From assembly GCF_020253525.1 (NCBI RefSeq), contig NZ_JADCBK010000004.1, forward strand, positions 52,261-116,260: a DNA stretch of 64,000 bases, given 5' to 3'. The stretch comes from Aquidulcibacter sp. (GTDB taxonomy: Bacteria; Pseudomonadota; Alphaproteobacteria; Caulobacterales; Aquidulcibacteraceae). Made by a program: the position numbers and the translations under genes. How positions within the stretch are numbered: the stretch's first letter is position 1; the number at the start of each line of letters is the position of its first letter. Below are positions 1 through 64,000 of this stretch, piece by piece. The notes beneath the pieces were generated by a model, which did no database searches, was not told where the DNA came from, and saw only the letters and a program-made list of their open reading frames with translations.

Positions 1-2
1 TT

Positions 3-626
3 GGCTTTCTGATCTGGCAGAGCCTAAGCCAAACATCAAAATCCCCGCCACTCTGGGGTTCGCCCGCCATTGGGTTGGGTTGGGGATGGGTAGTTGGGTG
101 CGCGTTACCCGGTTTCGCCTTGTTGGGCCTTGTGTTTGGCCAAGCCGGTCGATTTGAAGCACGCGATTTCTCGGTTGCTGCTCTGATAATTCCCGTACCC
201 TTCATTCTGATCCACGCGCTGTCAGAAGAAGCTATCATTCGTGGCATTGCCCAGCGGGCTGGAACCGCAGCATTTGGCCCGTTGCTAGGTATTGGTGTAG
301 CCGCGCTCGCTTTCTGTGTCTTGCAAACGCTACAAGGCTATCAATCGATGTGGCACATTGCCAATTCTGCCCTTTTTGGCGCAGCCTTAGGGTTTCTTGC
401 CCTTGGCCGTGGCGGTATTTGGGCGGCTGTCGCGGGCCATGCAGGTTGGACCTGGCTGGAAACCAGCTGGATTGGCGATGCCGTGACCTTTCAGAAGGAT
501 GGAAGCTTTTTGGCTGGAGCCGGCCCTGATTCCTATGGCTCGCCCGTCTTCACCGCGGTCCTCATCGTCATTTTGGCCTTAATGGGCGTTCGCCGGGCTT
601 TGCAAGCCACCAAAGAAAAGCAATAA
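3..626 (+). CDS. CPBP (CAAX protease/Abi) family intramembrane metalloprotease, 5'-truncated by the window
   Basis: Frame is open from base 3; hydrophobic protein with SEEAIIRG (EExxxR), HIAN and HAGW motifs. Confidence 0.8.
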   Translation, partial: GFLIWQSLSQTSKSPPLWGSPAIGLGWGWVVGCALPGFALLGLVFGQAGRFEARDFSVAALIIPVPFILIHALSEEAIIRGIAQRAGTAAFGPLLGIGVAALAFCVLQTLQGYQSMWHIANSALFGAALGFLALGRGGIWAAVAGHAGWTWLETSWIGDAVTFQKDGSFLAGAGPDSYGSPVFTAVLIVILALMGVRRALQATKEKQ

Positions 627-634
627 GGGCAATT

Positions 635-1306
635 ATGTCATCTTCTTTCACCCTAAGCGCCCCGATCATCGACTATCTTGCCGAGGTCAATCCAGCCGAA
701 CACACCGCCCTAACAGCCTGTCGCATCGAAACGGCCAGTCACCCCAAAGCCATGATGCAGATCAGCGCCGAACAAGGTGCCTTCATGAGTTTTCTAATCC
801 GCCAAATAGACGCGCGCTTGGCCGTCGAAGTTGGCGTTTTCACTGGCTATTCGGCTTTGGTGACCGCACTTGCCTTGCGCCAGAATGCGGGCCCCGGCGG
901 TAAACTATTTGCCTTCGACATTTCCGAGGAATTCACCAATCTGGCCCAAACCTATTGGCGGCAGGCCGGTGTTGAGAGCACGATTGACTTGCGCATTGCG
1001 CCTGCTGGCGACAGCCTCACCGCCTTGGCCAACGAAGGCTATGCCGGCAAAATTGATTTCATGTTTGTCGACGCCGATAAGCCCGGATACCGCGACTATT
1101 ACGAAAAGGGCCTCGTGCTTCTTCGCACCGGCGGGCTTATGCTGTTTGATAATATGTTGTGGAGTGGTGCGGTTGCCGACCCCCATGACCAAAGCCCCGA
1201 TACCGTCGCTTTGCGAGATCTCGCTGCTTTCGCCAAAACTGACCCGCGCGTGCGCGCTGCCATGGTGGCGATTGGCGATGGGCTTATGCTGGTAACAAAG
1301 GTCTAG
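635..1306 (+). CDS. SAM-dependent O-methyltransferase (caffeoyl-CoA OMT-like, Methyltransf_3)
   Basis: MQISAEQGAF, EVGVFTGYSAL, FVDADKPGY and FDNMLWSG motifs. Confidence 0.9.
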   Translation: MSSSFTLSAPIIDYLAEVNPAEHTALTACRIETASHPKAMMQISAEQGAFMSFLIRQIDARLAVEVGVFTGYSALVTALALRQNAGPGGKLFAFDISEEFTNLAQTYWRQAGVESTIDLRIAPAGDSLTALANEGYAGKIDFMFVDADKPGYRDYYEKGLVLLRTGGLMLFDNMLWSGAVADPHDQSPDTVALRDLAAFAKTDPRVRAAMVAIGDGLMLVTKV

Positions 1307-2040
1307 CGCTTCGACCAACCTTGGTCATTGGCGGCGGTCACTTCCATCGGATCAACCAGCATTTGGACGCTTGCGGTGAATTTACGCCACGCTTGGGGCA
1401 ACCAGCTGCGCGCCACGACAGTCGGTTGCTGCCTCCAATCCCGCGCCACAAAGGGAGCGAGCTTGGTGACAATCGCCGTCCGTCCATGCAGAATTTTGTT
1501 CACGCGCCAACCGGGCTCACGCTTCAAAACATCTAGCAGAATTTTGCCGGTCCACAGGTCGATGTCGTCAATCAACATCTTGCCGCCGACTTTCAGGCGC
1601 GGGGCCATATAAAGCCAGTCAATACCGGGCAGGGGAAAGCCATGACCGCCATCGATGATCGCCACGTCCAAATCCTCATGCCCCTTCAAATGGGGGAGAA
1701 TGTCTTGGCTGAAGCCATGGTGAAACCGCACCAAACTCAAGTCCAAACCACGCTGCTCCGCTACGCTTTGAATCGAGGCGATTTCATCGGCTGATGGCGT
1801 GATGGCCTCGTGAATGCAGCCAGCTTGTAAGCAAGCCAAAGTAGACTGACCACACCCAGTCTCTAGGGTGTGCATGCCGGGACGCAGGTTCAATTGCAGC
1901 CAAGTTAGAGCCAGATTGCCGGCTTCCCATTGCAACCGCTCACTCGCTTGAGCTTTGGACTGGTCCATGCCTGTATACGCCCCACACAGAAGTACAAGCC
2001 GTCCCAAAGTGGGAAGGTGTTTCATACTCTGGGGAAACAA
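1303..2040 (-). CDS. Class I SAM-dependent methyltransferase (Methyltransf_24-like); start uncertain
   Basis: LETGCGQST motif I, IDGGHGFP and LIDD motifs. Confidence 0.7.
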   Translation of the reverse strand: MFPQSMKHLPTLGRLVLLCGAYTGMDQSKAQASERLQWEAGNLALTWLQLNLRPGMHTLETGCGQSTLACLQAGCIHEAITPSADEIASIQSVAEQRGLDLSLVRFHHGFSQDILPHLKGHEDLDVAIIDGGHGFPLPGIDWLYMAPRLKVGGKMLIDDIDLWTGKILLDVLKREPGWRVNKILHGRTAIVTKLAPFVARDWRQQPTVVARSWLPQAWRKFTASVQMLVDPMEVTAANDQGWSKR

Positions 2041-2070
2041 GCAAATTTCACACCAATGGCGCGAAAAGCG

Positions 2071-2982
2071 CTAGCGTGCAATCCAAGCAGCACCTTGGCG
2101 AACCAGCACTTTGTCTGACAAACGACCATTACTGCCGACACCGCTCGCGGCAATGGCTGACAGGCGGGTCATGTCGCGTGCACGATCAGCCCGGCCAACA
2201 ACCAAGGTGTCCCGCGTCGGGGCCGCAACAGCAAGTGGACCACCCAATTGCTTCTGGATCGTCGTCCACACACTATCGAGCGCTAAGAGGCTGGTCGCAT
2301 AGGGTTGGGTTTGATCGACTTCTAAAAGCCCTTCATTCACCGTCCATTTGACACCAGATAACTCCTTGAGCGTGTTCGCTCGTGCCCGATCAAAGGCCTG
2401 TGTGGCACCCAATTGTAAGTCCACTAGACGCCCAACCGGCATCAGCGCAATGGTCGTCGGGGTATCCCCCACAACAACTTCCTCAAGCCCCTCCAAGAAA
2501 GGACGGCGAACGACGAGATTGCGTTCTCCGAGGGCTGCTGTCTGCTCCTCAAAGGCGTCTATGGCCTGTGTGGTGCGGATCACAACGCGCAATTGCTCCA
2601 GTTTAAATGGGTCTTGCTGCTCCAACAGCTTTCGGACATTGGTTTCAAACCGGCTATATTCAGCATCTGGATCGGCGTCGGCCAGATTGACGCGGGCATG
2701 CAAGGTATCAAGCCTGACGGTGACATCAGAATGGGTCACTACGCGCAAATTATTGGCCATGCCGTCAATACGCTCTACCCCTCGCACGCCGGGCAAAGCC
2801 GATAGACGGCGGGCGAGTTCTTGCGAAACCTCTTCCATACTATAGCGCTCAACGACAGATACGACTGCCCCGGATGGGGCGGCCTCCGTTGATTGCGCGT
2901 TTGCTGAACCCGCGAGCGCGCAAACTGAAACAGCGCAAGCAGCGAGTAATCTTAATGCAGTCATCTTTGAATTCCGTTTCAC
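2071..2982 (-). CDS. Secreted hypothetical protein with DUF1444-like C-terminal region
   Basis: Signal peptide (AGSANA-Q); SLLALDSVW...AVAAPTRDTLVVG resembles DUF1444. Confidence 0.55.
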   Translation of the reverse strand: MKRNSKMTALRLLAACAVSVCALAGSANAQSTEAAPSGAVVSVVERYSMEEVSQELARRLSALPGVRGVERIDGMANNLRVVTHSDVTVRLDTLHARVNLADADPDAEYSRFETNVRKLLEQQDPFKLEQLRVVIRTTQAIDAFEEQTAALGERNLVVRRPFLEGLEEVVVGDTPTTIALMPVGRLVDLQLGATQAFDRARANTLKELSGVKWTVNEGLLEVDQTQPYATSLLALDSVWTTIQKQLGGPLAVAAPTRDTLVVGRADRARDMTRLSAIAASGVGSNGRLSDKVLVRQGAAWIAR

Positions 2983-4452
2983 TTAAAGGCCCGGCGCACT
3001 GAGACGCTCTGCCCGGTCGGCTTCCTGCTTCGCCACAGGGAAGGCGCAATAATCTGCTGCATAATAGGCGCTAGGGCGCCCATCGCCTGAAAGGCCCGGC
3101 CCACCAAAGGGCAGAGCCGAAGAGGCACCCGTCGTTGGTCGGTTCCAATTGATCAGACCCGCCCGCAGGTTCAGCGTCGCCTGCTCCCACAAAGCCGCAT
3201 CGTCGCTGACAAGACCGGAAGAAAGGCCAAAGCGGGTAGCATTGGCGCGCTCGATAGCTTGCTCAAACGTCTTCACCCGAAACACTTGGGCGAAGGGGGC
3301 GAACAATTCCTCATCCTCAGCCTCTTGGGCTTGGGTCATGTCGATCATGCCCGGGCGCACAAAGGCAGGACCTTCAACGCCAATCTTTGCTCTAACCAGC
3401 GACTTACCGCCTAAGGCGATGAGTTCAGCTTCAAAATGGCCAACCCGCGCGGCTTGGCCTGCATGGACAACTGGCCCCATAAAGGGTGCCGTCTCAGCAT
3501 TCCAGGGTGCCAGTACCATACGCTCGATCCTAGCCTGCGTGGCTTCCAATACCTGATCGCCAAAGCGGCCTTCCGGCAGGATTAAACGCCGCGCACACGA
3601 ACAGCGCTGACCGCTCGTGATAAAGGCAGAATGCACGATCAGGTCTGCAGCGGCTTCAATATCGGCAGGGTCCCAAATGATCAAAGGATTATTGCCACCC
3701 ATCTCAAGGGCAAGAATGACTTCAGGGCGGCCACCAAACATGCGGTGAATGGCTGTGCCGGTTGTGGCAGACCCGGTAAACAACACCCCATCAATGCCCG
3801 AAGCGCCTAGAAGCGCGGCCCCTGTATCGCGCGCACCCATGACGACATTGAGAACGCCGGGGGGAAGACCCGCTTCTTCAAAAGCCTCCACCATTAAGAC
3901 CGCAACCGAGGGTGCTAGTTCTGAAGGTTTGAAAACAACCGTATTGCCCGCCAGAAGGGCAGGAACAATGTGTCCATTTGGCAAATGGCCGGGGAAGTTA
4001 AAGGGGCCAAGCACGGCCATCACGCCCCATGGGCGATGGTCCAAAGCCGTACGACCAAAGGCGGCGGCTTCGCTCTTGACGCCTGTCCGCTCGTCATAGG
4101 CACGCACCGAAATGGCGATCTTCCCAACCATGGCCCCAACTTCGGCCGTCGATTCCCACAAGGCTTTTCCCATGTCGCGCGAAATGGCTGCGGCAATCGC
4201 AGGGCCTTTTGCTTGAAGCGCGCGGCTATAAGCTTCCAAAATGGCGATACGTGCCGCACGTGGTGTTTTCGACCACGCTGGGAAAGCCGCGCGGGCAGCG
4301 GCGACAGCCTGTTCCACCTGCGCACCCGTTGCGGCATGGGCAGCAAAGACCACTTCTTCGCTGGCAGGATCAATCGAGGTAAAATGAGGGCCAAGCCCGG
4401 CCTGCCAAGATCCGTTGAGATACAGACCACCGTGAGACTGGTTAGACATCAA
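2983..4452 (-). CDS. astD: Succinylglutamate-semialdehyde dehydrogenase
   Basis: PFNFPGHLPNGHIVPALLAGNTVVFKPSE, LEMGGNNP, SGQRCSCARRL; directly downstream of astA. Confidence 0.93.
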   Translation of the reverse strand: MMSNQSHGGLYLNGSWQAGLGPHFTSIDPASEEVVFAAHAATGAQVEQAVAAARAAFPAWSKTPRAARIAILEAYSRALQAKGPAIAAAISRDMGKALWESTAEVGAMVGKIAISVRAYDERTGVKSEAAAFGRTALDHRPWGVMAVLGPFNFPGHLPNGHIVPALLAGNTVVFKPSELAPSVAVLMVEAFEEAGLPPGVLNVVMGARDTGAALLGASGIDGVLFTGSATTGTAIHRMFGGRPEVILALEMGGNNPLIIWDPADIEAAADLIVHSAFITSGQRCSCARRLILPEGRFGDQVLEATQARIERMVLAPWNAETAPFMGPVVHAGQAARVGHFEAELIALGGKSLVRAKIGVEGPAFVRPGMIDMTQAQEAEDEELFAPFAQVFRVKTFEQAIERANATRFGLSSGLVSDDAALWEQATLNLRAGLINWNRPTTGASSALPFGGPGLSGDGRPSAYYAADYCAFPVAKQEADRAERLSAPGL

Positions 4453-5464
4453 AACTCCGCACGCGGCCCATTTGGCCGTCTTCCATTTCTAAAGCTTGTA
4501 AAACCTGCGGGGCCACAATGACCGCATCAGGCGTAATACGGGCTGGCACTAAGCTACAGCGAAACCCTTCAACGCGGTCGTTCGAGACCATGGCGCGATC
4601 CTCGCCATGGGAATCTCCCGCAACAAACGGTAGAACCCGGGAATCGCGCACGGTGCGTGTATCTTCGATCCGTGTGGCCAAAAGTGGGCCGCCGTCAAAA
4701 ATATCAATCACCCCTTCAAAGCGCAGGCCCTCACGCTCCAACAGGCGCCGCGCGGGTGCGCCGTCGGGATGGGTTTCGCCAATAGCCCCGCGCGCGCTAT
4801 CGGGCAAAAGGTCGACATAAATCGCATGCTTAGGCGAGAGATCGATGATGAATTGATTGTCGCTGGTTGCCGACAATTTATCCGCCTCATCAAAGTCCAT
4901 CCGGTAGAAGGGCCGGCCTACAACTTCCCAGAAAGGCGAACGGCCATCCAAATGCACAACTCCGCGCAACTCACTCACCACCGTGCCATGAAAGCGGGTG
5001 GGGGAACTGGCCATCAACATAAAGCGCGACAGGCTCAAGAGCTTCCCGGCACCATCGCCGCGCCGCTCAGGCTCTAGGAACAAGGTCCCGACTTCGGTGC
5101 AACCTGTATAGTCATTGACCATGGTCAAAGCGCGCATCTCAAAGCGGCGATTGGCAGCTTTTGAAGCCTGCCCATACGTGACGATGCGATAATTGAAGAA
5201 AGGAACATCGCGGCCAATATTGGTCTTAACCGCGGCGCAGCCAAACGGCTTTCCACCCTTGGCGCTTTCGATCATCAACAGATAGATGCCGCCGTCGCTA
5301 TCTGCTTTAGGGGCTTCTGTGGAGAAGGTGGTGAGGCTTTTCTCCAGTCGCTTGGCCAAAAGGGCCTCGTCTTCGGGCAGGCTGGTAAAGCCCGGTCCAG
5401 ATCGGCGGGCAAAGCCCATAAAGGCGTCAAAATCATCAAGCCGCGCGGGGCGTACTACGAGCAT
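4442..5464 (-). CDS. astA: Arginine N-succinyltransferase
   Basis: SGPGFTSLP, TEVGTLFL, SELRGV, SPFWEVVGRPFYRMDF, DIFDGGP motifs. Confidence 0.92.
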   Translation of the reverse strand: MLVVRPARLDDFDAFMGFARRSGPGFTSLPEDEALLAKRLEKSLTTFSTEAPKADSDGGIYLLMIESAKGGKPFGCAAVKTNIGRDVPFFNYRIVTYGQASKAANRRFEMRALTMVNDYTGCTEVGTLFLEPERRGDGAGKLLSLSRFMLMASSPTRFHGTVVSELRGVVHLDGRSPFWEVVGRPFYRMDFDEADKLSATSDNQFIIDLSPKHAIYVDLLPDSARGAIGETHPDGAPARRLLEREGLRFEGVIDIFDGGPLLATRIEDTRTVRDSRVLPFVAGDSHGEDRAMVSNDRVEGFRCSLVPARITPDAVIVAPQVLQALEMEDGQMGRVRSFDV

Positions 5465-6738
5465 GGATTTGTTCCCAATTCCTGTGCCAGCAAGCGACGA
5501 GGGGCTTTGGCATCCAATTGCCCCGTGGCATAGCCTACCAATATCGCCAAAGACAGCCTGATACGCTCTGGAAAACTGTCAAGAATGGCAAATTCCTGAT
5601 CCGAATGGATCAAACCACCGCGTGGGCCCAAGGTATCGACATTGGCGCAACCGGAGGCGGCAAGATTATTGCCCTCGCACACTCCGCCGGTATCCTTATA
5701 GACAATCTCTAGACCGACCGATTTTCCAGCTGCGGCGACTTGGGCGAACACCAATTCTTGGGCGGGGGTTCGCGGCTTTGGTGGCCTGCTGAATCCGCCA
5801 TGGAGATGGGCGTGGATGCCTGCGCCCGACACATACTGGCCGATCAAGGCTTCCACTTCGCCTTGCGCCCAAGCTGCCGCTTCGGCATCAGGGACGCGAA
5901 CGTTAAACCGAACCACGGCAAGATCAGGCACCACATTGTTTGGCCCGCCCCCGTCGATCCGGCCCGTATTGAAGGTAACACCCGGCGCTTTGCCATTGAG
6001 CGCCTCTAGGCCCGCGACAAAGCGCGCCGCCGCAGCAATGGCCGAGCGTCCCTCATGATGGGCGCGCCCGACGTGGGCTGCTTTGCCATGGATGGTCAGC
6101 GAGAAATTGCCAGAGCCCTTGCGTGCCCCAGACATGGAGCCATCGGCGAGTGCTGGCTCGTAAGTCAGGCCTACATCGCTGCGCGCTCCTATCTCCTGTA
6201 AGAGCGCGGCTGAGCCCGGAGAGCCGATTTCTTCATCCGGGCTGAGCAGAACCTCATAGCCAATTTGGGACGCACAGGGCAGGGTTTCAAACACCTTTAG
6301 CGCCTCCAACATCACCCAAAGGCCGCCCTTCATATCCGCTACACCCGGCCCATTGACCACACCAGGCTCAATCTCGCGCACTTTCTGAAAGCTCGAATGG
6401 GCGGGGAAGACAGTGTCATAATGACCGGTAAGCACCAGCTTGATCGGGGCTTCTGGCCGAACGGAGATATGCAGAGAATCGCTTAAGGCCAGTTCGACCG
6501 CTTGGCCTTGGATATCGACACTTGCTTCGGGCTGTAAGGGTCGGCGAACACAGGTGCCGGGCAAAATTCTGAAGGCGTCTTCCAATTTCAAAAGAAAGGC
6601 TTGCAGCCCCTCAAGATTGCGAGAGCCCGTGTTGATTTGGCACCAATCTTCCAGTCTAGCTTTCCAGACGGCGTGATCTGTCTCAACCGAATCCAGCGCC
6701 ATTTGCGTATCGCGATCAAAAATCAGATTTGCGATCAT
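5455..6738 (-). CDS. M20/ArgE-family hydrolase associated with ast genes
   Basis: GHYDTV, GVADMKGG, DEEIG, GVCEGN, HSDQE metal-ligand motifs; overlaps the astA start. Confidence 0.85.
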   Translation of the reverse strand: MIANLIFDRDTQMALDSVETDHAVWKARLEDWCQINTGSRNLEGLQAFLLKLEDAFRILPGTCVRRPLQPEASVDIQGQAVELALSDSLHISVRPEAPIKLVLTGHYDTVFPAHSSFQKVREIEPGVVNGPGVADMKGGLWVMLEALKVFETLPCASQIGYEVLLSPDEEIGSPGSAALLQEIGARSDVGLTYEPALADGSMSGARKGSGNFSLTIHGKAAHVGRAHHEGRSAIAAAARFVAGLEALNGKAPGVTFNTGRIDGGGPNNVVPDLAVVRFNVRVPDAEAAAWAQGEVEALIGQYVSGAGIHAHLHGGFSRPPKPRTPAQELVFAQVAAAGKSVGLEIVYKDTGGVCEGNNLAASGCANVDTLGPRGGLIHSDQEFAILDSFPERIRLSLAILVGYATGQLDAKAPRRLLAQELGTNPCS

Positions 6739-6926
6739 CTTGATCTTCCTTCACAAAAATACCGCCGGAAGTGCAGACTAAGGTTGCTTCCAAGATTCAG
6801 ATGTAGTCGAAAGCCGCGCGCAGCGCCACGCCCCCGCCCTGCTCTATCTGTGTCGCGCGCTGAGGCGGCAATCAGGTTCGGGGGCGCGACACGAAAAGTA
6901 AGCGCATCTTGAAAAGGCGAGAAGTG

Positions 6927-7973
6927 ATGTCCGCAGTATTTGACCATGTTGAGTTCGACCATCATGAGCAGGTTGTCTTTGCCCATGATCATCAAACGGG
7001 GCTGCGGGCGATTATCGGTATTCACAACACTTTTTTGGGCCCGGCAGCCGGTGGAGTGCGCATGGCCAATTATGCCAATATGGATGATGCGCTGACCGAT
7101 GTGCTGCGGCTGTCTCGCGGGATGAGTTATAAGAATGCGCTCGCTGGTATCCCACTAGGCGGCGGCAAGGCGGTTTTGATTGGCAATCCGAAAGCCGATA
7201 AGACGCCGCAATTGATGCAGGCTCTGGGTCGGGCCATCCAAGGCCTGTCGGGGCGCTATCTGGCGGCAGAAGATGTCGGCATGACTTTGGCCGACATGGA
7301 AGAAATCGCGTTAGAAACCAGCCATGTGTTTGGCCGCGATCCCAAGGCTGGCTTTGGTGGCGAGCCCTCGCCCATGACGGCGCTTGGCGTGCTTCTGTCC
7401 ATCAAAACCTGCGTGCGGCGCTTTATGGGGCGCGATGATCTGCGGGGCGTACGTGTCGCCGTCCAAGGGGCTGGTGCGGTGGGGGCGGACCTTGCCCGGC
7501 AATTGGGTCAGGAAGGCGCTGAAGTCTTAATCGCGGATATGGACTCCGCCCGCGCCCAAGCGGCAGCCGACGCGGCAGGTGGACAAGTTCTCAGCGTTGA
7601 CGACATCCTATTTGCCGATGTGGACGTTTTGGCACCCTGCGCGCTGGGGGCCATTCTAAACGACGTGACCATCCCGAAATTGCGCTGCAAGATCGTGTGC
7701 GGGGCGGCCAATAATCAATTGGCAGAGCCCCGCCATGGCCAGGCTTTGGCCGAGCGCGGAATCCTCTATGGGCCTGACTATGTCGTCAATGCGGGTGGCA
7801 TCATCAATGTGTCCTATGAGGTATCAGGCGATTATGATGCCGCCAAAGTGGTTGACCATATTCAGCGTATTCCAAAGACCTTGGAACAAATCTTCGAAGA
7901 AGCCGCTGATGAAGGTCTGACGCCCGATGTGGTCGCCGACCGGATGGCGCAACGCCTTATTGGACGGTCTTAG
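6927..7973 (+). CDS. Leu/Phe/Val (branched-chain amino acid) dehydrogenase
   Basis: GPAAGGVRM, LSRGMSYKNA, GGGKAV, AEDVG, VQGAGAVG, GAANNQL; ATG at 6927 preferred over TTG 6909. Confidence 0.92.
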   Translation: MSAVFDHVEFDHHEQVVFAHDHQTGLRAIIGIHNTFLGPAAGGVRMANYANMDDALTDVLRLSRGMSYKNALAGIPLGGGKAVLIGNPKADKTPQLMQALGRAIQGLSGRYLAAEDVGMTLADMEEIALETSHVFGRDPKAGFGGEPSPMTALGVLLSIKTCVRRFMGRDDLRGVRVAVQGAGAVGADLARQLGQEGAEVLIADMDSARAQAAADAAGGQVLSVDDILFADVDVLAPCALGAILNDVTIPKLRCKIVCGAANNQLAEPRHGQALAERGILYGPDYVVNAGGIINVSYEVSGDYDAAKVVDHIQRIPKTLEQIFEEAADEGLTPDVVADRMAQRLIGRS

Positions 7974-8811
7974 GCTTTGCAGGCGCGGCTTCGGCCTGCT
8001 GCGGTTCAGACGGCATGAAGGGATAAAGCCACTGCCCCAGCAGGTTGGGCGGCATATCCCGGTCTGTCAGGCCCAAATTCATCGGCTTCTCATCCTTTGG
8101 CATATAGAAGGTGCCAAACAGATGATCCAAGAAAGAGAAGGTCGCGGCGAAGTTTTTCGACCCACCTTCATCGGCACCCGTATGATGCCAGCGGTGGAAG
8201 ACGGGGCTTGCAAACACATGGCGCAGGGGTCCGAACGTCCAGTTCAAATTGGCGTGCACCATGGTTGAGTAAAGAATGTTGAAGGGGGCCAGAACCGCTA
8301 CAGCTAAGGGCGGGAAGCCAATCCACAGGGCTATCGCATTGGCGAGGAGACTGTGGAAAATCAAATTGATCGGATGGAAGCGAACCGAGTGCAGCCAGTC
8401 CAGCGTCTCTGGCGCATGATGAATGGCGTGAAAGCGCCACAGCGCATTGCTGTGAAAGAGGCGATGGGTCCAATAGAGCGAGATATCGGTAACAATCAGC
8501 ACGCCCAAAGCCTGCAGCCACAAAGGCCAGTCCGCCAACCAAGAAGCACCCGTCTTGCTCCATTCAACTGCGGCGTCCATATTGCCGGCAAACAAGACGT
8601 AATAGCCGCCCGCAATCAGAGACGTGCCGATCGCCCCGTAAACGACAGGGCCGATCATCCAATAGCCAATATCCATCCAAATATCGCGACGGACCGGGCG
8701 CGGGGTTGGATCGAGAGGGAAGAGACTTTGCAGGAAGCCGAACAAACAGGCGCAGATCAACAGCCAAACGGCCGAGTGGACGAAGGGCAAGTTCATAATG
8801 TCGTTCAACAT
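7957..8811 (-). CDS. Sterol desaturase / fatty acid hydroxylase family membrane di-iron enzyme
   Basis: His boxes YWTHRLFH, HAIHH and FHRWHH; GSKNFA. Confidence 0.88.
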   Translation of the reverse strand: MLNDIMNLPFVHSAVWLLICACLFGFLQSLFPLDPTPRPVRRDIWMDIGYWMIGPVVYGAIGTSLIAGGYYVLFAGNMDAAVEWSKTGASWLADWPLWLQALGVLIVTDISLYWTHRLFHSNALWRFHAIHHAPETLDWLHSVRFHPINLIFHSLLANAIALWIGFPPLAVAVLAPFNILYSTMVHANLNWTFGPLRHVFASPVFHRWHHTGADEGGSKNFAATFSFLDHLFGTFYMPKDEKPMNLGLTDRDMPPNLLGQWLYPFMPSEPQQAEAAPAKPKTVQ

Positions 8812-8883
8812 AACGCTTCCTCTTGCACAGGTCCCTTAGATCCTGCGCCGACAAGCCAAATCCATAGCGCAGAGACACTTAAT

Positions 8884-9228
8884 CTGCCGTTAGCGCGCTT
8901 GCGACAATCCGACCTTTCCGAGGGGCAAATCTTGGGCCTAGACGTCACAGACGGGCGGGCGCAGAGGCGGATCCTTGTTGTCCGGCGGGGTGATACCGTC
9001 ACCGCCTTTGAGAATCGCTGCCCCCATGCCGGTTGGCCGCTGGACACGTTTGACGGCAGGTTTTTGACCACCCAAACCGGCGGCCTGATCTGCGCGGCCC
9101 ATATGGCGGTCTTTGACACACAGACGGGCGCTTGCTTGGGCGGGCCCGGTCAGGGACGCGGGCTTACACCTGTGCCGATAGAGTCCGAGGGCGACAGCTG
9201 GGTGATTGGCCCATTAGCGCACCCTTAA
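8884..9228 (+). CDS. Rieske [2Fe-2S] ferredoxin; start codon uncertain (CTG 8884 or TTG 8899)
   Basis: CPHAG and CAAH Rieske boxes; the upstream part of track ORF 8353..9228 is antisense to the desaturase. Confidence 0.8.
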   Translation: MPLARLRQSDLSEGQILGLDVTDGRAQRRILVVRRGDTVTAFENRCPHAGWPLDTFDGRFLTTQTGGLICAAHMAVFDTQTGACLGGPGQGRGLTPVPIESEGDSWVIGPLAHP

Positions 9229-10283
9229 GGCTTGGTCAGAAGCGGTGCGGGCTTTGGCCGTTCTGGTGCTGGCGGTGGTGCCCCAAAGGCGGGCATGCCT
9301 TTTGGCTGCCCTGCAACTTTAGGCACTTTGGCATCAATCTTGTCCATCCAAGCAATCGCTTGCGGGCCGAGGTCAATCTGCGGGTTAGAAGGATCGAGCC
9401 GCGAGGCCACTTCCCATTTTGTTATCAAGGAACGCGCTTGGGCAAAGGCGTCTGGCAAAGGGACAGGCTGGCGAAGTGCGTTGTTCATCAAGGCATCGCC
9501 AAAAAAGGTCCAGTCATTTTCAGCTCGACAGCCAAAGGATGGCTTATTGGCCGACGCAGCGGTCAAAGTGATGGTGTATTCATTCTGCAAAACCGGAACA
9601 AAAACGCCTGAAAAGCAAGCAGATAGAATGACAAGCCGGTTCTGAATACCCGCCTCGTTCAGCAAAGCCGCCAAGCGCGATGGTGCGATATTGCCCCCGG
9701 CGCGGTCCCCATCACGGTAGTTTAGGCCCGTATTCCAATGCCCATGCGTCGTGATGAAAAGTGCCAGCACATCCTCTTGTTTATTCATCACTTCAGCCAC
9801 GTGGCCCAATGCCTGTGCCAAATGATCTGGGCGACCGTCAGGCACGATTGGGTCGGTTGCAGATCCCGCTGCGCCTTTACCATTAGCCATAACAATGACC
9901 CGCCCTTCGGCATCATAGCGGCTAGCAAGGACCCGGGCGGCTTCGGCGGTTTCGCGTCCAAAAACGCCGTCGCTGTCCATGCCAATGGCAACCACATAGA
10001 CATCAACCACGCCTTTTCGCTCTGGCTTGAGACGCGCGAGGGCGGCGGTCATGGCCCGTGCCTGCCTCAAAGTTTCAATGGGCCCATAGGGCTCAGCAAC
10101 GACAACACTTCCCTTTTGAGCTGCCTCTCGGTCTCGCCTTTCTTGCGCGGCACGCGGATTGGCAGGCTGAAAGCCATAGCTTTGGGCATAGGCTGCTTCA
10201 GGCAGCGCCAATGGCGGCGCAAAGAACGCAAGTAAGCCCAGCCCCAAACAAAGTCCAAAACGCATTGGTGAAGTCATAGGCAA
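9225..10283 (-). CDS. C13 family (legumain-like) cysteine peptidase, exported
   Basis: Signal peptide; ITTHG and LSACFSG His-Cys dyad; SFGC...WTFFG. Confidence 0.82.
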   Translation of the reverse strand: MPMTSPMRFGLCLGLGLLAFFAPPLALPEAAYAQSYGFQPANPRAAQERRDREAAQKGSVVVAEPYGPIETLRQARAMTAALARLKPERKGVVDVYVVAIGMDSDGVFGRETAEAARVLASRYDAEGRVIVMANGKGAAGSATDPIVPDGRPDHLAQALGHVAEVMNKQEDVLALFITTHGHWNTGLNYRDGDRAGGNIAPSRLAALLNEAGIQNRLVILSACFSGVFVPVLQNEYTITLTAASANKPSFGCRAENDWTFFGDALMNNALRQPVPLPDAFAQARSLITKWEVASRLDPSNPQIDLGPQAIAWMDKIDAKVPKVAGQPKGMPAFGAPPPAPERPKPAPLLTKP

Positions 10284-10337
10284 ATATCAGCCCGCAAATG
10301 CTGCTCTGTCTAGCCGATGCGGCGATTTTTCGATGAA

Positions 10338-11516
10338 TTAGGTGCGCTCTAGGCAGATGGCAGTGGCTTCCCCCCCACCAATGCACAGGCTGGCCAGCCC
10401 GCGCTTTGCGCCTCGCGCTTCCATTGCAGCGATCAAGGTCGCGATGATGCGGGAGCCCGACGAGCCGATTGGGTGGCCCAAGGCACAAGCCCCACCATTC
10501 ACATTCACCTTCTCATGCGGGATGCCCAAATCTTTCATGGCAATCATCGGCACAATGGCGAAAGCCTCATTGATCTCAACCAGATCAACATCCTCAACCG
10601 ACCAACCCGCCTTGCTCAGCGCCTTTTGCATGGCTTTGACGGGGGCGGTGGTGAAATAGGCAGGCTCGTGCGCATGGGCGGCACTTGAGACGATTTCGGC
10701 TAGGATTTTCAGGCCGCGCGCTTCGGCCTCAGATTTTGACATCAGAACAAGGGCGGAGGCACCATCGGAAATGGCAGAGGCATTGGCCGCGGTCACCGTG
10801 CCCTCCTTGGTGAAGGCAGGCTTCAAGCTGGGGATTTTCTCTGGGCGGGCCTTGGCGGGCAGTTCATCGCGATCCACCACACTTTCACCGCCTCGGCCGC
10901 TGATGGTGACGGGGGCAATTTCGCGAGCAAATGCCCCAGAGGCAGTGGCAGCTTGCGCCCGCTTCAACGTCTCCAGCGCATAGGCATCTTGCGCCTCACG
11001 GGTGAATTGATACTCACCGGCCACTTGGTCGGCATAAAAGCCCATCGGCTTGCCTTCATAGGCATCTTCCAGACCATCGAGTGCCATATGGTCAAAAATC
11101 CGGTCATGGCCATATTTCATGCCGCCGCGGTGGGTCTTCATCAGATGGGGCGCGTTCGACATGCTCTCCATCCCGCCAGCGATCACAATTTTGGCTTCGC
11201 CTGCCTTGATAGCATTGGCGGCCATGATCGTGGCCTGCATGCCAGAGCCGCACATCTTGTTGAGCGTGGTGGCTTCAACACTGATCGGCAGACCCGCTTT
11301 TAGGGCCGCCTGCCGCGCGGGGGCTTGGCCTTGGCCGGCAGGCAGAACATTGCCCATCAAGATCCAATCCACATCTTCGCCTGCAACGCCTGCTTCGGCC
11401 ATGGCGGCCTTAACGGCGATGGCCCCCAATTCATTAGCGCTAAAGCTGCTCAATTCCCCCAACAACCCACCCATGGGCGTACGGGCCAAACCAACGATGA
11501 CGACGGGGTCTTGCAT
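10338..11516 (-). CDS. Acetyl-CoA C-acyltransferase (thiolase)
   Basis: NKMCGSG, EINEAFA, GHPIGSSG, LCIGGGEA motifs. Confidence 0.95.
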   Translation of the reverse strand: MQDPVVIVGLARTPMGGLLGELSSFSANELGAIAVKAAMAEAGVAGEDVDWILMGNVLPAGQGQAPARQAALKAGLPISVEATTLNKMCGSGMQATIMAANAIKAGEAKIVIAGGMESMSNAPHLMKTHRGGMKYGHDRIFDHMALDGLEDAYEGKPMGFYADQVAGEYQFTREAQDAYALETLKRAQAATASGAFAREIAPVTISGRGGESVVDRDELPAKARPEKIPSLKPAFTKEGTVTAANASAISDGASALVLMSKSEAEARGLKILAEIVSSAAHAHEPAYFTTAPVKAMQKALSKAGWSVEDVDLVEINEAFAIVPMIAMKDLGIPHEKVNVNGGACALGHPIGSSGSRIIATLIAAMEARGAKRGLASLCIGGGEATAICLERT

Positions 11517-11546
11517 GAAGATTTCCTTAGTTAAGCGAGAGCGAAA

Positions 11547-12974
11547 TCACGTCTCTTCAGAATAAGCGCTCAAGGGCGTCACGTCACCCCTATTGGCGAT
11601 CAAAGCTTTCCGACGGCAGAAGCGCTGGAAGCCCGCAGGCCCCATTCGAGAACCGCCTAAACCGCTTGCCTTAAAGCTCTGCTTTTCGGCTTCATAAAAT
11701 TGGCTGGTCAAAGCTGCATCATTCAAGCTGATGGCCCCGGCTTCAATCTGGCGACCAATGGCTTCAGCCTCGTCCAAAGTGCCGGCAATCACGGCGGCCG
11801 ATAGGCCATACTCGGTGTCATTGGCCAGTTGGATCGCCTCTTCAATCGTATCAAATGCCATGACGGGCATCACGGGGCCAAAGGTTTCCTCCCGCATCAG
11901 GGCCATGCTGTGATCGACATTGACCACCACCGTGGGCGCAATCCAGTCCCCGCCCAAATGATGCTCCACAACGCCACCAGTCAGCACGTTCGCGCCCTTG
12001 GCGACCGCATCGGCCAGTTGGGTCGCGATGATGGCGGCCTGCTTGCCAAAAATCATCGGTCCAATCTCGCCCATATTTCGGTCAGGCTGATTGAGGCGTG
12101 CCGCCTTGGCTGCCACAACTAAGCGCGCGACAAAATCCTCATAAAGCGGGCGGGCAACATAAATGCGCTCAATCGACTGGCAGGCTTGGCCAGTCGACAG
12201 AACCGAGCCGCGTAATGCCGCCGTCACGGCTCGGTCGAGATCTGCGGTTTCTGTGATGATCAATGGGTCCTTGCCGCCCAGTTCTAAGAAGGCGGGGATC
12301 AACCTTCCTGCGGCTTGGACAGCCACTTTTTTGCCCGTGGCCACTGAGCCCGTAAAGCAAATCGCATCCACCACATCGATCAAAGCAATACCTGTTCCCC
12401 CATCCCCCAACACCAGTTGCAGCACGCCTTCTAAAGCTGGGACTTCGGCAATCGCCGCGCGTAAGGGCGAGACAAAGCGCGGCGTGACTTCCGATGGTTT
12501 GATGATGACGCTGCACCCAGCCAAAAGCGCCGGGATTGTGTCGATCATGGATAGGGTCAGCGGGAAATTCCACGGGCTGATCACGCCCACCAGCGCGTAG
12601 GGCACCCATTGCGGGGCATGGGCCATGCGTGGATCAAAGCGTCCATCGGTCCAAGCTGTTGGCAAAAGATGTGGCGCTTGGGCAGCCCACCCGCCCAGAC
12701 TTGCCAAAGCCCCTTCAATCTCGCGCCGCGCAATCTTGCCCCGCCCCGTATCCTCGGCAAGCGCCGCATGGATGGAGTCAAAATGGCGGGAAACGGCTGC
12801 TTGAAACTCCAAAAGTGCTTGCGCGCGCCCCTCAAGACCTAAAGCCTGCCAAGCCGTCTGGGCGGCACGCGCGCGGGACGCGAGCGCTTGAACCGCCTCA
12901 ACATCTGCCGCCTCAATCCTGAAGTCGACTTGGCCCGTGCGTGGATTTTTGACGTCTAGGTCGCGTCTGCTCAT
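11547..12974 (-). CDS. Aldehyde dehydrogenase family protein
   Basis: ISPWNFP, KPSE, FTGS, LELGGKD, GQACQSIER, EETFGP motifs. Confidence 0.92.
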   Translation of the reverse strand: MSRRDLDVKNPRTGQVDFRIEAADVEAVQALASRARAAQTAWQALGLEGRAQALLEFQAAVSRHFDSIHAALAEDTGRGKIARREIEGALASLGGWAAQAPHLLPTAWTDGRFDPRMAHAPQWVPYALVGVISPWNFPLTLSMIDTIPALLAGCSVIIKPSEVTPRFVSPLRAAIAEVPALEGVLQLVLGDGGTGIALIDVVDAICFTGSVATGKKVAVQAAGRLIPAFLELGGKDPLIITETADLDRAVTAALRGSVLSTGQACQSIERIYVARPLYEDFVARLVVAAKAARLNQPDRNMGEIGPMIFGKQAAIIATQLADAVAKGANVLTGGVVEHHLGGDWIAPTVVVNVDHSMALMREETFGPVMPVMAFDTIEEAIQLANDTEYGLSAAVIAGTLDEAEAIGRQIEAGAISLNDAALTSQFYEAEKQSFKASGLGGSRMGPAGFQRFCRRKALIANRGDVTPLSAYSEET

Positions 12975-14560
12975 AGGCCTAATACCCCGGGATTCATGCG
13001 ATGATGTGGATCAAGATGGGCCTTGATCGCCTTAAGAAGCGCCCAGGTGACCGGCTCACGGGTTTGGGCATAACGATAGGTGCGGCCAATTTGGAAATGG
13101 GTTGCCCCGAAGCGCTCGAAGATGTCGAGTATTTTGCCGCGCACTTCATCCACCAAGGCTGCATTATCGGCATTGGCGGGCAGCTTTGGCACTTTGGCCA
13201 AGTAGGACGGTTCGAGCGTGGTTTCATGAATGCCATAGCGCGCGTCTGGCCAGAAGAAGACGGGCTCAATCAAAAAGCCATTGGTGCTGATGGTGGTCAC
13301 CAAATAACCACTTGTCATGCCGCGTGCTTCAAAATCCTTGCCGTAAGAAGCAAACAAATCATCCAAAGCCTGCCAGCAAGGCTCACCCTGTGACAGCGGC
13401 ACAATGCCATGGATCGGCACCCACCGTTCGCCGTCTGGACCCAGAATATTATTGAGCGGGGTAAAGGGTGCGGCGCGCATCGCTTTGGGAATGGTATTCT
13501 CAATTTCCCGCCCGCCATGGCTCTTCACAAGCTCGCGCAAGGTTCGGGCAGCATCCTCGACTTGGGCAGCCGAAGCGCCTTCGGTGATCAGATGCAAAGT
13601 ATAGCCCGCATCATCCATGAAGCCACGGCCTGCCAGAGCCATTTTCGCGCCCTGCTTGACCCCTTCAAACATGTTTTTCTGCGCGCCAATGACTGCGGCA
13701 AGGGTTTTTACGTCCTGCAATAGACTGGCGCGTCGCATGCGAATTTTTGCGAGATTGGGGTCAAAGGCGCAGACTTCGCTGGCTAAATTGGTGCGCGCGA
13801 CTGCAGCTGTGGCGCGTGCCGTGGCGGCTAAATCAGGCAAGGCAAAGCTTAAGTGCGCTTCATGGGCAGGGGCCGGGATCAGCCGTAAGGTGACTTCAGC
13901 CTTGATGCCCAGCGCACCACAATCGCCACAGAATAGGCCTGTTAAGTCCGGTCCATAATGTTTGAAGAAGGGGCTGCCGCCAATCGTCCCCGCACTGCCA
14001 GTTCGCACGATGCTGCCATCGGCCAAGACCACAGTCAGACAGGTAACGCTTTCTGAAGTTGTGCCCCAAATGCCCGCACCAAAAAAGGCGTTTAATTGCG
14101 ACAGGCCACCGCCAATCGTCGAGCTAATGCCCGAAAGTGGCCCCCAAAACGGGGTGCGCAGCCCATGTGGGGTTAGGGCGGCTTGCAAGGATGCCCACGT
14201 TGCACCAGCCTGTACCGTCACCAACATATCTTCAGGACTGACTGAGATGACCTGATCCATGCGCCGCGTATCGATAAGGACGGCTCCGGCCTGATCGGTG
14301 ACAAAGCCTGAGGTATAGCTCATACCGCCGCCACGCGGCACGATGATGGCCCCGGCTTGATGGGCCGCCTCCAAAACGTGCGACAATTCTTGGGTGGTGG
14401 CTGGCGCGACAACCAGGCCTGCGACACCGCCTTGGCTGAAAACATCCTCACTCATCGCGCGGCGGGTATCCTCGTCGCGTGAGACATATTCTGCCCCAAT
14501 CAGCTGAGCCAGACGGTCGGCCAGAGCCATAAGTGTTGGAGCTGGTTCAGCCATGATCAA
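12971..14560 (-). CDS. FAD-binding oxidoreductase (VAO/PCMH, D-2-hydroxyacid dehydrogenase-like)
   Basis: PRGGGMSY, TIGGGLS, GDCGALG and C-terminal DPHHRMNPG. Confidence 0.88.
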   Translation of the reverse strand: MIMAEPAPTLMALADRLAQLIGAEYVSRDEDTRRAMSEDVFSQGGVAGLVVAPATTQELSHVLEAAHQAGAIIVPRGGGMSYTSGFVTDQAGAVLIDTRRMDQVISVSPEDMLVTVQAGATWASLQAALTPHGLRTPFWGPLSGISSTIGGGLSQLNAFFGAGIWGTTSESVTCLTVVLADGSIVRTGSAGTIGGSPFFKHYGPDLTGLFCGDCGALGIKAEVTLRLIPAPAHEAHLSFALPDLAATARATAAVARTNLASEVCAFDPNLAKIRMRRASLLQDVKTLAAVIGAQKNMFEGVKQGAKMALAGRGFMDDAGYTLHLITEGASAAQVEDAARTLRELVKSHGGREIENTIPKAMRAAPFTPLNNILGPDGERWVPIHGIVPLSQGEPCWQALDDLFASYGKDFEARGMTSGYLVTTISTNGFLIEPVFFWPDARYGIHETTLEPSYLAKVPKLPANADNAALVDEVRGKILDIFERFGATHFQIGRTYRYAQTREPVTWALLKAIKAHLDPHHRMNPGVLGL

Positions 14561-14566
14561 GATCCT

Positions 14567-15223
14567 TTAAAGCGGTTTAGCTAAGCCCAAAAAAGCCGCA
14601 GCGAGCAATAGAAGCCAAATGGTGACGACCAGCGGGCGGCTTTCATCTAAAGCGCGCGCAATCTCTTGATCGACCTCAGGACTAGCGCCTTCTTGCACAA
14701 GACGTCCAAAGGCCGGGCCAAAGCGAACCAGCGCACGACGGATCAACAAGCCGCACAGGATGGTGGCGGCAAGGATGGCGCATTTGGCCTTTAAAAAAAG
14801 CGGCAAGGCTGGTGCTTGGGGCCAGAGGTTCAAAGCGAGAATGGCCAAGACGGCGATCATGGCCCAACGAATGGCGAGGTCGGCTCGACGTGCGAGGGAC
14901 GTTGGCCCCACGTGTCGCAGGTGCAGCACCCAAGCGAGGACGAGCCAGATCAGGCCGAAGGTCCAAATCAAGGCAAGGCTGAAAGGCCCCAAGATCAGCC
15001 AACCCTTAAGCGCGGCCAAGGTCAGCCCCGTCGGCAGGGTCAAGATCATCGCCGTGCGCGGGGCCATGTCGACCTGCGCCAAAACTTGCGCCGCTGCGAT
15101 GCGTGCTGCTGCCGGCTGCTTGGGATTGGTTAGAATGGTGGAGCTATAAAACACGCCCAAATCGCCGCCGAGCCAATAGACGAAGACGAGAAGATGCAAG
15201 AGCGTGAAAAGGGCTAAGTCCAC
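14567..15223 (-). CDS. Uncharacterised multi-pass membrane protein
   Basis: About 5 hydrophobic segments; HLLVFVYWLGGDLGVF N-terminal motif; ends 6 bp before the FAD oxidoreductase. Confidence 0.75.
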   Translation of the reverse strand: MDLALFTLLHLLVFVYWLGGDLGVFYSSTILTNPKQPAAARIAAAQVLAQVDMAPRTAMILTLPTGLTLAALKGWLILGPFSLALIWTFGLIWLVLAWVLHLRHVGPTSLARRADLAIRWAMIAVLAILALNLWPQAPALPLFLKAKCAILAATILCGLLIRRALVRFGPAFGRLVQEGASPEVDQEIARALDESRPLVVTIWLLLLAAAFLGLAKPL

Positions 15224-15244
15224 TTCAGTGCCGATCCGTTCAAA

Positions 15245-15262
15245 TGATATATTTCTATATCA
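15245..15262. promoter_or_regulatory. Palindrome TGATATA-TTTC-TATATCA, candidate operator for the 15223->11547 unit
   Basis: Perfect 7-bp arms, 22 bp upstream of the GTG at 15223. Confidence 0.5.
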
Positions 15263-15288
15263 ATTAATTGGATCCGTTCGCAAGCCAA

Positions 15289-16131
15289 TTAAGCCCGCAA
15301 GAGGCCCAAGATGCGCGCCAATGTCGACTTCAGCTCACGCCGATCGACGACGATATCGACCATGCCATGCTCAAGCAGATATTCAGAGCGCTGGAAGCCC
15401 GGTGGCAATTTCTGGCGGATGGTTTGTTCGATAACGCGTTGTCCAGCAAAGCCGATCAAGGCACCGGGCTCTGCGATGTGAATATCGCCCAACATCGCAT
15501 AGCTGGCCGTGACGCCGCCTGTGGTCGGGTCGGTCAATACAACAATATAGGGCAGCCCAGCACGGCGCAGCGCATCAATCGCCAAAGTCGTCCGTGGCAT
15601 TTGCATCAGGGACAAAATGCCCTCTTGCATGCGGGCACCCCCTGCTGCGGTAAAGCAGATCAGCGGGCATTTGCGTTCCAACGCTTCTTGGGCAGCTTTG
15701 ATAAAGGCTTCGCCCGCAGCCATGCCGAGCGATCCACCCATGAAGTTAAAGTCTTGCACCAAGGCAACGGTGTAATTGCCACCAACCTTGCCATAGCCAA
15801 TGGCCATCGCATCATCGCGACCTGTCTTGGCGCGCGCATCTTTCAATCGGTCGACATAGCGCTTGTCGTCTTTGAATTTCAGCGGGTCTTCAACCACTTT
15901 CGGCGTATCGATCGCCAGCCAGCTTTCGCCGTCAAACAAATAGCGGAAGCGAAGCTCGGGCCCAATGCGCATGTGACGGCCCGAAGGCGTCACCCATTGG
16001 CTGTTTTCCAGATCAACCCGATAGAGCATTTCGCCACTATCAGGGTCCTTGACCCACAAATTGTCGGGCGTTTCCCGCTTTTGCAAAAGCTTATTGATGC
16101 CCGGACGGATACGGTCGATCCAGCTATTCAT
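15289..16131 (-). CDS. accD: Acetyl-CoA carboxylase carboxyltransferase beta subunit
   Basis: [46 protein letters not shown]; ATG at 16131. Confidence 0.96.
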
Positions 16132-16142
16132 GCCTGTGGCTC

Positions 16143-16958
16143 CTAGCGGGCTTGCGCAATGGCTTGCGACAAGGACTGACAAAACAAAGCTGCAGCCATT
16201 GCAGCATCGCCACCAGTTTCATGTGCACTGGCGATCACGTCAACCAGCGCAGAGCCAACCACCACGCCATCTGCGATTTTGGCCGTGCGCGCGGCCGCCT
16301 CAGGCGTCTTAATCCCAAAGCCGACTGCAACCGGCAGGCCTGAAGCCTTGCGCACGTCCGCGACTGCCTCAGCAATATCAGCCGTCTCAATCGCCTTGTC
16401 ACCAGTTATGCCCGCAACGGAGACATAATAGACAAAGCCGCTGACGCCCGCGACGACCGCAGGCAAGCGCTTGGCGTCGGTTGTAGGCGTTGCCAGACGG
16501 ATCAAAGCAAGATCGCTGGCCTGCATGGCGGCGCGTAAATCCGCATCCTCTTCGGGCGGCGCATCCACGATGATCGCCCCATCAATGCCCACTTCGGCGG
16601 CATGGCGGGCAAAGGCATCATAGCCCATGGTCTCAACGGGATTGAGATAGCCCATGACGATCAGGGGCGTTTCAGGATGCTTCTGGCGAAACTGGGCAAC
16701 CAAGGCCATGGTCTTGCGCAAAGTGGTGCCATTTTTCAAAGCGCGAATCCCAGCGCGCTGGATCGACGGGCCATCGGCCATAGGGTCGGTAAAGGGAAAG
16801 CCCAGCTCAATTACATCCACGCCCGCCTTGGGCAAAGCGTCGAGAATCGCTGCACATACTTCCAGCGAAGGATCACCGGCCATGACATAGGCAACCAAAG
16901 CGGCCCGATTTTCGGCTTTGGCGCGGGCGAAAGCGTTCGAAAGACGTCCGACTGGCAT
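16143..16958 (-). CDS. trpA: Tryptophan synthase alpha chain
   Basis: [32 protein letters not shown] motifs. Confidence 0.97.
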
Positions 16959-18169
16959 TAGATTTTCGCCCCTAAAGCATTGGCGATGGTGAAAATGTCT
17001 TTGTCGCCACGGCCACAGAGGTTCATCACGACAATCCCGCCTTTCCCAACATCCTTGGCGATCTCACCCACGCGGGCCAGAGCATGCGATGGCTCTAGGG
17101 CAGGCAGAATACCCTCTAAGCGTGCGCAGAGTTGGAAGGCTTCTAGCGCCTCATCGTCGGTGGCCGACAAATAGGTCGCCCGGCCCGTATCTTTCAAAAA
17201 CGCATGCTCGGGCCCAACACCTGGATAGTCGAGGCCTGCCGAGATGGAGTGCGCATCGATGATTTGGCCATCGTCATTTTGTAGCAGATAGGTGCGATTG
17301 CCGTGCAAAACGCCGGGGCGGCCGCCCGTCAAAGCTGCCGCATGGAGGCCAGTTTCAATGCCATGACCTGCCGCTTCCACACCATAAATCTTCACGCTTT
17401 CGTCTTCGAGGAAAGGGTGGAATAGACCAATCGCATTCGAGCCCCCACCGATACAAGCCACCAATGCATCGGGCAGACGACCTTCGCGTTCCAGCATTTG
17501 CTGCTTGGTTTCCCGGCCAATCACCGATTGGAAGTCACGCACCAATTGCGGATAGGGATGTGGGCCTGCGACCGTGCCGATGATGTAGAAGGTGTCCTTC
17601 ACATTGGTGACCCAATCGCGCAGGGCTTCATTCATGGCGTCCTTAAGCGTTGCCGTTCCTGCATCCACGGGGCGAACTTCTGCCCCCAACAGCTTCATAC
17701 GGAACACATTGGGGCTTTGCCGCTCAACGTCCGTCGCGCCCATATAAACGATACAGGGCAGACCAAAGCGGGCGCAGACCGTTGCCGTGGCCACGCCATG
17801 TTGGCCGGCCCCCGTCTCGGCAATGATACGCGTCTTACCCATGCGCATGGCCAAGAATATCTGGCCCATACAATTATTGATCTTATGGGCACCAGTATGG
17901 TTGAGCTCATCGCGCTTGAAATAGATTTTTGCGCCGCCGAAATGCTCCGTCAAACGCTCTGCGAAATAAAGCGGGCTTGGGCGGCCGACATAGTCGCGCA
18001 AGAAAATGTCTAGGGTTTCCTGAAAGCTTGGATCGGCTTTGGCCTCCTCATAGGCCTGCTGCAGCGCCAAGATGTTGGGCATCAGGGTTTCAGCGACAAA
18101 GCGACCGCCAAATTGGCCAAAGCGGCCTTGCGCATCGGGATAAGAACCCCAGGAATTACGTGCGTCCAT
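16958..18169 (-). CDS. trpB: Tryptophan synthase beta chain
   Basis: [12 protein letters not shown] lysine, [22 protein letters not shown]. Confidence 0.98.
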
Positions 18170-18188
18170 CTTGTTTAGTGATCCATTC

Positions 18189-18827
18189 TCAGTCGTTCAA
18201 AGCTTGCATAAAGCTAGCGATCCGCCCTCTATCCTTTAGGCCGGGCGCGGCCTCAACACCAGAGGAGACATCCACCAAAGGTGCACCGGTTCGCCGCACC
18301 GCCGCTGCGACATTCTCTGGATTCAAGCCGCCCGACAAAAACCAAGGCACAGGGCATTGGAAGCCCTGTAAAATCGTCCAGTCAAACACATGTCCTAGGC
18401 CCCCAGGGCGATCGGCACCTTTGGGGGCCTTGGCGTCAAACAGGACATAATCAACGACGCCAAGATAGGGCTTAATCTGCTCTAGGTCCTCGCGCTCGGA
18501 AATGCCAAACGCCCGGATGATGCCGACGCCGCGCGCCCTAATGGCCGCACAACGCTCTGGGCTCTCTTTGCCCTGCACTTGCAGAAAGTCTGGGCCAAGC
18601 TCTGACATCACTTGATCCAGCAAGGCATCGTCAGGGTCCACCACAACCGATACCGTACGCGCCATGCCCGCCGCCATTTTCGCCAGAGGCTTAGCGTCAG
18701 CTGGCAGGATATGGCGCGGGCTTTTAGGAAAAGTCACAAAGCCGATGAAAGCCGCGCCATAAGCCAAGGCATCGGCCACCGTTTGGCGGTCAGACAATCC
18801 ACAAATCTTGGCTTCGGCAAGGCGCAT
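18189..18827 (-). CDS. trpF: Phosphoribosylanthranilate isomerase
   Basis: [34 protein letters not shown]. Confidence 0.96.
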
Positions 18828-18893
18828 GCCTGCTCATGTAGAGCGTTCAGCCACAAAGCAAAAGCGCGCACTGCGGCAAAAAGGCGTTCGACC

Positions 18894-19298
18894 TCAGCTT
18901 TGTTTTTTAAGCAGGTCGCGAATTTCGGCCAAAAGCTCTTCTTGGGTTGGACCTGCCGGGGCTGCGGGGGCAGGCGCTGGCGCGCGCACGCGGTTATAGG
19001 ACTTAACCACCAAGAACAGCACAAAGCCTACGATGACAAAATTCAAGCCCGCCGCCAAAACATCGCCATAACCTATGGCTACTTCGGCCTTTTTGGTTGC
19101 TTCGTCTGCGGCTTGCAGCACGATCTTCATACCCGCCAAATCGACGCCGCCGGTCAACAGGCCCACGACCGGCATAATCACCTTGTCGACAAAAGCCGAA
19201 ACGATTTTGCCGAATGCGGCGCCGATGACCACACCGACGGCAAGGTCGACGACATTGCCGCCCGAGATAAAGGCTTTGAACTCATCAGCGAGGCTCAT
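18894..19298 (-). CDS. mscL: Large-conductance mechanosensitive channel
   Basis: EFKAFI..GNVVDLAVGVVIGAAFGKIV, EELLAEIRDLL. Confidence 0.97.
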   Translation of the reverse strand: MSLADEFKAFISGGNVVDLAVGVVIGAAFGKIVSAFVDKVIMPVVGLLTGGVDLAGMKIVLQAADEATKKAEVAIGYGDVLAAGLNFVIVGFVLFLVVKSYNRVRAPAPAPAAPAGPTQEELLAEIRDLLKKQS

Positions 19299-19425
19299 GC
19301 TGCTATCCTTCTACGCACGATTAGCAGAACGCGGCGCACCCGTTTTCAGGGTCCACCGCGCTCTTGGGAAACTGGGAATGGGAATGGGAAAAGTGGTGAT
19401 GCGCTGCTGCGGGTGCGCCACAGGC

Positions 19426-19722
19426 TTATTCGCCAGGATCAACGCCACCATTGAGGCGGGCGCGCAATTCCTTGCCCGCCTTGAAGAAGGGCGCATGCTT
19501 GGCTTCTACTGCCACACCTTCCCCCGTGCGTGGGTTGCGCCCCTGACGAGCCCCGCGCGAGCGCACCGAAAATGCTCCGAACCCGCGCAATTCAACGCGG
19601 TCGCCTCTTTCCAATGCCTTGGTGATCTCTTCCAATACGGTATCGACGACGCGTTCGACATCCCCATGAAATAGATGCGGATTCTCGGTAGCTAATTTAG
19701 CAACAAGTTCAGATCGCAACAT
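19426..19722 (-). CDS. ihfB: Integration host factor beta subunit
   Basis: [27 protein letters not shown]; located downstream of rpsA. Confidence 0.95.
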
Positions 19723-19816
19723 ATGGGTCTGTCCCCCAGTTAAACTTTATCACGCACATATAACAGCAAAAAACCACTTATGCGCAAGCCTTCGCAAGGA
19801 AATTTGTCTTTGACCG

Positions 19817-19851
19817 AAAAATAAAAAGGCCAGAGCAACGCTCTGGCCTTT
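19817..19851 (-). terminator. Rho-independent terminator of rpsA
   Basis: AAAGGCCAGAGC-AAC-GCTCTGGCCTTT stem; the A-rich flank gives a U tract on the minus strand. Confidence 0.85.
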
Positions 19852-19900
19852 CTGCATAGATCTGGTTTCTTGGCGTGATCTTGGATCACCTCCACGAAAC

Positions 19901-21598
19901 TTAGTCGTTTTGTTCCTTTTGACGCAGAGCTGCGCCAAGGATGTCACCCAAGGATGCGCCGGAGTCGGACGATCCAAACTGGCTAATGGCTTCTTTTTCT
20001 TCAGCCATTTCAAGCGCCTTGATCGAAACCGAGACTTTACGCGTTGCCTTGTCGATCGCTGTAACGACGGCATCCACACGGTCACCAACAGCATAGCGCT
20101 CTGGACGCTGCTCTGCACGATCGCGCGAGATGTCCGACTTGCGAACGAAAGCCTTCATGATGTTGTCTGGACCGATCGAGACTTCGATACCGCCCGAAGC
20201 AATTTCGGTCACGGTGCAGGTCACGGTTTGGCCGCGCTTCAAGGTCTCGGTTGCGAATGGATCAGACGAGACTTGCTTGATGCCGAGCGAAATACGCTCT
20301 TTTTCAACGTCAACATCAAGAACCTTGGCTTCGACCATGTCGCCGCGCTTGTAATTCTTAATGGCTTCTTCGCCGGGCTGATTCCAATCGATGTCTGACA
20401 TGTGGACCATGCCGTCCAGCTCGTCATTGACGCCAACGAACAGACCGAATTCGGTGATGTTCTTGATTTCGCCATTGATGGTCGAACCAACTGGGAATTC
20501 GGTAACAAACGCATCCCAAGGATTGGGTTGAGCTTGCTTCATGCCCAGCGAGATGCGGCGCTTGTCGCCATCCACATCGATCACGATCACATCGACTGGA
20601 TCGCCAGGGTTGACGATCTTGGAAGGATGCAAGGTCTTTTTGGTCCAGGACATTTCGGACACGTGAACCAGACCTTCAACGCCAGATTCCAATTCAACAA
20701 ACGCACCATAGTCGGTGATGTTGGTGATGACGCCCGAATAACGTGCGCCAACTGGATATTTGGCTTCTGCCCCATCCCAAGGATCGGACAGCAATTGCTT
20801 CATGCCCAAGGAGATACGCTGGGTGTCTGGGTTGATCTTGACGATCTGAACTTGAACCGTGTCGCCGACGTTCAGCACTTGGCTTGGGTGGCTGATACGC
20901 TTCCAGCTCATGTCGGTGACATGCAACAGACCATCGACGCCGCCCAAGTCGACGAACGCACCATAATCGGTGATGTTCTTGACAACGCCATCGCGGATTT
21001 CGCCTTCGGCCAGACCTGCAACGATCTCAGTACGGGCTTCTGCGCGGTCGAGTTCGAGGATCGAGCGACGCGAAACCACGATATTGCCACGTGGGCGATC
21101 CATTTTCAGGATGCAGAATGGCTGAACGATGTTCATCAATGGGCCGACGTCGCGCACGGGGCGGATGTCAACTTGCGAACCTGGCAAGAAGGCATTTGCG
21201 CCGCCGAGGTCAACCGTGAAGCCGCCCTTCACGCGGCCAACAATCGCACCATCAACCGACTCACCGGTTGCGAACAGCTTCTCAAGGCGGCCCCAAGCCT
21301 CTTCACGGCGGGCCTTCTCGCGGCTGACAACGGCTTCACCGAGCGCGTTCTCAATCCGGTCGAGGTAAACTTCTACAGTGTCATTGACCTTCAAGGACGA
21401 ACCTTCAAGACCAAATTCGCGCAACGGAATGCGGCCTTCGGTCTTCAAACCAATGTCGACCAGAACGAAATCGTTCTCAATCGAAACAACGGTCGCGGAA
21501 ATGACTTTGCCTTCGGTCAAGCCACCACGGGCACCAAAGGATTCTTCTAGCAATGCCGAGAAATCGTCCCGGCTCGGGTTAAGGAGCGTGTCGCTCAT
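19901..21598 (-). CDS. rpsA: 30S ribosomal protein S1
   Basis: Repeated S1 domains (NITDYGAFV, GLLHV); ATG at 21598 (MSDTLLNPSRDDF). Confidence 0.98.
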   Translation of the reverse strand: MSDTLLNPSRDDFSALLEESFGARGGLTEGKVISATVVSIENDFVLVDIGLKTEGRIPLREFGLEGSSLKVNDTVEVYLDRIENALGEAVVSREKARREEAWGRLEKLFATGESVDGAIVGRVKGGFTVDLGGANAFLPGSQVDIRPVRDVGPLMNIVQPFCILKMDRPRGNIVVSRRSILELDRAEARTEIVAGLAEGEIRDGVVKNITDYGAFVDLGGVDGLLHVTDMSWKRISHPSQVLNVGDTVQVQIVKINPDTQRISLGMKQLLSDPWDGAEAKYPVGARYSGVITNITDYGAFVELESGVEGLVHVSEMSWTKKTLHPSKIVNPGDPVDVIVIDVDGDKRRISLGMKQAQPNPWDAFVTEFPVGSTINGEIKNITEFGLFVGVNDELDGMVHMSDIDWNQPGEEAIKNYKRGDMVEAKVLDVDVEKERISLGIKQVSSDPFATETLKRGQTVTCTVTEIASGGIEVSIGPDNIMKAFVRKSDISRDRAEQRPERYAVGDRVDAVVTAIDKATRKVSVSIKALEMAEEKEAISQFGSSDSGASLGDILGAALRQKEQND

Positions 21599-21756
21599 GT
21601 GTGTATCAGTCTCCGAATAGATGAAAGCAGGCCTGCCGGTTGGCTCCGGCGGTCTTGCCCGAAAGGTCCTGCGGCCTTCGGGCCTCACGTCTTACAACGC
21701 ATCATTTTTGCATGTGAGTGAATGAAACGATTGTTGGAATTTCGAAGAAAGCCGGC

Positions 21757-22404
21757 TCAGCTTTTGGCCAAACGCACCTGTTCCACGATCAATCGGGCTT
21801 TATCCACAGCCGCCTCTATACTCAGCCCAGTGGTATCGAGCAAGTGGGAGTCTTCAGCAGGCCGTAAAGGGGCATCCGCGCGACCCGAATCTCGGGCGTC
21901 CCGCTCTAGGGTTTGTGCCAGCATTGCCTCAAAAGAAATGACCTCGCCCAAGGCTTCCAGTTCCGTCTGGCGGCGACGGGCCCGCTCTTCTGGACTGGCT
22001 GACACATACAGCTTCACATCGGCCTCTGGGCAAACCACTGTGCCAATATCGCGGCCATCGAGAACCGCGCCGCCCGCTTGCAAGGCAAAGTTACGTTGCA
22101 GATCGAACAAGGCTTGCCGCACGGCTTGGTTAGCCGCCACCACAGAGGCCGCCGCGCCGACTTGAGCCGTACGCAAATCGGCATCCTCAATCCCATCCAT
22201 CGACAAGCTTCGCGCCACTTTGGCTGCGGTCTCGGCATCTTGGGGTGAAAGGCCGGCCGACAAAAGCCGATAGGCCACACCCCGGTAGAGCTTGCCCGTG
22301 TCCATATGGGGCAGACCATAGAATTCAGCCAAGGCCTTCGAAATCGTGCCCTTTCCAGCAGCAAGGGGGCCATCGACAGCGATAATCATGAATTGGGTGC
22401 CCAT
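21757..22404 (-). CDS. cmk: Cytidylate kinase
   Basis: AVDGPLAAGKGT P-loop, DTGKLYR, LDGRDIGTVVCPEA. Confidence 0.96.
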   Translation of the reverse strand: MGTQFMIIAVDGPLAAGKGTISKALAEFYGLPHMDTGKLYRGVAYRLLSAGLSPQDAETAAKVARSLSMDGIEDADLRTAQVGAAASVVAANQAVRQALFDLQRNFALQAGGAVLDGRDIGTVVCPEADVKLYVSASPEERARRRQTELEALGEVISFEAMLAQTLERDARDSGRADAPLRPAEDSHLLDTTGLSIEAAVDKARLIVEQVRLAKS

Positions 22405-22565
22405 TGGCTAGGATTTGCGACGTATGCGTTCGGGCGAGGTCCTACCAAGCTTACCCGCCGCTGCCAAACAGCAATTACAACCAGCTCGCCAAAAGCCCGC
22501 TTTAGCAAAGCACGCATGCCACATTGCGACTTTATTTTGTGTGCCCACGACTTTAAGGAGCGCCT

Positions 22566-23867
22566 ATGGAAACCTTATTCATCCCTCGCTTCAAAGCCCC
22601 TGCCCGTGGCACCGTGACGGTTCCGGGCTCTAAGAGCATCAATAATCGGGCTTTATTACTGGCCGCTTTGGCAGAGGGCCAATCTGTCTTGACTGGGGCG
22701 CTTGACAGCGACGACACTCGCATCTTTGCGAGTTGCTTAAACGCTTTGGGCTTTGAGGTTTCCCACGACCCTGCCGCCTCGGTCTTTAAAGTGGCCGGGT
22801 GTGGTGGCCAATTGCCAGCCCCCACAGGCGGCACTGCAGACTTGTTTGTCGGCAATGCAGGCACTGCCGCCCGTTTCCTCTTGGCCTTAAGCGCACTTAG
22901 CCTCGCCCCCGTGCGCTTTGATGGTGTCGCTGCCATGCGCAAAAGGCCGATGGGCGATCTTCTAGAGGTTCTTGCCGCGCAAGGCGCGCACGTCAGATTC
23001 GAGGGCGCGCCGGGCCATTTCCCTCTGGTGCTCACGGGCTCTGGCCTCCCCGGTGGCCGCTTAGAGCTGGATCCACAGCGCTCGAGCCAACAAGTTAGCG
23101 CAGCCCTCATGGTTGCGCCCTTTGCCAAGGCCGATACGGAGCTTTTTTTGACCGGGCCCATTGTCTCTGAACCCTATATCGCCATGACGATTGAGATGAT
23201 GGCCGATTGGGGCGTTCGGGTAGAGCGGCCAGAACCACATGTTTTGCGCGTTGCTGCCGGTCAACATTATCAAGCCAAAGCCCCCTATCACGTTGAGCCG
23301 GATGCCTCGAGCGCATCCTATTTCTTTGCCGCCGCTGCAGTTACCGGCGGACGTGTGACTATTCCTGGCCTCTCGCGCAAAGCCTTGCAAGGCGATGCCC
23401 TCTTCGTGGATGCCTTGGCCGGCATGGGTGCCCGTGTGGAAGAAAGTGCCGAAGGCCTCACCGTGACCGGCCCGGCCCAGCTCCATGGTCTTGAAATCAA
23501 TATGAATGCGATTTCCGATACCGCCCCCACCCTCGCCGCCATCGCCTCTAATGCCTCCAGCCCCGTCCTCATTACTGGGGTCGAGCATATGCGCTGGAAA
23601 GAGACCGACCGGGTAAAAGCCATGGCCACCCAATTGCGCGCCATGGGGGCCGACTTAGATGAACGTCAAGACGGTCTTCTGATCCGCCCGGCTAAACTGA
23701 GACCCGCTCAAGTCGCGACCTATGACGACCACCGCATGGCGATGTCGCTTGCCATCGCAGGCTTAGCCAATGACGGGGTGACGATCGAGGACCCTGCCTG
23801 CACATCGAAAACCTTCCCGACCTTCTTTAACGTTTTGGGCCAGTTGCGCAGCCAATCGGCGGCCTAA
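22566..23867 (+). CDS. aroA: EPSP synthase, class I-type
   Basis: PGSKSINNRAL, GNAGTAARF, SSQQVS, KETDR, DDHRMAM; AAGGAG RBS. Confidence 0.96.
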   Translation: METLFIPRFKAPARGTVTVPGSKSINNRALLLAALAEGQSVLTGALDSDDTRIFASCLNALGFEVSHDPAASVFKVAGCGGQLPAPTGGTADLFVGNAGTAARFLLALSALSLAPVRFDGVAAMRKRPMGDLLEVLAAQGAHVRFEGAPGHFPLVLTGSGLPGGRLELDPQRSSQQVSAALMVAPFAKADTELFLTGPIVSEPYIAMTIEMMADWGVRVERPEPHVLRVAAGQHYQAKAPYHVEPDASSASYFFAAAAVTGGRVTIPGLSRKALQGDALFVDALAGMGARVEESAEGLTVTGPAQLHGLEINMNAISDTAPTLAAIASNASSPVLITGVEHMRWKETDRVKAMATQLRAMGADLDERQDGLLIRPAKLRPAQVATYDDHRMAMSLAIAGLANDGVTIEDPACTSKTFPTFFNVLGQLRSQSAA

Positions 23868-23984
23868 TTGCACCTAATTGCATTGGACTGCAGCATAGGT
23901 TTTGACAGCGTCACACTTACGTGGCAAGCGCTGCGCCCTTAGATTACCTTCCCAATGTGGCGATCGGCCAGTGGAGCCCCAACA

Positions 23985-24503
23985 GTGCCTAAAATTGACC
24001 TTGGCGAAAAACAATTGTGCCCCGCCTGCGGCGCAAAATTCTATGACCTACATAAGCGGCCTGCAGAATGCCCCAAATGTGGCAATGTGTTTGACCCCGA
24101 TGATGAAGCGGTCAAAGCCCGTCGCGCTAAAGCACGTCTGACCGCCTTTGATCCCAAGCTGGCTGCGGCCGCTGAAGAGGATGATGAAGACGCGCCCGCA
24201 AAGGTCATCGACCCCGATATGGACGAGGACGAAATGGAGCATGAAGAAGTCACGGCAGAGCTCGATGCAGCCGCTGTGGACCAAGCGCCGCTCGAACTCG
24301 ATGATGACGAAGAATCCGACCCCATCAACCAAGGCACCGGCGGCGCAGATGTGCCCGAAGGCTTCTCCGAGCAGGAATTGGACGATGATGATCCAACCGC
24401 CGGCGACGATGAAGTGCCCTTCTTGGAAGATGATGAAGACCTCATCGATGACGATCTGGGCGATATCCCCGGTCCAGACGATGACGACGTCGACCCCCGC
24501 TAA
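23985..24503 (+). CDS. TIGR02300 / FYDLN_acid family protein
   Basis: CPAC..KFYDL..RPAECPKC zinc ribbon plus very acidic tail; GTG at 23985 after GGAG. Confidence 0.92.
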   Translation: MPKIDLGEKQLCPACGAKFYDLHKRPAECPKCGNVFDPDDEAVKARRAKARLTAFDPKLAAAAEEDDEDAPAKVIDPDMDEDEMEHEEVTAELDAAAVDQAPLELDDDEESDPINQGTGGADVPEGFSEQELDDDDPTAGDDEVPFLEDDEDLIDDDLGDIPGPDDDDVDPR

Positions 24504-24546
24504 GGTGTAAAGCCCGCGCTGCCTATCAGCGCATCGCGACTATAAG

Positions 24547-24588
24547 AGGCCTGCGCTGACCGTTTCTTGGGGTCAGCGCAGGCCTTTT
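24547..24588 (+). terminator. Rho-independent terminator after TIGR02300
   Basis: 15-bp perfect stem AGGCCTGCGCTGACC/GGTCAGCGCAGGCCT followed by T run. Confidence 0.85.
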
Positions 24589-24673
24589 GCGTTTCAGGCC
24601 CAGCGTTTGCGGGAAATGCATGTCTGGCTGCCCTGCCACAGCGACGCGCTGCAGCAATGCTGCGACGCCCGTC

Positions 24674-24702
24674 TTGATCCCCTCGGCTGAGACGTCTATA
24701 CG
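24674..24702 (+). promoter_or_regulatory. Probable sigma70 promoter of tRNA-Ala
   Basis: TTGATC-N17-TATACG followed by a GC-rich discriminator-like segment. Confidence 0.55.
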
Positions 24703-24769
24703 CGGCGCTCTTGTGGGTTCGGTGGAGCCCACAACTCGATCCATTTGGTCCGTCACGACCAAATCAGAT

Positions 24770-24845
<76 letters not shown>

Positions 24846-25049
24846 TTTTTTCCAATGAAAAGAGAAAAAGCGCCACCTTTGCCCATCGCAGCTGCAGGGC
24901 CTTTGGTGTGAGGCGGGGTATTGGCCGCTCTGGGATACCCTGGGCTTTGGGTTTAGGTCGGTTTGGGAAATGTGATGGGTTGAGGAAACCGACAATCGTG
25001 CGGCGGCAAGCTTAGGCGCATCGTGATTTAGCGCCGCACCGGATCGGCA

Positions 25050-25817
25050 CTAAGCCGCTGTGGCCTGCAGATAACGCGCCCGCGCCGTGCCGATTGACTT
25101 TCGCAGCTCGTCAAGCGCCACGCTCTCCTGCGCGCTAACCATGGTTTCGAACAAGCGATGGAAATGCTCGCGCATGGCTGCACGCGCTTTGCTGGCATCG
25201 CGTGCCTTGAGTGCCAAATAGATTTCTGAATGTTCATTCTGGCGTTCATCGACGCTGACCGCGCACACCCGGGAATAAAGGGCTTTGACCTGGGGCACGT
25301 GGTTGCGCATCCGCCATAGCTCGTGAATGCAATGCTCAATCGCCGGATTATTGGCCGCCGCTGCAATGGTCAAATGAAACTGGCGATCCAGATCGTCGCC
25401 ATCTTCGGGGCCACCCACCTTGTTTGACGCCATCGCCTCAACAAGGCTGGCGAGCTTATTGATTTCTGCATCGGTGATGCTGGTCGCAGCAAGGGCAGCG
25501 GCTTCTGCCTCAAAAATCATCCGCGCGGTGGTTAAGTCAAAGGCCGACACATCTGGTAAGGCAAGCTCGCTTGCCGAACTCATCTCCAGAACGAAGGAGC
25601 CCGAACCTGCACGAATCTCGATGGCCCCTTTGGCTTCAAGGGCGATTGTGGCCTCACGAATGGTCACCCGACTGACTTGATATTTCTCTGCCAGTTCACG
25701 CTCACTCGGCAAGCGACTGCCTGGACGGTAATCGCCCGCACGAATGGATTGTAGAATTTGTTCGACGACGCGATGGTAAAGGCGTTCGCGCTGACTTTCC
25801 ATTCTCTTATAAGCCAT
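25050..25817 (-). CDS. FadR-subfamily GntR regulator (FCD domain) of the alginate locus
   Basis: LPSERELA..YQVSRVTIREA HTH; DRQFH, AANN, EH..IY FCD motifs; ATG at 25817 (or 25802). Confidence 0.92.
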   Translation of the reverse strand: MAYKRMESQRERLYHRVVEQILQSIRAGDYRPGSRLPSERELAEKYQVSRVTIREATIALEAKGAIEIRAGSGSFVLEMSSASELALPDVSAFDLTTARMIFEAEAAALAATSITDAEINKLASLVEAMASNKVGGPEDGDDLDRQFHLTIAAAANNPAIEHCIHELWRMRNHVPQVKALYSRVCAVSVDERQNEHSEIYLALKARDASKARAAMREHFHRLFETMVSAQESVALDELRKSIGTARARYLQATAA

Positions 25818-25838
25818 CTTAGCCCCAGTTGACGCAGT

Positions 25839-25855
25839 AAAATTGGTATGCACTT
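25839..25855. promoter_or_regulatory. Candidate FadR-type operator (autoregulatory), AAAATTGGTATGCACTT
   Basis: Left half matches the UxuR/ExuR-type AAATTGGTAT; shares a core with the sites at 33668-33862. Confidence 0.55.
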
Positions 25856-26051
25856 GTGGCATGAATCAATTGATTTTGCAATCGGTTCACCCCCCTTGCG
25901 GGCCGGGTCCGCTGCGCGCTGACGCACTTTCTGGCACTCTGTTCAGTACGCGGTCTTACGCAGCCATCGAAAGATTGGAGGGGTGCCTGGTTTTGGCCTA
26001 AGGACCAGTCAGACCCCAACTTGAGCCGTGCGAGGGCGAAGATCAGGAGAG

Positions 26052-26990
26052 TCATGCCACGCCCTTATCTCTGAGATGGTGATAGGGGGCATCCCCGGAC
26101 AAAGGCGGAATGGCACCGGGCCGCTGGATGACCCAAGCCGCCAATTCATGCCCGCATTTGGCAGCCATCCTCACGTCATGGCCCTTGAGCCGTGCCACGA
26201 GATAGCCCGCATTGAAGGCGTCGCCCGCACCGCTGGAATCGATCATTTGAAGCGGGTCACAGGGATAGACGAAGGCAGCCTTGCCCTCCGCCGCAATAAC
26301 GGGTCCGGCAGGTCCGCGTTTGACGATGACCTCGCTACAGCCCAGCGCGCGCCAGCGCTCAGCAATCGCTTCCCCGCTCATGTCAGCGCCAAGCAGGGCT
26401 TGCTCATCTTCAGCGGTTGGAAGCCCGATGGTGGCAAGCGCAATCGCCTGATTGGACCAAGCCAGAGCCGTTTGAACCTTGTCCCAAAGACGGGGCCGGA
26501 AATTGCTATCATAGGCGACCCGTCCACCTTGGGCGCGCACCCGTCTGGCCAGATCAATCAGGGCTTCGCGCCCGGAGGGTGGTAAAATCGCGAGCGAGAT
26601 CAGGCTGAAGTACAAAAGGTCAGCCCCGGCCACATGGTCGCGAGCATGATCTAGATCTGGCAAATCAAACAAGGTTCGCGCGGCACTGTCCTCGCGCCAA
26701 TAGATGAAGCTTCTCTCGCCGCGCGCATCCACATGGATGGCATAAATGCCAGGTTGCTTGGTCGGATGCTTGAAAACATAGCGGGTATCGAGGCCTTCGC
26801 GCTGCCAGTCTTTGACCAGTGCGTCGCTGAGTGGGTCATGGCCTAAAGCCGTAACAAAGGCTGTCTCGCAGCCGGCGCGTACCATATGGATCGCACTATT
26901 GAGCGTATCGCCGCCATAGGTCAGGCCGCCAGTAACTCTGGGCTGGCTGCGATATTCCAGCATGGCTTCCCCAATGATCGCCACCCTCAT
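26052..26990 (-). CDS. kdgK: 2-keto-3-deoxygluconate kinase (PfkB family)
   Basis: GGDTLNSA, YWREDSAAR, YDSNFRPRLW, DSSGAGDAFNAG; alginate-locus context. Confidence 0.88.
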   Translation of the reverse strand: MRVAIIGEAMLEYRSQPRVTGGLTYGGDTLNSAIHMVRAGCETAFVTALGHDPLSDALVKDWQREGLDTRYVFKHPTKQPGIYAIHVDARGERSFIYWREDSAARTLFDLPDLDHARDHVAGADLLYFSLISLAILPPSGREALIDLARRVRAQGGRVAYDSNFRPRLWDKVQTALAWSNQAIALATIGLPTAEDEQALLGADMSGEAIAERWRALGCSEVIVKRGPAGPVIAAEGKAAFVYPCDPLQMIDSSGAGDAFNAGYLVARLKGHDVRMAAKCGHELAAWVIQRPGAIPPLSGDAPYHHLRDKGVA

Positions 26991-27009
26991 CGTGTGACCT
27001 CCCAGTCGA

Positions 27010-27765
27010 TCACGAGAAGAATGTACCGCCATTGATGTCGATATTGGCACCTGTGACGAAACTCATATCCGAACTGGCCAGCGCACGGACCGTGCGCGCC
27101 ACTTCTGCCGCGATGCCTTGGCGGCGAAGCGGGGTGGCCGCGGCCACAGACGCGCGCACTTCGTCCTTAGTAAAGACATCATGGAACGTGGTTGCAATCA
27201 TGCCAGCGCATAGCGCGTTGACGCGAATGCCCCGCGGTCCAAGTTCTTTGGCCATTGATCGCGTGAAGGTCATGACGGCACCTTTGGAGGCCGCATAGGC
27301 GGTTGCGCCCGGCCCACCGCCATCCCGCCCAGCTTGCGAGGCAAAATTCACAATGCTGCCCCCTTCTTTCATAAAAGGCACAACGGCTTGGGTCATCATA
27401 AAGGCCGAGCCGGCATTAAGCCGCATCACATGCTCAAAGAAATCGATGTCCATGTCGGCCAATTGCTTGCGTGCGACCATGCCGCCAGCGACATTGACCA
27501 GAATATGAATTTCCTCACCAAAGCGCGCTCGGGCTTCCTCGACAAGACGGGTACAGTCGGCGGCCACGGTCACATCGGCTTGCACAGCAAGTGCTTGGCC
27601 TCCGGCAGACGTAATGCCGTCGACAATTGCCTGTGCCGCGGCGGGGTCACCCCGGTAATTTACAACCACCTTGGCGCCCGCAGAGGCCAATTCCTCGCAA
27701 ACCGCCCGGCCAATATCTCGGCTGCCGCCTGTTACAATCGCGGTTTTGCCTGTCAAATTTGTCAT
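27010..27765 (-). CDS. SDR, probable DEH (4-deoxy-L-erythro-5-hexoseulose uronate) reductase
   Basis: TGGSRDIG, SQAGRDGGGPGA..YAASKGA, TFHD motifs as seen in alginate-locus SDRs. Confidence 0.82.
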   Translation of the reverse strand: MTNLTGKTAIVTGGSRDIGRAVCEELASAGAKVVVNYRGDPAAAQAIVDGITSAGGQALAVQADVTVAADCTRLVEEARARFGEEIHILVNVAGGMVARKQLADMDIDFFEHVMRLNAGSAFMMTQAVVPFMKEGGSIVNFASQAGRDGGGPGATAYAASKGAVMTFTRSMAKELGPRGIRVNALCAGMIATTFHDVFTKDEVRASVAAATPLRRQGIAAEVARTVRALASSDMSFVTGANIDINGGTFFS

Positions 27766-27796
27766 GTCGTTTCCTGCTTCATGATGTTCGGAGGGA

Positions 27797-29074
27797 TTAG
27801 TGCGCCGAGCGCGGCTGAAGGGGTTTGATCTCGCGACACAGCACGAAAACGGCCAGAACCGTCAGCACGGCGAGTGCCGCGCCCACGGCAAATGCAGGCG
27901 CATAGCTGTGGATGGTGATGACGGGGATGAGGAAATTGAGACCGACAACAGCAAGCTTTGCTGCCGTGCCGGCATAGCCGGCCAAGGTGCCAATCGAGCT
28001 GCCCGCATAAAAATCGCTGGGCAAGGTTTGAATATTGCCGATAGCTGTTTGGAAGCCAAACAAAATGGCTGCCATCAGCAAGACAGCGACGGTAGGCGTT
28101 GCCGCTTTGATCGTTGCCAATAGCGAGACCAGCATGATGGCCCCACCCAGCGCGATCACAAACTTGCGCGACTTATCGACCGACCAGCCAGCCTTAATTC
28201 GGTTTTGCGCCAAAAGTCCGCCAAACCAGGCGCCGAACATGGCACCAATATAAGGCACCCACGCATAAAGCCCGATGTCCTTGACACCAAAGCCATAGGT
28301 CTCCGCCAGATAGAGAGGCAGCCAACCGATGAACAGCCACCAGATTGGATCAATAAAGGCCGATGCGAGGATAACGCCCCAGCTTTCCTTGCGCGATAGG
28401 ATTTCAGCCGAACCCGGGGCATAGCTCGCCTCGGTGTTTGATTGGGTATCGCGTTGGCCCTCTAAAATGAAGCGGCGCTCCTCGGCGCTGATCCATGGAT
28501 GGGCGTCCGGGCCTGCCTTATAAATCATCAGCCAAGGCACCAGCCACAAAAATCCGAGGGCACCGATTACGATAAAGGTGGCTTGCCAGCTGCCGAGAAA
28601 GACAAAGAGAAAGGCGATGATGGGTGCCGAAATGATACCGCCGACCGCAGCGCCAGAATTGAAGATGCCTTGGGCCAAAGCCCGCTCATTAATGGGGAAC
28701 CATTCAGCATTTGCCTTGGTGGCACCAGGCCAATTCCCTGCTTCAGAAACACCCAGTAGCGCGCGGAAAATAGCAAAACTGGCAAGACCATTCGCAACCG
28801 CATGGAGCATGGTTGCTAAAGACCAGACCGCGATCGAGAGAACAAAGCCAAGCCGTGTCCCAATCTGGTCGAAGATACGCCCAAAAATGGATTGGCCGAA
28901 TGCATAGGCAAAGGTGAAGACGTTCAGAATGATGGCATAATCGGCTTTGGTCAGGCCCAATTCCTTAGAAATCTCGGGCCATAGGAAACCAAGCGCACCG
29001 CGATCAATGTAATTGATGACCGTTGCCAAGGCGACCAAGCTGACAATCAACCAACGTAGCTTGCCAGTCTTCAT
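27797..29074 (-). CDS. MFS transporter, ExuT/ACS (hexuronate) family
   Basis: INYIDRG, EAGNWPG, AQGIFNSGA, FIDPIWW motifs. Confidence 0.9.
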   Translation of the reverse strand: MKTGKLRWLIVSLVALATVINYIDRGALGFLWPEISKELGLTKADYAIILNVFTFAYAFGQSIFGRIFDQIGTRLGFVLSIAVWSLATMLHAVANGLASFAIFRALLGVSEAGNWPGATKANAEWFPINERALAQGIFNSGAAVGGIISAPIIAFLFVFLGSWQATFIVIGALGFLWLVPWLMIYKAGPDAHPWISAEERRFILEGQRDTQSNTEASYAPGSAEILSRKESWGVILASAFIDPIWWLFIGWLPLYLAETYGFGVKDIGLYAWVPYIGAMFGAWFGGLLAQNRIKAGWSVDKSRKFVIALGGAIMLVSLLATIKAATPTVAVLLMAAILFGFQTAIGNIQTLPSDFYAGSSIGTLAGYAGTAAKLAVVGLNFLIPVITIHSYAPAFAVGAALAVLTVLAVFVLCREIKPLQPRSAH

Positions 29075-29171
29075 GATTGCACCGCCACAGAAATAGCCGA
29101 TCCCAAAGATCTGCCGTGAGGCTTCCCGGGCCCGGGTTTCCGGCGGCGCGCGACAAAGGGGTATGTTTCGC

Positions 29172-31316
29172 TCATTTTAGAACTATCCTTGCGACTGGGC
29201 CGGCCCAAGACAGTTCATGCCCGGCAAATTGGATGGAGTGGCGCTTCATCGGATCGGGTGCGTGCGCCACAGCGACCGCGACTTTCACCCCTGCCCGCGT
29301 GGTGAGAATGGCGACATCTGCCTCGCCAATGGTTGCAGCCTCGATGGAAGCGATTTGGCTGCGACTGGCCGTGACCCGCTCGCTATCTGGGTCATAGCTG
29401 CCATGGCCCTCAAGGACTCCGGCAAACAAGCTATCGGCCGCACCTTCGAGGCGTTGGATGATCATAGGCTCGCGGCGCAAATTAAAGTTTGGATCGCCTG
29501 CACCGCTTTCGGCCAGGATAACGCTGCTGCCTGTTTGCGGGACCCAGTGCCACGTATGAAACCGGGTTTGATTTTGCCACGTTATGAAGGGCTTCTGCGG
29601 TGTGCTGGCGACACCGTCGACCCATATGTGCTGATAGCCAGCACCTTGGCCGAGAACTGGCCTTACCTCTGTATTGACCTTAAACTGGGGGCCAAGCTCC
29701 ACGATATGGCCCTGATAATGCAGCGGCAGATCATAGCGATGCTGGCTTGTAGACCGCACACGCAGAAGGTCTACCACCACCCGCTTGTCTAATCCGGGAA
29801 CCGCGACCAAGGCGACGGCGCGGGTCATGGTTACGCCCGGATAGGCATTGGCTTCCCGTCCGACCGAAATCGAGAAGTCTTGCGAGGCGCTAAACAGCAC
29901 CTGCTCGCCCGCATGCTCTTCTGCGGGCTCTAGTTTGCCATCAAAATGGCTGCGCCCATCGACCACCAACACATTATGGGCAATCGATTGTTTCGCCCAG
30001 CTTTCGTTTTCAGGAAGGTAACGGCCGCCATATTTGGCCTCGACATTATGGAAGCGCGCGGCGCCATAATCGCTGACAATTTCGCGACCTTCATCGAAAT
30101 AAAGCCAGTTGAGCCGGTCAAAATGGCCATGGCCCATCCCTTGGGACGCGCTTTTGGTAACCAGCAATTGTCCCGTTTCAGAATCGCCAGACCGGATGAG
30201 GGCGACTGCACCTGACTTGCCATCGGCTCCATCGCGCAACAGACGCGAGCCGAAAGGAAATGGTCGTGCCTTTCCGGCCGCGAGATCGGCTGCCACCATC
30301 TTGCCTTCGGGCGAAAGGGCAACCCGTCCTTGCCAGTGTGCGACGGACAAAAGGGCGGGATCGCGCGATTGCGCATAAGCGATGGCAACACTCTGATAGA
30401 GCTCTTCTGTATTGAGGCTCTTTTCTTTCAAGGCATCATTAAAGGGCACAAAATGGCCGCGATAGGTCAAATCAACCGCAGTTTGGACCGTCTTCACAAG
30501 GACGCCGTCGCGCCGCTTGAAGATGCCAACTGCGGGATCATAGCGTTCGATGGAATTGGCAAAGACCATGAAGGGCCACAGCGCATAACGCTGATAATAG
30601 CCCCCTTCGGCATAATAGCCGTCGGGCGACAACAAATCGTCGATCTGTTTTAGAAAGCCAGCCGATCCATCTTTTCGCGATCCTTTTAGGGCGCGGTCGA
30701 CAAGGTCGCGATCGCCCAACACATAGCCCGTCATGCCAACGCCAGCCGTTGCCCAAGTTGCATGATTGTGGATCATATCAAAGGTTTTGACGCTCTCGAC
30801 CGATAGAAAGGTTGCCATCTGACGGAACAGGGGGTCGATGCGCGCGCGGTCCTGTGCCGACAGATCCGCGCGGATTAGTTCATAGCCCTGAATGCCATTC
30901 ACCAGCCAAACAGCATCGTTCAAAACCTGCCAGAATAGCTTGCCATAGCGCTGATCATTAGACCGCGCTGGATGGGGCCCTAGTGTCGGATAAAGTGCGG
31001 CATAGGCCAGCAACATATCGCGCGCATAATCGCGATATCGGCGATCACCTGTAAGTTTATAAAGCTGGCCTGCTTCATAGAGCGCGCGGTAATTGCGCTT
31101 GTGCTGCTCATGGCTTGCGCCGCCGCCCGGGTCCTTTGGCTGGGGTACATAAATCCCCGCCTGCATCATCTCCTCAAGAAAGACACGAGATTTGGCCACT
31201 TCTGTCGCAAACAAGTCCGGCGCAGCTTGGCCCGCTGGCGCAGGCTGGGCGGCACTTGCACCGGGTATGGCGAAGGTGACGGAGGCGAGAAATGCCATGG
31301 CGATTAGATTGCTCAT
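29172..31316 (-). CDS. PL17-type oligoalginate lyase (alginate lyase + heparinase II/III-like domains), exported
   Basis: Signal peptide; HNHATW, GYYAEGGYYQRYA, GMGHGHFD, YLPENESWAKQSIAHN. Confidence 0.92.
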   Translation of the reverse strand: MSNLIAMAFLASVTFAIPGASAAQPAPAGQAAPDLFATEVAKSRVFLEEMMQAGIYVPQPKDPGGGASHEQHKRNYRALYEAGQLYKLTGDRRYRDYARDMLLAYAALYPTLGPHPARSNDQRYGKLFWQVLNDAVWLVNGIQGYELIRADLSAQDRARIDPLFRQMATFLSVESVKTFDMIHNHATWATAGVGMTGYVLGDRDLVDRALKGSRKDGSAGFLKQIDDLLSPDGYYAEGGYYQRYALWPFMVFANSIERYDPAVGIFKRRDGVLVKTVQTAVDLTYRGHFVPFNDALKEKSLNTEELYQSVAIAYAQSRDPALLSVAHWQGRVALSPEGKMVAADLAAGKARPFPFGSRLLRDGADGKSGAVALIRSGDSETGQLLVTKSASQGMGHGHFDRLNWLYFDEGREIVSDYGAARFHNVEAKYGGRYLPENESWAKQSIAHNVLVVDGRSHFDGKLEPAEEHAGEQVLFSASQDFSISVGREANAYPGVTMTRAVALVAVPGLDKRVVVDLLRVRSTSQHRYDLPLHYQGHIVELGPQFKVNTEVRPVLGQGAGYQHIWVDGVASTPQKPFITWQNQTRFHTWHWVPQTGSSVILAESGAGDPNFNLRREPMIIQRLEGAADSLFAGVLEGHGSYDPDSERVTASRSQIASIEAATIGEADVAILTTRAGVKVAVAVAHAPDPMKRHSIQFAGHELSWAGPVARIVLK

Positions 31317-33529
31317 TGGAGGCGGTTGTCCCGAATTTCGGCGCGCAATGGCCCTTTGAAATAAAGTTCCGACACGACGGGGGGTGGCGATGCAGCAAAC
31401 TCATTGTTTGTGATGCGTGTTGAAGGCTCACCCACGCTGTGGATCACCTCTAGTTTGGCGCTGCGGAGGAAGCGGTTTTGAGAGATGCGCGTCACCTGAA
31501 CACCAGAAAGACGCACACCACCGCTCTCTGTGATCTGGCTGTCCAGCAGGCTAAATCGTGGGCCAAATGTGCTCTCGTCCGTGCCTTGACGCAGCACATC
31601 GGCAATCATGCCAACGCGGGTGAGTGACAGCTGTTCGAACTCGATCTCTTCGACAGGATAGAGCCCGGCATTGCCCCGTTCAGAGGTGGCCGCAAGAACC
31701 GCCCCACTTAAGTCCGTGACCTGCGTCTTGGCGATCCGGACTTTTCCGGCAAAAGTCGCCGGGGTTGTTGCGATCAAATCAAATTGCGTTGTATGCGCCA
31801 GATCGAGGAAAAGGCAGTCTTCAATGTCCACGACATAGTTTGTCAGCATGGTGCGGGGTGAAGATCGGATCACAGCATTGCCGACTGCAGAGGGCGCTTC
31901 CTTGCCAGAGATGGTGAGGCCCCGAAGGGTCAAGCTGCCACCCTCTTCCATCACAAATAGCGTCGCCGCGCGAAAGGAGATGTGTGCGCCAGCCCCTGAG
32001 ATCGTCACATCACGGCGCACGGGCAGAGGCTCATCAAGGGTGAATGTGCCTTTGCCAAGCTGCAAAACATCGCCGTCATGCGCGTTGGCAAGCGCTGCAA
32101 CCAGCGCGCCGGAGGTTTGAATCGTGACGGTTCGACTTGGCTTTGGCTGAACCGCTGATTGTGATGCAGGCCGGTACCAAGCAGGACCAACAGCGCTGCG
32201 CTTAGGTGCCACAAGTTGGCGAGACGCACCAAGGTCTGCCATTGCTTGGTTGCGCGGATAAAGGAGCCCATTGGCCCCACGCCGCAGTGCAACGGGCTTT
32301 TGCTCAAACCCAACACCATCCGGCACACTTATATTGGTAACATTGCCCGCAAACTGGATGCCCGTTGTGGGCGCATCGACGCGAAACGGCGCATGCGACA
32401 AATCAGTCACCACAAGATTTTTGGTGACCTTTACCCCCTCGGGCGCGGCAGAACGCTCAGCGCTTGCCCCGGCGCCAAACAGAATGGAGACCGGATTGAC
32501 GAGAGTGTTATTGGCAATTTCGCCACCCACAACTTGATGATAGCGATTGATGACCGAATTGGGCACGCCATTCATGATGGAGAGCGCGGCGGTGAAATTC
32601 CCGCCTGCCAATCCCTCCAAATAATTGTTTCGCACGGTTTGATCGCGATTAATGACCCGGATCCCGCCTGTGTTGGCCTCGCCCATGCCCAGGAAGATGT
32701 TTGATTCCACAAGATTGCCATTGCCATGGCGCAAAACCACAGCACCTTGCGAACGCAAAAACAGATTGCGCCGGATCGTATTGCCGCCTGACTTGATCGA
32801 GATAACCTCTACCTCACCATCACAGCGCTCAAAGATATTGTCTTCAATCACGGTGCCAGAGGGGCTGAGCGATTCCTCGCTCGTGCCAATTCTTAGGGTC
32901 TCGCCGCCATTGGAGCCAAGAACCGGGCGCGGGCCAAAATAATTGTGGTCTAGGCGAATATTGTTGTCGAGCGGCCAGCCGGGCATGCGGATCACCACAA
33001 ACATCGCACCCAGATTCTGCTTGCCTTCAAAATGGGAGTGGTCGAACCGGATATTGCGACCATAGAGCGCAACCCAATGATCTTCTTTGCGACGGTCTGG
33101 ATTGCTGAAGCCGTCGATGACAATGCCTGTTAAGCGCGCATTCTCGGCCCACCGATTGCCAATCCGGGTCACGATGGCGGCTTCGCCCAAAGGCTGGCCC
33201 GAACGGAAGACCAAATCCTTTACAACCAAATGTCGCCCAGCAAGGCGGAGTGCCGACGCGCCAGAGACGATGACTTTACCGGGTGTCATGGCCTTCAAGA
33301 TGATTGGCTTGGCGGCCGTTCCTTGCGCGTCAAACTGGATGTCCACATCGCGCCAATCCCCATTGGCGAGAATGATCTGATCGCCCGGCTGAGCTGCCTT
33401 GATCGCGGCCTGCATCTCTGCAGAACTTCGCACCACGATATCCCGCGCGAGGACCGGCGACCCGAAAGCCATAAGAAAGGCAGCAAGAATGGCAGGATAG
33501 CGGCGCATGGCTATCCCTGGCTCACGCAA
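31313..33529 (-). CDS. PL6 alginate lyase (chondroitinase-B-like beta-helix, two-domain)
   Basis: GSNGGETLRIGTS, EVISIKS, LRHGNGN, NRYHQV; true start may be ATG 33508. Confidence 0.92.
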   Translation of the reverse strand: MREPGIAMRRYPAILAAFLMAFGSPVLARDIVVRSSAEMQAAIKAAQPGDQIILANGDWRDVDIQFDAQGTAAKPIILKAMTPGKVIVSGASALRLAGRHLVVKDLVFRSGQPLGEAAIVTRIGNRWAENARLTGIVIDGFSNPDRRKEDHWVALYGRNIRFDHSHFEGKQNLGAMFVVIRMPGWPLDNNIRLDHNYFGPRPVLGSNGGETLRIGTSEESLSPSGTVIEDNIFERCDGEVEVISIKSGGNTIRRNLFLRSQGAVVLRHGNGNLVESNIFLGMGEANTGGIRVINRDQTVRNNYLEGLAGGNFTAALSIMNGVPNSVINRYHQVVGGEIANNTLVNPVSILFGAGASAERSAAPEGVKVTKNLVVTDLSHAPFRVDAPTTGIQFAGNVTNISVPDGVGFEQKPVALRRGANGLLYPRNQAMADLGASRQLVAPKRSAVGPAWYRPASQSAVQPKPSRTVTIQTSGALVAALANAHDGDVLQLGKGTFTLDEPLPVRRDVTISGAGAHISFRAATLFVMEEGGSLTLRGLTISGKEAPSAVGNAVIRSSPRTMLTNYVVDIEDCLFLDLAHTTQFDLIATTPATFAGKVRIAKTQVTDLSGAVLAATSERGNAGLYPVEEIEFEQLSLTRVGMIADVLRQGTDESTFGPRFSLLDSQITESGGVRLSGVQVTRISQNRFLRSAKLEVIHSVGEPSTRITNNEFAASPPPVVSELYFKGPLRAEIRDNRLQ

Positions 33530-33667
33530 TGGGTGTTGGGGCAGGCCTCATTCCGCATATCCAATGGATCACGGGCAACCTCGCCCCGAATGATCATAGA
33601 CCGCATGTGAAAGCCCCCCACCAGTTCACGAAGATGTAATAAGCATCCGGTCCAATGTGTCAACCAG

Positions 33668-33862
33668 TTATTCATACCAATCTTTTGAAGGTGGCCGACA
33701 TATGGACGCCCCTTAAAGAGCAAGACAGACGATTTTCGTCATTTTACCCATAGATATCTGCCATTTTGCCGTGAATTATCTCCATTTCTGTGGGGAATTG
33801 GGGAATTGCAGGCCTAAATTATATACCAAATTCTCGATAAATTATGCAGATTGGCATGAATT
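33668..33862. promoter_or_regulatory. Divergent PL6/TBDT control region with three candidate FadR-type sites (about 33668-33683, 33816-33832, 33848-33862)
   Basis: Read in one orientation: AGATTGGTATGAATAA, AATTTGGTATATAATTT, AGATTGGCATGAATT; TTGACA follows at 33868-33873. Confidence 0.55.
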
Positions 33863-33931
33863 ATTGGTTGACAATAATCGGTAAGGTGGGCAACGAGCGA
33901 TAAAGGCAAAATTCACGGGGAGGACAATTTC

Positions 33932-36900
33932 ATGTACAGCGGAGCCAAATTTGGCAATCGGAGTCGTTTAAACAGCCGATTGAGCATCGCACTTTTAAGT
34001 GGAACCGCCGCCATCGCGAGCCCCGTGTTTGCGCAAAATGCCACCAGGCCTGCGACACCACCGGTGGCACAAGATGCCGCTCCTGCTAAGGAAGTTGAAC
34101 AAATCGTCGTGGTTGGTATCCGCAGATCGTTGCAGAGCGCCTTGGGCGAAAAGCGCAATGCCGACAGCCTGATCGAAGTCATCAAAGCCGAAGACATCGG
34201 AAAGCTGCCCGACCAAAACCTTGCCGAAGTGTTGGAAAACGTCACGGGCATCCAAATCACCCGCTCCGCCGGTGTTGGCAGTGCGGTCCAAATCCGCGGT
34301 ACAGATGCAAACCGGACCGAGATTAATGGTGTTTCCACGGTGTCGTCCGGCGCCAGTCGGTCTGGCATTAGTTTCGAAGACTTACCCGCCGCACTCATTG
34401 CCTCGGTTGAAGTCACCAAGGTCCCAACCGCTCAAACCATCGAAGGATCGGTCGGGGGTACGATTAACCTGCGCACCATTCGCCCACTCTCGCTCAAAGA
34501 GCCTTTGATTTCGGCGCGAGTCCAATCAGAAACCAGCGACCTTTCGAAATCAACGCTGCCTCGTGTTTCTGCAACCCTGGGCCGGCGCTGGGATACCAAT
34601 ATTGGCGAAATCGGTTTGGTCATCAGCGGCAGTCATGCTCGCCAAGATGTTGCCTCTTTCAGCCCTCGCGTGGATCGCGACGCCATCGTGCTGCCGGGAT
34701 CAGGCCCAAGCGCCCAATCCTTCCCATTTCTTCGCATTCAGTTCTTTGATCAGGAATTGATCAATTACGAATATGACACCAAGAATTATACCGGCGCTTT
34801 TGAATGGAAGCCCAATGATCGGCTCAAATTCTATTTTGACGCCACCCTCAACGACCAGCAGCGAACCCAAGAAAGTACGCGCGTCCAGATTTCTGGTACC
34901 GCGTCGGGTACGGTTGTGAATGCCACGAACAACACATCTTTTGAGACGGTCAATTGGGGTTCCCTCGATGGCCCGAATGGACCGATTAATCTCGGCACCG
35001 TTCAAGCCGCGTTGACCGGCACGATTGGCGTTGGTGTTGAAACCAACGGCACCATCGACCCCAACTTGCGCACCTCAAGCAATACCGGTGCACGCCTAAC
35101 CGAAAGCCGGGTGTTTGCCTTTGGTAGCGAATGGGAGCCAACAGACCGGCTCAAAGTTCGGGCAGAGGGGTCGATTTCGACGTCAAAGTCTGACTTTCCA
35201 AACTTTTCAACCACGCTGGATTTCATCAACCCTCTGGGACCACAGCCTTCTTTCGGTCGCTCGATTGATAACGGGGTTCCCACAGAATTTGATTTGCGCG
35301 GCGGTATCCTGCAATTTGGCCTGAACGCGGCCAGCCCGATTTCACCCACATCGGCCATGATGCTTAATCCAGCCAATTATCGGCTTCAGCAAGTCACCCA
35401 AGGGGCCAATAAAACCGATAATGAGGAAAAGGCAGCGCGCTTTGATCTGAGCTATGACGCATCCGACAGGATCAAATACGTCAAATCCGTCGACTTCGGC
35501 TATCGTTGGAACCGCAATACGGCCATCAACAACGTCTTCACCAACAATGTCACATTGACGAACCCAACGACCCATTGGAACCGTCCGTCGGGTGATCGTT
35601 TTGCCAGCATCCTGGTTCCAGGGCCCAGCAATTTTAATGATGCCGACGGACGCCGTCTCTATTTCCCGAACTTCTTGATCATCGACGGAGCCCTTTCGTT
35701 CAGTAATCCCACCCAAGTGTTGGATGCGCTCAACACGGCCATTACTGCAGCCAATGCCGCGCGCACCGTCGGCGGCGCAATCGCGCCTTTGACCGTGCCG
35801 ACAGAGTCCGCATCCGGCTTCTTCACAATCAATGAAACGACCAATGCCGCCTATCTTCAGGCCAATTTCGAAACCGAGATTGCGGGCAAATCGGTGACGG
35901 GGAATGCCGGGGTTCGTTATTTGGACACCAAGATTTCCTCGATCGGCAATAATGTGTCCAACAATACCTCTGGCGGCCAAATCGTGGCCGACAGCTCTTA
36001 CAGCTTCTGGCTGCCCCGCCTCAATGTCGTGACAGAGGCAGCCGACCGCTTCTTCATTCGCGCAGGTATCGCTCGCGATATTCGGCGGCCCGACTTTGAC
36101 AGAATGTCGACATCGGTTTCGTTTGGCACCTCGCCCAATACCCCCGTTCCCGTTGGCAATCCCGATCTGGTTCCAGAAGCTGTCTGGTCCTATGACCTCT
36201 CAGCAGAATGGTATTTTGCGCCTTCCAGCTTGATCAGCGTCGGTTTCTTCCACAAAAGCCGGACCAATCTGTTCGCGCAACGCCAAGAAGATCCCGCACC
36301 GAACTTGGTTGGATCGCAGCTGAATATCGATATCACGCCTCCTTGCGAAGGCGGGGGTATCTACAACCCGATTGCCCAACGCGGCATCAACAACCCAACC
36401 CCCGGCACGGGCATCTGCGTTCCCCTCTCTTCGACCTTCAATGTCAGTGGCTCTACCACCCAGACCGGGGTCGAAATTGCGTTCCAGCATGACCTTTCCG
36501 CCTATGAAGAGACCTTGGGTTTTGCGTCGGGCTTTGGCTTTATTGGCAATTTCACCTATCAGAAGACGGGTGGTTCAGCGAAGGAATATCGGGCCGCAGA
36601 TGGTCCACGCAACGTCTTCACCCTCTTGGGCTTCCCCAACTCAAAAGACCGAATCACGCTCACCAATCTGTCGAACTATGCCTATAATGCGACGGTGTTT
36701 TACGACAAATACGGCTTGAACGCCCGCGTCCGCTATACGTGGCGATCCAGCTATGCGACGGATGATTCCTTCTTCTTCGGGCTTCCACGCATCAATGGCG
36801 ACCGAGGCCAGCTGAATGCCAGTATCAATTACGACATCACCGACAACATCAATATCGGCATCGAAGGGATCAATCTCTTACGGTCGGACCAACGGCAGTA

Positions 36901-36982
36901 TTGCGTCAACAATAATGCTTTGCTTTGCTTCCAAGGCCTCACCGATCGCCGCTTGACTGCCGGTCTCAATGTGAAATTCTAG
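33932..36982 (+). CDS. TonB-dependent receptor (oligosaccharide uptake)
   Basis: VVVGIR TonB box, AEDIGKLPDQNLAE plug, C-terminal GLNVKF; GGAGG RBS. Confidence 0.96.
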   Translation: MYSGAKFGNRSRLNSRLSIALLSGTAAIASPVFAQNATRPATPPVAQDAAPAKEVEQIVVVGIRRSLQSALGEKRNADSLIEVIKAEDIGKLPDQNLAEVLENVTGIQITRSAGVGSAVQIRGTDANRTEINGVSTVSSGASRSGISFEDLPAALIASVEVTKVPTAQTIEGSVGGTINLRTIRPLSLKEPLISARVQSETSDLSKSTLPRVSATLGRRWDTNIGEIGLVISGSHARQDVASFSPRVDRDAIVLPGSGPSAQSFPFLRIQFFDQELINYEYDTKNYTGAFEWKPNDRLKFYFDATLNDQQRTQESTRVQISGTASGTVVNATNNTSFETVNWGSLDGPNGPINLGTVQAALTGTIGVGVETNGTIDPNLRTSSNTGARLTESRVFAFGSEWEPTDRLKVRAEGSISTSKSDFPNFSTTLDFINPLGPQPSFGRSIDNGVPTEFDLRGGILQFGLNAASPISPTSAMMLNPANYRLQQVTQGANKTDNEEKAARFDLSYDASDRIKYVKSVDFGYRWNRNTAINNVFTNNVTLTNPTTHWNRPSGDRFASILVPGPSNFNDADGRRLYFPNFLIIDGALSFSNPTQVLDALNTAITAANAARTVGGAIAPLTVPTESASGFFTINETTNAAYLQANFETEIAGKSVTGNAGVRYLDTKISSIGNNVSNNTSGGQIVADSSYSFWLPRLNVVTEAADRFFIRAGIARDIRRPDFDRMSTSVSFGTSPNTPVPVGNPDLVPEAVWSYDLSAEWYFAPSSLISVGFFHKSRTNLFAQRQEDPAPNLVGSQLNIDITPPCEGGGIYNPIAQRGINNPTPGTGICVPLSSTFNVSGSTTQTGVEIAFQHDLSAYEETLGFASGFGFIGNFTYQKTGGSAKEYRAADGPRNVFTLLGFPNSKDRITLTNLSNYAYNATVFYDKYGLNARVRYTWRSSYATDDSFFFGLPRINGDRGQLNASINYDITDNINIGIEGINLLRSDQRQYCVNNNALLCFQGLTDRRLTAGLNVKF

Positions 36983-37004
36983 ATCAGCACCAAACAGGGC
37001 TTTG

Positions 37005-37039
37005 GCCGGGGGTAGCAAGCCGCAACCCCCGGCTTTTTT
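37005..37039 (+). terminator. Rho-independent terminator of the TBDT
   Basis: GCCGGGGGT/ACCCCCGGC stem followed by T6. Confidence 0.85.
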
Positions 37040-37183
37040 GTGCCCATCGTCCCGCAACCCCACCACATCCAAGGGCGCAGACTACGAGGATCAAGCCTGG
37101 GGCACCTTCCCACCAGACTTCAAGGCGGGTGACACCCGTGCAACCGACTGCGCGTCGCGAAAATTTAGTATATCAAATTCAAA

Positions 37184-37197
37184 TCTAATATATTAGA
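37184..37197. promoter_or_regulatory. Perfect palindrome TCTAATATATTAGA, candidate GntR operator
   Basis: 14-bp palindrome abutting the ATG at 37198; related TTAGTATATCAA at 37165-37176. Confidence 0.6.
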
Positions 37198-38004
37198 ATG
37201 CAAAGCATGGAATCCCTGACCTTTACCGTACGACCCCTGTCCGACGTGCTGAAAGCCGAAACGCTTGGCACGGAGGGTTCGCTTGTTGACCGAATTTACG
37301 CCGTCCTGCGCCGGGCCATTATTGACCTGTCGCTGCCGCCCGATCTGCCGCTTGTCGAGCAAGAAGTTGCTGCCGCCTTGCAGACCAGCAAGACGCCAGT
37401 ACGCGAAGCAATTATCCGCTTAGCGCGTGAGGGGCTGGTCGAGGTTAAGGCAAAGAGTGGCAGCTATGTGACGCCCATCAGTATTGAGCGCTATTTGGAA
37501 GCCTGTTTTGTGCGGATGCAGTTGGAGGTGGGCTGCGTTCGCAGATTAGCGTCGCGGCGGATATCCCCGGCCGACCAAGTGTTGATGCGGGCCTTTATTG
37601 CTGAGCAAGAAGCTGCCTTTGCCGCCAATGATGATGCACGATTTTTTGCCGCCGATGAGGCGATGCACCACGGCCTGTTTGAACTGGCAGGCTTGCCCGG
37701 TGTCTGGCGGACGATGAACCTCGCCAAGGCTGAGCTGGACCGCGTGCGCCATTTGAAAAGGCGCTTCGGCAATCGTCAGCGTCAACTTGTCATCGAGGAG
37801 CACAAGGCCCTCATTGAAGCCATCATCGCAGGCGATCCTGCCGCCGCCGAACGGGCGTTGCTCGACAATATTGGTGCTGTCGAAGAAGAAATTGCGGCGC
37901 TTGCACGTCATCCAGGACTGTTGCGCACCATCGAAGACCTGAACGCCCTTGTCGCCATCGAACATCGTCTACGCGGCGGGAAAACCTCTAGAAAGGCCAG
38001 CTGA
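37198..38004 (+). CDS. GntR-family FCD regulator (RspR/YdfH-like)
   Basis: IYAVLRRAII, SKTPVREA HTH; FVRMQLE, DEAMH, EEH motifs. Confidence 0.9.
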   Translation: MQSMESLTFTVRPLSDVLKAETLGTEGSLVDRIYAVLRRAIIDLSLPPDLPLVEQEVAAALQTSKTPVREAIIRLAREGLVEVKAKSGSYVTPISIERYLEACFVRMQLEVGCVRRLASRRISPADQVLMRAFIAEQEAAFAANDDARFFAADEAMHHGLFELAGLPGVWRTMNLAKAELDRVRHLKRRFGNRQRQLVIEEHKALIEAIIAGDPAAAERALLDNIGAVEEEIAALARHPGLLRTIEDLNALVAIEHRLRGGKTSRKAS

Positions 38005-39830
38005 TGGATCTCAACATCGTCATTATTGGCGTCTATTTTATGTTCCTACTGGCCATCGGCTGGATGTTTCGGAGCATGACCAGCAACACAAGCGACTATT
38101 TCCGCGGCGGCGGCAATGTGTTGTGGTGGATGGTGGGGGCTTGTGCCTTCATGACCCAGTTTTCCGCTTGGACGTTCACAGGGGCGGCCTCAAAAGCCTA
38201 TAATGACGGCTTTGCGATTGTATTCCTCTTTTTGGCAAATGCGGTCGGCTATTTCTTCAATTATCTCTATTTCGCCCCCCGTTTCCGGCAAATGCGGGTG
38301 GTCACCGTGGTCGATGCATTACGTTTGCGCTTTGGGAAGACGAATGAGCAGGTTTTCGCTTGGGTGAGCATGGTCACCACCGTCCTCTCCGCCGGCATTG
38401 CCATCAATGCGCTCGCCGTGATCGCTTCGTCTTTGGGCGGATTTGGGATGGAAGTGACAATCATTACAACCGGGCTTGTGATCATTGTCTTGTCGGTTGT
38501 GGGTGGGGCTTGGGCCGCCATCGCGGCCGATTTCTTCCAGATGATGATTGTGATGGTCGTGACCGTTTCTTGCGCGGCAGTCGCGCTCTATCTGGGCGGC
38601 GGCCCGCAGCAAATCATCGACAAATTCCCTACCGACTTCATCAGTGGCACCGAGCTCAACTATATGAGCATCTTCTACATCTGGTGCTTCAGTATCTTCT
38701 TAAAGCAGATTGGGTTGACCAATAATCTGCTCTATTCCTATCGCTATTTGACGGCGAAGGATTCCAATCACGCGCGCAAAGGGGCCATACTTGCCTGTGT
38801 GCTGATGTTGATCTGCCCGCTCCTGTGGTTTTTGCCGCCCTGGTATATGGCTGGCGCGGGGGTCGATTTGCAGACGATGTTCCCCGAACAAGGGGCAAAC
38901 TATTCCGAAGCCTCCTATCTCGCCTTCGTCAAACTCTATATGCCCATTGGCATGGTCGGGCTTTTGCTGGCGGCCATGTTTTCAGCGACCATGAGTTCGA
39001 TTGACACTGGGCTAAATCGCAACGCGGGCATTTTCGTCAAAAACTTCCTCCAGCCCGTACTCTTTCCGAAGATGAGCGAAGCCGCTCTCATGCATGTATC
39101 GAGAACCGCATCCATTGTTTTTGGGGTGCTGATTGTTTCGGTGGCACTCTTTATCAACTCCCTGAAAGAGCTCAGCCTTTTCGACGCGATGCTCTATCTC
39201 AGCGCGCTTCTGGGCTTTCCACAAATCATCCCAAGCTTCCTCGGCTTCTTCATTCGCCGCACGCCAGACTGGGCCGCATGGGCAACCATTCTGGTTGGTG
39301 CGATCGTATCATGGGTCGTCGGTGGCCTGATGGAGCCGGCCCATATTGAGCGTCTCTTTGGTCTGACGACACCGTTTACAGATCGGGAGTGGACCGATCT
39401 GGTCGTCGCGATCAGCCTGATTGCCCATGTCGTCATCACGGGCGGGTTTTTCTGCCTAACCACCCTTTTCTACAAAGGTCTGCCGCCAGAGCGCGAGGAA
39501 GCCGTCACGCGCTTCTTCACCAATCGGGACCGACCCCTGATCAAGGCAGACGGGGACCATGTGCACCTTGACAACCACCAGCGCGTCCTGATCGGCCGCA
39601 CGGTCGGGATTGCGGGTATCTTAGTTATGGCCATGATGGCCCTGCCCAACCAGCTATGGGGACGGGTGATCCTGTTGATCTGCGGTGCCGGTGTGCTTGG
39701 GGTCGGGGCCCTCTTGGTCCTCTCGACGGTGCCAGTGCCTGAAGGTCAAGATCGGCCAGAGGCTGATGCCGCCGATGACAAGGACCTAGCTACACCCGCC
39801 ACGGCCACATCACAGGATTCTGCGCGATGA
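38004..39830 (+). CDS. Sodium:solute symporter resembling the Vibrio oligoalginate transporter ToaA
   Basis: SDYFRGGG..LWWMVG..AFMTQFSAWTFTGAA; many TM helices; 1-bp overlap with the GntR stop. Confidence 0.82.
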   Translation: MDLNIVIIGVYFMFLLAIGWMFRSMTSNTSDYFRGGGNVLWWMVGACAFMTQFSAWTFTGAASKAYNDGFAIVFLFLANAVGYFFNYLYFAPRFRQMRVVTVVDALRLRFGKTNEQVFAWVSMVTTVLSAGIAINALAVIASSLGGFGMEVTIITTGLVIIVLSVVGGAWAAIAADFFQMMIVMVVTVSCAAVALYLGGGPQQIIDKFPTDFISGTELNYMSIFYIWCFSIFLKQIGLTNNLLYSYRYLTAKDSNHARKGAILACVLMLICPLLWFLPPWYMAGAGVDLQTMFPEQGANYSEASYLAFVKLYMPIGMVGLLLAAMFSATMSSIDTGLNRNAGIFVKNFLQPVLFPKMSEAALMHVSRTASIVFGVLIVSVALFINSLKELSLFDAMLYLSALLGFPQIIPSFLGFFIRRTPDWAAWATILVGAIVSWVVGGLMEPAHIERLFGLTTPFTDREWTDLVVAISLIAHVVITGGFFCLTTLFYKGLPPEREEAVTRFFTNRDRPLIKADGDHVHLDNHQRVLIGRTVGIAGILVMAMMALPNQLWGRVILLICGAGVLGVGALLVLSTVPVPEGQDRPEADAADDKDLATPATATSQDSAR

Positions 39831-41050
39831 AAATCACCGACGCCAAAGTTTTTGTCGGGGGCCCCGGCAAAAACTACGTAACCCTCAAAATATACACCGA
39901 CCAAGGCATTTATGGCCTAGGGGATGCTACCCTCAACAATCGGGAAACTTTGCCCGCCAAATATTTAGAGGATTATTTGATCCCGTGCCTGATCGGGATG
40001 GACCCGCGGCGCAGCGAAGATATCTGGCAATATTTCTATCGCAGTACCTATTTCCGGCGCGGACCCATTACGATGTCAGCCATTGGAGCCATCGACATGG
40101 CTCTGTGGGACATTAAGGGAAAGATCGCGGGCCTTCCGGTCTATGATTTGCTGGGCGGCAAGTCACGCGATGGCGCGCTTGTCTATGCGCATGCTACCGG
40201 CAGCGATCTTGATCAGCTTATTGATTCCATGTCCTATTATCGAGAACAGGGCTATACGGCGATCCGCGTTCAATGCGGCATTCCGGGTATGCCAACGCCT
40301 GGTTATGGCATCGCTGGCAAGGACGAAGATGCCCGCCATTATATCACAAAATATGGCGCCCTGCCCGACTTGGAGATTTGGGATACAGGCAAATATCTGC
40401 GCTATATGCCCAAGGTGTTTGAGCGGCTTCGTGCTGAGTTTGGGGACGAACTAAAGATCCTGCATGATGTCCATCACCGCCTCCTGCCTCGTGAGGCTGC
40501 AGCTTTCGCGAAAGAAGTCGAACCATTTGATCTCTACTGGCTTGAGGACCCAACCCCAGCCGACGACCAGACCAGCCTGCGCCTGATCCGCCAGCACAGC
40601 ACGGTTCCCATCGCCATAGGCGAGGTGTTCAACTCGCTGTGGGATTGCCGCCAGATGATCGAAGAAGAATTGATCGACTTTATCCGTATCGCAGCCACCT
40701 ATGGCGGTGGCATCACACATGTGCGACGCATTGTCGATCTGGCTGCGATCCATCACGTCCGAACTGGCTTTCACGGCGCGCCCAGCCATTCGCCAATCTC
40801 GATGGCGGCGCAAGCACATCTCAATGCTTGGGCCCCGAACTTCGGGATACAGGAATATCTGGTGCTGGGGACGGAAGCTTGCGACGCACTATTCCCCTCC
40901 GACCATCATTATGCGGAGGGTGAGTTCCATGTCAGCGACGCGCCGGGACTAGGTGTCGATTTCGATGAAAAGGAGGCCGCGAAATATGCGTATTCACGTG
41001 GCTATCACCCCGTCGTGCGCCTGACAGACGGGACGATGTGGAATTATTGA
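39827..41050 (+). CDS. Enolase-superfamily sugar-acid dehydratase, ManD/RspA subgroup (divergent)
   Basis: LHDVHH, WLEDP, IGEVF metal ligands; DMALWDIKGK; PNFGIQEY; RL.DGTMWNY C-terminus. Confidence 0.9.
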   Translation: MKITDAKVFVGGPGKNYVTLKIYTDQGIYGLGDATLNNRETLPAKYLEDYLIPCLIGMDPRRSEDIWQYFYRSTYFRRGPITMSAIGAIDMALWDIKGKIAGLPVYDLLGGKSRDGALVYAHATGSDLDQLIDSMSYYREQGYTAIRVQCGIPGMPTPGYGIAGKDEDARHYITKYGALPDLEIWDTGKYLRYMPKVFERLRAEFGDELKILHDVHHRLLPREAAAFAKEVEPFDLYWLEDPTPADDQTSLRLIRQHSTVPIAIGEVFNSLWDCRQMIEEELIDFIRIAATYGGGITHVRRIVDLAAIHHVRTGFHGAPSHSPISMAAQAHLNAWAPNFGIQEYLVLGTEACDALFPSDHHYAEGEFHVSDAPGLGVDFDEKEAAKYAYSRGYHPVVRLTDGTMWNY

Positions 41051-41078
41051 TAGGCCCGCAAGACAGAGAGGTGCCGCC

Positions 41079-41792
41079 ATGTTGAGCCCTGAAACCAAAG
41101 CAACCCTTGAACGCACCAGCACCGCCAGCCTTGCGACCATGCTGTTTAAGCGGGGCCTGCGCAACCAATTCATTCAAGGTGTGCAACGCTTGGGTGGCCG
41201 CCGTCCGCGCATGGTTGGCCCAGCCTTTACGCTTCGCTACATCCCCGCGCGCGAAGACTTAAACCCGATCGAGGTGTTTCGCGACCCCAATCATCCCCAG
41301 CGTCGGGCTGTCGAGGAGGTGCCGACGGGCCACATCCTGATCATGGACTGCCGACAAGACGCAAGCGCCGCCTCAGCCGGATCAATCCTCCTCACGCGCT
41401 TACAGGTGCGCGGGTGTGGCGGGGTGGTGACTGATGGCGGTCTGCGCGATGCCGATGAAATCTCTGACCTCACCATACCCGCTTTTTGTGCGCGTCCTTC
41501 CGCGCCAACCAATCTTACCAAACACCAAGCCGTCGACATCAATGTGCCCATTGGCTGTGGTGGGGTTGCGGTTTTTCCGGGCGATATTGCGGTTGGAGAT
41601 GGCGACGGGGTTGTGATCATTCCGGCCCATTTAGCCGAAGAAATCGCCGCAGAAGCCCGAGGCATGGAGGCGTATGAGGCTTGGGTAGTTGAGCAGGTCA
41701 AGGCTGGCGCATCGATCATCGGCCTCTACCCGATGAATGAAGAAACCCGCGCGCGTTACGAGGCCGAACACCCAACTGAAAACAAACGCTAG
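41079..41792 (+). CDS. RraA/HMG-aldolase-like protein
   Basis: GPAFTLRY, GVVTDGGLRD, CGGVAVFPGDIAVGDGDGVV. Confidence 0.85.
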   Translation: MLSPETKATLERTSTASLATMLFKRGLRNQFIQGVQRLGGRRPRMVGPAFTLRYIPAREDLNPIEVFRDPNHPQRRAVEEVPTGHILIMDCRQDASAASAGSILLTRLQVRGCGGVVTDGGLRDADEISDLTIPAFCARPSAPTNLTKHQAVDINVPIGCGGVAVFPGDIAVGDGDGVVIIPAHLAEEIAAEARGMEAYEAWVVEQVKAGASIIGLYPMNEETRARYEAEHPTENKR

Positions 41793-41864
41793 CGCTTCAG
41801 GCCCTAAGGCAGATAACATCTGAGCCATCAGCAAAGATCAAACATGTGCTGGCTGGAGGTTTGC

Positions 41865-43118
41865 GTGGTCGACCGCATAATGGCTATCTCTCGACGCGGC
41901 TCTCTGGGCGTTGCAGCTGCCGGTACCCTTGGTCTTGGAGTACCCACCGCTGCCGCCACGGCCGAATCAGGGGTCGTTCCGGGCCTTGAAGTCCTGTTAG
42001 GGCCAAAGCGGGCGCTGTTGGCGGGCAAGCGGGTGGGTCTCATCACCAATCCAACGGGCGTGACGCGCGGGCTTGAAAGCGCGGTTGATCTGATGGCGCA
42101 AGCGACCGACTTTAAGCTTGCCGCGCTGTTTGGACCCGAACATGGGGTGCGCGGCGATGCGCAAGCTGGCGCTGCTGTTGCCGATCACCTCGATGCGCGC
42201 ACGGGCTTGGCCGCCTATAGCCTTTATGGTGCCACCCGCAAGCCGACGCCTGCCATGCTGGCAGGTCTCGATGTGTTGGTCTTTGACATTCAAGACATTG
42301 GTGCCCGCTATTACACCTATCCTTGGACGCTGGGCCTGGTCATGCAAGCTGCTCGCGAAGCCGGGATTGGCGTCATTGTGGCCGACCGGCCCAATCCAAT
42401 TGGTGGGGACAAGGTTGAAGGCCCCGTGCTGGACCCCGCTTTGGCAAGCTTTGTTGGGGCCTATCCCATCCCGGTGCGCCATGGCCTGACGATGGGCGAG
42501 CTGGCCCTGATGATGAATAAGGACTTCGCCATAGGCTGTGACTTGACCGTGGTGACGTGCACCACCTGGCGACGCGGGAAGGATTTTAGTCAGACAGGCC
42601 TGCCATGGGTGCCGCCTTCGCCCAATATGCCCACTTTGGATACGGCCTTCCTGTATCCGGGAACCTGCCTGATCGAGGGGACAAATCTGTCGGAAGGGCG
42701 CGGCACAGCCAAGCCATTTGAGCTGATTGGCGCGCCCTTCATCGATGCGCCTGCGCTGGCAGAGCGGCTAAACCAGCGCAAATTGGCCGGGGTACATTTC
42801 CGCCCCGCATATTTCACGCCGACCTTCTCAAAGCATCAAGGCCAGCTTTGCGCGGGCGTACAAATCCACCTGTTGGACCGCGCGAGCATGGCACCCGTGG
42901 ACGTGGGCCTCACACTCCTGCTCGAGGTCGCAAGCCTGTATGGCCAAGATTTTTCCTTCTTGCCCGGCAATCCGCCGTTTTTCGACAGGCTGGCAGGATT
43001 GTCCTGGCTGCGCGATGCAATTGTGGCGGGGGAAAGTCTCGAAAGCATCCACGCACGCTGGCAGCCTGAACTTGAGGCTTTCAAGCGCAAACGATTGGAT
43101 TGGCTCTTATATCGCTAA
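41865..43118 (+). CDS. namZ: Exo-beta-N-acetylmuramidase (DUF1343), Tat signal
   Basis: SRRGSL twin-arginine; ITNPTG, FGPEHG, FDIQDIG, DRPNP, SEGRGT; GTG 41865 follows GGAGG. Confidence 0.88.
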   Translation: MVDRIMAISRRGSLGVAAAGTLGLGVPTAAATAESGVVPGLEVLLGPKRALLAGKRVGLITNPTGVTRGLESAVDLMAQATDFKLAALFGPEHGVRGDAQAGAAVADHLDARTGLAAYSLYGATRKPTPAMLAGLDVLVFDIQDIGARYYTYPWTLGLVMQAAREAGIGVIVADRPNPIGGDKVEGPVLDPALASFVGAYPIPVRHGLTMGELALMMNKDFAIGCDLTVVTCTTWRRGKDFSQTGLPWVPPSPNMPTLDTAFLYPGTCLIEGTNLSEGRGTAKPFELIGAPFIDAPALAERLNQRKLAGVHFRPAYFTPTFSKHQGQLCAGVQIHLLDRASMAPVDVGLTLLLEVASLYGQDFSFLPGNPPFFDRLAGLSWLRDAIVAGESLESIHARWQPELEAFKRKRLDWLLYR

Positions 43119-43133
43119 AGGCGCAGGCCGCCC

Positions 43134-43637
43134 TCACGCCCCGCCGCTCATGGGTGGGGATTTGGTCCCAAACGGTCCATTGAGACGGACGATGACGTAA
43201 TTGAGATAGGTCGCGAACGTGACCCAGAGCACATAGGGTACCAGAAGCGCGCTGGCGAGCGTTGAATAGGGCAATATGCCCACACAAAGCGCCACCACTG
43301 AGGTCCAGAGGAAGAAGGATTCCCCCAAAGCCCAATCGGGTCGCTTAAGCGCGAAAAACAAGGGCGACCACAAAAAGTGAAAGACGAAATTGGCCGCATA
43401 AAGCCCAATCACAATCATCTGGTCTCGCGGGCTGGCGGCCCCTTCCCAAGCAAGAACTGCCGCCCAAGCCGCTGCCGATAGAATAAGGGTCCAAGCAGGC
43501 CCGAACAGCCAATCGGGCGGTTGCCAACTTGGCTTTTTAAGGTTGCGATACCACGGCCCAATCGTGGTCAATGCGCCCCCCGCACCCGCCAACAAAAGCG
43601 CCCAAAGTATCGCAGCAAGGATATGTGGTTCAGGCAT
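43134..43637 (-). CDS. tspO: TspO/MBR tryptophan-rich sensory protein
   Basis: WYRNLKKPSWQPPDWLFGPAW, WSPLFF, PYVLWVTFATYLN. Confidence 0.95.
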   Translation of the reverse strand: MPEPHILAAILWALLLAGAGGALTTIGPWYRNLKKPSWQPPDWLFGPAWTLILSAAAWAAVLAWEGAASPRDQMIVIGLYAANFVFHFLWSPLFFALKRPDWALGESFFLWTSVVALCVGILPYSTLASALLVPYVLWVTFATYLNYVIVRLNGPFGTKSPPMSGGA

Positions 43638-43785
43638 GGGCGCTCTATGCGGCTGTTGGCCTAAACTAGCAAGACACAATGTCTAGAGGTACGGCATAGG
43701 GTGGCAGGCGGCTGGAGGCCCCTTCTGATATGGCTTAGCGTCATCCCTCATTTCCAAATGGACTTGGGTGCCCTATCTAAGGGCT

Positions 43786-44466
43786 ATGCCAATCCTGATC
43801 ATCCTTGGAATTCTCGCCCTTTTGGCTTTGATCTTTGGCCCGCAATACTGGGTCAAGAGCGTGATGGCGCGCCATGCCACAGACCGGCCGGACTTTCCTG
43901 GTACGGGGGGAGAGCTTGCTCGCCATTTGTTGGACGAAGCAGGTCTTGCTGATGTCGGCTTGGAGCAAACCCCGGAGGGCACCGATCATTATGACCCGAT
44001 TGCCCGGGTTGTCCGGCTCTCGCCCGGCAATCTCAGCGGCCGCTCGGTGACGGCGGTCGCGGTGGCAGCCCATGAAGTAGGCCATGCAATCCAACACCGC
44101 GATGGCGACCCTTTCCTCGTAACCCGCACCAAATGGGCGGCGGGGCTTGCAGGCGTCGACAAGATTGCCTTCTGGATGCTGATCTCTATTCCGATTGTGG
44201 GCTTATTGATCAAATCACCCCTAATCGCCATGCTGCAAGTTGGGGCCATCATCGCACTTTTGGGCGGGCGCGTGCTCATGCATGTGTTGACCCTGCCTAT
44301 GGAAATCGATGCGAGCTTTAAGCGCGCCCTGCCGGTGTTGGAGCATGGCGGCTTTTTGCAAGGCGAAGATCTGACCAAGGCCCGTCAGGTGCTGAAGGCC
44401 GCTGCGGGCACCTATGTCGCAAGCGCTTTGGCCACGCTCCTCGATGTGATCCGCTGGATACGATAA
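43786..44466 (+). CDS. YugP-like membrane zinc metallopeptidase
   Basis: DHYDP, VAAHEVGHA (HExxH), TLPMEIDAS, AAAGTYVA. Confidence 0.9.
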   Translation: MPILIILGILALLALIFGPQYWVKSVMARHATDRPDFPGTGGELARHLLDEAGLADVGLEQTPEGTDHYDPIARVVRLSPGNLSGRSVTAVAVAAHEVGHAIQHRDGDPFLVTRTKWAAGLAGVDKIAFWMLISIPIVGLLIKSPLIAMLQVGAIIALLGGRVLMHVLTLPMEIDASFKRALPVLEHGGFLQGEDLTKARQVLKAAAGTYVASALATLLDVIRWIR

Positions 44467-44550
44467 GCCCGCGACCGATCTGGCCTGCTTGGCACGGAAT
44501 AAAGGGCAAAACCCTTGCATCCCAGACCCCGCTCAGACTATCGAAGGGGA

Positions 44551-45357
44551 ATGAGCATTCAACTAGCCATAGCCGGGGCTGCCGGTCGCATGGGTCGGGC
44601 ATTGATTGCCGCGGCAAGCGGCGAAGCTGACCTTACCATCGTTGGCGGGAGTGAGCGCGCTGGCAGCGCCGCCCTAGGTGCTGATCTTGGCATCGTGGCC
44701 GGTGGCGATGCCTTGGGTGTCGCATGTGTTGAAAGCCCGCTTGCAGCCGCCCAAAGCGCTGACGTCTGGATTGATTTCACCACGCCGGCGGCCTCGCTTG
44801 CAGCATTGGCTGCCCTGAAGGCTTCAGGCGTAAAAGCCATCATTTTGGGCACAACGGGGTTTGAGCCAGCTCAAGAAGCCCAGATTTCTGAAGCTGCCCA
44901 ACACTTTTGCCTGGTGCGCAGCGGCAATTTCTCGCTCGGCATCAATCTCTTACTCGGTCTTGTCAAACAAGCCGCCGAACGTCTGGGCCCCGAGTGGGAT
45001 ATTGAGATTTTTGAAGCCCATCACCGCCGGAAACTCGATGCGCCGTCGGGCACAGCCTTGATGCTGGGTCAGGCAACAGCCAAGGGCCGCGGGGTATCTC
45101 ACACCGATGTTGCCACGTTTGACAGACATGGCGCGACAGCCGCCCGAAAGCCGGGAGAGATTGGCTATGCCGTCGCCCGGGGTGGCGGCATTATTGGCGA
45201 GCATGAAGTGATGTTTGCCAGCGATGAAGAAGTCATCCGCTTCAGCCATTCAGCCCTCAATCGCACCATCTTCGCCAAAGGTGCCCTCGCCGCCGCCCGC
45301 TGGGCCGCAGGCCACGGCCCCGGCCTTTATGACATGTCGGACGTGCTGGGGTTGTAG
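44551..45357 (+). CDS. dapB: 4-hydroxy-tetrahydrodipicolinate reductase
   Basis: GAAGRMG, DFT, GTTG, EAHHRRKLDAPSGTA, FAKGA. Confidence 0.97.
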   Translation: MSIQLAIAGAAGRMGRALIAAASGEADLTIVGGSERAGSAALGADLGIVAGGDALGVACVESPLAAAQSADVWIDFTTPAASLAALAALKASGVKAIILGTTGFEPAQEAQISEAAQHFCLVRSGNFSLGINLLLGLVKQAAERLGPEWDIEIFEAHHRRKLDAPSGTALMLGQATAKGRGVSHTDVATFDRHGATAARKPGEIGYAVARGGGIIGEHEVMFASDEEVIRFSHSALNRTIFAKGALAAARWAAGHGPGLYDMSDVLGL

Positions 45358-45378
45358 GGCCGGCTGACAAGCCGCCGC

Positions 45379-45816
45379 CTACCCCGGCACCAAACGTCGA
45401 CTGGCGACAATCGTTCCTAACTGACGCAGGGTTTTGCCGTTCACCGGCACGATCGTGTGAGCAGCCCTTATGGCGTCAAATTCTTTCGTGATACCCGCAT
45501 AACCATCTGGGTTTGGGTAGCCAACCATCACCAGAACATCCCAGTCCGCGTCAGTTCCATCCGATGACAAGAGCCGATAGTCTGTCATCAAGCCTCGCTC
45601 GACCGCAATCCTGTCCATTTCGAACCAATTTTCTTTGATGAATTGGCAAAGTGACGCAACATTGCCCTCGCTGGCCTTCAGAAACGTCAACTCAAACGAT
45701 GCGGCCTTAGGCGAGGCTGCGTGCGCTTGACTTGGCGAAACAGATGCTAAGCCAACCGCCGCCATTAAACCCAAACCCAAAGTCCGCTTTGAACACGCAC
45801 GCATATGCCACCTCAC
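45379..45816 (-). CDS. Small exported hypothetical protein
   Basis: Signal-peptide-like N-terminus (AHA-A); protein-like composition; fills the intergenic gap. Confidence 0.65.
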   Translation of the reverse strand: MRWHMRACSKRTLGLGLMAAVGLASVSPSQAHAASPKAASFELTFLKASEGNVASLCQFIKENWFEMDRIAVERGLMTDYRLLSSDGTDADWDVLVMVGYPNPDGYAGITKEFDAIRAAHTIVPVNGKTLRQLGTIVASRRLVPG

Positions 45817-45980
45817 AAGCTCTCAATGACCATCCAATAGTGCATTTAAGCGAGCAATATCTGCCGGAGCTCGCAGCAGAAGGTCAATCTTCGCCTCGGT
45901 TAAATTGGCTTCAGGAAGAAGCAGCGACCCGACCCGACCCAAGATGGCCAAAATGGCTGAAGTTGAAAACAATCTGAGCC

Positions 45981-46074
45981 GTTATCATCCCGAACAGCGT
46001 CAGCCGCGTCCCAGACCTTGTGGTGCAAACTCGCTGAGGTCCCCGCTCTTCGCTGACGCTTCGACGGGGATGAC
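45981..46074. repeat. REP/RPE-like palindromic element (TCATCCC...GGGATGAC)
   Basis: Imperfect terminal inverted repeat TCATCCCG..AGCGTCAGC / GCTGACGCT..CGGGGATGAC; only one copy seen in the window. Confidence 0.55.
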
Positions 46075-46092
46075 ATCGTGGGGGTGGCGCGT

Positions 46093-47289
46093 TTAGTCTT
46101 GCCAAACTGGCAGGGTCATGGCCGGGAAAAGGCTGGCGAGACCGAGGGCGATGTCTTCACGGCCGGGTGCCGTCATGGCATGGAATCCGATGGGCAAGCC
46201 GTCGATCAGGCCCATGGGCGCGCTGATCGCAGGCAGGTCGCCGACATTGGCATACATGGTGGCATAGGCCTGATCCACGGGCGGGCCGACATCGTGATCA
46301 AAGGCAAGGTGCGAAACGGTCGGGCTGATCACGCCCGCCAAGTCTTCGCGCGCAAAACAGCGACGCAACCGTTCCTTGGTAAGCGCGATCGTCTCATAAG
46401 CCTGTTCAATCCGGGCTTGCGGCGCGCCTTGGCCATAGAGCAGCATGGCCCTAAATTCAGCCGTTAAGCCTGATGCTGGGTCGGCTAGTTCAGCAGCCCA
46501 TTCACGCGCGCCTTCCACTTCGCACACCAACAGACAAGCCAACACGACGTCAATGTCGGTGAAGCCCAAAGCCAGATCAATCTCGATGACCTCTGCCCCC
46601 GCGTCGCGCAAGCGTTGGCATGCCGCTGCAAAGCTGGGCTGGATCAGCGTTGGTGGGGCTACACGGTCGCGGGCCACGGCAAAACGTAAGCCCTGCAGCG
46701 AGGTCAGTGGGGCAGGCGCGCCCAAGACTTTCGCGACAGCCCAAAGTGTTTCAGGATCTTTGGCCAAAGGTCCAACTTGATCCAAAGTGGTCGACAAGGG
46801 CACGACACCGCTCTGGGACACCAAAGTGCCCGAGGGCTTCCAGCCATACACGCCACAATAAGAAGCCGGCAGACGGATGGAGCCCATCGTGTCGGTCCCC
46901 AAAGCCGCATCGACAAGACCTGCAGCGATTGCCGCACCCGATCCACCCGACGAGCCGCCGGGTGAGAAATTGGGCCGCCACGGGTTGATACAGCGGCCAT
47001 AAGCCTTGTTGTCGGTCGTGGCCCCCAGGGCACCTTCATGCATATTCAGGGTGCCGACAATCTCAGCCCCCGCCTCACGCAACAACGCGACAACGGGAGC
47101 ATCATGGGTGGCAATTGCGTGGCGGCGGGCTTGCGAGCCAGCCGTATTGGCAAGGCCCTGAACCGCAATATTGCCCTTTACCCCCAGCCGAAGACCTGCA
47201 AGCGATCCTTGTTCGTTTGGCGGGGTCTCATCAAAGGCGATGAAGGCCTTGAGGGCTTGATTGGCGGCGAGAAGTTTTGCGTGATCCAT
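46093..47289 (-). CDS. Amidase signature family protein
   Basis: VKGN, GGSSGGS, GTDTMGSIRLPASYCG. Confidence 0.92.
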   Translation of the reverse strand: MDHAKLLAANQALKAFIAFDETPPNEQGSLAGLRLGVKGNIAVQGLANTAGSQARRHAIATHDAPVVALLREAGAEIVGTLNMHEGALGATTDNKAYGRCINPWRPNFSPGGSSGGSGAAIAAGLVDAALGTDTMGSIRLPASYCGVYGWKPSGTLVSQSGVVPLSTTLDQVGPLAKDPETLWAVAKVLGAPAPLTSLQGLRFAVARDRVAPPTLIQPSFAAACQRLRDAGAEVIEIDLALGFTDIDVVLACLLVCEVEGAREWAAELADPASGLTAEFRAMLLYGQGAPQARIEQAYETIALTKERLRRCFAREDLAGVISPTVSHLAFDHDVGPPVDQAYATMYANVGDLPAISAPMGLIDGLPIGFHAMTAPGREDIALGLASLFPAMTLPVWQD

Positions 47290-48671
47290 CAGCGGTGGTC
47301 TAGCAGGCGAATGGGCTTTTGTCTGGACTCAATCTGGGTCAAAGCAGCGGTGCCGCCGGGCGGCACCAATTCGACCTGGGCTTCAATGCCCAGCTTGCGC
47401 TTCAAGGTCTCGCGATAGGCTTCGGGATTACCACCGCGATCTTCACACACCACGATCAGCTCGTCGCGGCCCTGCCCATCACGCACGACTTTACAGATCC
47501 ACTCGCCCGCAAAGGCTGGAAGCTCTGCCAGTATCGGCCCGACGGCTTGCGGGAAGACATTGATGCCGCGCAGCTTCACCATATTGTCGGATCGACCGAG
47601 GAAGCCTTCAATGCGTTTGAACTGCACGCTAATCGCGCTTGTGTCGGTGCGGAAGGCACTGACGTCATGGGTGTTGAAGCGGATGATGGGATAGACATCG
47701 TCCTTGAACAGACAAGTCACGACTAGATCGCCTGTTTGGCCGTCCGGTACGGGTTGTGCGGTGTCGAGATCGCAGATTTCCACCCAGTGCGCGTCTTCCA
47801 TCACATAATGACCATCCCGGTCGGGGCCTTCGCCTGCGATCATGCCGGTATCGCCGACGCCATACCAGTCATAGCAGGCCGCCCCACCCCAAAGGGCAGA
47901 GACCGCATCCTTATCTTCCCGGCCAAATTGGCCCGAGATCATGCGAATGGGGATGTCCACCCCGGGCTCTAGCCCTTCAGCGCGGGCCACTTCTGCCAGC
48001 TTTTTGATATAGTCGGTGAAGCCCAAAATCACCGTTGCGCCAAAGTCGCGCATCAGGCCCACCTGCGCCGCACTGCGTGTTTCGATGCCGGTGCCCGCCG
48101 ACATGAAGGTTGCGCTGGTCCAGCGGGTGACGGCCTCGCGGATATAATGCCCGCCATTGATCATGCCGTGACCATAGACGGAATGGACGACATCGCTGGG
48201 GCGCATGCCCTGCCAGCGGAACAGGCGGGCGAGCAAGAGGTTCTGCACCTCCCGGGTTTTGGCCCCAAAGAAGAGCGGCTGGGGTCGCCCCGTTGTACCG
48301 CTGGTCGTGTGAAAAATCATCGGCGGGCGGGCACCATCGGGATAGGAATCCAAGCCCGCAAAGTCACCAAACGGGGGGTGGAGCGCAATACTTTCGACAA
48401 CTTCTTGCTTGCCGAAAGTGGGCAATTTGGGCAAATCGTCGAGCGAGCGGATGTCGCCTGCTTCAATGCCATGCTTGCCCCACAGGCGTTGATAAAAGTG
48501 GGTCTTGGCCGCCCGCGCCATGAGCTTTTGAAACAGGCGCTCTTGATGGGCGCGTAACTGGTCGCGACTGATGCTGGTTGCCATCTTCACAAAGTCATCG
48601 CCAATCGGGTGGTCTTTGAGGAGGGCTGGATAATCGAGGCTTTGGGCGAAGCTGGTGTGTAAATCCGTCAC
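47289..48671 (-). CDS. Phenylacetate-CoA ligase (PaaK)-like AMP-forming ligase
   Basis: HTTSGTTGRP, WYGVGD, GRSDNMVKLRGINVFP. Confidence 0.88.
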   Translation of the reverse strand: MTDLHTSFAQSLDYPALLKDHPIGDDFVKMATSISRDQLRAHQERLFQKLMARAAKTHFYQRLWGKHGIEAGDIRSLDDLPKLPTFGKQEVVESIALHPPFGDFAGLDSYPDGARPPMIFHTTSGTTGRPQPLFFGAKTREVQNLLLARLFRWQGMRPSDVVHSVYGHGMINGGHYIREAVTRWTSATFMSAGTGIETRSAAQVGLMRDFGATVILGFTDYIKKLAEVARAEGLEPGVDIPIRMISGQFGREDKDAVSALWGGAACYDWYGVGDTGMIAGEGPDRDGHYVMEDAHWVEICDLDTAQPVPDGQTGDLVVTCLFKDDVYPIIRFNTHDVSAFRTDTSAISVQFKRIEGFLGRSDNMVKLRGINVFPQAVGPILAELPAFAGEWICKVVRDGQGRDELIVVCEDRGGNPEAYRETLKRKLGIEAQVELVPPGGTAALTQIESRQKPIRLLDHR

Positions 48672-50074
48672 GAGAGGATCCCTGCGGCAAGGCGGCCCAA
48701 CAGGCCGACATCAGTGAGTTCGGTCAGCTGGTCTGTGGCCTCGATAAGGGCGTCTTCCAGCTCAGGATTGGCCCGGCCAAAGCCAAAGGCGCAACAGGCT
48801 CGGAACTTTGCCAGATGGGCTTGCCGGCTCAAGGGGCGTTGGGGTGTGCCCAAAAGTTTGTCGATTGCCACGTCCAGAACCCGACCATCCTTCAGAACGG
48901 CGCGCGCCGATTGCGGCACAAAGGCAGAGGCTTCTGTCACCTCATTGACAACAACTTTGATGCGAGCCGCAAGCGCATGAATCGCCGGATCATTGAGGCG
49001 ATCTGGTGTAAAGTCTGTCAGCCCGACATCGCCCTTAGTCAAAGCAATCGCGCCGACATAGGGCAGACACAAACGGGCATAATTGACTTCCAATGGCGGG
49101 GGCGCGATGGGGCGACCGACCAGATGGTGGATCAAGGGCGGGGCTGAAATCGTCAGATGGTCGAGATTGTCGGCCGTCAGACCTTGGCGCGCCAAGTCTT
49201 GGATCATGTCGATCCCCCCGTGGGAGGCGCGACCACTGGGGAAGGGTTTCCAACTGACCTCTGCGGCGCGCCAATTTTGGCCAAGGCTTGCCATCACAGG
49301 CTCTAACGCTATGTCGCGTTCAAACAGCGAGAGATAGCCGAACGGCCCATCGATGGATCCCATGGGTCCGGGCAGACCTGCTTCGACCAAATCAACCGCG
49401 ACAAAGGCAGAGCGGGCGGCCCCGGCGACACTAGCCGCCAAAGCGGGCGTGCCTTCAACATGGGCCTGCATCGTGCCGGATGCAAAGGCAAGCGCATAGC
49501 CAAAAGCGTGGGCCGTTTGGTCCGCACTTAAGCCTCTGGCATGAGAAAGTGCCGCGACCGCGCCGAACAGGCCACAGGTGGCAGGTCGAAAGAAGCGGAT
49601 TTGGGACTTTGCCGCGACACCGAGGCCTGCTGCAACATCAACCCCGATCGCCGCCGCAGAAACATAGCGTTCACCACTGAGGCCTACCCGTTGTGCGTCC
49701 GCCAGTAAGACCGGGACTACCACGGTGAACGGGTGCAAAACCGCCCCCTCATGCACACAATCAAACTCTAACGCATGGGCCTGAAACGCATTGACGAAGG
49801 CGGCATGGGGGGCGGGCAAAGCTTCTCCGGTGGCAAAAACATTCGCATGGGTCCCATCGCCCCATGCTGCTGCCGCTTGGCGGACACCTGCTGCATAGGG
49901 GGAACGGGTGCCCGCAATTCCAACGCCAATCAAATCCAAGGTAAAGTTGCGGACAGCTTGGACCACTTCGGGCGGTAGATTGGCCAAAGTGGTTGAGGCC
50001 ACATGTTGGGCGAGCTTTTGCGCCGCTGTGTGTGGCGCATCCGTCTGTATAGACTCTGAGCTTTGTCCGGACAT
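48668..50074 (-). CDS. MmgE/PrpD family protein
   Basis: NAFQAHALEFDCVHEGAVLHP, KPFPSGRASH; ATG 50074 avoids a head-to-head overlap. Confidence 0.9.
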   Translation of the reverse strand: MSGQSSESIQTDAPHTAAQKLAQHVASTTLANLPPEVVQAVRNFTLDLIGVGIAGTRSPYAAGVRQAAAAWGDGTHANVFATGEALPAPHAAFVNAFQAHALEFDCVHEGAVLHPFTVVVPVLLADAQRVGLSGERYVSAAAIGVDVAAGLGVAAKSQIRFFRPATCGLFGAVAALSHARGLSADQTAHAFGYALAFASGTMQAHVEGTPALAASVAGAARSAFVAVDLVEAGLPGPMGSIDGPFGYLSLFERDIALEPVMASLGQNWRAAEVSWKPFPSGRASHGGIDMIQDLARQGLTADNLDHLTISAPPLIHHLVGRPIAPPPLEVNYARLCLPYVGAIALTKGDVGLTDFTPDRLNDPAIHALAARIKVVVNEVTEASAFVPQSARAVLKDGRVLDVAIDKLLGTPQRPLSRQAHLAKFRACCAFGFGRANPELEDALIEATDQLTELTDVGLLGRLAAGILS

Positions 50075-50096
50075 ATTGGGGACATAGCATGCTATG
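50046..50096. promoter_or_regulatory. Candidate HutC-type operators and palindromes at the divergon junction
   Basis: TGTATAGAC 50046-50054, TGTCCGGACA 50064-50073, CATAGCATGCTATG 50083-50096. Confidence 0.55.
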
Positions 50097-50155
50097 AGGG
50101 AAGCGCAATCGCTCTGACCCATTTTGCCGATCGAGACTGGAAAAACCTGCAGACC

Positions 50156-51445
50156 ATGACGCCTAGGCCACCCAATGCCCCATCCTTGAAACTGCCTTCG
50201 CCGGCAGAGGCAGCGAGACTATTGGCTGAACGGGCGCGCGGCGGGCGTGTTTTCATTCCAGCAGGGCCAGTGGAGCCTTTAACCTTGGCAGAAGCTTTTC
50301 GGGAAAGTCCCGGACTGGCCGATGGGGTGAGCTTTTGTGGCCTGTTCATTCCGGGGCTTAATCGTTTGGATTGGGCTGCACTATCGCCCGAAGCACAAGC
50401 AGAGGTTTTTCTGCCAAGCCCTGACTTTGCGGCGACCATCGCCACGGGGCAGACCCGCGTGATCCCCAGTCATTATTCAGCCGCTTGGCGCTTCTTCCAG
50501 ACGGCACCGTTCAAGGCGGCGGTGTTTCACCTTTCCCCACCAGATGTCGATGGCTTTTGCTCGCTGTCCTTATCGGCGGATGCAAGCCCAGCCTTTTTTG
50601 ATCGCGCTGTTTTTAAATTAGGCTTGATCAATCCCAGCTTGCCCGTGGTGCGGGGGGCGCCAAAGCTGCATTTAGGCGCTTTGGATGCGTGGGTGGAGGC
50701 CGATGCCCCGCCTGCGGAATTATCGACGCCAGCGCCTTCGGGTGATGTGCATGCCTTGGTTCAGCACGTGACAGGCTTGATTGAGGATGGGGCGACATTG
50801 CAGGCGGGGATTGGCAAATTGCCCGGTGCGATTATGGCGGGGCTGACCAACCGCCGCGGGCTGTCCATCCATTCGGGCTTGATTGGCGACTGGGTCCTGC
50901 CGCTAATGGAGGCTGGGGCCTTGGCAGAAGCCGAGGGAAGTTTGAAGGCTGGCGCTATTCTTGGCAGTCACACACTGCAGACCCGTATGGCGCAAGAGCC
51001 GCGCTTAAAGCTGATCCCGATTGCCGAGACCCACGGCGCGGCCCATCTTGGCGCGATTGCGCGCTTTATCAGCCTCAATGCGGCGCTGGAGGTAGATTTG
51101 TTCGGCCAGATCAATTGTGAGTTCGCTGGATCGCGCACCTTGGCAGGCGTTGGCGGGGCGGTCGATTTCTTGCGTGGCGCGCGTCTCAGCCCCGGTGGCA
51201 AGCCCATCGTGATGGTGCAAAGTCTCGGCAGGCAAGGAGAAAGCCGAATTGTGCCGCGCCTTAGCGCACCGAGTGTGTCTATCGCCCGCTCTGACGCGCC
51301 GATTTTGGTGACCGAGCACGGTGCAATTGATCTTGAACCCCTCGACAGCGAGGCGCGCGCCCAAGCAATCATCTCGCTCGCAGCCCCTCAGCATCGTGCG
51401 GACTTGTTGGCCGCTTGGGCGCAACACAAAGGTGGCAAACTATGA
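50156..51445 (+). CDS. Acetyl-CoA hydrolase / family I CoA transferase (4-hydroxybutyrate CoA-transferase-like)
   Basis: LQAGIGKLP, LEVDLFGQ (catalytic Glu), GVGGAVDF, VTEHG. Confidence 0.88.
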   Translation: MTPRPPNAPSLKLPSPAEAARLLAERARGGRVFIPAGPVEPLTLAEAFRESPGLADGVSFCGLFIPGLNRLDWAALSPEAQAEVFLPSPDFAATIATGQTRVIPSHYSAAWRFFQTAPFKAAVFHLSPPDVDGFCSLSLSADASPAFFDRAVFKLGLINPSLPVVRGAPKLHLGALDAWVEADAPPAELSTPAPSGDVHALVQHVTGLIEDGATLQAGIGKLPGAIMAGLTNRRGLSIHSGLIGDWVLPLMEAGALAEAEGSLKAGAILGSHTLQTRMAQEPRLKLIPIAETHGAAHLGAIARFISLNAALEVDLFGQINCEFAGSRTLAGVGGAVDFLRGARLSPGGKPIVMVQSLGRQGESRIVPRLSAPSVSIARSDAPILVTEHGAIDLEPLDSEARAQAIISLAAPQHRADLLAAWAQHKGGKL

Positions 51446-52158
51446 GTGCGCCCAACTCCCTCTATCGCCGTTTGGCAGATGAGTTGCGCAAAGCGATTGC
51501 GTCTGGCCAGTATCCAACCGGCAGCCTACTTCCTACTGAATCTGACCTGTGTGCCACCCATCAAGTCTCACGCCATACCGCCCGTGACGCCTTGCGTATC
51601 CTAACCGATGAAGGCCTGATTGAGCGGCGGCGGGGTGCAGGTTCCGTTGTGATTGCCGCCAAACCCGTTGGCCCCTTCTCGCAAGGCTGGGGCGAGATTG
51701 GCGATATTCTTCAATATGCGCGCGATACGCGCCTTGTCATTCAAAGCTATGGCGTCGCTGATCCCGCAGATTTGGTGGCTATGGGCCTTGACCCAACGTT
51801 GGATTGGATCGGGATTGATGGTCTGCGGGTGCGCGCAAGCGGCGGCAGACCTCTCGCCCATACCCGCATCTGTGTCCGGGCAGACCTTGCGCCACCGCGC
51901 GCCGCTTTGGACGATTGGCCCCATGCCATTGCCGAATATATCGCTCGCCATTCTGGGGTTCTGGCGGCCACGATTGAGCAGGATATTTCCGCGATCAAGT
52001 TAAGCCGCGACCTAGCCAAGCGCCTGCACGAGCATGCGGGCGATCCAGCACTTCGCACACGGAGACGCTATGGCGATGCTTCGGGCCATATTTATCAAGC
52101 CAGCATCAGCATCCATCCGGGCGAGCATTTCACCTATTCGATGTCGGTTAGTCGCTAA
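51442..52158 (+). CDS. HutC-subfamily GntR regulator (UTRA domain)
   Basis: LPTESDL...VSRHTARDAL HTH and C-terminal UTRA-like region; ATGA overlap with the upstream gene. Confidence 0.9.
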   Translation: MSAPNSLYRRLADELRKAIASGQYPTGSLLPTESDLCATHQVSRHTARDALRILTDEGLIERRRGAGSVVIAAKPVGPFSQGWGEIGDILQYARDTRLVIQSYGVADPADLVAMGLDPTLDWIGIDGLRVRASGGRPLAHTRICVRADLAPPRAALDDWPHAIAEYIARHSGVLAATIEQDISAIKLSRDLAKRLHEHAGDPALRTRRRYGDASGHIYQASISIHPGEHFTYSMSVSR

Positions 52159-53174
52159 CTTGCCATCATCATAATGCCGACGCCTGTGGCGGAGATAGCG
52201 GCAATAATGGCGGTCTGGATCAGAAGGGCTCCTACCGCGCGTGGGCCCAACAGCATCACGCCCTTGATTGAGGTATTGGCCCCTAAAGCGACCATCGAGA
52301 CGATCAAGCAGATGCTGGAAATCTTGGTCAGGGCGGCAATGCCTTCAGGCGTCAACCAGCCTGTATTGGCGACCACGATGGCGGCCACAAAGCCCAAGAG
52401 GAAAACCGGCACGGTGGCTTCATTTTCTTCCTGTTCGCCTTCTTTCCGGTCGCGCCAAGACAAGATCATCAACAGGCCAAAGATCACGACCGGCATCATG
52501 GCTACGCGGATCATTTTAACGGTGGTGGCTGCAGGGGTTGCCGCTTCGCCATAGACGTCCGACGCCGCAACGACTTGGGCAACTTCATGGATGGATGCGC
52601 CGAGGAACACCGCTGAAGGAATCATTGGGATATTGAAGAAGTGACACAACGCCGGATAGGCCACCACAGCAATCGTTCCGATAATGGTAATGCTCGCCAC
52701 GGTGGCGACCACGTCGCGCTCCACATTGGAATTGGGACGGCGCGCCAAAACTGTGGCAATCGCCAAAGCGGCCGAAGCCCCGCAAATCGCAACCGAGGTC
52801 GCCGTCAAGAACGCCGTGGCGCGCGGAAGTTTCAAAGCGCGTCCGGCGAGATAGCCTAAGCATAAGGTGCCAAAAGCGGCAGAGACTGCGATTACGGCGG
52901 GTTGCCAGCCCAGGGCCTGCAAGTCTGAGATTGTGATCCGAAAGCCCATCAGGGCAACGCCAACCCGCAACAAAGGCTTCGCCAATAGATCATTGCCGGG
53001 CTTAAAGGCGGGCTTGGTCAACACAATCGCTGCCAACATGCCAAGAAGCAAAGCGATCAACAGGGTGGGAACGCGCGTGCCTTGGGTCGGAAAATAAGCG
53101 ATGGCGGCCAGAAACAGGCCCAAGCCTACACCGGGGCCAAACTTTGAAAGCGATTTAATCATTAGGCCCCACAC
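52155..53174 (-). CDS. YeiH / putative sulfate exporter (PSE) family membrane protein
   Basis: LLRVGVALMG, SVAICGASAALA, GASIHEVAQVVA, KMIRV. Confidence 0.9.
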   Translation of the reverse strand: MWGLMIKSLSKFGPGVGLGLFLAAIAYFPTQGTRVPTLLIALLLGMLAAIVLTKPAFKPGNDLLAKPLLRVGVALMGFRITISDLQALGWQPAVIAVSAAFGTLCLGYLAGRALKLPRATAFLTATSVAICGASAALAIATVLARRPNSNVERDVVATVASITIIGTIAVVAYPALCHFFNIPMIPSAVFLGASIHEVAQVVAASDVYGEAATPAATTVKMIRVAMMPVVIFGLLMILSWRDRKEGEQEENEATVPVFLLGFVAAIVVANTGWLTPEGIAALTKISSICLIVSMVALGANTSIKGVMLLGPRAVGALLIQTAIIAAISATGVGIMMMAS

Positions 53175-53204
53175 TCATGCGCATCACCCCACGCGCTGAC
53201 TATA

Positions 53205-53468
53205 TTAGCTTAGGGCTGTTTCACCGGACTGTGCAATTGGGGCCGGTGTGGCGTTATGTTTGCGGTTACGGTGCAAAACCATCCGGTCGTGCAGGCAACA
53301 AATGGTTTGGCTTCCTGTAGATTTGAAAAGGCCAGGGATTAGGCCATGAATGATGCAGGCAAAAGCCGCCCCCAACATTTGGAAACCAAAGCTAAAGGCC
53401 ACGCCTAAATGTTCAAAATAGGTTTCGCCAACGCTCTCTGGATGCTCGACGAATAATTTTTTGAACAT
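53205..53468 (-). CDS. DUF6356-like small protein
   Basis: HPESVGETYFEH...ACIIHGLIPGLF..TGS. Confidence 0.8.
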   Translation of the reverse strand: MFKKLFVEHPESVGETYFEHLGVAFSFGFQMLGAAFACIIHGLIPGLFKSTGSQTICCLHDRMVLHRNRKHNATPAPIAQSGETALS

Positions 53469-53571
53469 GTCTGCTCTCTCCCTCTTTACTGGAAAAGGTT
53501 CTCACAGATTCTATGGTAAATTTTCACTTTCTTATTGAGTATCAGCAAGGCTTTGATATAATTCTTCGATC

Positions 53572-54048
53572 ATGAAGCCAGAAAATCAAAAAATCGACGA
53601 AGCAGACATTAAGCTTTTGTCCATACTTCAAACCGATGCCTCTGTATCTTTGGAGGAAATATCGTCGCGCACGGCGATGTCGGCCAATACAGCTTGGCGA
53701 CGAATTAGGCGGATGGAAGAAGCGGGCATTATCGCCAAGCGGGTGGCCTTGATCGATCCCGAAACGGTTGGTCTTGGCATGACGGTCTTTGTCGCCATCA
53801 AAACGTCGGACCACTCTGATGAATGGCTGGAAAACTTTGCGCGCTCGGTCTCGGCAATCCCTGAGGTGGTGGAGTTTTACCGCATGAGCGGGGATACCGA
53901 TTATTTGCTCAAACTCTTGGTCGCTTCCATCGCCGACTATGACCGCGTCTACAAAAAATTGATCCGGAGTGCGAAGCTGAGCGATGTGAGTTCCAGCTTT
54001 GCCATGGAGACCATCAAATTCACCACCGCCGTTCCTTTGCGAATTTAG
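53572..54048 (+). CDS. Lrp/AsnC regulator, DecR(YbaO)-like
   Basis: IKTSDHSDEW, FYRMSGDTDY, SDVSSSFAMETIKFTT closely parallel E. coli DecR. Confidence 0.88.
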   Translation: MKPENQKIDEADIKLLSILQTDASVSLEEISSRTAMSANTAWRRIRRMEEAGIIAKRVALIDPETVGLGMTVFVAIKTSDHSDEWLENFARSVSAIPEVVEFYRMSGDTDYLLKLLVASIADYDRVYKKLIRSAKLSDVSSSFAMETIKFTTAVPLRI

Positions 54049-54084
54049 CTTTTGGTACAAGTTTTTATGGTCTAAAGGGCAGGC

Positions 54085-55296
54085 ATGAGCTTAAAGCGCG
54101 TCCTTTTGATCGTAGGTGGCGGAATTTCTGCCTATAAGGCCCCCGAATTGGTGCGGGCGCTGGACAAGCATGGCATTGGCTGTCGGGTTATCCTGACCCA
54201 AGCGGGCAGCCAATTCGTGACACCTTTGACTTTGGCGAGCCTAACCAAGGATGACGTGCATCAAGAGCTGTTCAATCTGACCCATGAAGCCAAGATGGGC
54301 CATATTGAATTGTCGCGCAGTGCGGACTTGGTTTTGGTGGCCCCGGCGACGGCGGATTTGATTGGCAAAGTTGCTAATGGCTTGGCCAATGACTTGGCCT
54401 CAACGGCTTTGCTGGCGACTGATAAGCCCGTCTTGATGGCCCCGGCTATGAATGTCCGCATGTGGGAACATCCTGCGGTGCAGCGTAATCTGGCGACGTT
54501 GCGCGCAGATGGTGTTCACTTCATTGGACCCGATGAAGGGGCGATGGCCTGTGGCGAATATGGGCTTGGCCGTATGGCAGAGCCTGAAGCCATAGCCACG
54601 GCCCTAGAAGCGTTTTGGTACAAAGCCTCTGCCGATAAACCCTTGCGAGGCAAGCGCGCCGTTGTGACTGCCGGGCCAACTTTAGAGGCGTTTGACCCCA
54701 TCCGCTTTTTGTCCAACCGGTCTTCCGGTAAGCAAGGCTATGCCATTGCGCACGCACTCGCCGAAGCTGGCGCAGTGGTGACCTTAGTGTCGGGCCCTAC
54801 AGCGCTGAACGATGTGCCGGGCGTGAGCATGGTGCGGGTGGAAAGCGCGCGGGAGATGTTGGCAGCCTGTCAAAGTGCTTTGCCCGCCGATATTTTTGTT
54901 GCCGTTGCGGCTGTTGCTGATTGGCGGCCCGAGACCCGGGCAGATGTAAAGCTGAAGTTGAAGGGTGACGTCAAAGCACCCGCTATGACTTTGGTTGAAA
55001 ACCCAGATATTCTGGCCACCATTGCCCAACCGGGGCCGAAAAGGCCGAAACTGGTCATTGGCTTTGCGGCCGAAACGCACGAAGTCTTAGCCTATGCCAC
55101 GGCCAAACGGACAAAAAAAGGTTGTGACTGGGTAGTGGCCAATGATGTATCTGGCGATGTGATGGGTGGGGAGAGCAATCGAATTCTGCTGGTCACCGCA
55201 GAAGGGCACCAAAGTTGGCCCGAAGCGCCAAAAACCCAAATCGCCGTCCGCCTCGCTGAAGCAATTTCAGCGCATTTCAAGACTTCACCCGCCTAG
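54085..55296 (+). CDS. coaBC: Bifunctional phosphopantothenoylcysteine decarboxylase/ligase
   Basis: HIELSR, APAMN, TAGPT...DPIRFLSNRSSGKQG, GFAAET. Confidence 0.97.
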   Translation: MSLKRVLLIVGGGISAYKAPELVRALDKHGIGCRVILTQAGSQFVTPLTLASLTKDDVHQELFNLTHEAKMGHIELSRSADLVLVAPATADLIGKVANGLANDLASTALLATDKPVLMAPAMNVRMWEHPAVQRNLATLRADGVHFIGPDEGAMACGEYGLGRMAEPEAIATALEAFWYKASADKPLRGKRAVVTAGPTLEAFDPIRFLSNRSSGKQGYAIAHALAEAGAVVTLVSGPTALNDVPGVSMVRVESAREMLAACQSALPADIFVAVAAVADWRPETRADVKLKLKGDVKAPAMTLVENPDILATIAQPGPKRPKLVIGFAAETHEVLAYATAKRTKKGCDWVVANDVSGDVMGGESNRILLVTAEGHQSWPEAPKTQIAVRLAEAISAHFKTSPA

Positions 55297-56102
55297 AACG
55301 GCCAGAAAATCCCTAACATCAAGAGGCCGACCACAATCCGGTAATAGGCAAAGGGCGCAAAACCCATGCGCTGCACGATGCCAATGAATAATTTTATCAC
55401 AAAAATCGCGGTGATAAACGAGACGATAAAGCCGATGGCGACCAAAATTAGGTCTTGCCCACCTTGCGCCAGAAGAGCCTCGCGATTGCTCCAGCCTTCA
55501 TAGGCAAACACCCCCACCATGGTCGGGATAGAGAGGAAGAAGCTGAATTCTGCTGCAGGCTTGCGGTCGACACCCAGCATCATGGCCCCAATAATGGTGG
55601 CTCCCGAACGCGACATGCCCGGGATCAACGCCAGACATTGGCACAAACCAATCTTCAAACCCAGGCCGACCGAGATGTCATCAACATCGAGTACTTGCGG
55701 CTGCGGACGGAACCGCTCGGCCAGCAGGATCAAGATGCCCCCAATAACCAAAGTCACCGATACCACGACTGGACTGAACAAAACGCCTTTGATGAAGTCG
55801 TGTAGCAAGGCCCCGAGCATCATCGACGGAAAAAAGGCAAGAAGGACAGCTGCCGCAAATTGGCGCGATGCGGGGCTCGAAGGAAGCGTGATGAAGGCCC
55901 CCCAGAGCTTTTCAAAATAAAGTACCACGACGGCAAGGACCGCCCCGAGCTGAATCATAGTCTCGAACGTGTCGGGAACATCACCGGGCAGCAATTGCTC
56001 GGCCAGAATTAAGTGGCCTGTCGACGAAATCGGCAAGAATTCTGTCAGGCCTTCGATAATGCCCAACAAAACGGCTACGAGGTAATCGCTCATCTCATCC
56101 AT
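55293..56102 (-). CDS. uppP: Undecaprenyl-diphosphate phosphatase
   Basis: EGLTEFLPISSTGH, PGMSRSGATI, FSFFLSIP. Confidence 0.97.
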   Translation of the reverse strand: MDEMSDYLVAVLLGIIEGLTEFLPISSTGHLILAEQLLPGDVPDTFETMIQLGAVLAVVVLYFEKLWGAFITLPSSPASRQFAAAVLLAFFPSMMLGALLHDFIKGVLFSPVVVSVTLVIGGILILLAERFRPQPQVLDVDDISVGLGLKIGLCQCLALIPGMSRSGATIIGAMMLGVDRKPAAEFSFFLSIPTMVGVFAYEGWSNREALLAQGGQDLILVAIGFIVSFITAIFVIKLFIGIVQRMGFAPFAYYRIVVGLLMLGIFWPF

Positions 56103-56175
56103 TCAACTGCAAGCGTGGTGAAAGGCCTCATGGCATGGCTTCACGCGCAAAACCAGCCGAGCTTGCATCTGTGTA

Positions 56176-56283
56176 ATAGGTATACTTCATTACCTATAAG
56201 CACGCCTAAGTCTTCACCATATCGCGACCATTTGGTGGTCAGCTTCGTCCGTCCAGCCTATATAGGTACCATAGCTTACCTAA
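56176..56283. promoter_or_regulatory. Two copies of TAGGTA-N8-TACCTA upstream of gltD
   Basis: ATAGGTA-TACTTCAT-TACCTAT at 56176-56197 and ATAGGTA-CCATAGCT-TACCTAA at 56262-56283. Confidence 0.6.
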
Positions 56284-56381
56284 TAATGCAGATTGAACTT
56301 GGCAAAGCCGAGCTTTGACGGTAACGGAAGCTAGGCTGGCGTGGCGATTGCGCTGGTGATCTTTGGAATTGCGAGACAATT

Positions 56382-57839
56382 ATGGCCGAACGGCTCCTTA
56401 AATTCGTCAGTATTGACCCCCAAACGCCCGAGAAGCGTCCTGCCTCTGCGCGTACGGCGGATTTCCACGAGATTTATGGGGAGTTCATCACCCAAAAGGC
56501 CAATGAGCAGGCTTCGCGCTGTTCACAATGCGGTGTGCCCTTCTGCCAATCCGGTTGCCCCCTGCAGAACAACATTCCTGACTGGCTGAAAATGACGGCG
56601 GAAGGCCGACTTGAGGAGGCCTATGCGCTATCTTCTGCGACAAACTCAATGCCCGAAATCTGTGGCCGCATCTGCCCGCAAGACCGCCTGTGTGAAGGTG
56701 CCTGCGTGATTGAGCAATCTGGCCATGGCGCTGTCACGATTGGGGCTGTGGAGCGCTATATCACCGAGACCGCATGGGAGAATGGCTGGATCGAGCCGAT
56801 TGTGCCGCCCAAGGAACTGGCAGAGCATGTTGGTATCATTGGTGCGGGCCCTGGTGGCCTGGCTGCCGCAGAAGCGCTGCGCAACAAGGGCTATCAGGTC
56901 ACGATTTATGACCGCTATGACCGCGCAGGTGGTCTTTTGATGTATGGAATTCCCGGCTTCAAGCTGGAAAAGGATGTGGTGACCCGCCGAGTGGAGCATT
57001 TAAAGGCTTCGGGCGTGAAATTTAGGCTCAATTATGAAATAGGCCGAGATGGGACGCTGGCCGATCTTCGCGCCACTCACGACAGCGTCTTGATTGCGAT
57101 CGGCGTCTATAAAGCCCGCGCTTTACCTTGCCCCGGCTCGAGCGGCCCAGGTGTCGTTGAGGCTTTGGACTATCTGACCGCTTCTAATCGCGTGGGTTTG
57201 GGTGATCAGGTCGCAGACTTTGAGGCAGGCGCACTTAATGCGGCGGGCAAGCGCGTGGTGGTCATTGGCGGCGGCGATACGGCAATGGACTGCGTTCGCA
57301 CCGCCATCCGGCAAGGGGCGGCAAAAGTCACCTGCCTCTATCGTCGCGACCGCGCCAATATGCCGGGCAGCGCCCGCGAGGTCAGCAATGCCGAAGATGA
57401 AGGCGTGACATTTGAGTGGTTGGCTGCGCCAAAGGCGGTCCACTCGAACGAAGCTGGTGTTACCTCCGTTCTGGCCGCACGCATGCGCCTAGGCGAAGCT
57501 GATGCCTCGGGACGACAAAGCCCTGAAGAAGTTGCAGGTGGCGAGTTTGAGGTGCCTGCTGATATGGTCATTAAGGCGCTGGGCTTTGACCCCGAAAATG
57601 TGCAGACCTTGTTTGATGAGCCTGCCCTGAAAGTCAGCCGCTGGGGCACGATTCGGGCGGATGCAATCACGGGCGAGACCTCCATCCCGAACGTCTTTGC
57701 CGCAGGCGATATTGTTCGCGGGGCCTCGCTAGTTGTCTGGGCAATCAAGGATGGCCGTGAGGCCGCGGAGCATATGCATACAGCCATGCGCAAACAGGCC
57801 CGGATGCGCGCCACCGCAGCTAAATTTGCGGCCCAATAA
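56382..57839 (+). CDS. gltD: Glutamate synthase small subunit
   Basis: RCSQCGVPFCQSGCP, GRICPQDRLCE, GAGPGG, GGGDTAMDC. Confidence 0.97.
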   Translation: MAERLLKFVSIDPQTPEKRPASARTADFHEIYGEFITQKANEQASRCSQCGVPFCQSGCPLQNNIPDWLKMTAEGRLEEAYALSSATNSMPEICGRICPQDRLCEGACVIEQSGHGAVTIGAVERYITETAWENGWIEPIVPPKELAEHVGIIGAGPGGLAAAEALRNKGYQVTIYDRYDRAGGLLMYGIPGFKLEKDVVTRRVEHLKASGVKFRLNYEIGRDGTLADLRATHDSVLIAIGVYKARALPCPGSSGPGVVEALDYLTASNRVGLGDQVADFEAGALNAAGKRVVVIGGGDTAMDCVRTAIRQGAAKVTCLYRRDRANMPGSAREVSNAEDEGVTFEWLAAPKAVHSNEAGVTSVLAARMRLGEADASGRQSPEEVAGGEFEVPADMVIKALGFDPENVQTLFDEPALKVSRWGTIRADAITGETSIPNVFAAGDIVRGASLVVWAIKDGREAAEHMHTAMRKQARMRATAAKFAAQ

Positions 57840-57895
57840 GCCGTCCCACACTTCGCAGACAAAACAGGGCTTCGGCTCGCCAAAGGCACAAGACC

Positions 57896-60800
57896 ATGAC
57901 CACTTCTTTCCCACCCACCGGCTCTAGCGATATCGACCTCTATCTCAAGAACCGGCAGATCCTGACCGATGGAAATGCCTATAATCCAGAGGATGAAAAG
58001 GATTCGTGTGGGGTCGGTCTCGTCTGTGCTCTCGATGGCAAACCGCGCCGCGACATTGTGGCGATGGCGCTGAAGGCTTTGAAGAATGTCTGGCACCGTG
58101 GGGCCGTTGATGCCGATGGCAAGACGGGCGATGGGGCGGGCGTGCGGGTTGATGTGCCGCAAGACTTTTTCCGCGAGCAAGTGGCACGCACGGGCCATAG
58201 CCCAACGGACGATCCAATCTGCGTCGGCATGATCTTCTTGCCGCGCACGGACTTTGGGGCACAGGAGACTGCGCGGACTATTGTTGAACGCGAAATCTTG
58301 AACTTTGGCTTTTATATCTATGGCTGGCGGCAAGTGCCGGTCGATATCTCGGTCATTGGCGAAAAGGCCAATGCAACCCGGCCTGAGATTGAGCAGATTC
58401 TGTTCTACGACCCACGTGGTCGCAGCGCCGAGGAGCTGGAACGCACCTTGTTCATCTGTCGACGCCGCATTGAAAAGCGCGCCTTGGCGTCGAGCGTAAC
58501 GGGCTTTTATGTCTGCTCGTTTTCGTCAAAGTCGGTCATCTACAAAGGTATGTTCTTAGCTGAAAGCATCGATACCTTCTTTCCAGACTTGCAGAATGAG
58601 AAGTTCGTATCGGCGGTGGCGATTTATCACCAGCGCTATTCGACCAATACTTTCCCGCAATGGCATTTGGCCCAGCCTTTCCGCATGTTGGCGCATAATG
58701 GCGAGATCAATACGGTTAAGGGCAATATCAATTGGATGAAAAGCCATGAGATCCCCATGGCGTCTGAAGCCTTTGGCGATTATCAGGAAGACGTGAAGCC
58801 GATTGTGCAGGCTGGCGGATCAGACTCCGCGGCGCTCGACAATGTGTGCGAAGTCTTGGTTCGCGCGGGCCGCTCTGCCCCCATGGCCAAGGCGCTATTG
58901 GTGCCAGAGGCTTGGGCCAAGCAAGAAAACATCATGAAGCCGAGCCACATGGCGCTTTATGCTTATTGTAATGCGGTAATGGAGCCATGGGATGGGCCGG
59001 CCGCTTTGGCGATTTATGACGGTCGTTGGGCAGTGGCCGGGATGGACCGCAATGGCCTCCGCCCCATGCGCTATTCAGTGACACAAGATGGCATTTTGGC
59101 TGTCGGCTCCGAAACGGGTATGTGCCCGCTCGACGGGCGTGTTATCACCAAAAAGGGCCGCGTTGGGCGCGGTGAAATGCTGGCCGTCGATATGGAGAAG
59201 GGCAAGCTCTACACCCATGAAGCGATCATCGACAAATTGGCCAGTGCCCACCCCTATGTGAAGTGGAACTCCAATGTTGTGAATCTGGAAGCTCGCATCG
59301 GACCAGGGCCAGAGCCCAAGCTTTATACTCGCCAAGAATTACTGCGCCGGCAAGTGGCCGCGGGCCTGACCTTGGAAGAATTGGAAGTAGTCCTCGCGCC
59401 AATGGCAGAAGAGGGTAAAGAAGCCTTGGGCTCGATGGGCGATGATTCCCCGCTGGCGGTTCTGTCCTCGCGCTATCGGCCGTTGTCGCACTTCTTCAAG
59501 CAGAATTTCAGCCAAGTGACCAACCCGCCTATCGACCCACTTCGTGAAGAGCGGGTGATGAGCCTCAAGACCCGCTTCAAGAACCTCGGCAATATCTTGG
59601 CCCATGACGAAACCCAGCAAGACGTATTCGTGCTGGATAGCCCGATGCTAACCACCGGCATGTATGATCGCATGGTTGCCATGTTGGGCGCAGGCGTCGC
59701 CTTCATCGACTGTAGCTATGATCTACCAGAAGACCCGGACTTAGCAGGGGCTGCCTTGCGCGACGCTCTGGACCGGATCAAGGCGCAAGCTGAAGATGCG
59801 GTGCGCGCGGGCCAAAGCCAACTGGTATTGAGCGATGAGCATCAAGGCCCCGGCCGAATTGCTGCGCCCATGATCTTGGCAACGGGTGGCGTGCATGCCC
59901 ATTTGGTTGCCAAAGGCTTGCGGTCTTATTGCTCGATCACAGTGCGCGCCGCTGAATGCGTCGATACGCATTATTTCGCGGTTTTGGTGGGCGTGGGTGC
60001 GACCTGTGTCAATGCCTATCTGGCGCAAGAAGCGATTGCCGACCGGCATGCACGCGGTCTTTTGGGAAATCTGACCCTGAACCAGGCGGTGGTGAATTAT
60101 AAGAAAGCGGTGGAAGCGGGCCTTCTAAAAATCCTGTCCAAAATGGGGATTTCGGTCATTTCATCCTATCGCGGCGGCTATAATTTTGAGGCCTTAGGCC
60201 TGTCGCGCGCTTTAGTGGCAGACTTCTTCCCCGGCATGAGTTCGCGCATTTCCGGCATCGGTCTCCAGGGGATTGCCCTGAAGGCCCAGGCAATCCACGC
60301 CAAAGCGTGGGAAGAAGCAGTCGTGAGTTTGCCGATTGGTGGCTTGTACAAGGCCCGCGCCTCGGGTGAGCCACATGCTTTGGAAGCTGCCCAGATCCAC
60401 CAACTACAAACAGCTTGTAACACAGGCTCATATGCCGCCTATCAGAAATATGTCAGCCTATTGAGTGGGCGCGCGCCCATACAATTACGCGACCTGTTAG
60501 ACTTCCAATCGACCAATAAAGCCGTTGCCTTGGAGGAAGTTGAGAGCCTCAATGAAATCCGCAAGCGCTTTAATACGCCAGGCATGTCCCTCGGTGCTTT
60601 AAGCCCTGAGGCGCATGGCACGTTGAATGTGGCGATGAACCGGATCGGCGCAAAGTCAGTTTCCGGCGAAGGCGGAGAGGACCGCGAGCGTTACAAGCCA
60701 CTTCCCAATGGCGATAATCCCAATAGCGCCGTTAAGCAGGTTGCGTCTGGCCGCTTTGGCGTGACGGCGGAGTATCTGAACCAGTGCCGCGAGATTGAAA

Positions 60801-62452
60801 TCAAAGTCGCACAAGGTGCCAAGCCCGGTGAAGGTGGGCAATTGCCCGGCTTTAAAGTCACCGAAATGATCGCGCGCCTGCGCCATGCCACACCCGGTGT
60901 GACCCTGATCAGCCCCCCACCTCATCATGATATTTATTCGATCGAAGATTTGGCCCAGCTGATCTATGATTTGAAGCAAATCAATCCCGAGGCGAAGGTG
61001 TGCGTCAAGCTGGTCGCTCAATCGGGTATCGGTGCGGTGGCCGCAGGTGTGGCCAAAGCCAAGGCCGACATCATTCTGATTGCTGGCAATGTTGGCGGCA
61101 CAGGTGCTTCACCCCAAACCTCAATCAAGTTCGCCGGCATTCCGTGGGAGTTAGGTCTTGCGGAAGCCCATCAGGTGTTGACGCTCAATAATCTGCGTGA
61201 CCATGTGGTGCTGCGCACCGACGGTGGCCTGCGCACCGGCCGCGATATCGTGATGGCGGCGATGCTGGGCGCAGAAGAGTTTGGCATCGGCACTGCCTCT
61301 CTCGTCGCCATGGGTTGCATCATGGTACGCCAGTGCCACTCTAACACCTGCCCGGTAGGTGTGTGTGTGCAGGACGAGGCGCTGCGCCAGCGTTTTACGG
61401 GCACGCCGGAAAAAGTCGTCAATCTGATGAGCTTCATCGCGGAAGATGTGCGCGAAATCCTTGCTAGCCTCGGCTTTAAGACCCTGAACGAAGTCGTAGG
61501 CCGCACCGATCTATTGCGCCAAGTCAGCCGCGGGGCTGCTAACCTTGACGACCTAGACTTGAACCCACTTTTGGTGCGCGTGGAAGGGGCAAAACCAACC
61601 CGCTTTGGCACCGATAAGCCCCGCGTCGAAGTGCCCGATACACTGGACGCGCAAATCCTGCGCGACGCAGCGCCCTTTTTTGAGCGTGGCGAGAAGATGC
61701 AGTTGGCTTATGGCGTTCGCAACGTGCAACGCGCCATCGGCACCCGTTCTTCCAGCGCCATCGTACGCAAGTTTGGCATGGGTGCCCTACCCGAAGGCCG
61801 CTTGACGGTAAGGCTGGAAGGCTCGTGCGGGCAATCCCTCGGTGCCTTTGGCGTCCAAGGCCTGACCTTGGACGTGGTAGGTGATGCCAATGATTATGTC
61901 GGCAAGGGCCTATCGGGGGCAACCATCGTGCTGCGGCCCCCTCCAGGCTCTGGCTTGAAGCCAGAGGAAAACGCCATCATCGGCAATACGTGTCTGTATG
62001 GCGCGACCTCGGGAACTTTGCTGGCATCCGGCCAAGCGGGGGAGCGTTTTGCCGTACGCAATTCCGGCGCTTCTGCTGTCGTGGAAGGTATGGAGGCCAA
62101 TGGCTGTGAGTATATGACCGGAGGCCTTGTGATATCGCTTGGGCCTGTTGGTGACAATTTCGCTGCAGGAATGACAGGCGGTATGGCCTTTGTCTGGGAC
62201 CCACCGAACCGCTTGCCCAAACTGATCAATCCCGACAGCGTCGTTTGGCGCCGAATTGGTAGTCCTTATTGGGAAAGCCAATTCACCAGTCTGCTGGAAC
62301 GCCATGTTCAAGCCACTGGCTCACCCTTGGGGCGGCGTATCTTGGATGATCTGGCCAATGAACTCGGCAATGTTTGGCAAGTCGTGCCCAAGGAAATGCT
62401 TAGCCGTCTGGCAGAACCCTTGGACGCAGAGGCTGCTTTGGCAAGCGCTTAG
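57896..62452 (+). CDS. gltB: Glutamate synthase large subunit
   Basis: DSCGVG N-terminal Cys, HRGA, HQRYSTNT, QGAKPGEGGQLPG, CHSNTCPVGVC. Confidence 0.98.
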   Translation: MTTSFPPTGSSDIDLYLKNRQILTDGNAYNPEDEKDSCGVGLVCALDGKPRRDIVAMALKALKNVWHRGAVDADGKTGDGAGVRVDVPQDFFREQVARTGHSPTDDPICVGMIFLPRTDFGAQETARTIVEREILNFGFYIYGWRQVPVDISVIGEKANATRPEIEQILFYDPRGRSAEELERTLFICRRRIEKRALASSVTGFYVCSFSSKSVIYKGMFLAESIDTFFPDLQNEKFVSAVAIYHQRYSTNTFPQWHLAQPFRMLAHNGEINTVKGNINWMKSHEIPMASEAFGDYQEDVKPIVQAGGSDSAALDNVCEVLVRAGRSAPMAKALLVPEAWAKQENIMKPSHMALYAYCNAVMEPWDGPAALAIYDGRWAVAGMDRNGLRPMRYSVTQDGILAVGSETGMCPLDGRVITKKGRVGRGEMLAVDMEKGKLYTHEAIIDKLASAHPYVKWNSNVVNLEARIGPGPEPKLYTRQELLRRQVAAGLTLEELEVVLAPMAEEGKEALGSMGDDSPLAVLSSRYRPLSHFFKQNFSQVTNPPIDPLREERVMSLKTRFKNLGNILAHDETQQDVFVLDSPMLTTGMYDRMVAMLGAGVAFIDCSYDLPEDPDLAGAALRDALDRIKAQAEDAVRAGQSQLVLSDEHQGPGRIAAPMILATGGVHAHLVAKGLRSYCSITVRAAECVDTHYFAVLVGVGATCVNAYLAQEAIADRHARGLLGNLTLNQAVVNYKKAVEAGLLKILSKMGISVISSYRGGYNFEALGLSRALVADFFPGMSSRISGIGLQGIALKAQAIHAKAWEEAVVSLPIGGLYKARASGEPHALEAAQIHQLQTACNTGSYAAYQKYVSLLSGRAPIQLRDLLDFQSTNKAVALEEVESLNEIRKRFNTPGMSLGALSPEAHGTLNVAMNRIGAKSVSGEGGEDRERYKPLPNGDNPNSAVKQVASGRFGVTAEYLNQCREIEIKVAQGAKPGEGGQLPGFKVTEMIARLRHATPGVTLISPPPHHDIYSIEDLAQLIYDLKQINPEAKVCVKLVAQSGIGAVAAGVAKAKADIILIAGNVGGTGASPQTSIKFAGIPWELGLAEAHQVLTLNNLRDHVVLRTDGGLRTGRDIVMAAMLGAEEFGIGTASLVAMGCIMVRQCHSNTCPVGVCVQDEALRQRFTGTPEKVVNLMSFIAEDVREILASLGFKTLNEVVGRTDLLRQVSRGAANLDDLDLNPLLVRVEGAKPTRFGTDKPRVEVPDTLDAQILRDAAPFFERGEKMQLAYGVRNVQRAIGTRSSSAIVRKFGMGALPEGRLTVRLEGSCGQSLGAFGVQGLTLDVVGDANDYVGKGLSGATIVLRPPPGSGLKPEENAIIGNTCLYGATSGTLLASGQAGERFAVRNSGASAVVEGMEANGCEYMTGGLVISLGPVGDNFAAGMTGGMAFVWDPPNRLPKLINPDSVVWRRIGSPYWESQFTSLLERHVQATGSPLGRRILDDLANELGNVWQVVPKEMLSRLAEPLDAEAALASA

Positions 62453-63465
62453 TCGACCCAAACCGCCCGTAAGCGCTCGGCGGCGGCCTCTGGTGTGAGG
62501 TCGCGCTGGGCCATGGCCAGCATCTCAAAGCCCACCATGAATTTCCGCACCGTGGCAGAGCGCAACAGCGGCGGGTAGAAGTGCATGTGGAACACAAAGC
62601 CCGGCGCTGGGCTTTGTGTCGGGCGTTGGTGCAGGCCCATCGTATAGGGGAAGGGCGCGTTGAAAACGCGGTCATAGCTGGCGGTCAAGCGGCGCAAAAC
62701 ATCAGCCAGATCGTGTTGTTCTTCCCCGCTCAATTCATCCAAGGCCGCGATAGGACGACGCGGCAGAATTAAGGTCTCAAACGGCCAAGCCGCCCAAAAC
62801 GGCACCAGAGCTACAAAATGGGCATTGGCAGACAGGATGCGGCTGCCATCCTTTAGCTCACGATCCAAATAGTCCATCAGAAGGGGCGAGCCATTCTTTT
62901 CAAGCCAAGCGGCCTGCCGCTCCGTTTCGGTCGCAAGCTCGTTTGGAACGCTAGAGGTTGCCCATATTTGACCATGGGGATGAGGGTTGCTGGCCCCCAT
63001 CATTGCGCCGCGATTTTCAAAAATGGTCACAGAGGCTAAGTCCGGGCGCGCCGATAGCTCCTGCCACTGCGCTGTCCAGACTTGTACCACAGAGGCGATC
63101 TCGTCCTGCGTCATACTGGCCATGGTCTTAGAATGGTGGGGCGTATAACAAATGACGCGACAAACACCCGTCTCAGGCTCTGCCACCAAGACAGGATCAG
63201 ACGTCTGGCCCGCCTCCCCATCTGGTGCCAATAGTGCGGGGAAGTCATTGTCGAATACCCACACGCCGTCATAGGTGGGATTGATCACCCCACCGACGCG
63301 GGCATTGCCCGCACAGAGATAGCAAGCTGGATCATGGGCCAAGCCGGACGGGGGTGTGCTGTCGCCCGTCTCGCCTTGCCAAGGGCGGCCCATCCGGTGG
63401 GGGGAAACCAGCACCCACTCACCTGTAAGCAAATTCTGTCGCCGATGTGGCTTTTGGTCCCTCAT
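62449..63465 (-). CDS. galT: Galactose-1-phosphate uridylyltransferase
   Basis: SNPHPHGQ (HPH), CYLC, RKFMVGFEM. Confidence 0.96.
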   Translation of the reverse strand: MRDQKPHRRQNLLTGEWVLVSPHRMGRPWQGETGDSTPPSGLAHDPACYLCAGNARVGGVINPTYDGVWVFDNDFPALLAPDGEAGQTSDPVLVAEPETGVCRVICYTPHHSKTMASMTQDEIASVVQVWTAQWQELSARPDLASVTIFENRGAMMGASNPHPHGQIWATSSVPNELATETERQAAWLEKNGSPLLMDYLDRELKDGSRILSANAHFVALVPFWAAWPFETLILPRRPIAALDELSGEEQHDLADVLRRLTASYDRVFNAPFPYTMGLHQRPTQSPAPGFVFHMHFYPPLLRSATVRKFMVGFEMLAMAQRDLTPEAAAERLRAVWVD

Positions 63466-64000
63466 GCCACTTCTCCGGCACCGGCGGCTGCCCGAACAAC
63501 AAAAGCCCCAGGTCTTTGGCCCAAATAGGCGGAATAGGTCTCTAAAATTGCCTCCAGCGCCGTGGCAGCTCGTTCTGGCTCCACCAAAGCAATGATGGAA
63601 CCACCAAAGCCACCACCCATCATGCGCGCACCATAAACACCTTCCGTGGCTTGGGCCAAAGCGGTTAAGCGATCCACTTCGGGTGTCGAAACTTCCATAT
63701 CCGCTGACAGACTGGCGTGGCTGGCATTCAGAAGGCGACCGAGTTCGGTCAAATCACCTTGTACGAGCGCAGCCTCTGCCTTTTGGGTGCGGGTAATCTC
63801 GGTCAATACATGGCGCGCGCGCTTTAATGGATTGCCGCTCAAGCTGTCGAGTGCGGCCAGGTCTGTCACTTCGGCTAAAAGAGTTACGCCCAAGGTCGCG
63901 GCAGCGGCCTCACAATCGGCGCGGCGACTGGCATAGCCGCCACTGGTGTGCTGGTGCTTGACCCCTGAATCTACGATCAAGAAGCAGGCGGTGGAAGGCA
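63462..64000 (-). CDS. galK: Galactokinase, C-terminal part (5' end outside the window)
   Basis: GARMMGGGFGGS, SHASLSADMEVS, KRARHV; ATGA overlap with galT. Confidence 0.92.
   Translation of the reverse strand, partial: PSTACFLIVDSGVKHQHTSGGYASRRADCEAAAATLGVTLLAEVTDLAALDSLSGNPLKRARHVLTEITRTQKAEAALVQGDLTELGRLLNASHASLSADMEVSTPEVDRLTALAQATEGVYGARMMGGGFGGSIIALVEPERAATALEAILETYSAYLGQRPGAFVVRAAAGAGEVA

Follow-up and report, generated by a model that had tools for sequence, protein, structure and literature searches.

The closest described counterpart of the operon considered here is the oxidative DEH pathway of Flavobacterium sp. UMI-01, whose enzymes are FlRed, FlDet and FlDeg (Nishiyama et al. 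2021, PMC8563752). FlDet, whose gene is alginate-induced and adjoins an exo-lyase gene, turns KDGR into alpha-ketoglutaric semialdehyde (alpha-KGSA) and displayed no detectable activity on KDG, KDPG, DEH or 4-hydroxy-2-oxoglutarate (PMC8563752). A comparable logic, leading from uronate to aldarate or lactone and then, through a dehydratase of the enolase superfamily or of another type, to a keto-deoxy-hexarate, alpha-KGSA and alpha-ketoglutarate, underlies the oxidative D-glucuronate/D-galacturonate pathway of Agrobacterium and Pseudomonas (Udh, Gli, Gci or GudD/GarD, KdgD and alpha-KGSA dehydrogenase). Uncharacterised operons of Rhizobiales and Rhodobacterales combine a TRAP/TTT transporter with an IlvD/Edd dehydratase, a FlDet-like protein and an alpha-KGSA dehydrogenase. 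The ManD subgroup of the enolase superfamily, for its part, is a classic example of how unreliable annotation can be: many of its members have low activity or none, and no known role. Wichelecki and colleagues reportedly found, in 2014, that the activities of the subgroup consist in the dehydration of D-mannonate and/or D-gluconate, and to our knowledge all members with measured activity use these substrates and never aldarates.

The window analysed here, a 64-kb stretch of DNA from a freshwater, Aquidulcibacter-like alphaproteobacterium of the Caulobacteraceae, carries a four-gene operon that resembles the Flavobacterium sp. UMI-01 system in that its FlDet ortholog is equal in length to the published enzyme (237 aa), an exo-type alginate lyase is encoded close by and the locus also has an SDR of the DEH-reductase type. 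It differs from that system in its host, in lacking a FlDeg-type dehydrogenase nearby, and in the make-up of its operon, in which the FlDet-like gene is joined by those of a symporter, a ManD-type dehydratase and a dedicated GntR regulator, all three foreign to the published pathway. Relative to the Agrobacterium/Pseudomonas pathway, the keto-deoxy-hexarate would here be the erythro isomer, a ManD-subgroup dehydratase stands in place of GlucD or Gci, and an RraA-fold decarboxylating dehydratase in place of the DHDPS-family KdgD. The Rhizobiales/Rhodobacterales operons share with it a FlDet-like gene directly downstream of the dehydratase gene, but differ from it in the superfamily of the dehydratase, in the type of transporter and in the absence of polysaccharide lyases nearby. 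A first-pass annotation had taken the operon for an undescribed branch of alginate catabolism; the FlDet branch itself was described in 2021 (PMC8563752), and the ManD/FlDet combination was not found in the literature searched.

Results

Organization and regulation of the operon

The four plus-strand ORFs identified in the window [Table 1] are tightly packed, with a 1-bp overlap between the regulator and symporter genes (gcTGAtg), a 4-bp overlap between the symporter and ManD-like genes (cgATGAaa) and a 28-bp gap between the ManD-like and FlDet-like genes. The ORFs and junction sequences thus bear out the position and overlaps claimed in the first-pass annotation for a four-gene operon with its own regulator, and its placement after the TonB-dependent transporter (TBDT) gene of the alginate locus was likewise correct. 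Metatranscriptome contigs span, at low depth, the symporter/ManD and ManD/FlDet-like junctions. The TBDT gene is oriented divergently from the PL6 and PL17 lyase genes, which are followed by MFS, SDR, KdgK and second GntR genes; the genes from 25050 to 29074 constitute the canonical reductive DEH route. Both lyases carry signal peptides and are periplasmic; the locus lacks a cytoplasmic oligoalginate lyase. A terminator-like hairpin with a T-run, at 37017-37035 downstream of the TBDT gene, sets the transcript of that gene apart from the operon.

Table 1. Features of the operon and of the surrounding alginate locus, in window coordinates
Feature	Position	Strand	Basis
Second GntR regulator (context)	25050-25862	-	
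KdgK (context)	26052-27050	-	
SDR, probable DEH reductase/oxidase (context)	27010-27765	-	
MFS transporter (context)	27797-29074	-	
PL17, Alg17c-like exo-oligoalginate lyase, signal peptide	29172-31316	-	E 3.5e-205
PL6, AlyGC-like exo-lyase, signal peptide	31313-33529	-	E 4e-169
TBDT, outer-membrane transporter, alginate locus context	33932-36982	+	Profile matches
Terminator-like hairpin, AAGCCG-loop-CGGCTT plus T-run, just 3' of the TBDT stop	37017-37045	+	Sequence
Second AT-rich operator-like site, TTTAGTATATCAAATT	37164-37179	.	By-eye comparison of five intergenic regions
Perfect 14-bp palindrome TCTAATATATTAGA, putative GntR/FCD operator	37184-37197	.	Sequence
GntR/FCD (FadR-type) transcriptional regulator	37198-38004	+	GntR 57 bits, FCD 79 bits (Pfam)
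Sodium:solute symporter, SSS family, 608 aa	38004-39830	+	SSF PF00474 106 bits
Enolase-superfamily dehydratase, ManD subgroup, divergent clade	39827-41050	+	MR_MLE_N/C 91 and 164 bits
FlDet ortholog, RraA fold, 237 aa	41079-41792	+	RraA-like PF03737 108 bits

The regulator combines wHTH and FCD domains with a conserved palindrome at its own promoter, as befits a FadR-type repressor. This palindrome, TCTAATATATTAGA, occurs once in the window; its core, TAATATATTA, has 21 matches in 2.8 Mb of loci, nearly all beside these regulators, and is kept beside homologous regulators in 18 other loci; its conservation next to orthologous regulators extends over Gamma- and Alphaproteobacteria. Because the palindrome fills positions 37184-37197, the true start of the regulator is probably the second ATG, at 37207. 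By eye, the reverse complement of the second operator-like site, TTTAGTATATCAAATT, contains TTGATATACT, as do the related loci L002 and L007-L009. The IlvD/Edd-type loci, among them the Rhizobiales/Rhodobacterales operons, encode GntR/FCD homologues 29-40% identical to the operon regulator with the same TAATATATTA core; regulator and core precede IlvD/Edd/FlDet-like operons in Alphaproteobacteria and the ManD/FlDet module in Woeseiaceae and Halioglobus.

A probable uronate symporter

The symporter is 47-61% identical to symporters of Vibrio, Photobacterium, Burkholderia and Ilyobacter, and all five relatives with annotated records (47-59% identical) are encoded within or next to clusters of oligo-uronate lyase genes. 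It shares with the Vibrio ToaA/B/C oligoalginate symporters the SSS family and a length of about 600 aa; the Vibrio and Photobacterium proteins compared are 51-61% identical to it, and the annotated Vibrio genes (51-59%) adjoin alginate or heparinase-type lyases, KdgM and KdgR. The ToaA-type role previously proposed is thus plausible by way of these relatives, and the protein is probably an (oligo)uronate importer. In contrast to the ToaA/B/C setting, both lyases of the present locus are periplasmic and a cytoplasmic oligoalginate lyase is absent, such that the cargo may be monomers rather than oligomers.

The last gene of the operon encodes an apparent FlDet ortholog

The product of the last gene matches FlDet of Flavobacterium sp. 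UMI-01 with 59% identity over 228 of its 237 residues (E 6e-91) and scores 338 bits against NF006093 (PRK08245), whose cut-off is 208. These matches argue strongly for its assignment to FlDet, and the protein is probably a 2-keto-3-deoxy-D-glucarate dehydratase/decarboxylase yielding alpha-KGSA. It had initially been taken for an RraA-like aldolase, a designation that we abandon: its scores lie far below the cut-offs for the HMG/CHA class II pyruvate aldolases (90 bits versus 179 for NF006731; 83 versus 304 for TIGR02798), and the HMG/CHA aldolase 3noj matches it weakly and over a partial stretch (E 1e-15).

Alignment of 87 members of the family revealed 74 of 237 columns conserved at 97% or more, and a single, conservative column sets the lyase- or ManD-linked members apart from those linked to IlvD/Edd. 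Judging from these sequences, the family looks isofunctional, although its common substrate could differ from KDGR, as the published tests of FlDet left out 2-keto-3-deoxy-pentonates. FlDet-like genes are found in at least 596 species, mostly soil and rhizosphere bacteria without lyases close by. Of the 80 genome loci that the FlDet-like scan returned, 42 contain an IlvD/Edd sugar-acid dehydratase gene, and wherever such a locus was inspected this gene immediately preceded the FlDet-like one on the same strand. Since the ManD-like gene occupies this same upstream position in the present operon, the dehydratase may be what feeds the FlDet-like enzyme. About 19 of these loci also harbor a FlDeg-type alpha-KGSA dehydrogenase gene, often directly downstream; no homolog of it was found anywhere in the 64-kb window.

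A divergent clade of ManD-like dehydratases

The ManD-like enzyme scores 646.6 bits against the NCBIfam ManD equivalog (cut-off 550) and shares fold, length and catalytic set with NaManD (2QJJ), E. coli RspA (4IL2) and C. salexigens ManD, although its identity to them is only 54-56%. The Mg ligands D210/E236/E262, the R147-Y159 dyad, H212 and R283 (roles from PMC4570537) are kept by the window protein and throughout its 12-member clade; H312 and E339 are conserved in the window protein as well. The clade nevertheless stands apart, with 73-91% identity internally versus 54-57% to all other ManDs. Comparing its 12 members at the sequence level with 77 other ManDs, including NaManD, EcRspA and PcManD, uncovered about 40 clade-specific substitutions, 36 of which fall at positions at least 95% conserved in the 77, seven of them strictly invariant. 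They include G38N, W76F, E169I, P170T, D316S, L317H and W402Y, each at a position whose residue is conserved in the 77 others (G38, W76 and W402 invariantly). Asp316 and Glu169 are thereby lost; positions 317 and 389 have become His, and position 218 has become Arg. The clade also has a remodelled lid loop in the 150-180s and a one-residue insertion following E339-Y340. A hand count revealed no clear enrichment of substitutions near the catalytic residues along the sequence. All seven of the named residues, conserved in ManDs that dehydrate D-mannonate or D-gluconate, are replaced throughout the clade; by its sequence, the enzyme is not an ordinary ManD.

Genomic partners of the clade

Unlike those of NaManD, RspA and C. 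salexigens ManD, the genomic partners of the clade enzymes are FlDet-like proteins, GFO/IDH/MocA oxidoreductases and lyases rather than uxaC and uxuB. PL6/PL17-type or heparinase-type lyases are encoded within 10 kb in six of the ten clade loci with usable flanks, which supports the proposed linkage to alginate lyases. In the window, L001, L002, L008 and L009, the module is located within or next to PL6/PL17 loci, whereas no lyase lies within 10 kb of the clade ManD in L007, L095 and L097. In L094, the clade ManD lies near a heparinase-type lyase and an ABC transporter, with no obvious oxidoreductase or FlDet nearby (by eye and tblastn). A GFO/IDH/MocA oxidoreductase directly adjoins the clade ManD in L093, L095 and L097, the FlDet-like gene in L002, L006, L008 and L009, and an ordinary ManD in L164. 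UxuA is encoded near PL17 in L002, alongside the clade ManD, and together with a UxuB-like gene in L164. The 64-kb window contains no GFO homolog and no uxaC, uxuB or uxuA, and Eda was not found in it.

Discussion

We tentatively favor, at somewhat short of an even chance, a reading in which the operon, under its own regulation, serves as an accessory to an alginate utilisation locus built on periplasmic exo-lyases and channels uronate carbon oxidatively to alpha-ketoglutarate. The symporter would import alginate-derived uronates, as monomers or short oligomers, and an oxidoreductase would then oxidise C1; this could be the GFO/IDH/MocA enzyme in the sister loci and, in the present one, whose operon lacks it, the locus SDR or the product of a gene elsewhere. 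C1 oxidation of M gives D-mannarate and that of G gives D-glucarate; DEH would be converted directly to KDGR. The divergent ManD-like enzyme would act on the hexarate, or on its lactone, removing water at C2/C3 to give 2-keto-3-deoxy-D-erythro-hexarate (KDGR), which the FlDet ortholog would dehydrate and decarboxylate to alpha-KGSA, and a dehydrogenase encoded elsewhere would complete the conversion to alpha-ketoglutarate. The GntR/FCD protein, bound to the palindrome, would keep the operon repressed until an acid of the pathway builds up. The weak link of the oxidative reading is the substrate of the ManD-like enzyme, which we infer to make the substrate of FlDet from an oxidised uronate, D-mannarate or D-glucarate. 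Against the reading count the ManD equivalog cut-off that this enzyme passes, the ordinary ManD found beside the same GFO enzyme in L164, and the lack in the operon of a uronate/DEH dehydrogenase, a lactonase and an alpha-KGSA dehydrogenase. Flux through the hexarate step would, moreover, be small, as degradation by lyases gives very few saturated monomers.

The partners of the clade, FlDet-like and GFO/IDH/MocA proteins, are no less compatible with an oxidative route than with a reductive one. In the latter, D-mannuronate and L-guluronate would be reduced at C1, the ManD-like enzyme would form KDG for KdgK and Eda, and the FlDet ortholog would work separately on DEH-derived KDGR, being merely co-regulated. 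The underlying chemistry (D-mannuronate to D-mannonate, L-guluronate to D-gluconate) was correctly stated in the first-pass annotation, and the activities ascribed to the ManD subgroup match exactly both reduction products. The equivalog assignment with its full catalytic set and the KdgK of the locus speak for this route as well, as do the UxuA and UxuB-like genes of L002 and L164, which make D-mannonate an intermediate in related loci; the GFO enzymes beside clade ManDs and the L164 ManD could be the missing reductase. Yet the clade replaces residues conserved in ManDs acting on D-mannonate and D-gluconate, a second mannonate dehydratase would be redundant where UxuA is present (L002), neither operon nor window encodes a reductase, and KDG is no substrate of FlDet. 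Reductive salvage also leaves unexplained why a dehydratase gene precedes the FlDet-like gene under a shared regulator and operator, and we deem it unlikely. Alternatively, the ManD-like enzyme could abstract H5 and eliminate the 4-OH of saturated mannuronate or guluronate to give the unsaturated monomer, or DEH, without redox chemistry, the DEH then passing by reduction to KDG or by oxidation to KDGR, on which the FlDet ortholog would act. Open-chain D-mannuronate may be viewed as 6-oxo-D-mannonate, and L-guluronate as 6-oxo-D-gluconate, so that only the distal pocket would have to change; no missing enzyme need be invoked in the window, an order of ManD, GFO and FlDet would explain all three adjacencies, and L094 has a lyase and an ABC transporter without obvious oxidoreductase or FlDet. 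However, the clade seems to have lost acidic residues and gained basic ones, which suits an additional carboxylate better than an uncharged aldehyde or hemiacetal terminus. Uronates, furthermore, are nearly all cyclic in solution, and we know of no precedent for a direct uronate dehydratase in the enolase superfamily; this reading strikes us as decidedly improbable.

The operon might also be a generic sugar-acid operon, for instance for the use of free environmental hexarates or pentonates, and have no role in alginate catabolism, lying next to the alginate genes by virtue of a shared transferred segment. The wide distribution of FlDet-like genes away from lyases, the three clade loci in which none was found within 10 kb, the operon's own regulator and the terminator between it and the TBDT gene are consistent with this view. 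The recurrence of the module in or beside PL6/PL17 loci, the heparinase-type lyase of L094, the alginate induction of FlDet beside an exo-lyase gene and the position of annotated symporter relatives in uronate-oligosaccharide clusters all argue against it and render it improbable. Least credible is a class II pyruvate aldolase acting on KDG or a related keto-deoxy acid in lieu of Eda, which the RraA/HMG-CHA aldolase fold with its GG-x-RD motif and the absence of Eda from the window might suggest; besides the weak profile and structure matches, the kinship to an enzyme inactive on KDG, KDPG and 4-hydroxy-2-oxoglutarate and the pairing of FlDet-like genes with alpha-KGSA dehydrogenase in about 19 loci make this very improbable.

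Returning to the oxidative reading, the clade might, more speculatively, comprise dehydratases of D-mannarate, D-glucarate (= L-gularate) or their lactones which, together with a GFO/IDH/MocA uronate dehydrogenase and FlDet, would form a complete, unrecognised route from saturated alginate monomers to alpha-ketoglutarate, the same logic being widespread; this we regard as possible. In a subgroup as poorly annotated as ManD, a clade whose pocket is remodelled and with which a FlDet-like protein, a GFO oxidoreductase and a uronate symporter recur as partners offers a concrete, testable substrate hypothesis. The oxidative DEH branch has so far been shown in one Flavobacterium only; the finding of its conserved key enzyme inside proteobacterial alginate loci suggests that it is general, which matters for how carbon and redox are budgeted in alginate turnover and for the engineering of strains that convert alginate to products. 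Through the shared regulator and operator, the module is further tied to a type of uncharacterised operon that occurs in several dozen species at least and probably in hundreds. If the proposed route is true, the FlDet-centred logic, regulator and operator would represent a widespread, unannotated aldarate pathway, found across hundreds of species of Proteobacteria, in which an IlvD/Edd dehydratase takes the position of ManD.

Organization of the operon and of the alginate locus

The junctions of the four-gene operon (gcTGAtg and cgATGAaa) bear out the 1-bp overlap, 4-bp overlap and 28-bp gap described in the first-pass annotation. Low-depth metatranscriptome contigs span the symporter/ManD and ManD/FlDet-like junctions, which is weak evidence because of possible DNA carry-over. 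On the 5' side of the operon lies a TonB-dependent transporter gene, with a terminator-like hairpin at its 3' side, and, divergent from this gene, genes encoding PL6 and PL17 lyases, an MFS transporter, an SDR, KdgK and a second GntR regulator; the flanks of the locus are housekeeping genes. Given that the PL17 is Alg17c-like (E 3.5e-205), the PL6 AlyGC-like (E 4e-169), and that both carry signal peptides, the alginate assignment is sound and depolymerization is periplasmic. The lyases of the locus are of the exo type only. Its canonical reductive genes, SDR and KdgK, are ordinary. No KdgF, Eda or endo-lyase was found anywhere in the 64-kb window, and searches of the window for a GFO/IDH/MocA oxidoreductase (GFO), an FlDeg-type alpha-ketoglutaric semialdehyde (alpha-KGSA) dehydrogenase, IlvD/Edd and UxuA returned only two unrelated ALDHs.

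The start of the NamZ gene that follows the operon is likely further downstream (MAISRRGSLGV, Tat-like signal). The junction between the FlDet-like gene and NamZ is spanned by one contig labelled as RNA (41721-41871); NamZ was dropped as a fifth operon gene, the adjacency being conserved in no related locus.

Features of the window and of related loci (L handles; each locus has its own coordinates)
Locus	Feature	Coordinates	Orientation or position	Support
Window	GntR+FCD regulator	37198-38004	co-directional with other three	Pfam/NCBIfam
Window	SSS symporter	38004-39830	co-directional	Pfam/NCBIfam
Window	Enolase-superfamily protein, ManD equivalog	39827-41050	co-directional	646.6 bits, cut-off 550 (NCBIfam)
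Window	RraA-fold protein, subfamily NF006093	41079-41792	co-directional	338 bits, cut-off 208
Window	NamZ-family exo-beta-N-acetylmuramidase	41844-43118	after operon	
Window	Alginate locus	25050-41792		
Window	Unrelated ALDHs	11547-12974; 2983-4452		
L002	GFO/second SSS cassette	10734-14481		
L008/L009	GFO/second SSS cassette	10715-13626		
L006	GFO/second SSS cassette	1207-4164		
L164	GFO/second SSS cassette	10383-14134		
L164	Nramp-type transporter region	14331-19484		
L002	Nramp-type transporter region	16796-19300		
L005	Nramp-type transporter region	10990-12147		
L013 and similar	FlDet-like gene of compact operon	about 10001-10700		
L030, L044	SDR, KdgK homolog, FlDet-like	~8076-10700		
L083	SDR, KdgK homolog, FlDet-like	8212-11687		
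L017	FlDet-like/TTT cluster	9947-17157		
L077	FlDet-like/TTT cluster	9911-15536		

The RraA-fold protein as an FlDet ortholog

The RraA-fold protein, previously read as an aldolase, has the same 237-aa length as FlDet from Flavobacterium sp. UMI-01, itself a member of the RraA family (Nishiyama et al. 2021, PMC8563752), and shares 59% identity with it over 228 residues (BLASTP, E 6e-91; FlDet sequence as given in Supplementary Fig. 8 there). [quoted passage not shown] This match, together with scores far under the cut-offs of the HMG/CHA aldolase models, leaves the aldolase reading unsupported, and it was discarded. Whatever the role of the ManD-like enzyme, assignment of the window protein to FlDet is probable. 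Oxidative processing of DEH, including the FlDet step, is already known, and this branch of alginate catabolism has a published description (PMC8563752). No follow-up work on FlDet was found in the literature.

FlDet-like relatives were detected in at least 596 species (one genome per species), and neighbours were clustered for the best 80 loci. Of these 80, 42 encode an IlvD/Edd-family sugar-acid dehydratase, for which the strongest matches among solved structures are 8ej0 (E 3e-176) and L-arabinonate dehydratase (E about 1e-171); in all of the 42 that were inspected, its gene immediately precedes the FlDet-like gene and is read in the same direction. Regulators of the GntR/FCD type that cluster with the one of the window occur in 34 of the 80, and an FlDeg-type dehydrogenase, searched for with the FlDeg sequence, in about 19, often directly downstream; TRAP, TTT or ABC transporters are also among the neighbours. 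Three Bacteroidota loci (L014, L041, L045) have the FlDet-like gene beside PL6/PL17 without any dehydratase. Of the 237 alignment columns, 74 show 97% or greater conservation across 87 FlDet-like sequences, and a single conservative column sets lyase- or ManD-linked members apart from IlvD/Edd-linked ones; FlDet itself is nearer to the IlvD/Edd-linked set (66%) than to the window protein (57% in the same alignment, 59% by BLASTP). The family thus aligned looks isofunctional, the simplest reading being that upstream dehydratases of whatever fold make the FlDet substrate.

A compact operon recurring in Rhizobiales and Rhodobacterales (L013, L016, L028, L029, L047, L050, L053, L054, L078 and others) resembles an as yet unannotated route of the Weimberg or aldarate type in which an RraA-fold enzyme replaces KdgD, KdaD or XylX. 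Three alphaproteobacterial loci (L030, L044, L083) carry, directly upstream of the FlDet-like gene, a KdgK homolog and an SDR 53-58% identical to the putative DEH reductase of the window, with an Eda-like ORF just downstream of the FlDet-like gene in L083, so that both DEH branches, the reductive and the oxidative, appear to be encoded in a single operon. Clusters of Billgrantia/Halomonas and Marinomonas (L017, L077), in which genes for a TTT transporter and an alpha-KGSA dehydrogenase come after the FlDet-like gene, with an additional SDR in L017 and a dehydratase in neither, may serve to take up a keto-deoxy acid or DEH-like compound.

A divergent ManD clade

The ManD-like protein shares only 54-56% of its residues with NaManD (2QJJ), E. 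coli RspA (4IL2) and the Pectobacterium enzyme (4E4F). Scanning metagenomes with it yielded six loci at 73-77% identity, the next best reaching at most 57%; from this gap, these six and L001, L002, L007, L008, L009 and the window form a 12-member clade. All catalytic residues, with roles as given in PMC4570537, are retained in the ManD-like protein (N37, R39, R147, Y159, D210, H212, E236, E262, R283, H312, E339); the ManD literature found gave catalytic residues only, and none for substrate contact. About 40 residues are replaced in the clade, 36 of them at least 95% conserved in 77 other ManDs and seven strictly invariant. Replacements include R15K, F17Y, G38N, W76F, E169I, P170T, I218R, H288Y, D316S, L317H, M341L, L389H and W402Y; the lid loop (150-180s) is remodelled, and E339-Y340 is followed by a one-residue insertion. 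Several of these changes flank catalytic residues in sequence, among them the loss of acidic Glu169 and Asp316 and the gain of basic Arg218, His317 and His389 (sequence positions). By hand count, about 20 of 39 substitutions fall no more than 7 residues from a catalytic position or inside the lid loop, where ~38% would be expected, an enrichment along the sequence that is not convincing.

Six clade loci combine the FlDet-like gene, symporter and regulator. Genome neighbourhoods uphold the anticipated linkage to alginate lyases: of ten loci whose flanks were usable, six have uronate lyases near the clade ManD gene. Antisense artefacts among the ORFs of high-GC loci (L097, L028, L070) were disregarded. 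A GFO gene directly adjoins the clade ManD gene in L093, L095 and L097, and the same GFO type lies directly beside the FlDet-like gene in L002, L006, L008 and L009. GFO and a second SSS symporter form a conserved cassette beside an FlDet-like gene or a ManD, to which L002 and L164 add a secreted protein of 275-282 aa that matches no Pfam family; the window lacks this cassette. L164 has an ordinary ManD that also adjoins this GFO, as well as consecutive genes for UxuA, a mannose-6-phosphate-isomerase-like cupin and a UxuB-like dehydrogenase, which could constitute an isomerase route for saturated mannuronate. UxuA coexists with the clade ManD in L002. Nramp-type metal transporters sit beside UxuA or the FlDet-like gene in three loci.

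Regulator, symporter and origin of the module

Immediately 5' of the regulator, a perfect palindrome of 14 bp, TCTAATATATTAGA, has its last base next to the annotated start, which makes the ATG at 37207 the probable true start. The palindrome core, TAATATATTA, occurs once in the window, in the divergent regulator/FlDet-like intergenic regions of L002-L004 and L006-L009, and beside homologous regulators in 11 more loci (ten Alphaproteobacteria and one Achromobacter, L070); nearly all of the 21 matches in 2.8 Mb of loci are at such regulator positions. This recurrence points to a conserved regulon of regulator, putative operator and FlDet-like gene, within which one dehydratase (ManD clade or IlvD/Edd) has taken the place of the other, as has one transporter type (SSS or TRAP/TTT).

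SSS proteins from Vibrio, Photobacterium, Burkholderia and Ilyobacter share 47-61% identity with the symporter. Its top match (61%, Vibrio sp. THAF190c) is in a record without annotation; each of five relatives in annotated records (47-59%) is encoded in or beside a uronate-type cluster holding some of heparinase II/III and DUF4962 lyases, PL7/alginate-lyase-family proteins, KdgM, KdgR, KdgF-like cupins and oligogalacturonate lyase. These clusters make a ToaA-type (oligo)uronate cargo plausible, as the first-pass annotation had suggested, the comparison resting on Vibrio plasmid and chromid homologs as a proxy for ToaA rather than on ToaA itself. Since both window lyases are secreted and the locus holds no cytoplasmic lyase, monomers are a possible cargo.

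The host is a freshwater Caulobacteraceae (Aquidulcibacter-like), and metagenomes from lakes, freshwater and aquaculture also contain the operon DNA. Genes of L001, L002 and L007-L009, from marine-sediment Gammaproteobacteria (Woeseiaceae, Halioglobus), match the module at 73-91% identity, these groups being its closest relatives outside the genus (FlDet-like 75-82%, ManD 73-80%); FlDet-like proteins of other Alphaproteobacteria are only 60-70% identical to that of the window, a pattern suggestive of inter-class horizontal transfer.

Possible roles of the ManD-like enzyme

We tentatively favor, at somewhat less than even odds, an oxidative, sequential route in which D-mannuronate and L-guluronate would be oxidized to D-mannarate and D-glucarate, the ManD-like enzyme would form erythro-KDGR by dehydrating the hexarate, and the FlDet ortholog would turn KDGR into alpha-KGSA. 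Such a route, for which the Udh-Gci/GudD-KdgD pathway is a precedent, accounts for the conserved dehydratase-then-FlDet-like order, the common regulator and operator, the pairwise GFO/ManD/FlDet-like adjacencies and the apparent charge shift. A dehydrogenase for the uronate step was not identified in the window, and we know of no ManD with aldarate activity.

The reductive salvage originally proposed, in which the uronates are reduced to mannonate and gluconate and the ManD-like enzyme makes KDG, agrees with ManD family membership and matches known ManD activities exactly, but we consider it unlikely: conserved ManD residues are replaced in the clade, the route is redundant with UxuA in L002, and the FlDet-like protein is left a bystander. 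Less probable still is direct dehydration of saturated uronates to unsaturated monomer/DEH, which leaves no step missing in the window but is, to our knowledge, without precedent. The remaining probability falls to an unrelated sugar-acid operon and other readings. Literature searches turned up nothing on a mannuronate reductase, dehydrogenase or isomerase, nor on D-mannarate catabolism.

No description was found in the literature of the divergent ManD clade, of its coupling to FlDet-like, GFO and oligo-uronate-type symporter genes, or of a common GntR operator tying the module to the widespread dehydratase/FlDet-like/alpha-KGSA-dehydrogenase operon. Rather than a demonstrated new pathway, the module is a good lead for enzymology.

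Follow-up and report, generated by a model that had tools for sequence, protein, structure and literature searches.

A marine clade of ManD-type dehydratases with an altered HGxxDLSP motif is linked to alginate and polyuronate loci

Within the window (the whole stretch of Aquidulcibacter sp. DNA analyzed, 64,000 nucleotides), an operon of the order GntR-SSS-ManD-like-RraA-like was found beside an alginate locus with PL6, PL17, DehR, and KdgK genes. The alginate utilization locus (positions 25050 to 36982, assigned with Pfam and NCBIfam) carries, on its minus strand, GntR, KdgK, SDR (DehR-like), MFS, PL17, and PL6 genes and, on its plus strand, a TonB-dependent receptor (TBDR) gene; a terminator-like hairpin of this upstream TBDR gene was seen in the sequence at 37017 to 37035. 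The operon, all of it on the plus strand, opens with a GntR/FCD regulator (37198 to 38004; Pfam GntR and FCD), whose start is abutted by a 14-bp perfect palindrome, TCTAATATATTAGA (37184 to 37197), a candidate operator read from the sequence. The second gene encodes a sodium:solute symporter (SSS; 38004 to 39830; Pfam SSF) whose closest solved structures are SiaT and vSGLT; the regulator and the symporter have orthologues of 55% and 71%, respectively, in L119, the equivalent locus of another clade member. Because the SSS stop overlaps the ATG start of the dehydratase gene (39827 to 41050), the symporter is the probable importer of the dehydratase's substrate. The gene of an RraA-family protein (41079 to 41792; Pfam RraA-like) follows that of the dehydratase after a gap of 28 nt. 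GC content is flat across the region, and the aroA-dapB distance is 21 kb here versus 54 to 115 kb in same-genus genomes, showing that synteny is not simple; thus, an acquired island could not be delimited.

The 407-aa dehydratase was assigned to the ManD subgroup of the enolase superfamily, and within it to an "HGAPSHSP" marine clade, by its ORF, motifs, Pfam and NCBIfam matches, AF2 model, Foldseek hits, and tree position. Both MR_MLE_N and MR_MLE_C were matched in Pfam, and the NCBIfam ManD equivalog NF043051 gave 646.6 bits, above the curated cut-off of 550. The AF2 model (pLDDT 93.8) has the two-domain fold of the subgroup, an alpha+beta capping domain and a (beta/alpha)7beta barrel, and was superimposed by Foldseek on ManD structures (2QJJ, 3V3W, 4FI4, and others) with TM scores of 0.92 to 0.97 at 51 to 54% identity, the crystallized ManDs being those of Novosphingobium aromaticivorans (2QJJ), Caulobacter, Sphingomonas SKA58, Cellvibrio, E. 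coli (RspA), and Chromohalobacter. In the ManD subgroup, an Arg-Tyr dyad, a His, and an Arg take the place of the catalytic Lys and His-Asp found in other subgroups; the dyad Arg ends strand 2, the Tyr lies in the next loop, the His stands 2 residues past the first metal ligand, and the other Arg ends strand 6. A first-pass annotation of this DNA had read the metal ligands, the His, and the loop Tyr as retained, and this was borne out by the translation, in which LHDVHH, YWLED, IGEV, and PGYGI are all found. The Mg2+ ligands Asp214, Glu240, and Glu266 (at the ends of barrel strands 3 to 5) and the catalytic residues Arg147, Tyr160, His216, and Arg287, with roles assigned according to the description of 2QJJ (PMC4570537), show no variation among the 54 clade members and 87 classical ManDs aligned, and together with His316 they are the same as in the crystallized ManDs. 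The protein is predicted to be an active acid-sugar dehydratase working by the standard ManD mechanism: the Arg147-Tyr160 dyad would remove the alpha-proton, Mg2+ together with Arg287 would stabilize the enediolate, and His216 would aid departure of the beta-hydroxyl. Wichelecki et al. in 2014 reportedly found some ManD-subgroup members inactive on an acid-sugar library, and the present protein might by analogy have a structural or regulatory role, or be a relic, with no physiologically relevant dehydratase activity; this we regard as very improbable, given that the catalytic and metal-binding residues are invariant in the aligned clade, the gene is intact at every clade locus examined, and in the window it is translationally coupled in a transporter-enzyme operon.

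Two segments of the dehydratase depart from the classical family. HGAPSHSP (residues 316 to 323; 40772 to 40795, plus strand) occupies the loop that follows barrel strand 7, as seen from the translation, the alignment, and the AF2 model, and LNNRET (residues 36 to 41; 39932 to 39949, plus strand; translation and alignment) lies in the capping domain; compared with NaManD (2QJJ), the dehydratase carries T315P, D316S, L317H, G38N, and L41T. The first-pass annotation had taken both as replacements of family-typical forms, which was confirmed by aligning 201 ManD-subgroup sequences, including 54 clade members and 87 classical ManDs with 47 to 68% identity to the window dehydratase. The classical motif reads HG(A/P)(T/S/E)D(L/M/I)SP, with Asp in all 87 classical ManDs (and commonly also in distant members of the subgroup) where the window dehydratase has Ser320, and LNGRE, classically LNGRE(L/M/K), was found in 85 of the 87. 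GFHGAPSHSP occurs in 54/54 aligned clade members and in all of the best 120 database matches, while residue 38 within the clade is N, T, or C, with the classical G in a single case; at the sequence level, HGAPSHSP is a firm clade signature and LNNRET a softer one. Across 31 clade loci, each of the 8 motif residues is encoded by 2 to 4 synonymous codons, indicating that the motif has been kept by selection rather than by recent shared descent. Altogether, 21 positions separate the clade from classical ManDs, including D320S, L321H, E173I, D333N, and W407Y. The last of these replaces the C-terminal Trp found in 99% of classical ManDs with Tyr407, and the classical signature of a post-strand-7 motif with Asp plus a C-terminal Trp is absent from the dehydratase. 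The crystallized ManDs differ from it in the same way (Asp of HGxxDLSP to Ser, Leu to His, and C-terminal Trp to Tyr), and the five solved ManDs with readable alignments (4E4F, wild-type NaManD and its mutants, and CsManD P317A) have DLSP, not SHSP. In the AF2 model, the switched residues 319 to 321 are in the loop after strand 7, and residues 292 and 345 to 346 belong to the loops that follow strands 6 and 8. The first-pass annotation had proposed that this segment touches the distal substrate hydroxyls and tells mannonate from gluconate, a role that is putative here. Going by the enolase-superfamily architecture and ManD structures, the changed residues may contact C5/C6 of the substrate. 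The part of the pocket holding the far end of the substrate would be rebuilt by Asp to Ser, Leu to His, Gly38 to Asn, and C-terminal Trp to Tyr exchanges and by the loss of two more acidic residues. Deposited ManD mutants (NaManD A314P and CsManD P317A) are altered at the second residue of the motif.

Phylogenetic analysis revealed that the clade is monophyletic (SH-aLRT 100), with a long stem branch of 0.64 substitutions per site that sets it apart from the crystallized ManDs, short internal branches, and 72 to 92% identity among its members versus 58% at most to any classical or crystallized ManD. No solved ManD is more than 54% identical to the window dehydratase, and clustering with characterized members that share its residues, which would have spoken against the first-pass proposal of a new specificity, was not seen. 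Scores against the NCBIfam ManD model fell into tiers, with 641 to 657 bits for the clade, ∼90 bits under the classical ManDs (739 to 746), and 405 to 431 for distant members, while in clustering at 50% identity the clade and the classical ManDs share one representative (best match, 51%). The altered motif is not a single-gene oddity but the mark of a large marine subfamily. Its hosts are mostly alga-associated marine bacteria, and in a sample of 201 genomes from the order, the alginate lyase family PF05426 was present in 6/6 clade-bearing genomes versus 40/201 overall. Compared with the crystallized ManDs, the clade has other genomic partners and often coexists with classical ManDs in one genome; a classical ManD or UxuA is also encoded in 8 of 11 clade-bearing genomes. 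In one of these (G040), the classical copy lies elsewhere in the genome beside two ∼490-aa genes, which, by size only, may be UxaC and UxuB.

The RraA-family protein encoded downstream of the dehydratase has the fold and the length (237 aa) of FlDet (LC519890) and is closely similar to it, with 54/80 residues identical (∼68%) in the C-terminal stretch from RPSAPTNLT to IIGLYP and 8/16 at the N terminus, both counted by hand over these two stretches. It appears to be an FlDet orthologue and is predicted to be a dehydratase/decarboxylase of KDGR (2-keto-3-deoxy-D-glucarate). FlDet accepts only KDGR and not DEHU, and its gene adjoins that of a DEHU-producing exo-lyase in Flavobacterium sp. UMI-01, whose oxidative DEHU pathway consists of FlRed, FlDet (RraA family), and FlDeg (PMC8563752). 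Our loci resemble that pathway in having an FlDet-like gene in an alginate locus, with an aldehyde dehydrogenase beside it in L119. In UMI-01, however, KDGR arises from DEHU oxidation by FlRed and the pathway includes no enolase-superfamily dehydratase (PMC8563752), whereas in the window the FlDet orthologue shares an operon with a ManD-type dehydratase. Sixteen same-sized contigs are common to the best-120 match lists of the dehydratase and the RraA-like protein; therefore, the pairing seems to be common among the closest relatives. The FlDet-like family is rare in the order (5/201 genomes), and in two genomes it was seen in a run of IlvD/EDD-, DHDPS-, and GarD/UxaA-type genes (G203) and beside IlvD/EDD- and DHDPS-type neighbors (G204). 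A role for the RraA-like protein as an HMG/CHA-type pyruvate aldolase was considered and dropped, as 3NOJ is only distantly related and FlDet is close.

Gene neighborhoods of other members revealed that clade genes sit in polyuronate and alginate loci. PL6, PL15, or PL17 lyases occur within 10 kb in 9/31 clade loci, a DehR-like SDR is adjacent in three (L005, L015, and L018), and an RraA-like gene lies within ∼4 kb in three different arrangements (the window, L018, and L119). L119 also carries the aldehyde dehydrogenase, and its predicted set of dehydratase, decarboxylating dehydratase, and semialdehyde dehydrogenase is complete. The commonest neighbor, adjacent in 20/31 loci, is an orthologous Gfo/Idh/MocA gene whose closest characterized relatives are aldose or inositol dehydrogenases; in Robiginitomaculaceae-type loci it occurs with an SSS symporter and without any lyase, and a conserved 277-aa neighbor in these Gfo/Idh/MocA-SSS loci had no match in the ESM Atlas. 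Such lyase-free loci, together with an aldose 1-epimerase adjoining the clade gene in L010, a MATE exporter adjacent in many Rhodobacterales loci, and the alga-associated hosts, would suit an acid sugar other than a C6-oxidized manno or gluco form, for example, an aldonate that the Gfo/Idh/MocA partner would produce from an algal sugar that is neutral or modified (6-deoxy, 6-sulfo, methylated, or of another configuration). We consider this rather improbable, since the genes that recur nearby encode polyuronate lyases, FlDet-like proteins, and enzymes acting on DEHU and KDG, an additional negative charge on the substrate would explain the loss of three acidic residues better than a deoxy group would, and no sulfoquinovosidase, GH31, or other glycosidase was found among ten large neighboring ORFs scanned. 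On this last ground, a sulfoquinovose (sulfo-Entner-Doudoroff) reading was dropped as well; that idea had been prompted by genes for an AGE isomerase, a mutarotase, an aldehyde dehydrogenase, and an exporter.

The gene content of the host genome (G000) bears on whether the enzyme is an ordinary D-mannonate (and/or D-gluconate) dehydratase making KDG for the nearby KdgK. KdgK lies 13 kb from the dehydratase, Eda is encoded in the genome, and neither UxuA nor a classical ManD was found in G000 besides the window dehydratase, all of which fits a plain ManD. Mannuronate or guluronate would then first be reduced to D-mannonate or D-gluconate by an SDR or a Gfo/Idh/MocA enzyme, or mannose would be oxidized to mannonate, and the motif change would be neutral or efficiency-tuning. 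By stereochemical reasoning, the reduced alginate monomers are exactly the two known ManD-subgroup substrates, and the partners in L006 and L118 (the Gfo/Idh/MocA enzyme, an SGLT-like symporter, and a D-mannose-isomerase-like AGE protein) would be at home in such a route. The retention of every catalytic residue points the same way, and the passing of the NCBIfam equivalog cut-off favors a plain ManD and counts against an altered substrate. Nevertheless, we judge this explanation unlikely: the replaced Asp is invariant in classical ManDs and common in distant members, its replacement has been fixed under selection, and in most clade-bearing genomes a classical ManD or UxuA is retained alongside the clade enzyme. 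Moreover, the single UxaC of G000 is grouped with UxaB- and UxaA-type genes on the altronate route, which leaves no obvious supply of mannonate; the link with an orthologue of the KDGR-specific FlDet would also go unexplained.

From the fold, catalytic residues, clade, motif, neighborhoods, and FlDet similarity described above, we infer the substrate, product, and order of steps as follows. The dehydratase probably acts on an acid sugar that derives from alginate and is not mannonate, and with moderate confidence we favor ManD chemistry on a C6-oxidized manno or gluco acid originating in polyuronate monomers, with entry of the product at the DEHU/KDGR node of alginate catabolism. The conservation of the catalytic residues while 21 other positions switch, the separate clade with its own score tier, co-occurring ManD/UxuA, and alginate linkage, and the FlDet orthologue next door, the L119 dehydrogenase, and the gene neighbors in G203 and G204 all support this reading. 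The first-pass suggestion of a new specificity, possibly for an aldarate or another alginate-derived acid, is thereby strengthened as to clade, co-occurrence, and polyuronate linkage, and its aldarate part gains from the KDGR specificity of FlDet, while the substrate itself stays a prediction. Two forms can be drawn, each of them tentative. In form (a), which is possible, D-mannarate or D-glucarate would be converted to KDGR and the downstream FlDet orthologue would turn this into alpha-ketoglutarate semialdehyde. In form (b), held with equal reserve, D-mannuronate or L-guluronate (6-aldehydo-mannonate or 6-aldehydo-gluconate) would give DEHU, to be reduced to KDG by a DehR-type SDR or the Gfo/Idh/MocA partner or oxidized to KDGR. 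Against form (a), 8/13 clade-bearing genomes had neither an FlDet-like gene nor KdgD above the cut-off, and in them KDGR could not be processed further; form (b) is challenged by the failure of FlDet to use DEHU, which calls for an extra oxidase between the two operon enzymes. Against both forms, lyases yield unsaturated monomers, and saturated uronate monomers should therefore be scarce. In addition, G000 has no Gfo/Idh/MocA partner and no gene closely orthologous to that of the L119 aldehyde dehydrogenase, which counts against the C6-oxidized acid.

The D-glucarate/galactarate pathway runs from GudD or GarD through KdgD to alpha-ketoglutarate semialdehyde dehydrogenase. Form (a) would follow the same three-step logic, alongside a transporter and a GntR-type regulator, but its dehydratase belongs to the ManD subgroup rather than to the GlucD subgroup or the GarD family, its second enzyme is RraA-fold rather than DHDPS-fold, and its intermediate would be the L-erythro isomer KDGR rather than 5-keto-4-deoxy-D-glucarate. 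A precedent for form (b) is offered by the enolase-superfamily D-galacturonate dehydratases (Groninger-Poe thesis, 2014), which convert a hexuronate directly to the 5-keto-4-deoxyuronate that is otherwise lyase derived (PMC6353982); they belong to other enolase-superfamily groups and use galacturonate. A literature search found no mannarate, mannuronate, or guluronate dehydratase or dehydrogenase. It seems an even call whether the clade is a lyase-independent entry to alginate-monomer catabolism and the first D-mannarate/D-glucarate (KDGR-forming) or D-mannuronate/L-guluronate (DEHU-forming) dehydratase, making with the FlDet-type enzyme a new ManD-subgroup/RraA-fold route that leads from saturated polyuronate monomers, or the aldarates formed from them, to alpha-ketoglutarate and is widespread in marine Alpha- and Gammaproteobacteria.

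Work on the ManD subgroup is a textbook example of how functions are discovered in the enolase superfamily; a new isofunctional family would be gained with a clade that retains the chemistry but exchanges the Asp of the distal pocket. If the preferred reading is true, a ManD-type dehydratase would be tied to the recently found oxidative DEHU/KDGR branch of alginate catabolism, indicating a use for saturated uronates or aldarates outside the lyase-centered pathway. Cultures exist of several clade hosts (Maliponia aquimaris, Flavimaricola marinus, Oceanomicrobium pacificus, and Halioglobus maricola), and the question of specificity is therefore directly testable. A different specificity would also mean systematic misannotation in marine carbon-cycle genomes: named clade members are entered in databases as "D-mannonate dehydratase ManD" or "D-galactonate dehydratase family protein," and their RraA-like partners as "RraA" or "ribonuclease activity regulator RraA."

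The ManD-subgroup ORF of the Aquidulcibacter window (39827-41050, + strand; 407 residues) begins at an ATG that overlaps the upstream symporter gene's stop, and both altered motifs claimed in the first-pass annotation were read in its direct translation, namely, HGAPSHSP (40772-40795, +) and LNNRET (39932-39949, +). The equivalent aligned segments in the ManD of Novosphingobium aromaticivorans (NaManD) and in that of Pectobacterium are HGATDLSP or HGPSDLSP, and LNGREL. Pfam detected both enolase-superfamily domains, the closest solved structures were D-mannonate dehydratases (4E4F, 2QJJ, and others; E of about 1e-154), and an AlphaFold model from a 40-sequence alignment (pLDDT 93.8) superposed on ManD crystal structures with TM scores of 0.92-0.97 at 51-54% identity. 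The existence of PDB entries 4K1W (NaManD A314P) and 4K2S (CsManD P317A) indicates that the depositors themselves examined the second residue of this motif.

Judging from sequence comparison, the motif change marks a clade rather than one gene. GFHGAPSHSP occurred in all of the best 120 matches among 5.8 billion proteins, each 75-92% identical to the query, and in one-genome-per-species collections identity was 72-80% for 18 loci, with the next step down at 57% or less. A subgroup alignment of 201 members, including 87 classical ManDs, 54 clade members, and distant members, showed HGAPSHSP in 54/54 of the clade and HG(A/P)(T/S/E)D(L/M/I)SP in 87/87 classical enzymes; the motif Asp is thus invariant in the latter, and it is also retained by many distant members (35-42% identity). 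Each motif residue was encoded by 2-4 synonymous codons across 31 loci, and the clade formed a single branch in the maximum-likelihood tree (SH-aLRT 100), with a stem of 0.64 substitutions per site versus much shorter classical branches. In the alignment, 21 positions discriminated the clade from classical enzymes: F17Y, V43P, H50Y, I63S, W76F, E173I, P174T, Q281E, H292Y, A303V, D320S, L321H, A329Q, D333N, M345L with an inserted Val, V355L, H358S, L383E, L394H, and the C-terminal W407Y. The AlphaFold model placed residues 314-322 in the loop joining barrel strand 7 to the next helix, residue 292 after strand 6, residues 345-346 after strand 8, residue 17 in the capping domain's first loop, and residues 173-174 in the long loop following strand 2; by established superfamily architecture, these switched loop elements would ring the active site.

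Retention of the catalytic and metal-binding residues, noted in the first-pass annotation for the metal ligands, the DVHH His, and the loop Tyr, held throughout, with R147, Y160, D214, H216, E240, E266, R287, and H316 invariant in clade and classical enzymes alike. Its fold and catalytic residues therefore place the query in the ManD subgroup, and, the catalytic apparatus being intact, the ManD reaction is expected; that the protein has no real activity is given very little credence. Against the NCBI ManD equivalog model (cutoff, 550 bits), clade members scored 641-657, classical enzymes about 742, and distant members 405-431, which explains why named clade members carry the database label ManD or D-galactonate dehydratase family protein. 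The query lacks a conserved feature of the isofunctional ManDs, the Asp of the motif together with the C-terminal Trp, and for this reason is not filed as a D-mannonate dehydratase; the description that fits best is a new, not previously characterized variant within the ManD subgroup.

The clade's hosts were marine, namely, Woeseiaceae, Halioglobus, Paraglaciecola, Lysobacterales, Granulosicoccaceae, Roseobacteraceae/Paracoccaceae, Robiginitomaculaceae, and Parvularculaceae. Among 201 genomes sampled from the window's order, six carried the clade gene, and all six encoded a PF05426 alginate lyase versus 40/201 overall, which is an association rather than a statistical test because the genomes are mutually related. 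Within the window's genus, the clade gene was found in one of nine genomes, the window's own, and PF05426 was absent from all nine other genomes of the genus. The query could also be read as a plain mannonate/gluconate dehydratase, which is considered unlikely; bearing on this, 11 clade-bearing genomes were examined for both classical ManD and UxuA. A classical ManD accompanied the clade copy in four (G040, G055, G110, and G201), UxuA did so in four others (G120, G203, G204, and G205), and neither was found in the remaining three, the window's genome among them; two genomes had two clade copies each. The classical ManD of G040, a genome of the same order, is part of a polyuronate locus (L223/L224; G040:C1:1533000-1562000) that also contains KdgK, KduI, a TRAP transporter, two PL5-like lyases, and two genes of about 490 aa that are UxaC- and UxuB-like as judged by size only, and the clade copy is 270 kb away. 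The sole UxaC of the window's genome is located in L207 (G000:C109:27000-46500) with UxaA, a UxaB-like gene, GH43, a TonB receptor, LacI, and KduI, in a locus of the pectin or galacturonate type that lacks UxuA and UxuB; UxuA was not found in the genome.

The RraA-like neighbor of the dehydratase is the key lead. The window operon runs GntR (37198), SSS symporter (38004), dehydratase (39827), and RraA-like gene (41079), with junctions that overlap or span 28 nt; upstream are a hairpin that resembles a terminator and belongs to the TonB receptor gene (37017-37035) and a perfect 14-bp palindrome, TCTAATATATTAGA (37184-37197), whose end is at the second GntR gene's ATG. In Flavobacterium sp. UMI-01, FlRed oxidizes DEHU to KDGR (2-keto-3-deoxy-D-glucarate), the 237-residue RraA-family enzyme FlDet converts KDGR to alpha-ketoglutarate semialdehyde and is inactive on DEHU, KDG, KDPG, and 4-hydroxy-2-oxoglutarate, the aldehyde dehydrogenase FlDeg yields alpha-ketoglutarate, and the fldet gene adjoins an exo-lyase gene (Nishiyama et al. 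2021, PMC8563752). The window protein likewise has 237 residues, and hand counts against the stretches of FlDet compared from the supplement gave 54/80 identities from RPSAPTNLT to IIGLYP and 8/16 at the N terminus (PMC8563752). Since FlDet counterparts in other alginate degraders are 63-80% identical (PMC8563752), the window gene is treated as a putative FlDet orthologue.

The FlDet-like family is rare, occurring in 5/201 genomes of the order, and both close copies (at least 75% identical) in this sample are no more than about 4 kb from a clade dehydratase. The best-120 match lists of the two proteins had 16 contig sizes in common (4,733 to 1,279,375 bp), an indirect hint that the window gene's nearest relatives usually have the pairing. 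FlDet-type enzymes were found repeatedly with acid-sugar dehydratases: a Rhodobacterales locus (L233; G203:C15:52000-63873) groups GntR, TRAP DctP/DctQM, an IlvD/EDD dehydratase, a DHDPS-family protein, a FlDet-like gene (62% identical), and a GarD/UxaA-type dehydratase, and looks like an aldarate cluster built around the RraA-fold enzyme; of such neighbors, only the IlvD/EDD and DHDPS types were seen in L234 (G204:C13). Another dehydratase/RraA-fold pairing is present at G204:C7:145063-148240, where a more distant RraA-like gene (32% identical) sits between enolase-superfamily genes 28-31% identical to the query.

A tblastn-based neighborhood table of 31 clade loci distinguished three layouts. 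In layout A, an orthologous Gfo/Idh/MocA oxidoreductase gene, adjacent to the dehydratase in 20/31 loci overall, is divergent from or precedes it, frequently accompanied by an SSS symporter and by a 277-aa protein that is conserved but has no Pfam family; an AGE-family (D-mannose-isomerase-like) gene follows in L006 and L118, the latter also having Nramp-like, GntR regulator, and TonB-dependent receptor genes. The about-277-aa protein (L006:14175-15008 and L118:13429-14265; likewise in L022, L117, and L122) always follows Gfo/Idh/MocA-SSS in Robiginitomaculaceae/Parvularculaceae-type loci, and searches of Pfam, NCBIfam, and the ESM Atlas returned no family and only unnamed clusters. Layout B, represented by the window and L119, consists of GntR, SSS, (aldehyde dehydrogenase), dehydratase, and the RraA-like gene, which in L018 is immediately upstream of the dehydratase. 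Layout C (Rhodobacterales and others) combines an ABC sugar transporter, GntR, a MATE transporter, Gfo/Idh/MocA, and the dehydratase, frequently with a PL15-like lyase, a DehR/KduD-like SDR, KdgK, a beta-hydroxyacid-dehydrogenase-family gene, KduI, and TRAP or TTT transporters. In L005, the order is TonB receptor, beta-helix protein, PL6, SDR, and dehydratase. The MATE-family efflux gene, an odd partner for a catabolic dehydratase, adjoins it in L007, L011, L013-L016, L019-L021, L125, and L221, with the GntR regulator and ABC sugar transporter beyond.

The query's probable role links it to monomers of alginate or polyuronate and to the KDGR branch, itself described recently. With residue roles following those given for 2QJJ (PMC4570537), a proton would be abstracted alpha to the Mg2+-bound carboxylate, followed by beta-hydroxyl loss and ketonization. 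We lean slightly toward an aldarate or uronate as substrate, with about equal weight on each. On stereochemical reasoning, the 6-carboxy forms of D-mannonate and D-gluconate are D-mannarate and D-glucarate, either of which would give KDGR on ManD-type dehydration; the 6-aldehydo forms are D-mannuronate and L-guluronate, from which the same dehydration would give DEHU. The aldarate form would render the window operon self-contained (importer, dehydratase, and FlDet), would, with the L119 aldehyde dehydrogenase, mirror the classical glucarate pathway, and would account for the three acidic residues lost and the His, Asn, Ser, and Tyr donors gained; against it, 8/13 clade genomes had neither a FlDet-like gene nor an above-cutoff KdgD. 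The uronate form could work in genomes without FlDet and would account for the DEHU-type oxidoreductase (Gfo/Idh/MocA, SDR, or aldehyde dehydrogenase) next to the dehydratase in almost every locus, with enolase-superfamily galacturonate dehydratases as precedent (PMC6353982), but it would need an extra oxidase ahead of FlDet. Both would require saturated uronates, yet lyases do not supply these, and action on another acid sugar is marginally less probable than the plain mannonate/gluconate reading.

Beside the window operon lie alginate genes (GntR, KdgK, SDR, MFS, PL17, PL6, and TonB receptor), and the window's genome encodes Eda; it has no orthologue of the Gfo/Idh/MocA partner and no close one of the L119 aldehyde dehydrogenase. 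After a 51-nt gap, the operon is followed by a NamZ/DUF1343-family protein (exo-beta-N-acetylmuramidase family; 41844-43118, +) with a twin-arginine-like N terminus, possibly an exo-acting enzyme on acidic sugars; a search of 18 other clade loci with this protein yielded no homologue. Within the genus sample, only the window's genome has the alginate and ManD-like block, and the interval from aroA (22566-23867) to dapB (44515-45357) has been rearranged, as it measures 21 kb in the window versus 54-115 kb in four same-genus genomes.

Follow-up and report, generated by a model that had tools for sequence, protein, structure and literature searches.

Organization of the divergent locus

The window, by which we mean the whole 64,000-nucleotide stretch of Aquidulcibacter sp. 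DNA that was analysed, carries a divergon of five genes, three on the minus and two on the plus strand. ORF and Pfam/NCBIfam analysis confirmed all five ORFs at the following coordinates, which are given together with the control elements and two outlying features:

11547-15223, minus strand: detached operon of a membrane protein (14567-15223), a FAD_binding_4 oxidase (12971-14560) and an aldehyde dehydrogenase (11547-12974)
45981-46074, no strand: imperfect hairpin (REP-like) just past the amidase stop, the outer module boundary and a rearrangement point
46093-47289, minus strand: amidase, 398 aa (PF01425, E 2e-72, 245 bits)
47289-48671, minus strand: PaaK-like adenylate-forming acyl-CoA ligase, 460 aa (AMP-binding; PF14535 matched)
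48668-50074, minus strand: MmgE/PrpD-family protein of the 'PrpD2' clade (PrpD below), 468 aa (MmgE_PrpD_N and MmgE_PrpD_C)
50064-50073, no strand: operator TGTCCGGACA, a perfect palindrome overlapping the PrpD ATG at 50074-50072
50075-50155, no strand: divergent control region of 81 bp, with the 14-bp palindrome CATAGCATGCTATG at 50084-50097
50156-51445, plus strand: CoA-transferase of the 4-hydroxybutyrate CoA-transferase/RipA type, 429 aa (AcetylCoA_hyd_C, PF13336)
51442-52158, plus strand: GntR/UTRA (HutC-subfamily) regulator, 238 aa (PF00392 and PF07702)

An earlier, sequence-only reading had described two translationally coupled arms around the control region, and the junctions and the spacer bear this out: the PrpD stop and the ligase start share 4 bp (GTGA), the ligase stop and the amidase start 1 bp (TGATG), the transferase stop and the regulator start 4 bp (ATGA), and the 81 bp lie between the PrpD ATG at 50074 and the transferase ATG at 50156. 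Its family assignments were also right, as Pfam and NCBIfam agree on them. HpcH and MaoC genes occur nowhere in the window, and the divergon has no acyl-CoA dehydrogenase gene.

Synteny with three genomes of the same genus (L025, L027 and L028) stops at 46003-46102 of the window (98263-98362 of its contig, C102), and beyond this break each of the three matches a different contig of the present genome (C40, C99 and C144). Here and in A. paucihalophilus TH1-2 the divergon stands alone, between YeiH and a rearrangement point. The genes of the detached operon at 11547-15223 are orthologues (47-66% identity) of the Aldh-FADox-u211 trio, which comes after the amidase and ECH genes in L021 and in about 24-29 of the 80 related loci described below; no TGTCCGGACA site was found at this operon.

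Conservation of the gene set

At least 589 related stretches were found in a collection holding one genome per species, and conservation was scored in the 80 best related loci, taken from species genomes. Alongside the ligase, the amidase is present in 75 of these 80 loci and PrpD likewise in 75; wherever all three genes occur, their order (PrpD, ligase, amidase) and strand are identical (69/69) and the amidase is the last gene of the triad (69/69). The regulator is divergent and upstream of PrpD in 56 of 56 loci, the CoA-transferase adjoins the triad in 44 of 80, and triad and regulator are retained together in related loci at 53-70% PrpD identity. The five-gene arrangement is far from chance, and the neighbourhood analysis that the sequence-only reading had proposed as its own check thus finds the genes co-conserved. 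A plasmid search with the ligase returned one true relative, Tistrella pTM2, which has the same five-gene core (GntR, transferase, PrpD, ligase, amidase) without an adjoining itaconate/methylsuccinate (C5) module, and a Variovorax ligase homologue, 38% identical, in an unrelated gene context. Literature searches yielded no described function for the PrpD-ligase-amidase set.

A common operator

The palindrome TGTCCGGACA lies over the PrpD start, where ATGTCCGGACAA doubles as coding sequence (M-S-G-Q), and it recurs in 26 of 27 non-redundant divergent spacers. The 3.49-Mb genome holds only five copies, all extended to TTTGTCCGGACA, for which a Markov-1 model expects about 0.4 per genome. One of them is at the PrpD start and another before HpcH on contig C144; the remaining three (C72, C91 and C126) adjoin genes without an evident pathway role. 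The one on C72 precedes a DUF1838 protein, whose AlphaFold model has a pLDDT of 41. Across the 80 loci, TGTCCGGACA is found in the PrpD/regulator spacer of about 54 and before HpcH in at least 14, and about 12 more copies have no labelled gene alongside. One-mismatch variants, at 23 genomic sites, showed no convincing link to other genes of the supercluster to which the triad belongs. At the level of sequence, then, the two promoters have one operator in common, here as well as in other genera, and the GntR/UTRA protein is presumed to be the repressor that binds it.

A scan of the region for sigma-70 consensus promoters and terminators was uninformative, with no promoter match in the 81-bp spacer. 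By our own reading there is a candidate Caulobacter-type promoter, consisting of TTGCGC, 14 nt and GCTATGTC, which ends 7 nt before the PrpD ATG; if it is real, the PrpD mRNA would be leaderless.

Linkage to the itaconate/methylsuccinate module

In Pseudomonas, Cupriavidus and Yersinia, itaconate/methylsuccinate catabolism takes three to five genes. In most other genera the triad adjoins genes for an HpcH lyase, a MaoC hydratase, an acyl-CoA dehydrogenase and two family III CoA-transferases. Of the 80 loci, 49 have the second family III transferase no more than 10 kb from the ligase, and the corresponding counts are 42 for the dehydrogenase, 38 for MaoC and 36 for HpcH. The present genome carries this C5 module on contigs C144 (3-2173) and C99 (49104-55129): the MaoC hydratase and the HpcH/citramalyl-CoA-lyase-like gene are at C144:810-2173, under the same operator as the divergon, and the Mcd-like acyl-CoA dehydrogenase gene, outside the divergon, is on C144/C99. 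Complete genomes of this genus place the module at a distance of 10-13 kb from the ligase. Among 151 genomes of the order, 33 have both ligase and hydratase, none the ligase only, two the hydratase only and 116 neither, where the 33 ligase-bearing genomes represent 14 of 40 genera and, being related, are not independent samples. The triad is linked both physically and phyletically to the HpcH/MaoC/acyl-CoA dehydrogenase/family III transferase module.

Because the C5 genes are present in this genome, lie 10-13 kb away or adjoining in its relatives and carry the same operator, the divergon belongs to a known pathway, as an upstream branch of it, and is not a separate one. The sequence-only reading had taken it to be self-contained, which did not survive the finding of C5 genes on C144 and C99 that adjoin the triad in most genera under the same operator. 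The reported absence of MaoC, lyase, prpB/prpC and paa genes holds for the window and fails genome-wide for MaoC and the lyase, both on C144. The sequence-only reading had also named, as an outcome that would tell against it, a known pathway with its other genes elsewhere; this is half the case, as the C5 genes do lie elsewhere and the triad itself is undescribed. Of the undescribed pathway for an amide or N-acyl carboxylate that it proposed, the amide-bearing carboxylate is still the most sensible class of substrate, and the separateness of the pathway is what has to be given up. A self-contained route for such a compound, mechanistically independent of the itaconate/methylsuccinate genes, would fit the isolation of the five genes here and in A. 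paucihalophilus TH1-2 and their occurrence on Tistrella pTM2 without the module; we nevertheless hold it to be very unlikely, given that all 33 ligase-bearing genomes of the order also have the hydratase, that the module adjoins the triad in most genera, that both promoters have the same operator and that the transferase is of the RipA family.

The closest described system is the itaconate/methylsuccinate cluster of P. aeruginosa (PA0878-PA0883) and Cupriavidus necator, which encodes Ich, Mcd, Msi, Ict and Ccl (Gonner et al. 2025, PMC12290011); for P. aeruginosa the genes were also read directly in the sequence (L107). The downstream half of the regulon is alike, comprising MaoC, acyl-CoA dehydrogenase, family III transferases and HpcH lyase, and an MmgE/PrpD protein is associated in both. 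Unlike the present set, the P. aeruginosa/C. necator cluster has no PaaK-like ligase, amidase or 4-hydroxybutyrate-type transferase, whereas here the module is split over several contigs and the PrpD protein is not Msi. The grouping of Ich and Ccl with a CoA-transferase, which marks the Ict-Ich-Ccl cluster, is absent from the window locus but present at the level of the regulon.

The PrpD protein

PrpD belongs to the MmgE/PrpD superfamily, with PF03972 (159 bits) and PF19305 (97 bits) both above the gathering score, and its gene is the sole MmgE/PrpD gene of the genome. In Msi, His102 and Tyr148 are catalytic and His88, Glu91, His152, Lys202 and Lys266 are carboxylate ligands (PMC12290011). 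Mapping against P. aeruginosa Msi, to which PrpD is 28% identical, showed that H100, E103, H114 and K276 are retained (Msi H88, E91, H102 and K266) and that three residues are missing: Tyr148 is deleted, His152 is replaced by F162 and Lys202 by L212. The loss holds in 47 of 47 members of the PrpD2 clade, in which a tree places the protein and which has a strictly conserved alternative residue set, and a separate HMMER alignment to CAD (7br9) likewise gave H159 to F and no Lys at K207. Two of the lost residues bind substrate carboxylates in Msi, CAD and IDS epimerase.

The identity of PrpD with Msi was rejected on this residue mapping; the Msi-like paralogue of related loci ('PrpD1', in 49 of 80) is of a different clade and is missing from Aquidulcibacter genomes, including this one, and no dehydrogenase gene adjoins the window's PrpD. 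A 2-methylcitrate dehydratase was rejected as well (NF042438, 40.7 bits against a cut-off of 950), with no PrpB above the cut-off in the genome; in that search, made for PrpB, the only match, below the cut-off, lies within a LeuCD-like operon on contig C129.

The ligase, the amidase and the second arm

The ligase has the features of the PaaK-like ANL subgroup, namely a P-loop (TSGTTG at 123-128), PF14535, a C-terminal Lys (Lys452 in RQKPIR) and PaaK structures as best PDB matches, and both the P-loop and Lys452 are invariant in the alignment. Its PDB neighbours are PaaK 4r1l (3e-43) and the 2-hydroxyisobutyryl-CoA synthetase 6hdw (1e-34), a PaaK-like enzyme for a small branched acid that resembles the window's ligase. 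At 64-87% identity across Caulobacterales it is the most conserved gene of the set. Phenylacetate-CoA ligase PaaK itself was rejected, since the TIGR02155 score of 144.6 bits falls far short of the cut-off of 646 and a PF05138 (PaaA/PaaC) match is missing from the genome.

Some PaaK-like ligases form amide or ester bonds, and the ligase gives weak NCBIfam matches to FlxY and BagE/FevW-type amide- or ester-forming enzymes, which would suit a biosynthetic or modifying role, with a small signalling or secondary metabolite made from a C5 diacid. Such a role seems to us hardly credible: those matches are far below their cut-offs, the context is catabolic throughout (GntR/UTRA, CoA-transferases, dehydrogenase, hydratase, lyase, aldehyde dehydrogenase, amidohydrolases), and it includes no carrier proteins, exporters or tailoring enzymes.

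As judged from its residues, the amidase has the features of the Amidase signature family, with putative catalytic residues K38 (GVKGN), GGSSGGS at 111-117 and S137 (GSIR); no NCBIfam equivalog matched at its cut-off. Its alignments with malonamidase E2 (1ock), a dicarboxylate half-amidase, and with 2dc0 run over the full length. The amidase is the least conserved gene, only about 40% identical (36-45%) to the amidases of other genera and about 45 residues shorter, so that its specificity may differ from theirs.

This uneven conservation, with the ligase at 64-87% and the amidase at 36-45% outside the genus, could be explained if no amide substrate existed and the triad served the ATP-driven activation of free itaconate, methylsuccinate, mesaconate or citramalate, with PrpD as a free-acid isomerase and the amidase in some minor duty, for instance the removal of a dead-end adduct or amide. 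The 6hdw enzyme is a precedent for a PaaK-like ligase that acts on a small branched acid, and as Aquidulcibacter has no Msi-like paralogue, the window's PrpD might replace it. We consider this explanation unlikely, as every complete ligase locus includes a translationally coupled amidase gene, the loss of two carboxylate-binding residues in PrpD argues against a free dicarboxylate, and CoA-transferases for the free acids are already there.

The nearest PDB neighbours of the CoA-transferase are the 4-hydroxybutyrate CoA-transferases 9vag (5e-58) and 3gk7 (2e-51), closer than 3qli (deposited as 'Coenzyme A transferase') and 4n8h, which match at E of about 5e-35 and are of the same family. We take 3qli and 4n8h to be structures of RipA, the itaconate CoA-transferase of Y. 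pestis. The family is thus shared with the RipABC system of Yersinia pestis, but RipB and RipC are not adjacent here and the closest PDB relatives are the 4-hydroxybutyrate enzymes. For the regulator, HutC proper was rejected (TIGR02018, 85.6 against a cut-off of 220; no hut genes in the neighbourhood), and the assignment stands at the subfamily level only.

Proposed pathway

With a probability of roughly 60%, we propose that the divergon forms the regulatory core of a branched C4/C5 dicarboxylate regulon and supplies its branch for amide handling and CoA activation. This regulon, which is widespread in Caulobacterales and other Alphaproteobacteria, is best explained as catabolizing dicarboxylates of the itaconate, methylsuccinate and mesaconate type. 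The substrate would be the half-amide of a substituted succinate or maleate, probably formed when PuuE-type hydrolases, encoded elsewhere in the genome, open the ring of a cyclic imide or a similar small N-heterocycle, and it would be processed in gene order. PrpD, which keeps the enolising His114/Lys276 pair but no longer has the second catalytic base or two of the carboxylate ligands, may isomerise the half-amide by a double-bond shift or C2 proton exchange; the PaaK-like ligase would then thioesterify the free carboxylate with ATP, and the amidase would free the second carboxylate to give a regiochemically defined acyl-CoA. We infer this order, and the half-amide as the substrate of PrpD, only from gene order and the lost residues. 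The acyl-CoA would pass through dehydrogenase, hydratase and lyase to pyruvate and an acyl-CoA, the RipA-like transferase may activate free diacids or recycle CoA, and the GntR/UTRA protein would keep both operons repressed through TGTCCGGACA and release them on binding a pathway intermediate.

Possible sources of the substrate

PuuE-like CE4 hydrolases, a CN-hydrolase and an isochorismatase-type hydrolase accompany the supercluster and are also present in this genome. PuuE-like and other amidohydrolase genes lie within 10 kb in only 17-26 of the 80 loci and those of this genome have no TGTCCGGACA site, so that they are tied to the triad less closely than the C5 module is. In the cyclic-imide metabolism of Blastobacter, an imidase and then a half-amidase lead to a dicarboxylate; our literature searches for cyclic-imide/half-amidase genes found no description. 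The logic of a ring-opening hydrolase, a half-amide amidase and a diacid is shared, with PuuE-like CE4 hydrolases and three kinds of amidase accompanying the supercluster, whereas the Blastobacter route, compared here by its logic, has no CoA ligase or PrpD, and the window has no ring-opening genes.

Contig C129 carries a LeuCD-like aconitase pair followed by a lyase of the PEP-mutase/isocitrate-lyase family, adjoining the second GntR/UTRA regulator of the supercluster and a YCII gene; no TGTCCGGACA site was found there, and in other genomes the pair and the lyase are located inside the supercluster. The nicotinate fermentation of Eubacterium barkeri uses a dimethylmaleate hydratase, DmdAB, with 2,3-dimethylmalate lyase, which the C129 genes resemble by family only; as for a corresponding role here, the C129 genes are outside the window and lack the operator.

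Tetrapyrrole-derived maleimides are a speculative candidate substrate. That the whole regulon, with the divergon at its core, is the missing route by which bacteria break down small pyrrole fragments derived from chlorophyll, haem and bilins is, in our estimate, quite improbable. The compounds would be alkyl-methyl-maleimides and -succinimides, hematinic acid imide and BOX-type pyrrolinone acetamides; PuuE-like hydrolases would open the imides, amidase, ligase and PrpD would handle half-amides or acetamide side chains, and the resulting 2-methyl-3-R-substituted diacids would be split to pyruvate and an acyl-CoA or acid, through one of two routes, the CoA module or the LeuCD-like hydratase together with the PrpB-like lyase. 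A CpeT/CpcT-family gene and TonB receptors accompany the cluster, a Blc lipocalin gene lies between the dehydrogenase and transferase genes, and a highly conserved 148-aa protein that also accompanies the cluster has S-type phycobilin lyases and nitrobindin among its best structural matches; these are all barrel proteins of kinds that bind tetrapyrroles and so hint at such a route. The hosts Aquidulcibacter, Phycosocius, Hyphomonas and Hirschia are bloom- and alga-associated, a further hint. A literature search found no catabolic route for maleimide or pyrrole-derived fragments.

Significance

The environmental source of methylsuccinate-type acids is an open question (PMC12290011). On our best reading, the itaconate/methylsuccinate breakdown system is already known, and what is new here is the PrpD-ligase-amidase branch that feeds it. 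In at least 589 stretches, the C5 pathway is fused to the invariant PrpD-ligase-amidase set and to ring-opening and amide-cleaving enzymes, and this fusion implies an abundant, as yet unnamed nitrogen-containing precursor of branched diacids. The divergent PrpD breaks the rule of shared carboxylate-binding residues and suggests that its family extends to a new reaction or class of substrate. The common operator offers an experimental handle, with one regulator, one 10-bp site and a ligand screen for the inducer.

Organization and conservation of the divergon

The divergon consists of five genes at window positions 46093-52158: a triad encoding a PrpD protein, a ligase and an amidase, and a divergent pair encoding a CoA-transferase and a regulator. 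Their coordinates and their Pfam and NCBIfam assignments agree with the description given in the sequence-only reading.

Genes of the divergon (window positions)
46093-47289, minus strand: amidase-signature protein (PF01425, E 2e-72)
47289-48671, minus strand: PaaK-like adenylating ligase (PF14535; TIGR02155 at 144.6 bits vs a cut-off of 646)
48668-50074, minus strand: MmgE/PrpD protein (both Pfam domains)
50156-51445, plus strand: CoA-transferase (AcetylCoA_hyd_C domain)
51442-52158, plus strand: GntR/UTRA regulator (family assigned by profile search)

None of the five proteins reaches an NCBIfam equivalog cut-off in the profile search. Direct reading of the sequence gives GTGA, TGATG and ATGA at the gene junctions and 81 bp between the ATG codons of the PrpD gene (50074) and the transferase gene (50156). 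The divergon is bordered by dapB and a 145-aa ORF at one end and by YeiH and coaBC at the other, all of them housekeeping genes or genes unrelated to the set. The host is an Aquidulcibacter of the Caulobacterales, close to "Hyphomonadaceae bacterium UKL13-1".

The co-conservation by which the sequence-only reading proposed to judge this gene set is found. Every contig carrying a PrpD relative of 53-70% identity has the PrpD-ligase-amidase genes and a divergent GntR/UTRA gene. Scanning a ligase alignment against one genome per species yielded at least 589 related stretches; among the best 80 loci, amidase and PrpD genes are each present in 75, the regulator in 56 and the 4-hydroxybutyrate-type transferase in 44. 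Order and strand are identical in all 69 loci holding the three enzymes, and the regulator is divergent and upstream in 56/56. One genome of the order has a ligase orthologue with an in-frame TAA (G036:C1:337257-338645), possibly a pseudogene or a sequencing error.

Linkage to an itaconate/methylsuccinate-type module

The divergon had been regarded as self-contained, a view that does not survive comparison with other genomes: in many loci a C5 module (HpcH-type lyase, MaoC hydratase, acyl-CoA dehydrogenase and two family III CoA-transferases) lies within 10 kb of the ligase gene, and in the genome studied here it is located elsewhere. Ccl, Ich, Mcd and Ict, the enzymes of the itaconate/methylsuccinate pathway, are of the HpcH, MaoC, dehydrogenase and family III transferase types (PMC12290011).

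Genes within 10 kb of the ligase gene in the best 80 loci
Second family III CoA-transferase: 49/80
First family III CoA-transferase: 47/80
Acyl-CoA dehydrogenase: 42/80
Short MaoC "MC_hydratase": 38/80
HpcH-type lyase: 36/80
Second PrpD paralogue: 49/80
Crotonase (ECH): 38/80
Aldehyde dehydrogenase: 29/80
148-aa protein: 29/80
CN-hydrolase: 26/80
FAD oxidase: 24/80

The canonical order of this supercluster, as in locus L103, is HpcH, MaoC, dehydrogenase, transferases 3a and 3b and the 148-aa protein, followed by the opposite-strand regulator and transferase 1, then by PrpD1, PrpD2 (the clade of the window's PrpD), ligase and amidase, and finally by opposite-strand ECH, aldehyde dehydrogenase, FAD oxidase and a membrane protein. 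Among 151 high-quality genomes of the order, which are mutually related and carry the ligase in 14 of 40 genera, so that the evidence is strong but not independent, the ligase occurs in 33 and the hydratase in 35, the latter being present in all 33 ligase genomes and alone in 2. This near-perfect phyletic coupling is new in the present analysis.

In the window's own genome the supercluster is dispersed. The dehydrogenase gene is divided between two contigs: its 5ˊ part lies with HpcH and MaoC at the end of C144, and the remainder on C99 together with both family III transferases. ECH and the 148-aa protein are on C116. A minus-strand operon in the window (10338-15223) encodes a 218-aa membrane protein with several transmembrane helices, together with an FAD_binding_4 oxidase, aldehyde dehydrogenase and thiolase; the membrane protein, oxidase and aldehyde dehydrogenase (11547-15223) are orthologues of the trio that adjoins amidase and ECH in many other genomes. 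Complete genomes of the same genus have the hydratase 10-13 kb from the ligase, and synteny with three congeners stops exactly past the amidase stop codon, at a hairpin element (window 45981-46102) beyond which each runs on into a different contig of the window's own genome (C40, C99 and C144). The congener distances and the synteny break demonstrate, for the first time, that the C5 module was ancestrally adjacent to the triad and has since been shuffled in this genus; the hairpin has the look of a REP-like repeat at which recombination is frequent. An AT-rich GATATAT-type motif, which may be the site of the supercluster's second GntR/UTRA regulator (encoded on C129), occurs upstream of the 10338-15223 operon (about 15240-15270) and again on C116, in the gap separating ECH from the 148-aa gene.

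A common operator for the triad and the C5 module

Of 27 non-redundant spacers separating the PrpD gene from the regulator or transferase gene, 26 contain a perfect palindrome, TGTCCGGACA. It has five copies in the 3.49-Mb genome, every one extended to TTTGTCCGGACA; a Markov-1 model predicts 2.4 occurrences of the 10-mer and about 0.4 of the extended form, counting both orientations.

Operator copies in the genome
Window 50064-50073: overlaps the PrpD start
C144:2184: start of HpcH-MaoC-dehydrogenase
C72:7844 (locus L108): upstream of DUF1838 and GST genes, just downstream of a TonB-dependent receptor
C91:22172 (locus L109): before a second acyl-CoA dehydrogenase
C126:3567 (locus L110): before an RpoH-like sigma factor gene with a DUF3108 gene beside it

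Across the 80 loci the operator occupies two main places, the PrpD spacer (about 54 loci) and the stretch directly before HpcH (at least 14 loci); another dozen or so copies, mostly near the 5ˊ end of the module, have no labelled gene beside them. The GntR/UTRA protein is presumed to bind the predicted operator TTTGTCCGGACAAA, and this direct sequence evidence, in which the two-promoter operator is new, argues that the divergon's regulator would control both the triad and the C5 module. The genes at the C72, C91 and C126 copies are possible extra members of the regulon; DUF1838 and DUF3108 genes also occur inside the supercluster of Hyphomonadaceae.

In gene orientation the operator reads ATGTCCGGACAA and includes the PrpD start codon. 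This start has no Shine-Dalgarno sequence, and a promoter-like sequence of Caulobacter type (TTGCGC, 14 nt, GCTATGTC) ends 7 nt upstream. Compared with Caulobacter promoters, these features suggest that the PrpD mRNA may be leaderless and repressed at its start site. A 14-bp perfect palindrome, CATAGCATGCTATG, at window 50084-50097 shares bases with the putative -10 element upstream of PrpD.

Enzymes of the divergon

A tree of 99 PrpD sequences from related loci has two clades. The upstream paralogue (PrpD1) is 33-39% identical to the methylsuccinate isomerase Msi of Pseudomonas aeruginosa and retains E91, H102, Y148, H152, K202 and K266 (Msi numbering). The ligase-adjoining clade, which includes the window's protein, the only MmgE/PrpD protein of its genome, is 25-28% identical to Msi; it retains H88, E91, H102 and K266, and in all 47 members examined Tyr148 is deleted, His152 replaced by Phe and Lys202 by Leu. 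An independent HMMER alignment to cis-aconitate decarboxylase likewise places Phe at H159 and no Lys at K207 in the window's PrpD. In Msi, enolization falls to His102 and Lys266; Tyr148 acts as second base in the epimerases, and His152 and Lys202 contribute to holding the carboxylates of the substrate; these residues are described as conserved in all family members (PMC12290011). The window's clade has a strictly conserved residue set of its own (E109, R163, H205, E252, R334 and C336). Since the His/Lys pair is retained and two carboxylate ligands are lost, the protein looks like an active enzyme that would enolize a succinate-like backbone with one carboxylate replaced or masked; this residue-level separation of the two clades, drawn from alignments, is new here. 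The locus serving as Msi reference (L107, NZ_CP131792.1 708332-723537), a complete PA0878-PA0883-type itaconate/methylsuccinate cluster with a TRAP transporter, is deposited as an 847-kb P. aeruginosa "plasmid".

Alignment and sequence reading find every adenylation motif in the ligase, whose PDB relatives are PaaK first and then 2-hydroxyisobutyryl-CoA synthetase, the latter placing it in a subgroup able to act on small branched acids; a profile search found no phenylacetate oxygenase in the genome. The amidase has an intact catalytic signature, and its alignment with malonamidase E2, a dicarboxylate half-amidase, is full-length. The CoA-transferase belongs to the 4-hydroxybutyrate CoA-transferase family, which includes PDB chains 3qli and 4n8h, presumably Yersinia RipA. 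RipA is the itaconate CoA-transferase of the Yersinia-type cluster (PMC12290011), and the putative assignment of the window's transferase to its family is new.

Proposed pathway

It is proposed, with a rough probability of 0.6, that the divergon is the amide-handling branch of an itaconate/methylsuccinate-type regulon. From the regulon, gene order and family memberships demonstrated here we infer a mechanism in which the half-amide of a substituted succinate or maleate would enter and be isomerized by PrpD, the ligase would thioesterify the free carboxylate, and the amidase would free the second carboxylate, leaving an acyl-CoA whose regiochemistry is fixed and on which the dehydrogenase, hydratase and lyase would act. 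The sequence of steps, which matches that of the genes, would explain both the translational coupling of an amidase behind a CoA ligase and the lost carboxylate ligands of PrpD; it is tentative, roughly half as probable as the general statement. The half-amide probably arises when the ring of a cyclic imide, or of a comparable small N-heterocycle, is opened. CE4 proteins often accompany the supercluster and are best matched in the PDB by PuuE allantoinases; a CN-hydrolase and an isochorismatase-type hydrolase accompany it too, and genes for all three are present elsewhere in the window's genome.

That the regulon's substrates are substituted maleimides or related amides from chlorophyll, haem and bilins is an unlikely specification, for which the following hints are suggestive only. 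In five loci (L039, L043, L046, L051 and L055) of non-photosynthetic, Brevundimonas/Phenylobacterium-type hosts, a CpeT/CpcT-family (phycobilin-lyase-like) gene and TonB-dependent receptors are inserted between amidase and CN-hydrolase, at about 14.4-17.9 kb of each locus. The Aquidulcibacter lineage, including this genome, has a Blc lipocalin gene (185 aa) between the dehydrogenase and the family III transferases (L112, C99:44000-55130); in L112, Fe/Mn superoxide dismutase and DUF2332 genes come after the transferases, and L026, L027 and L032 share this whole layout. The 148-aa protein (L021:13905-14351; orthologue in this genome, C116:40123-40569) is highly conserved, with 36-81% identity between genera, and matches no Pfam family; its many invariant polar residues give a conservation pattern more like an enzyme's than a carrier's. 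Its AlphaFold model is a confident ten-strand calycin barrel (pLDDT 95.7), and among the best structural matches are DUF3598/BFA1, the CpcS-like Ycf58, the S-type phycobilin lyase CpeS and haem-binding nitrobindin. On C129 (L115, C129:36000-48000, at 3612-7693), the gene of the second GntR/UTRA regulator and a YCII gene diverge from genes for LeuC-like, LeuD-like and PEP-mutase/isocitrate-lyase-family proteins, the last scoring 296 bits with the prpB model vs a cut-off of 354; the set resembles a dimethylmaleate hydratase and dimethylmalate lyase architecture. A LeuCD-like hydratase and a PrpB-like lyase form the enzyme pair handling 2,3-dimethylmaleate in Eubacterium barkeri. Most of the hosts are associated with blooms or algae. 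When chlorophyll, haem and bilins break down, substituted maleimides and related amides are familiar monopyrrole products (e.g. PMC7318184 and PMC5997574); our literature search found no paper on how bacteria catabolize them. Against this reading, calycin barrels are a generic fold, and no more than 5/80 loci have the CpeT-like gene.

Among known systems, the Pseudomonas/Cupriavidus itaconate/methylsuccinate cluster comes closest to the divergon. At the locus level the divergon is not a member of it, having neither Ich nor Ccl and a PrpD that is not Msi; it would work as an added upstream branch of the itaconate/methylsuccinate pathway.
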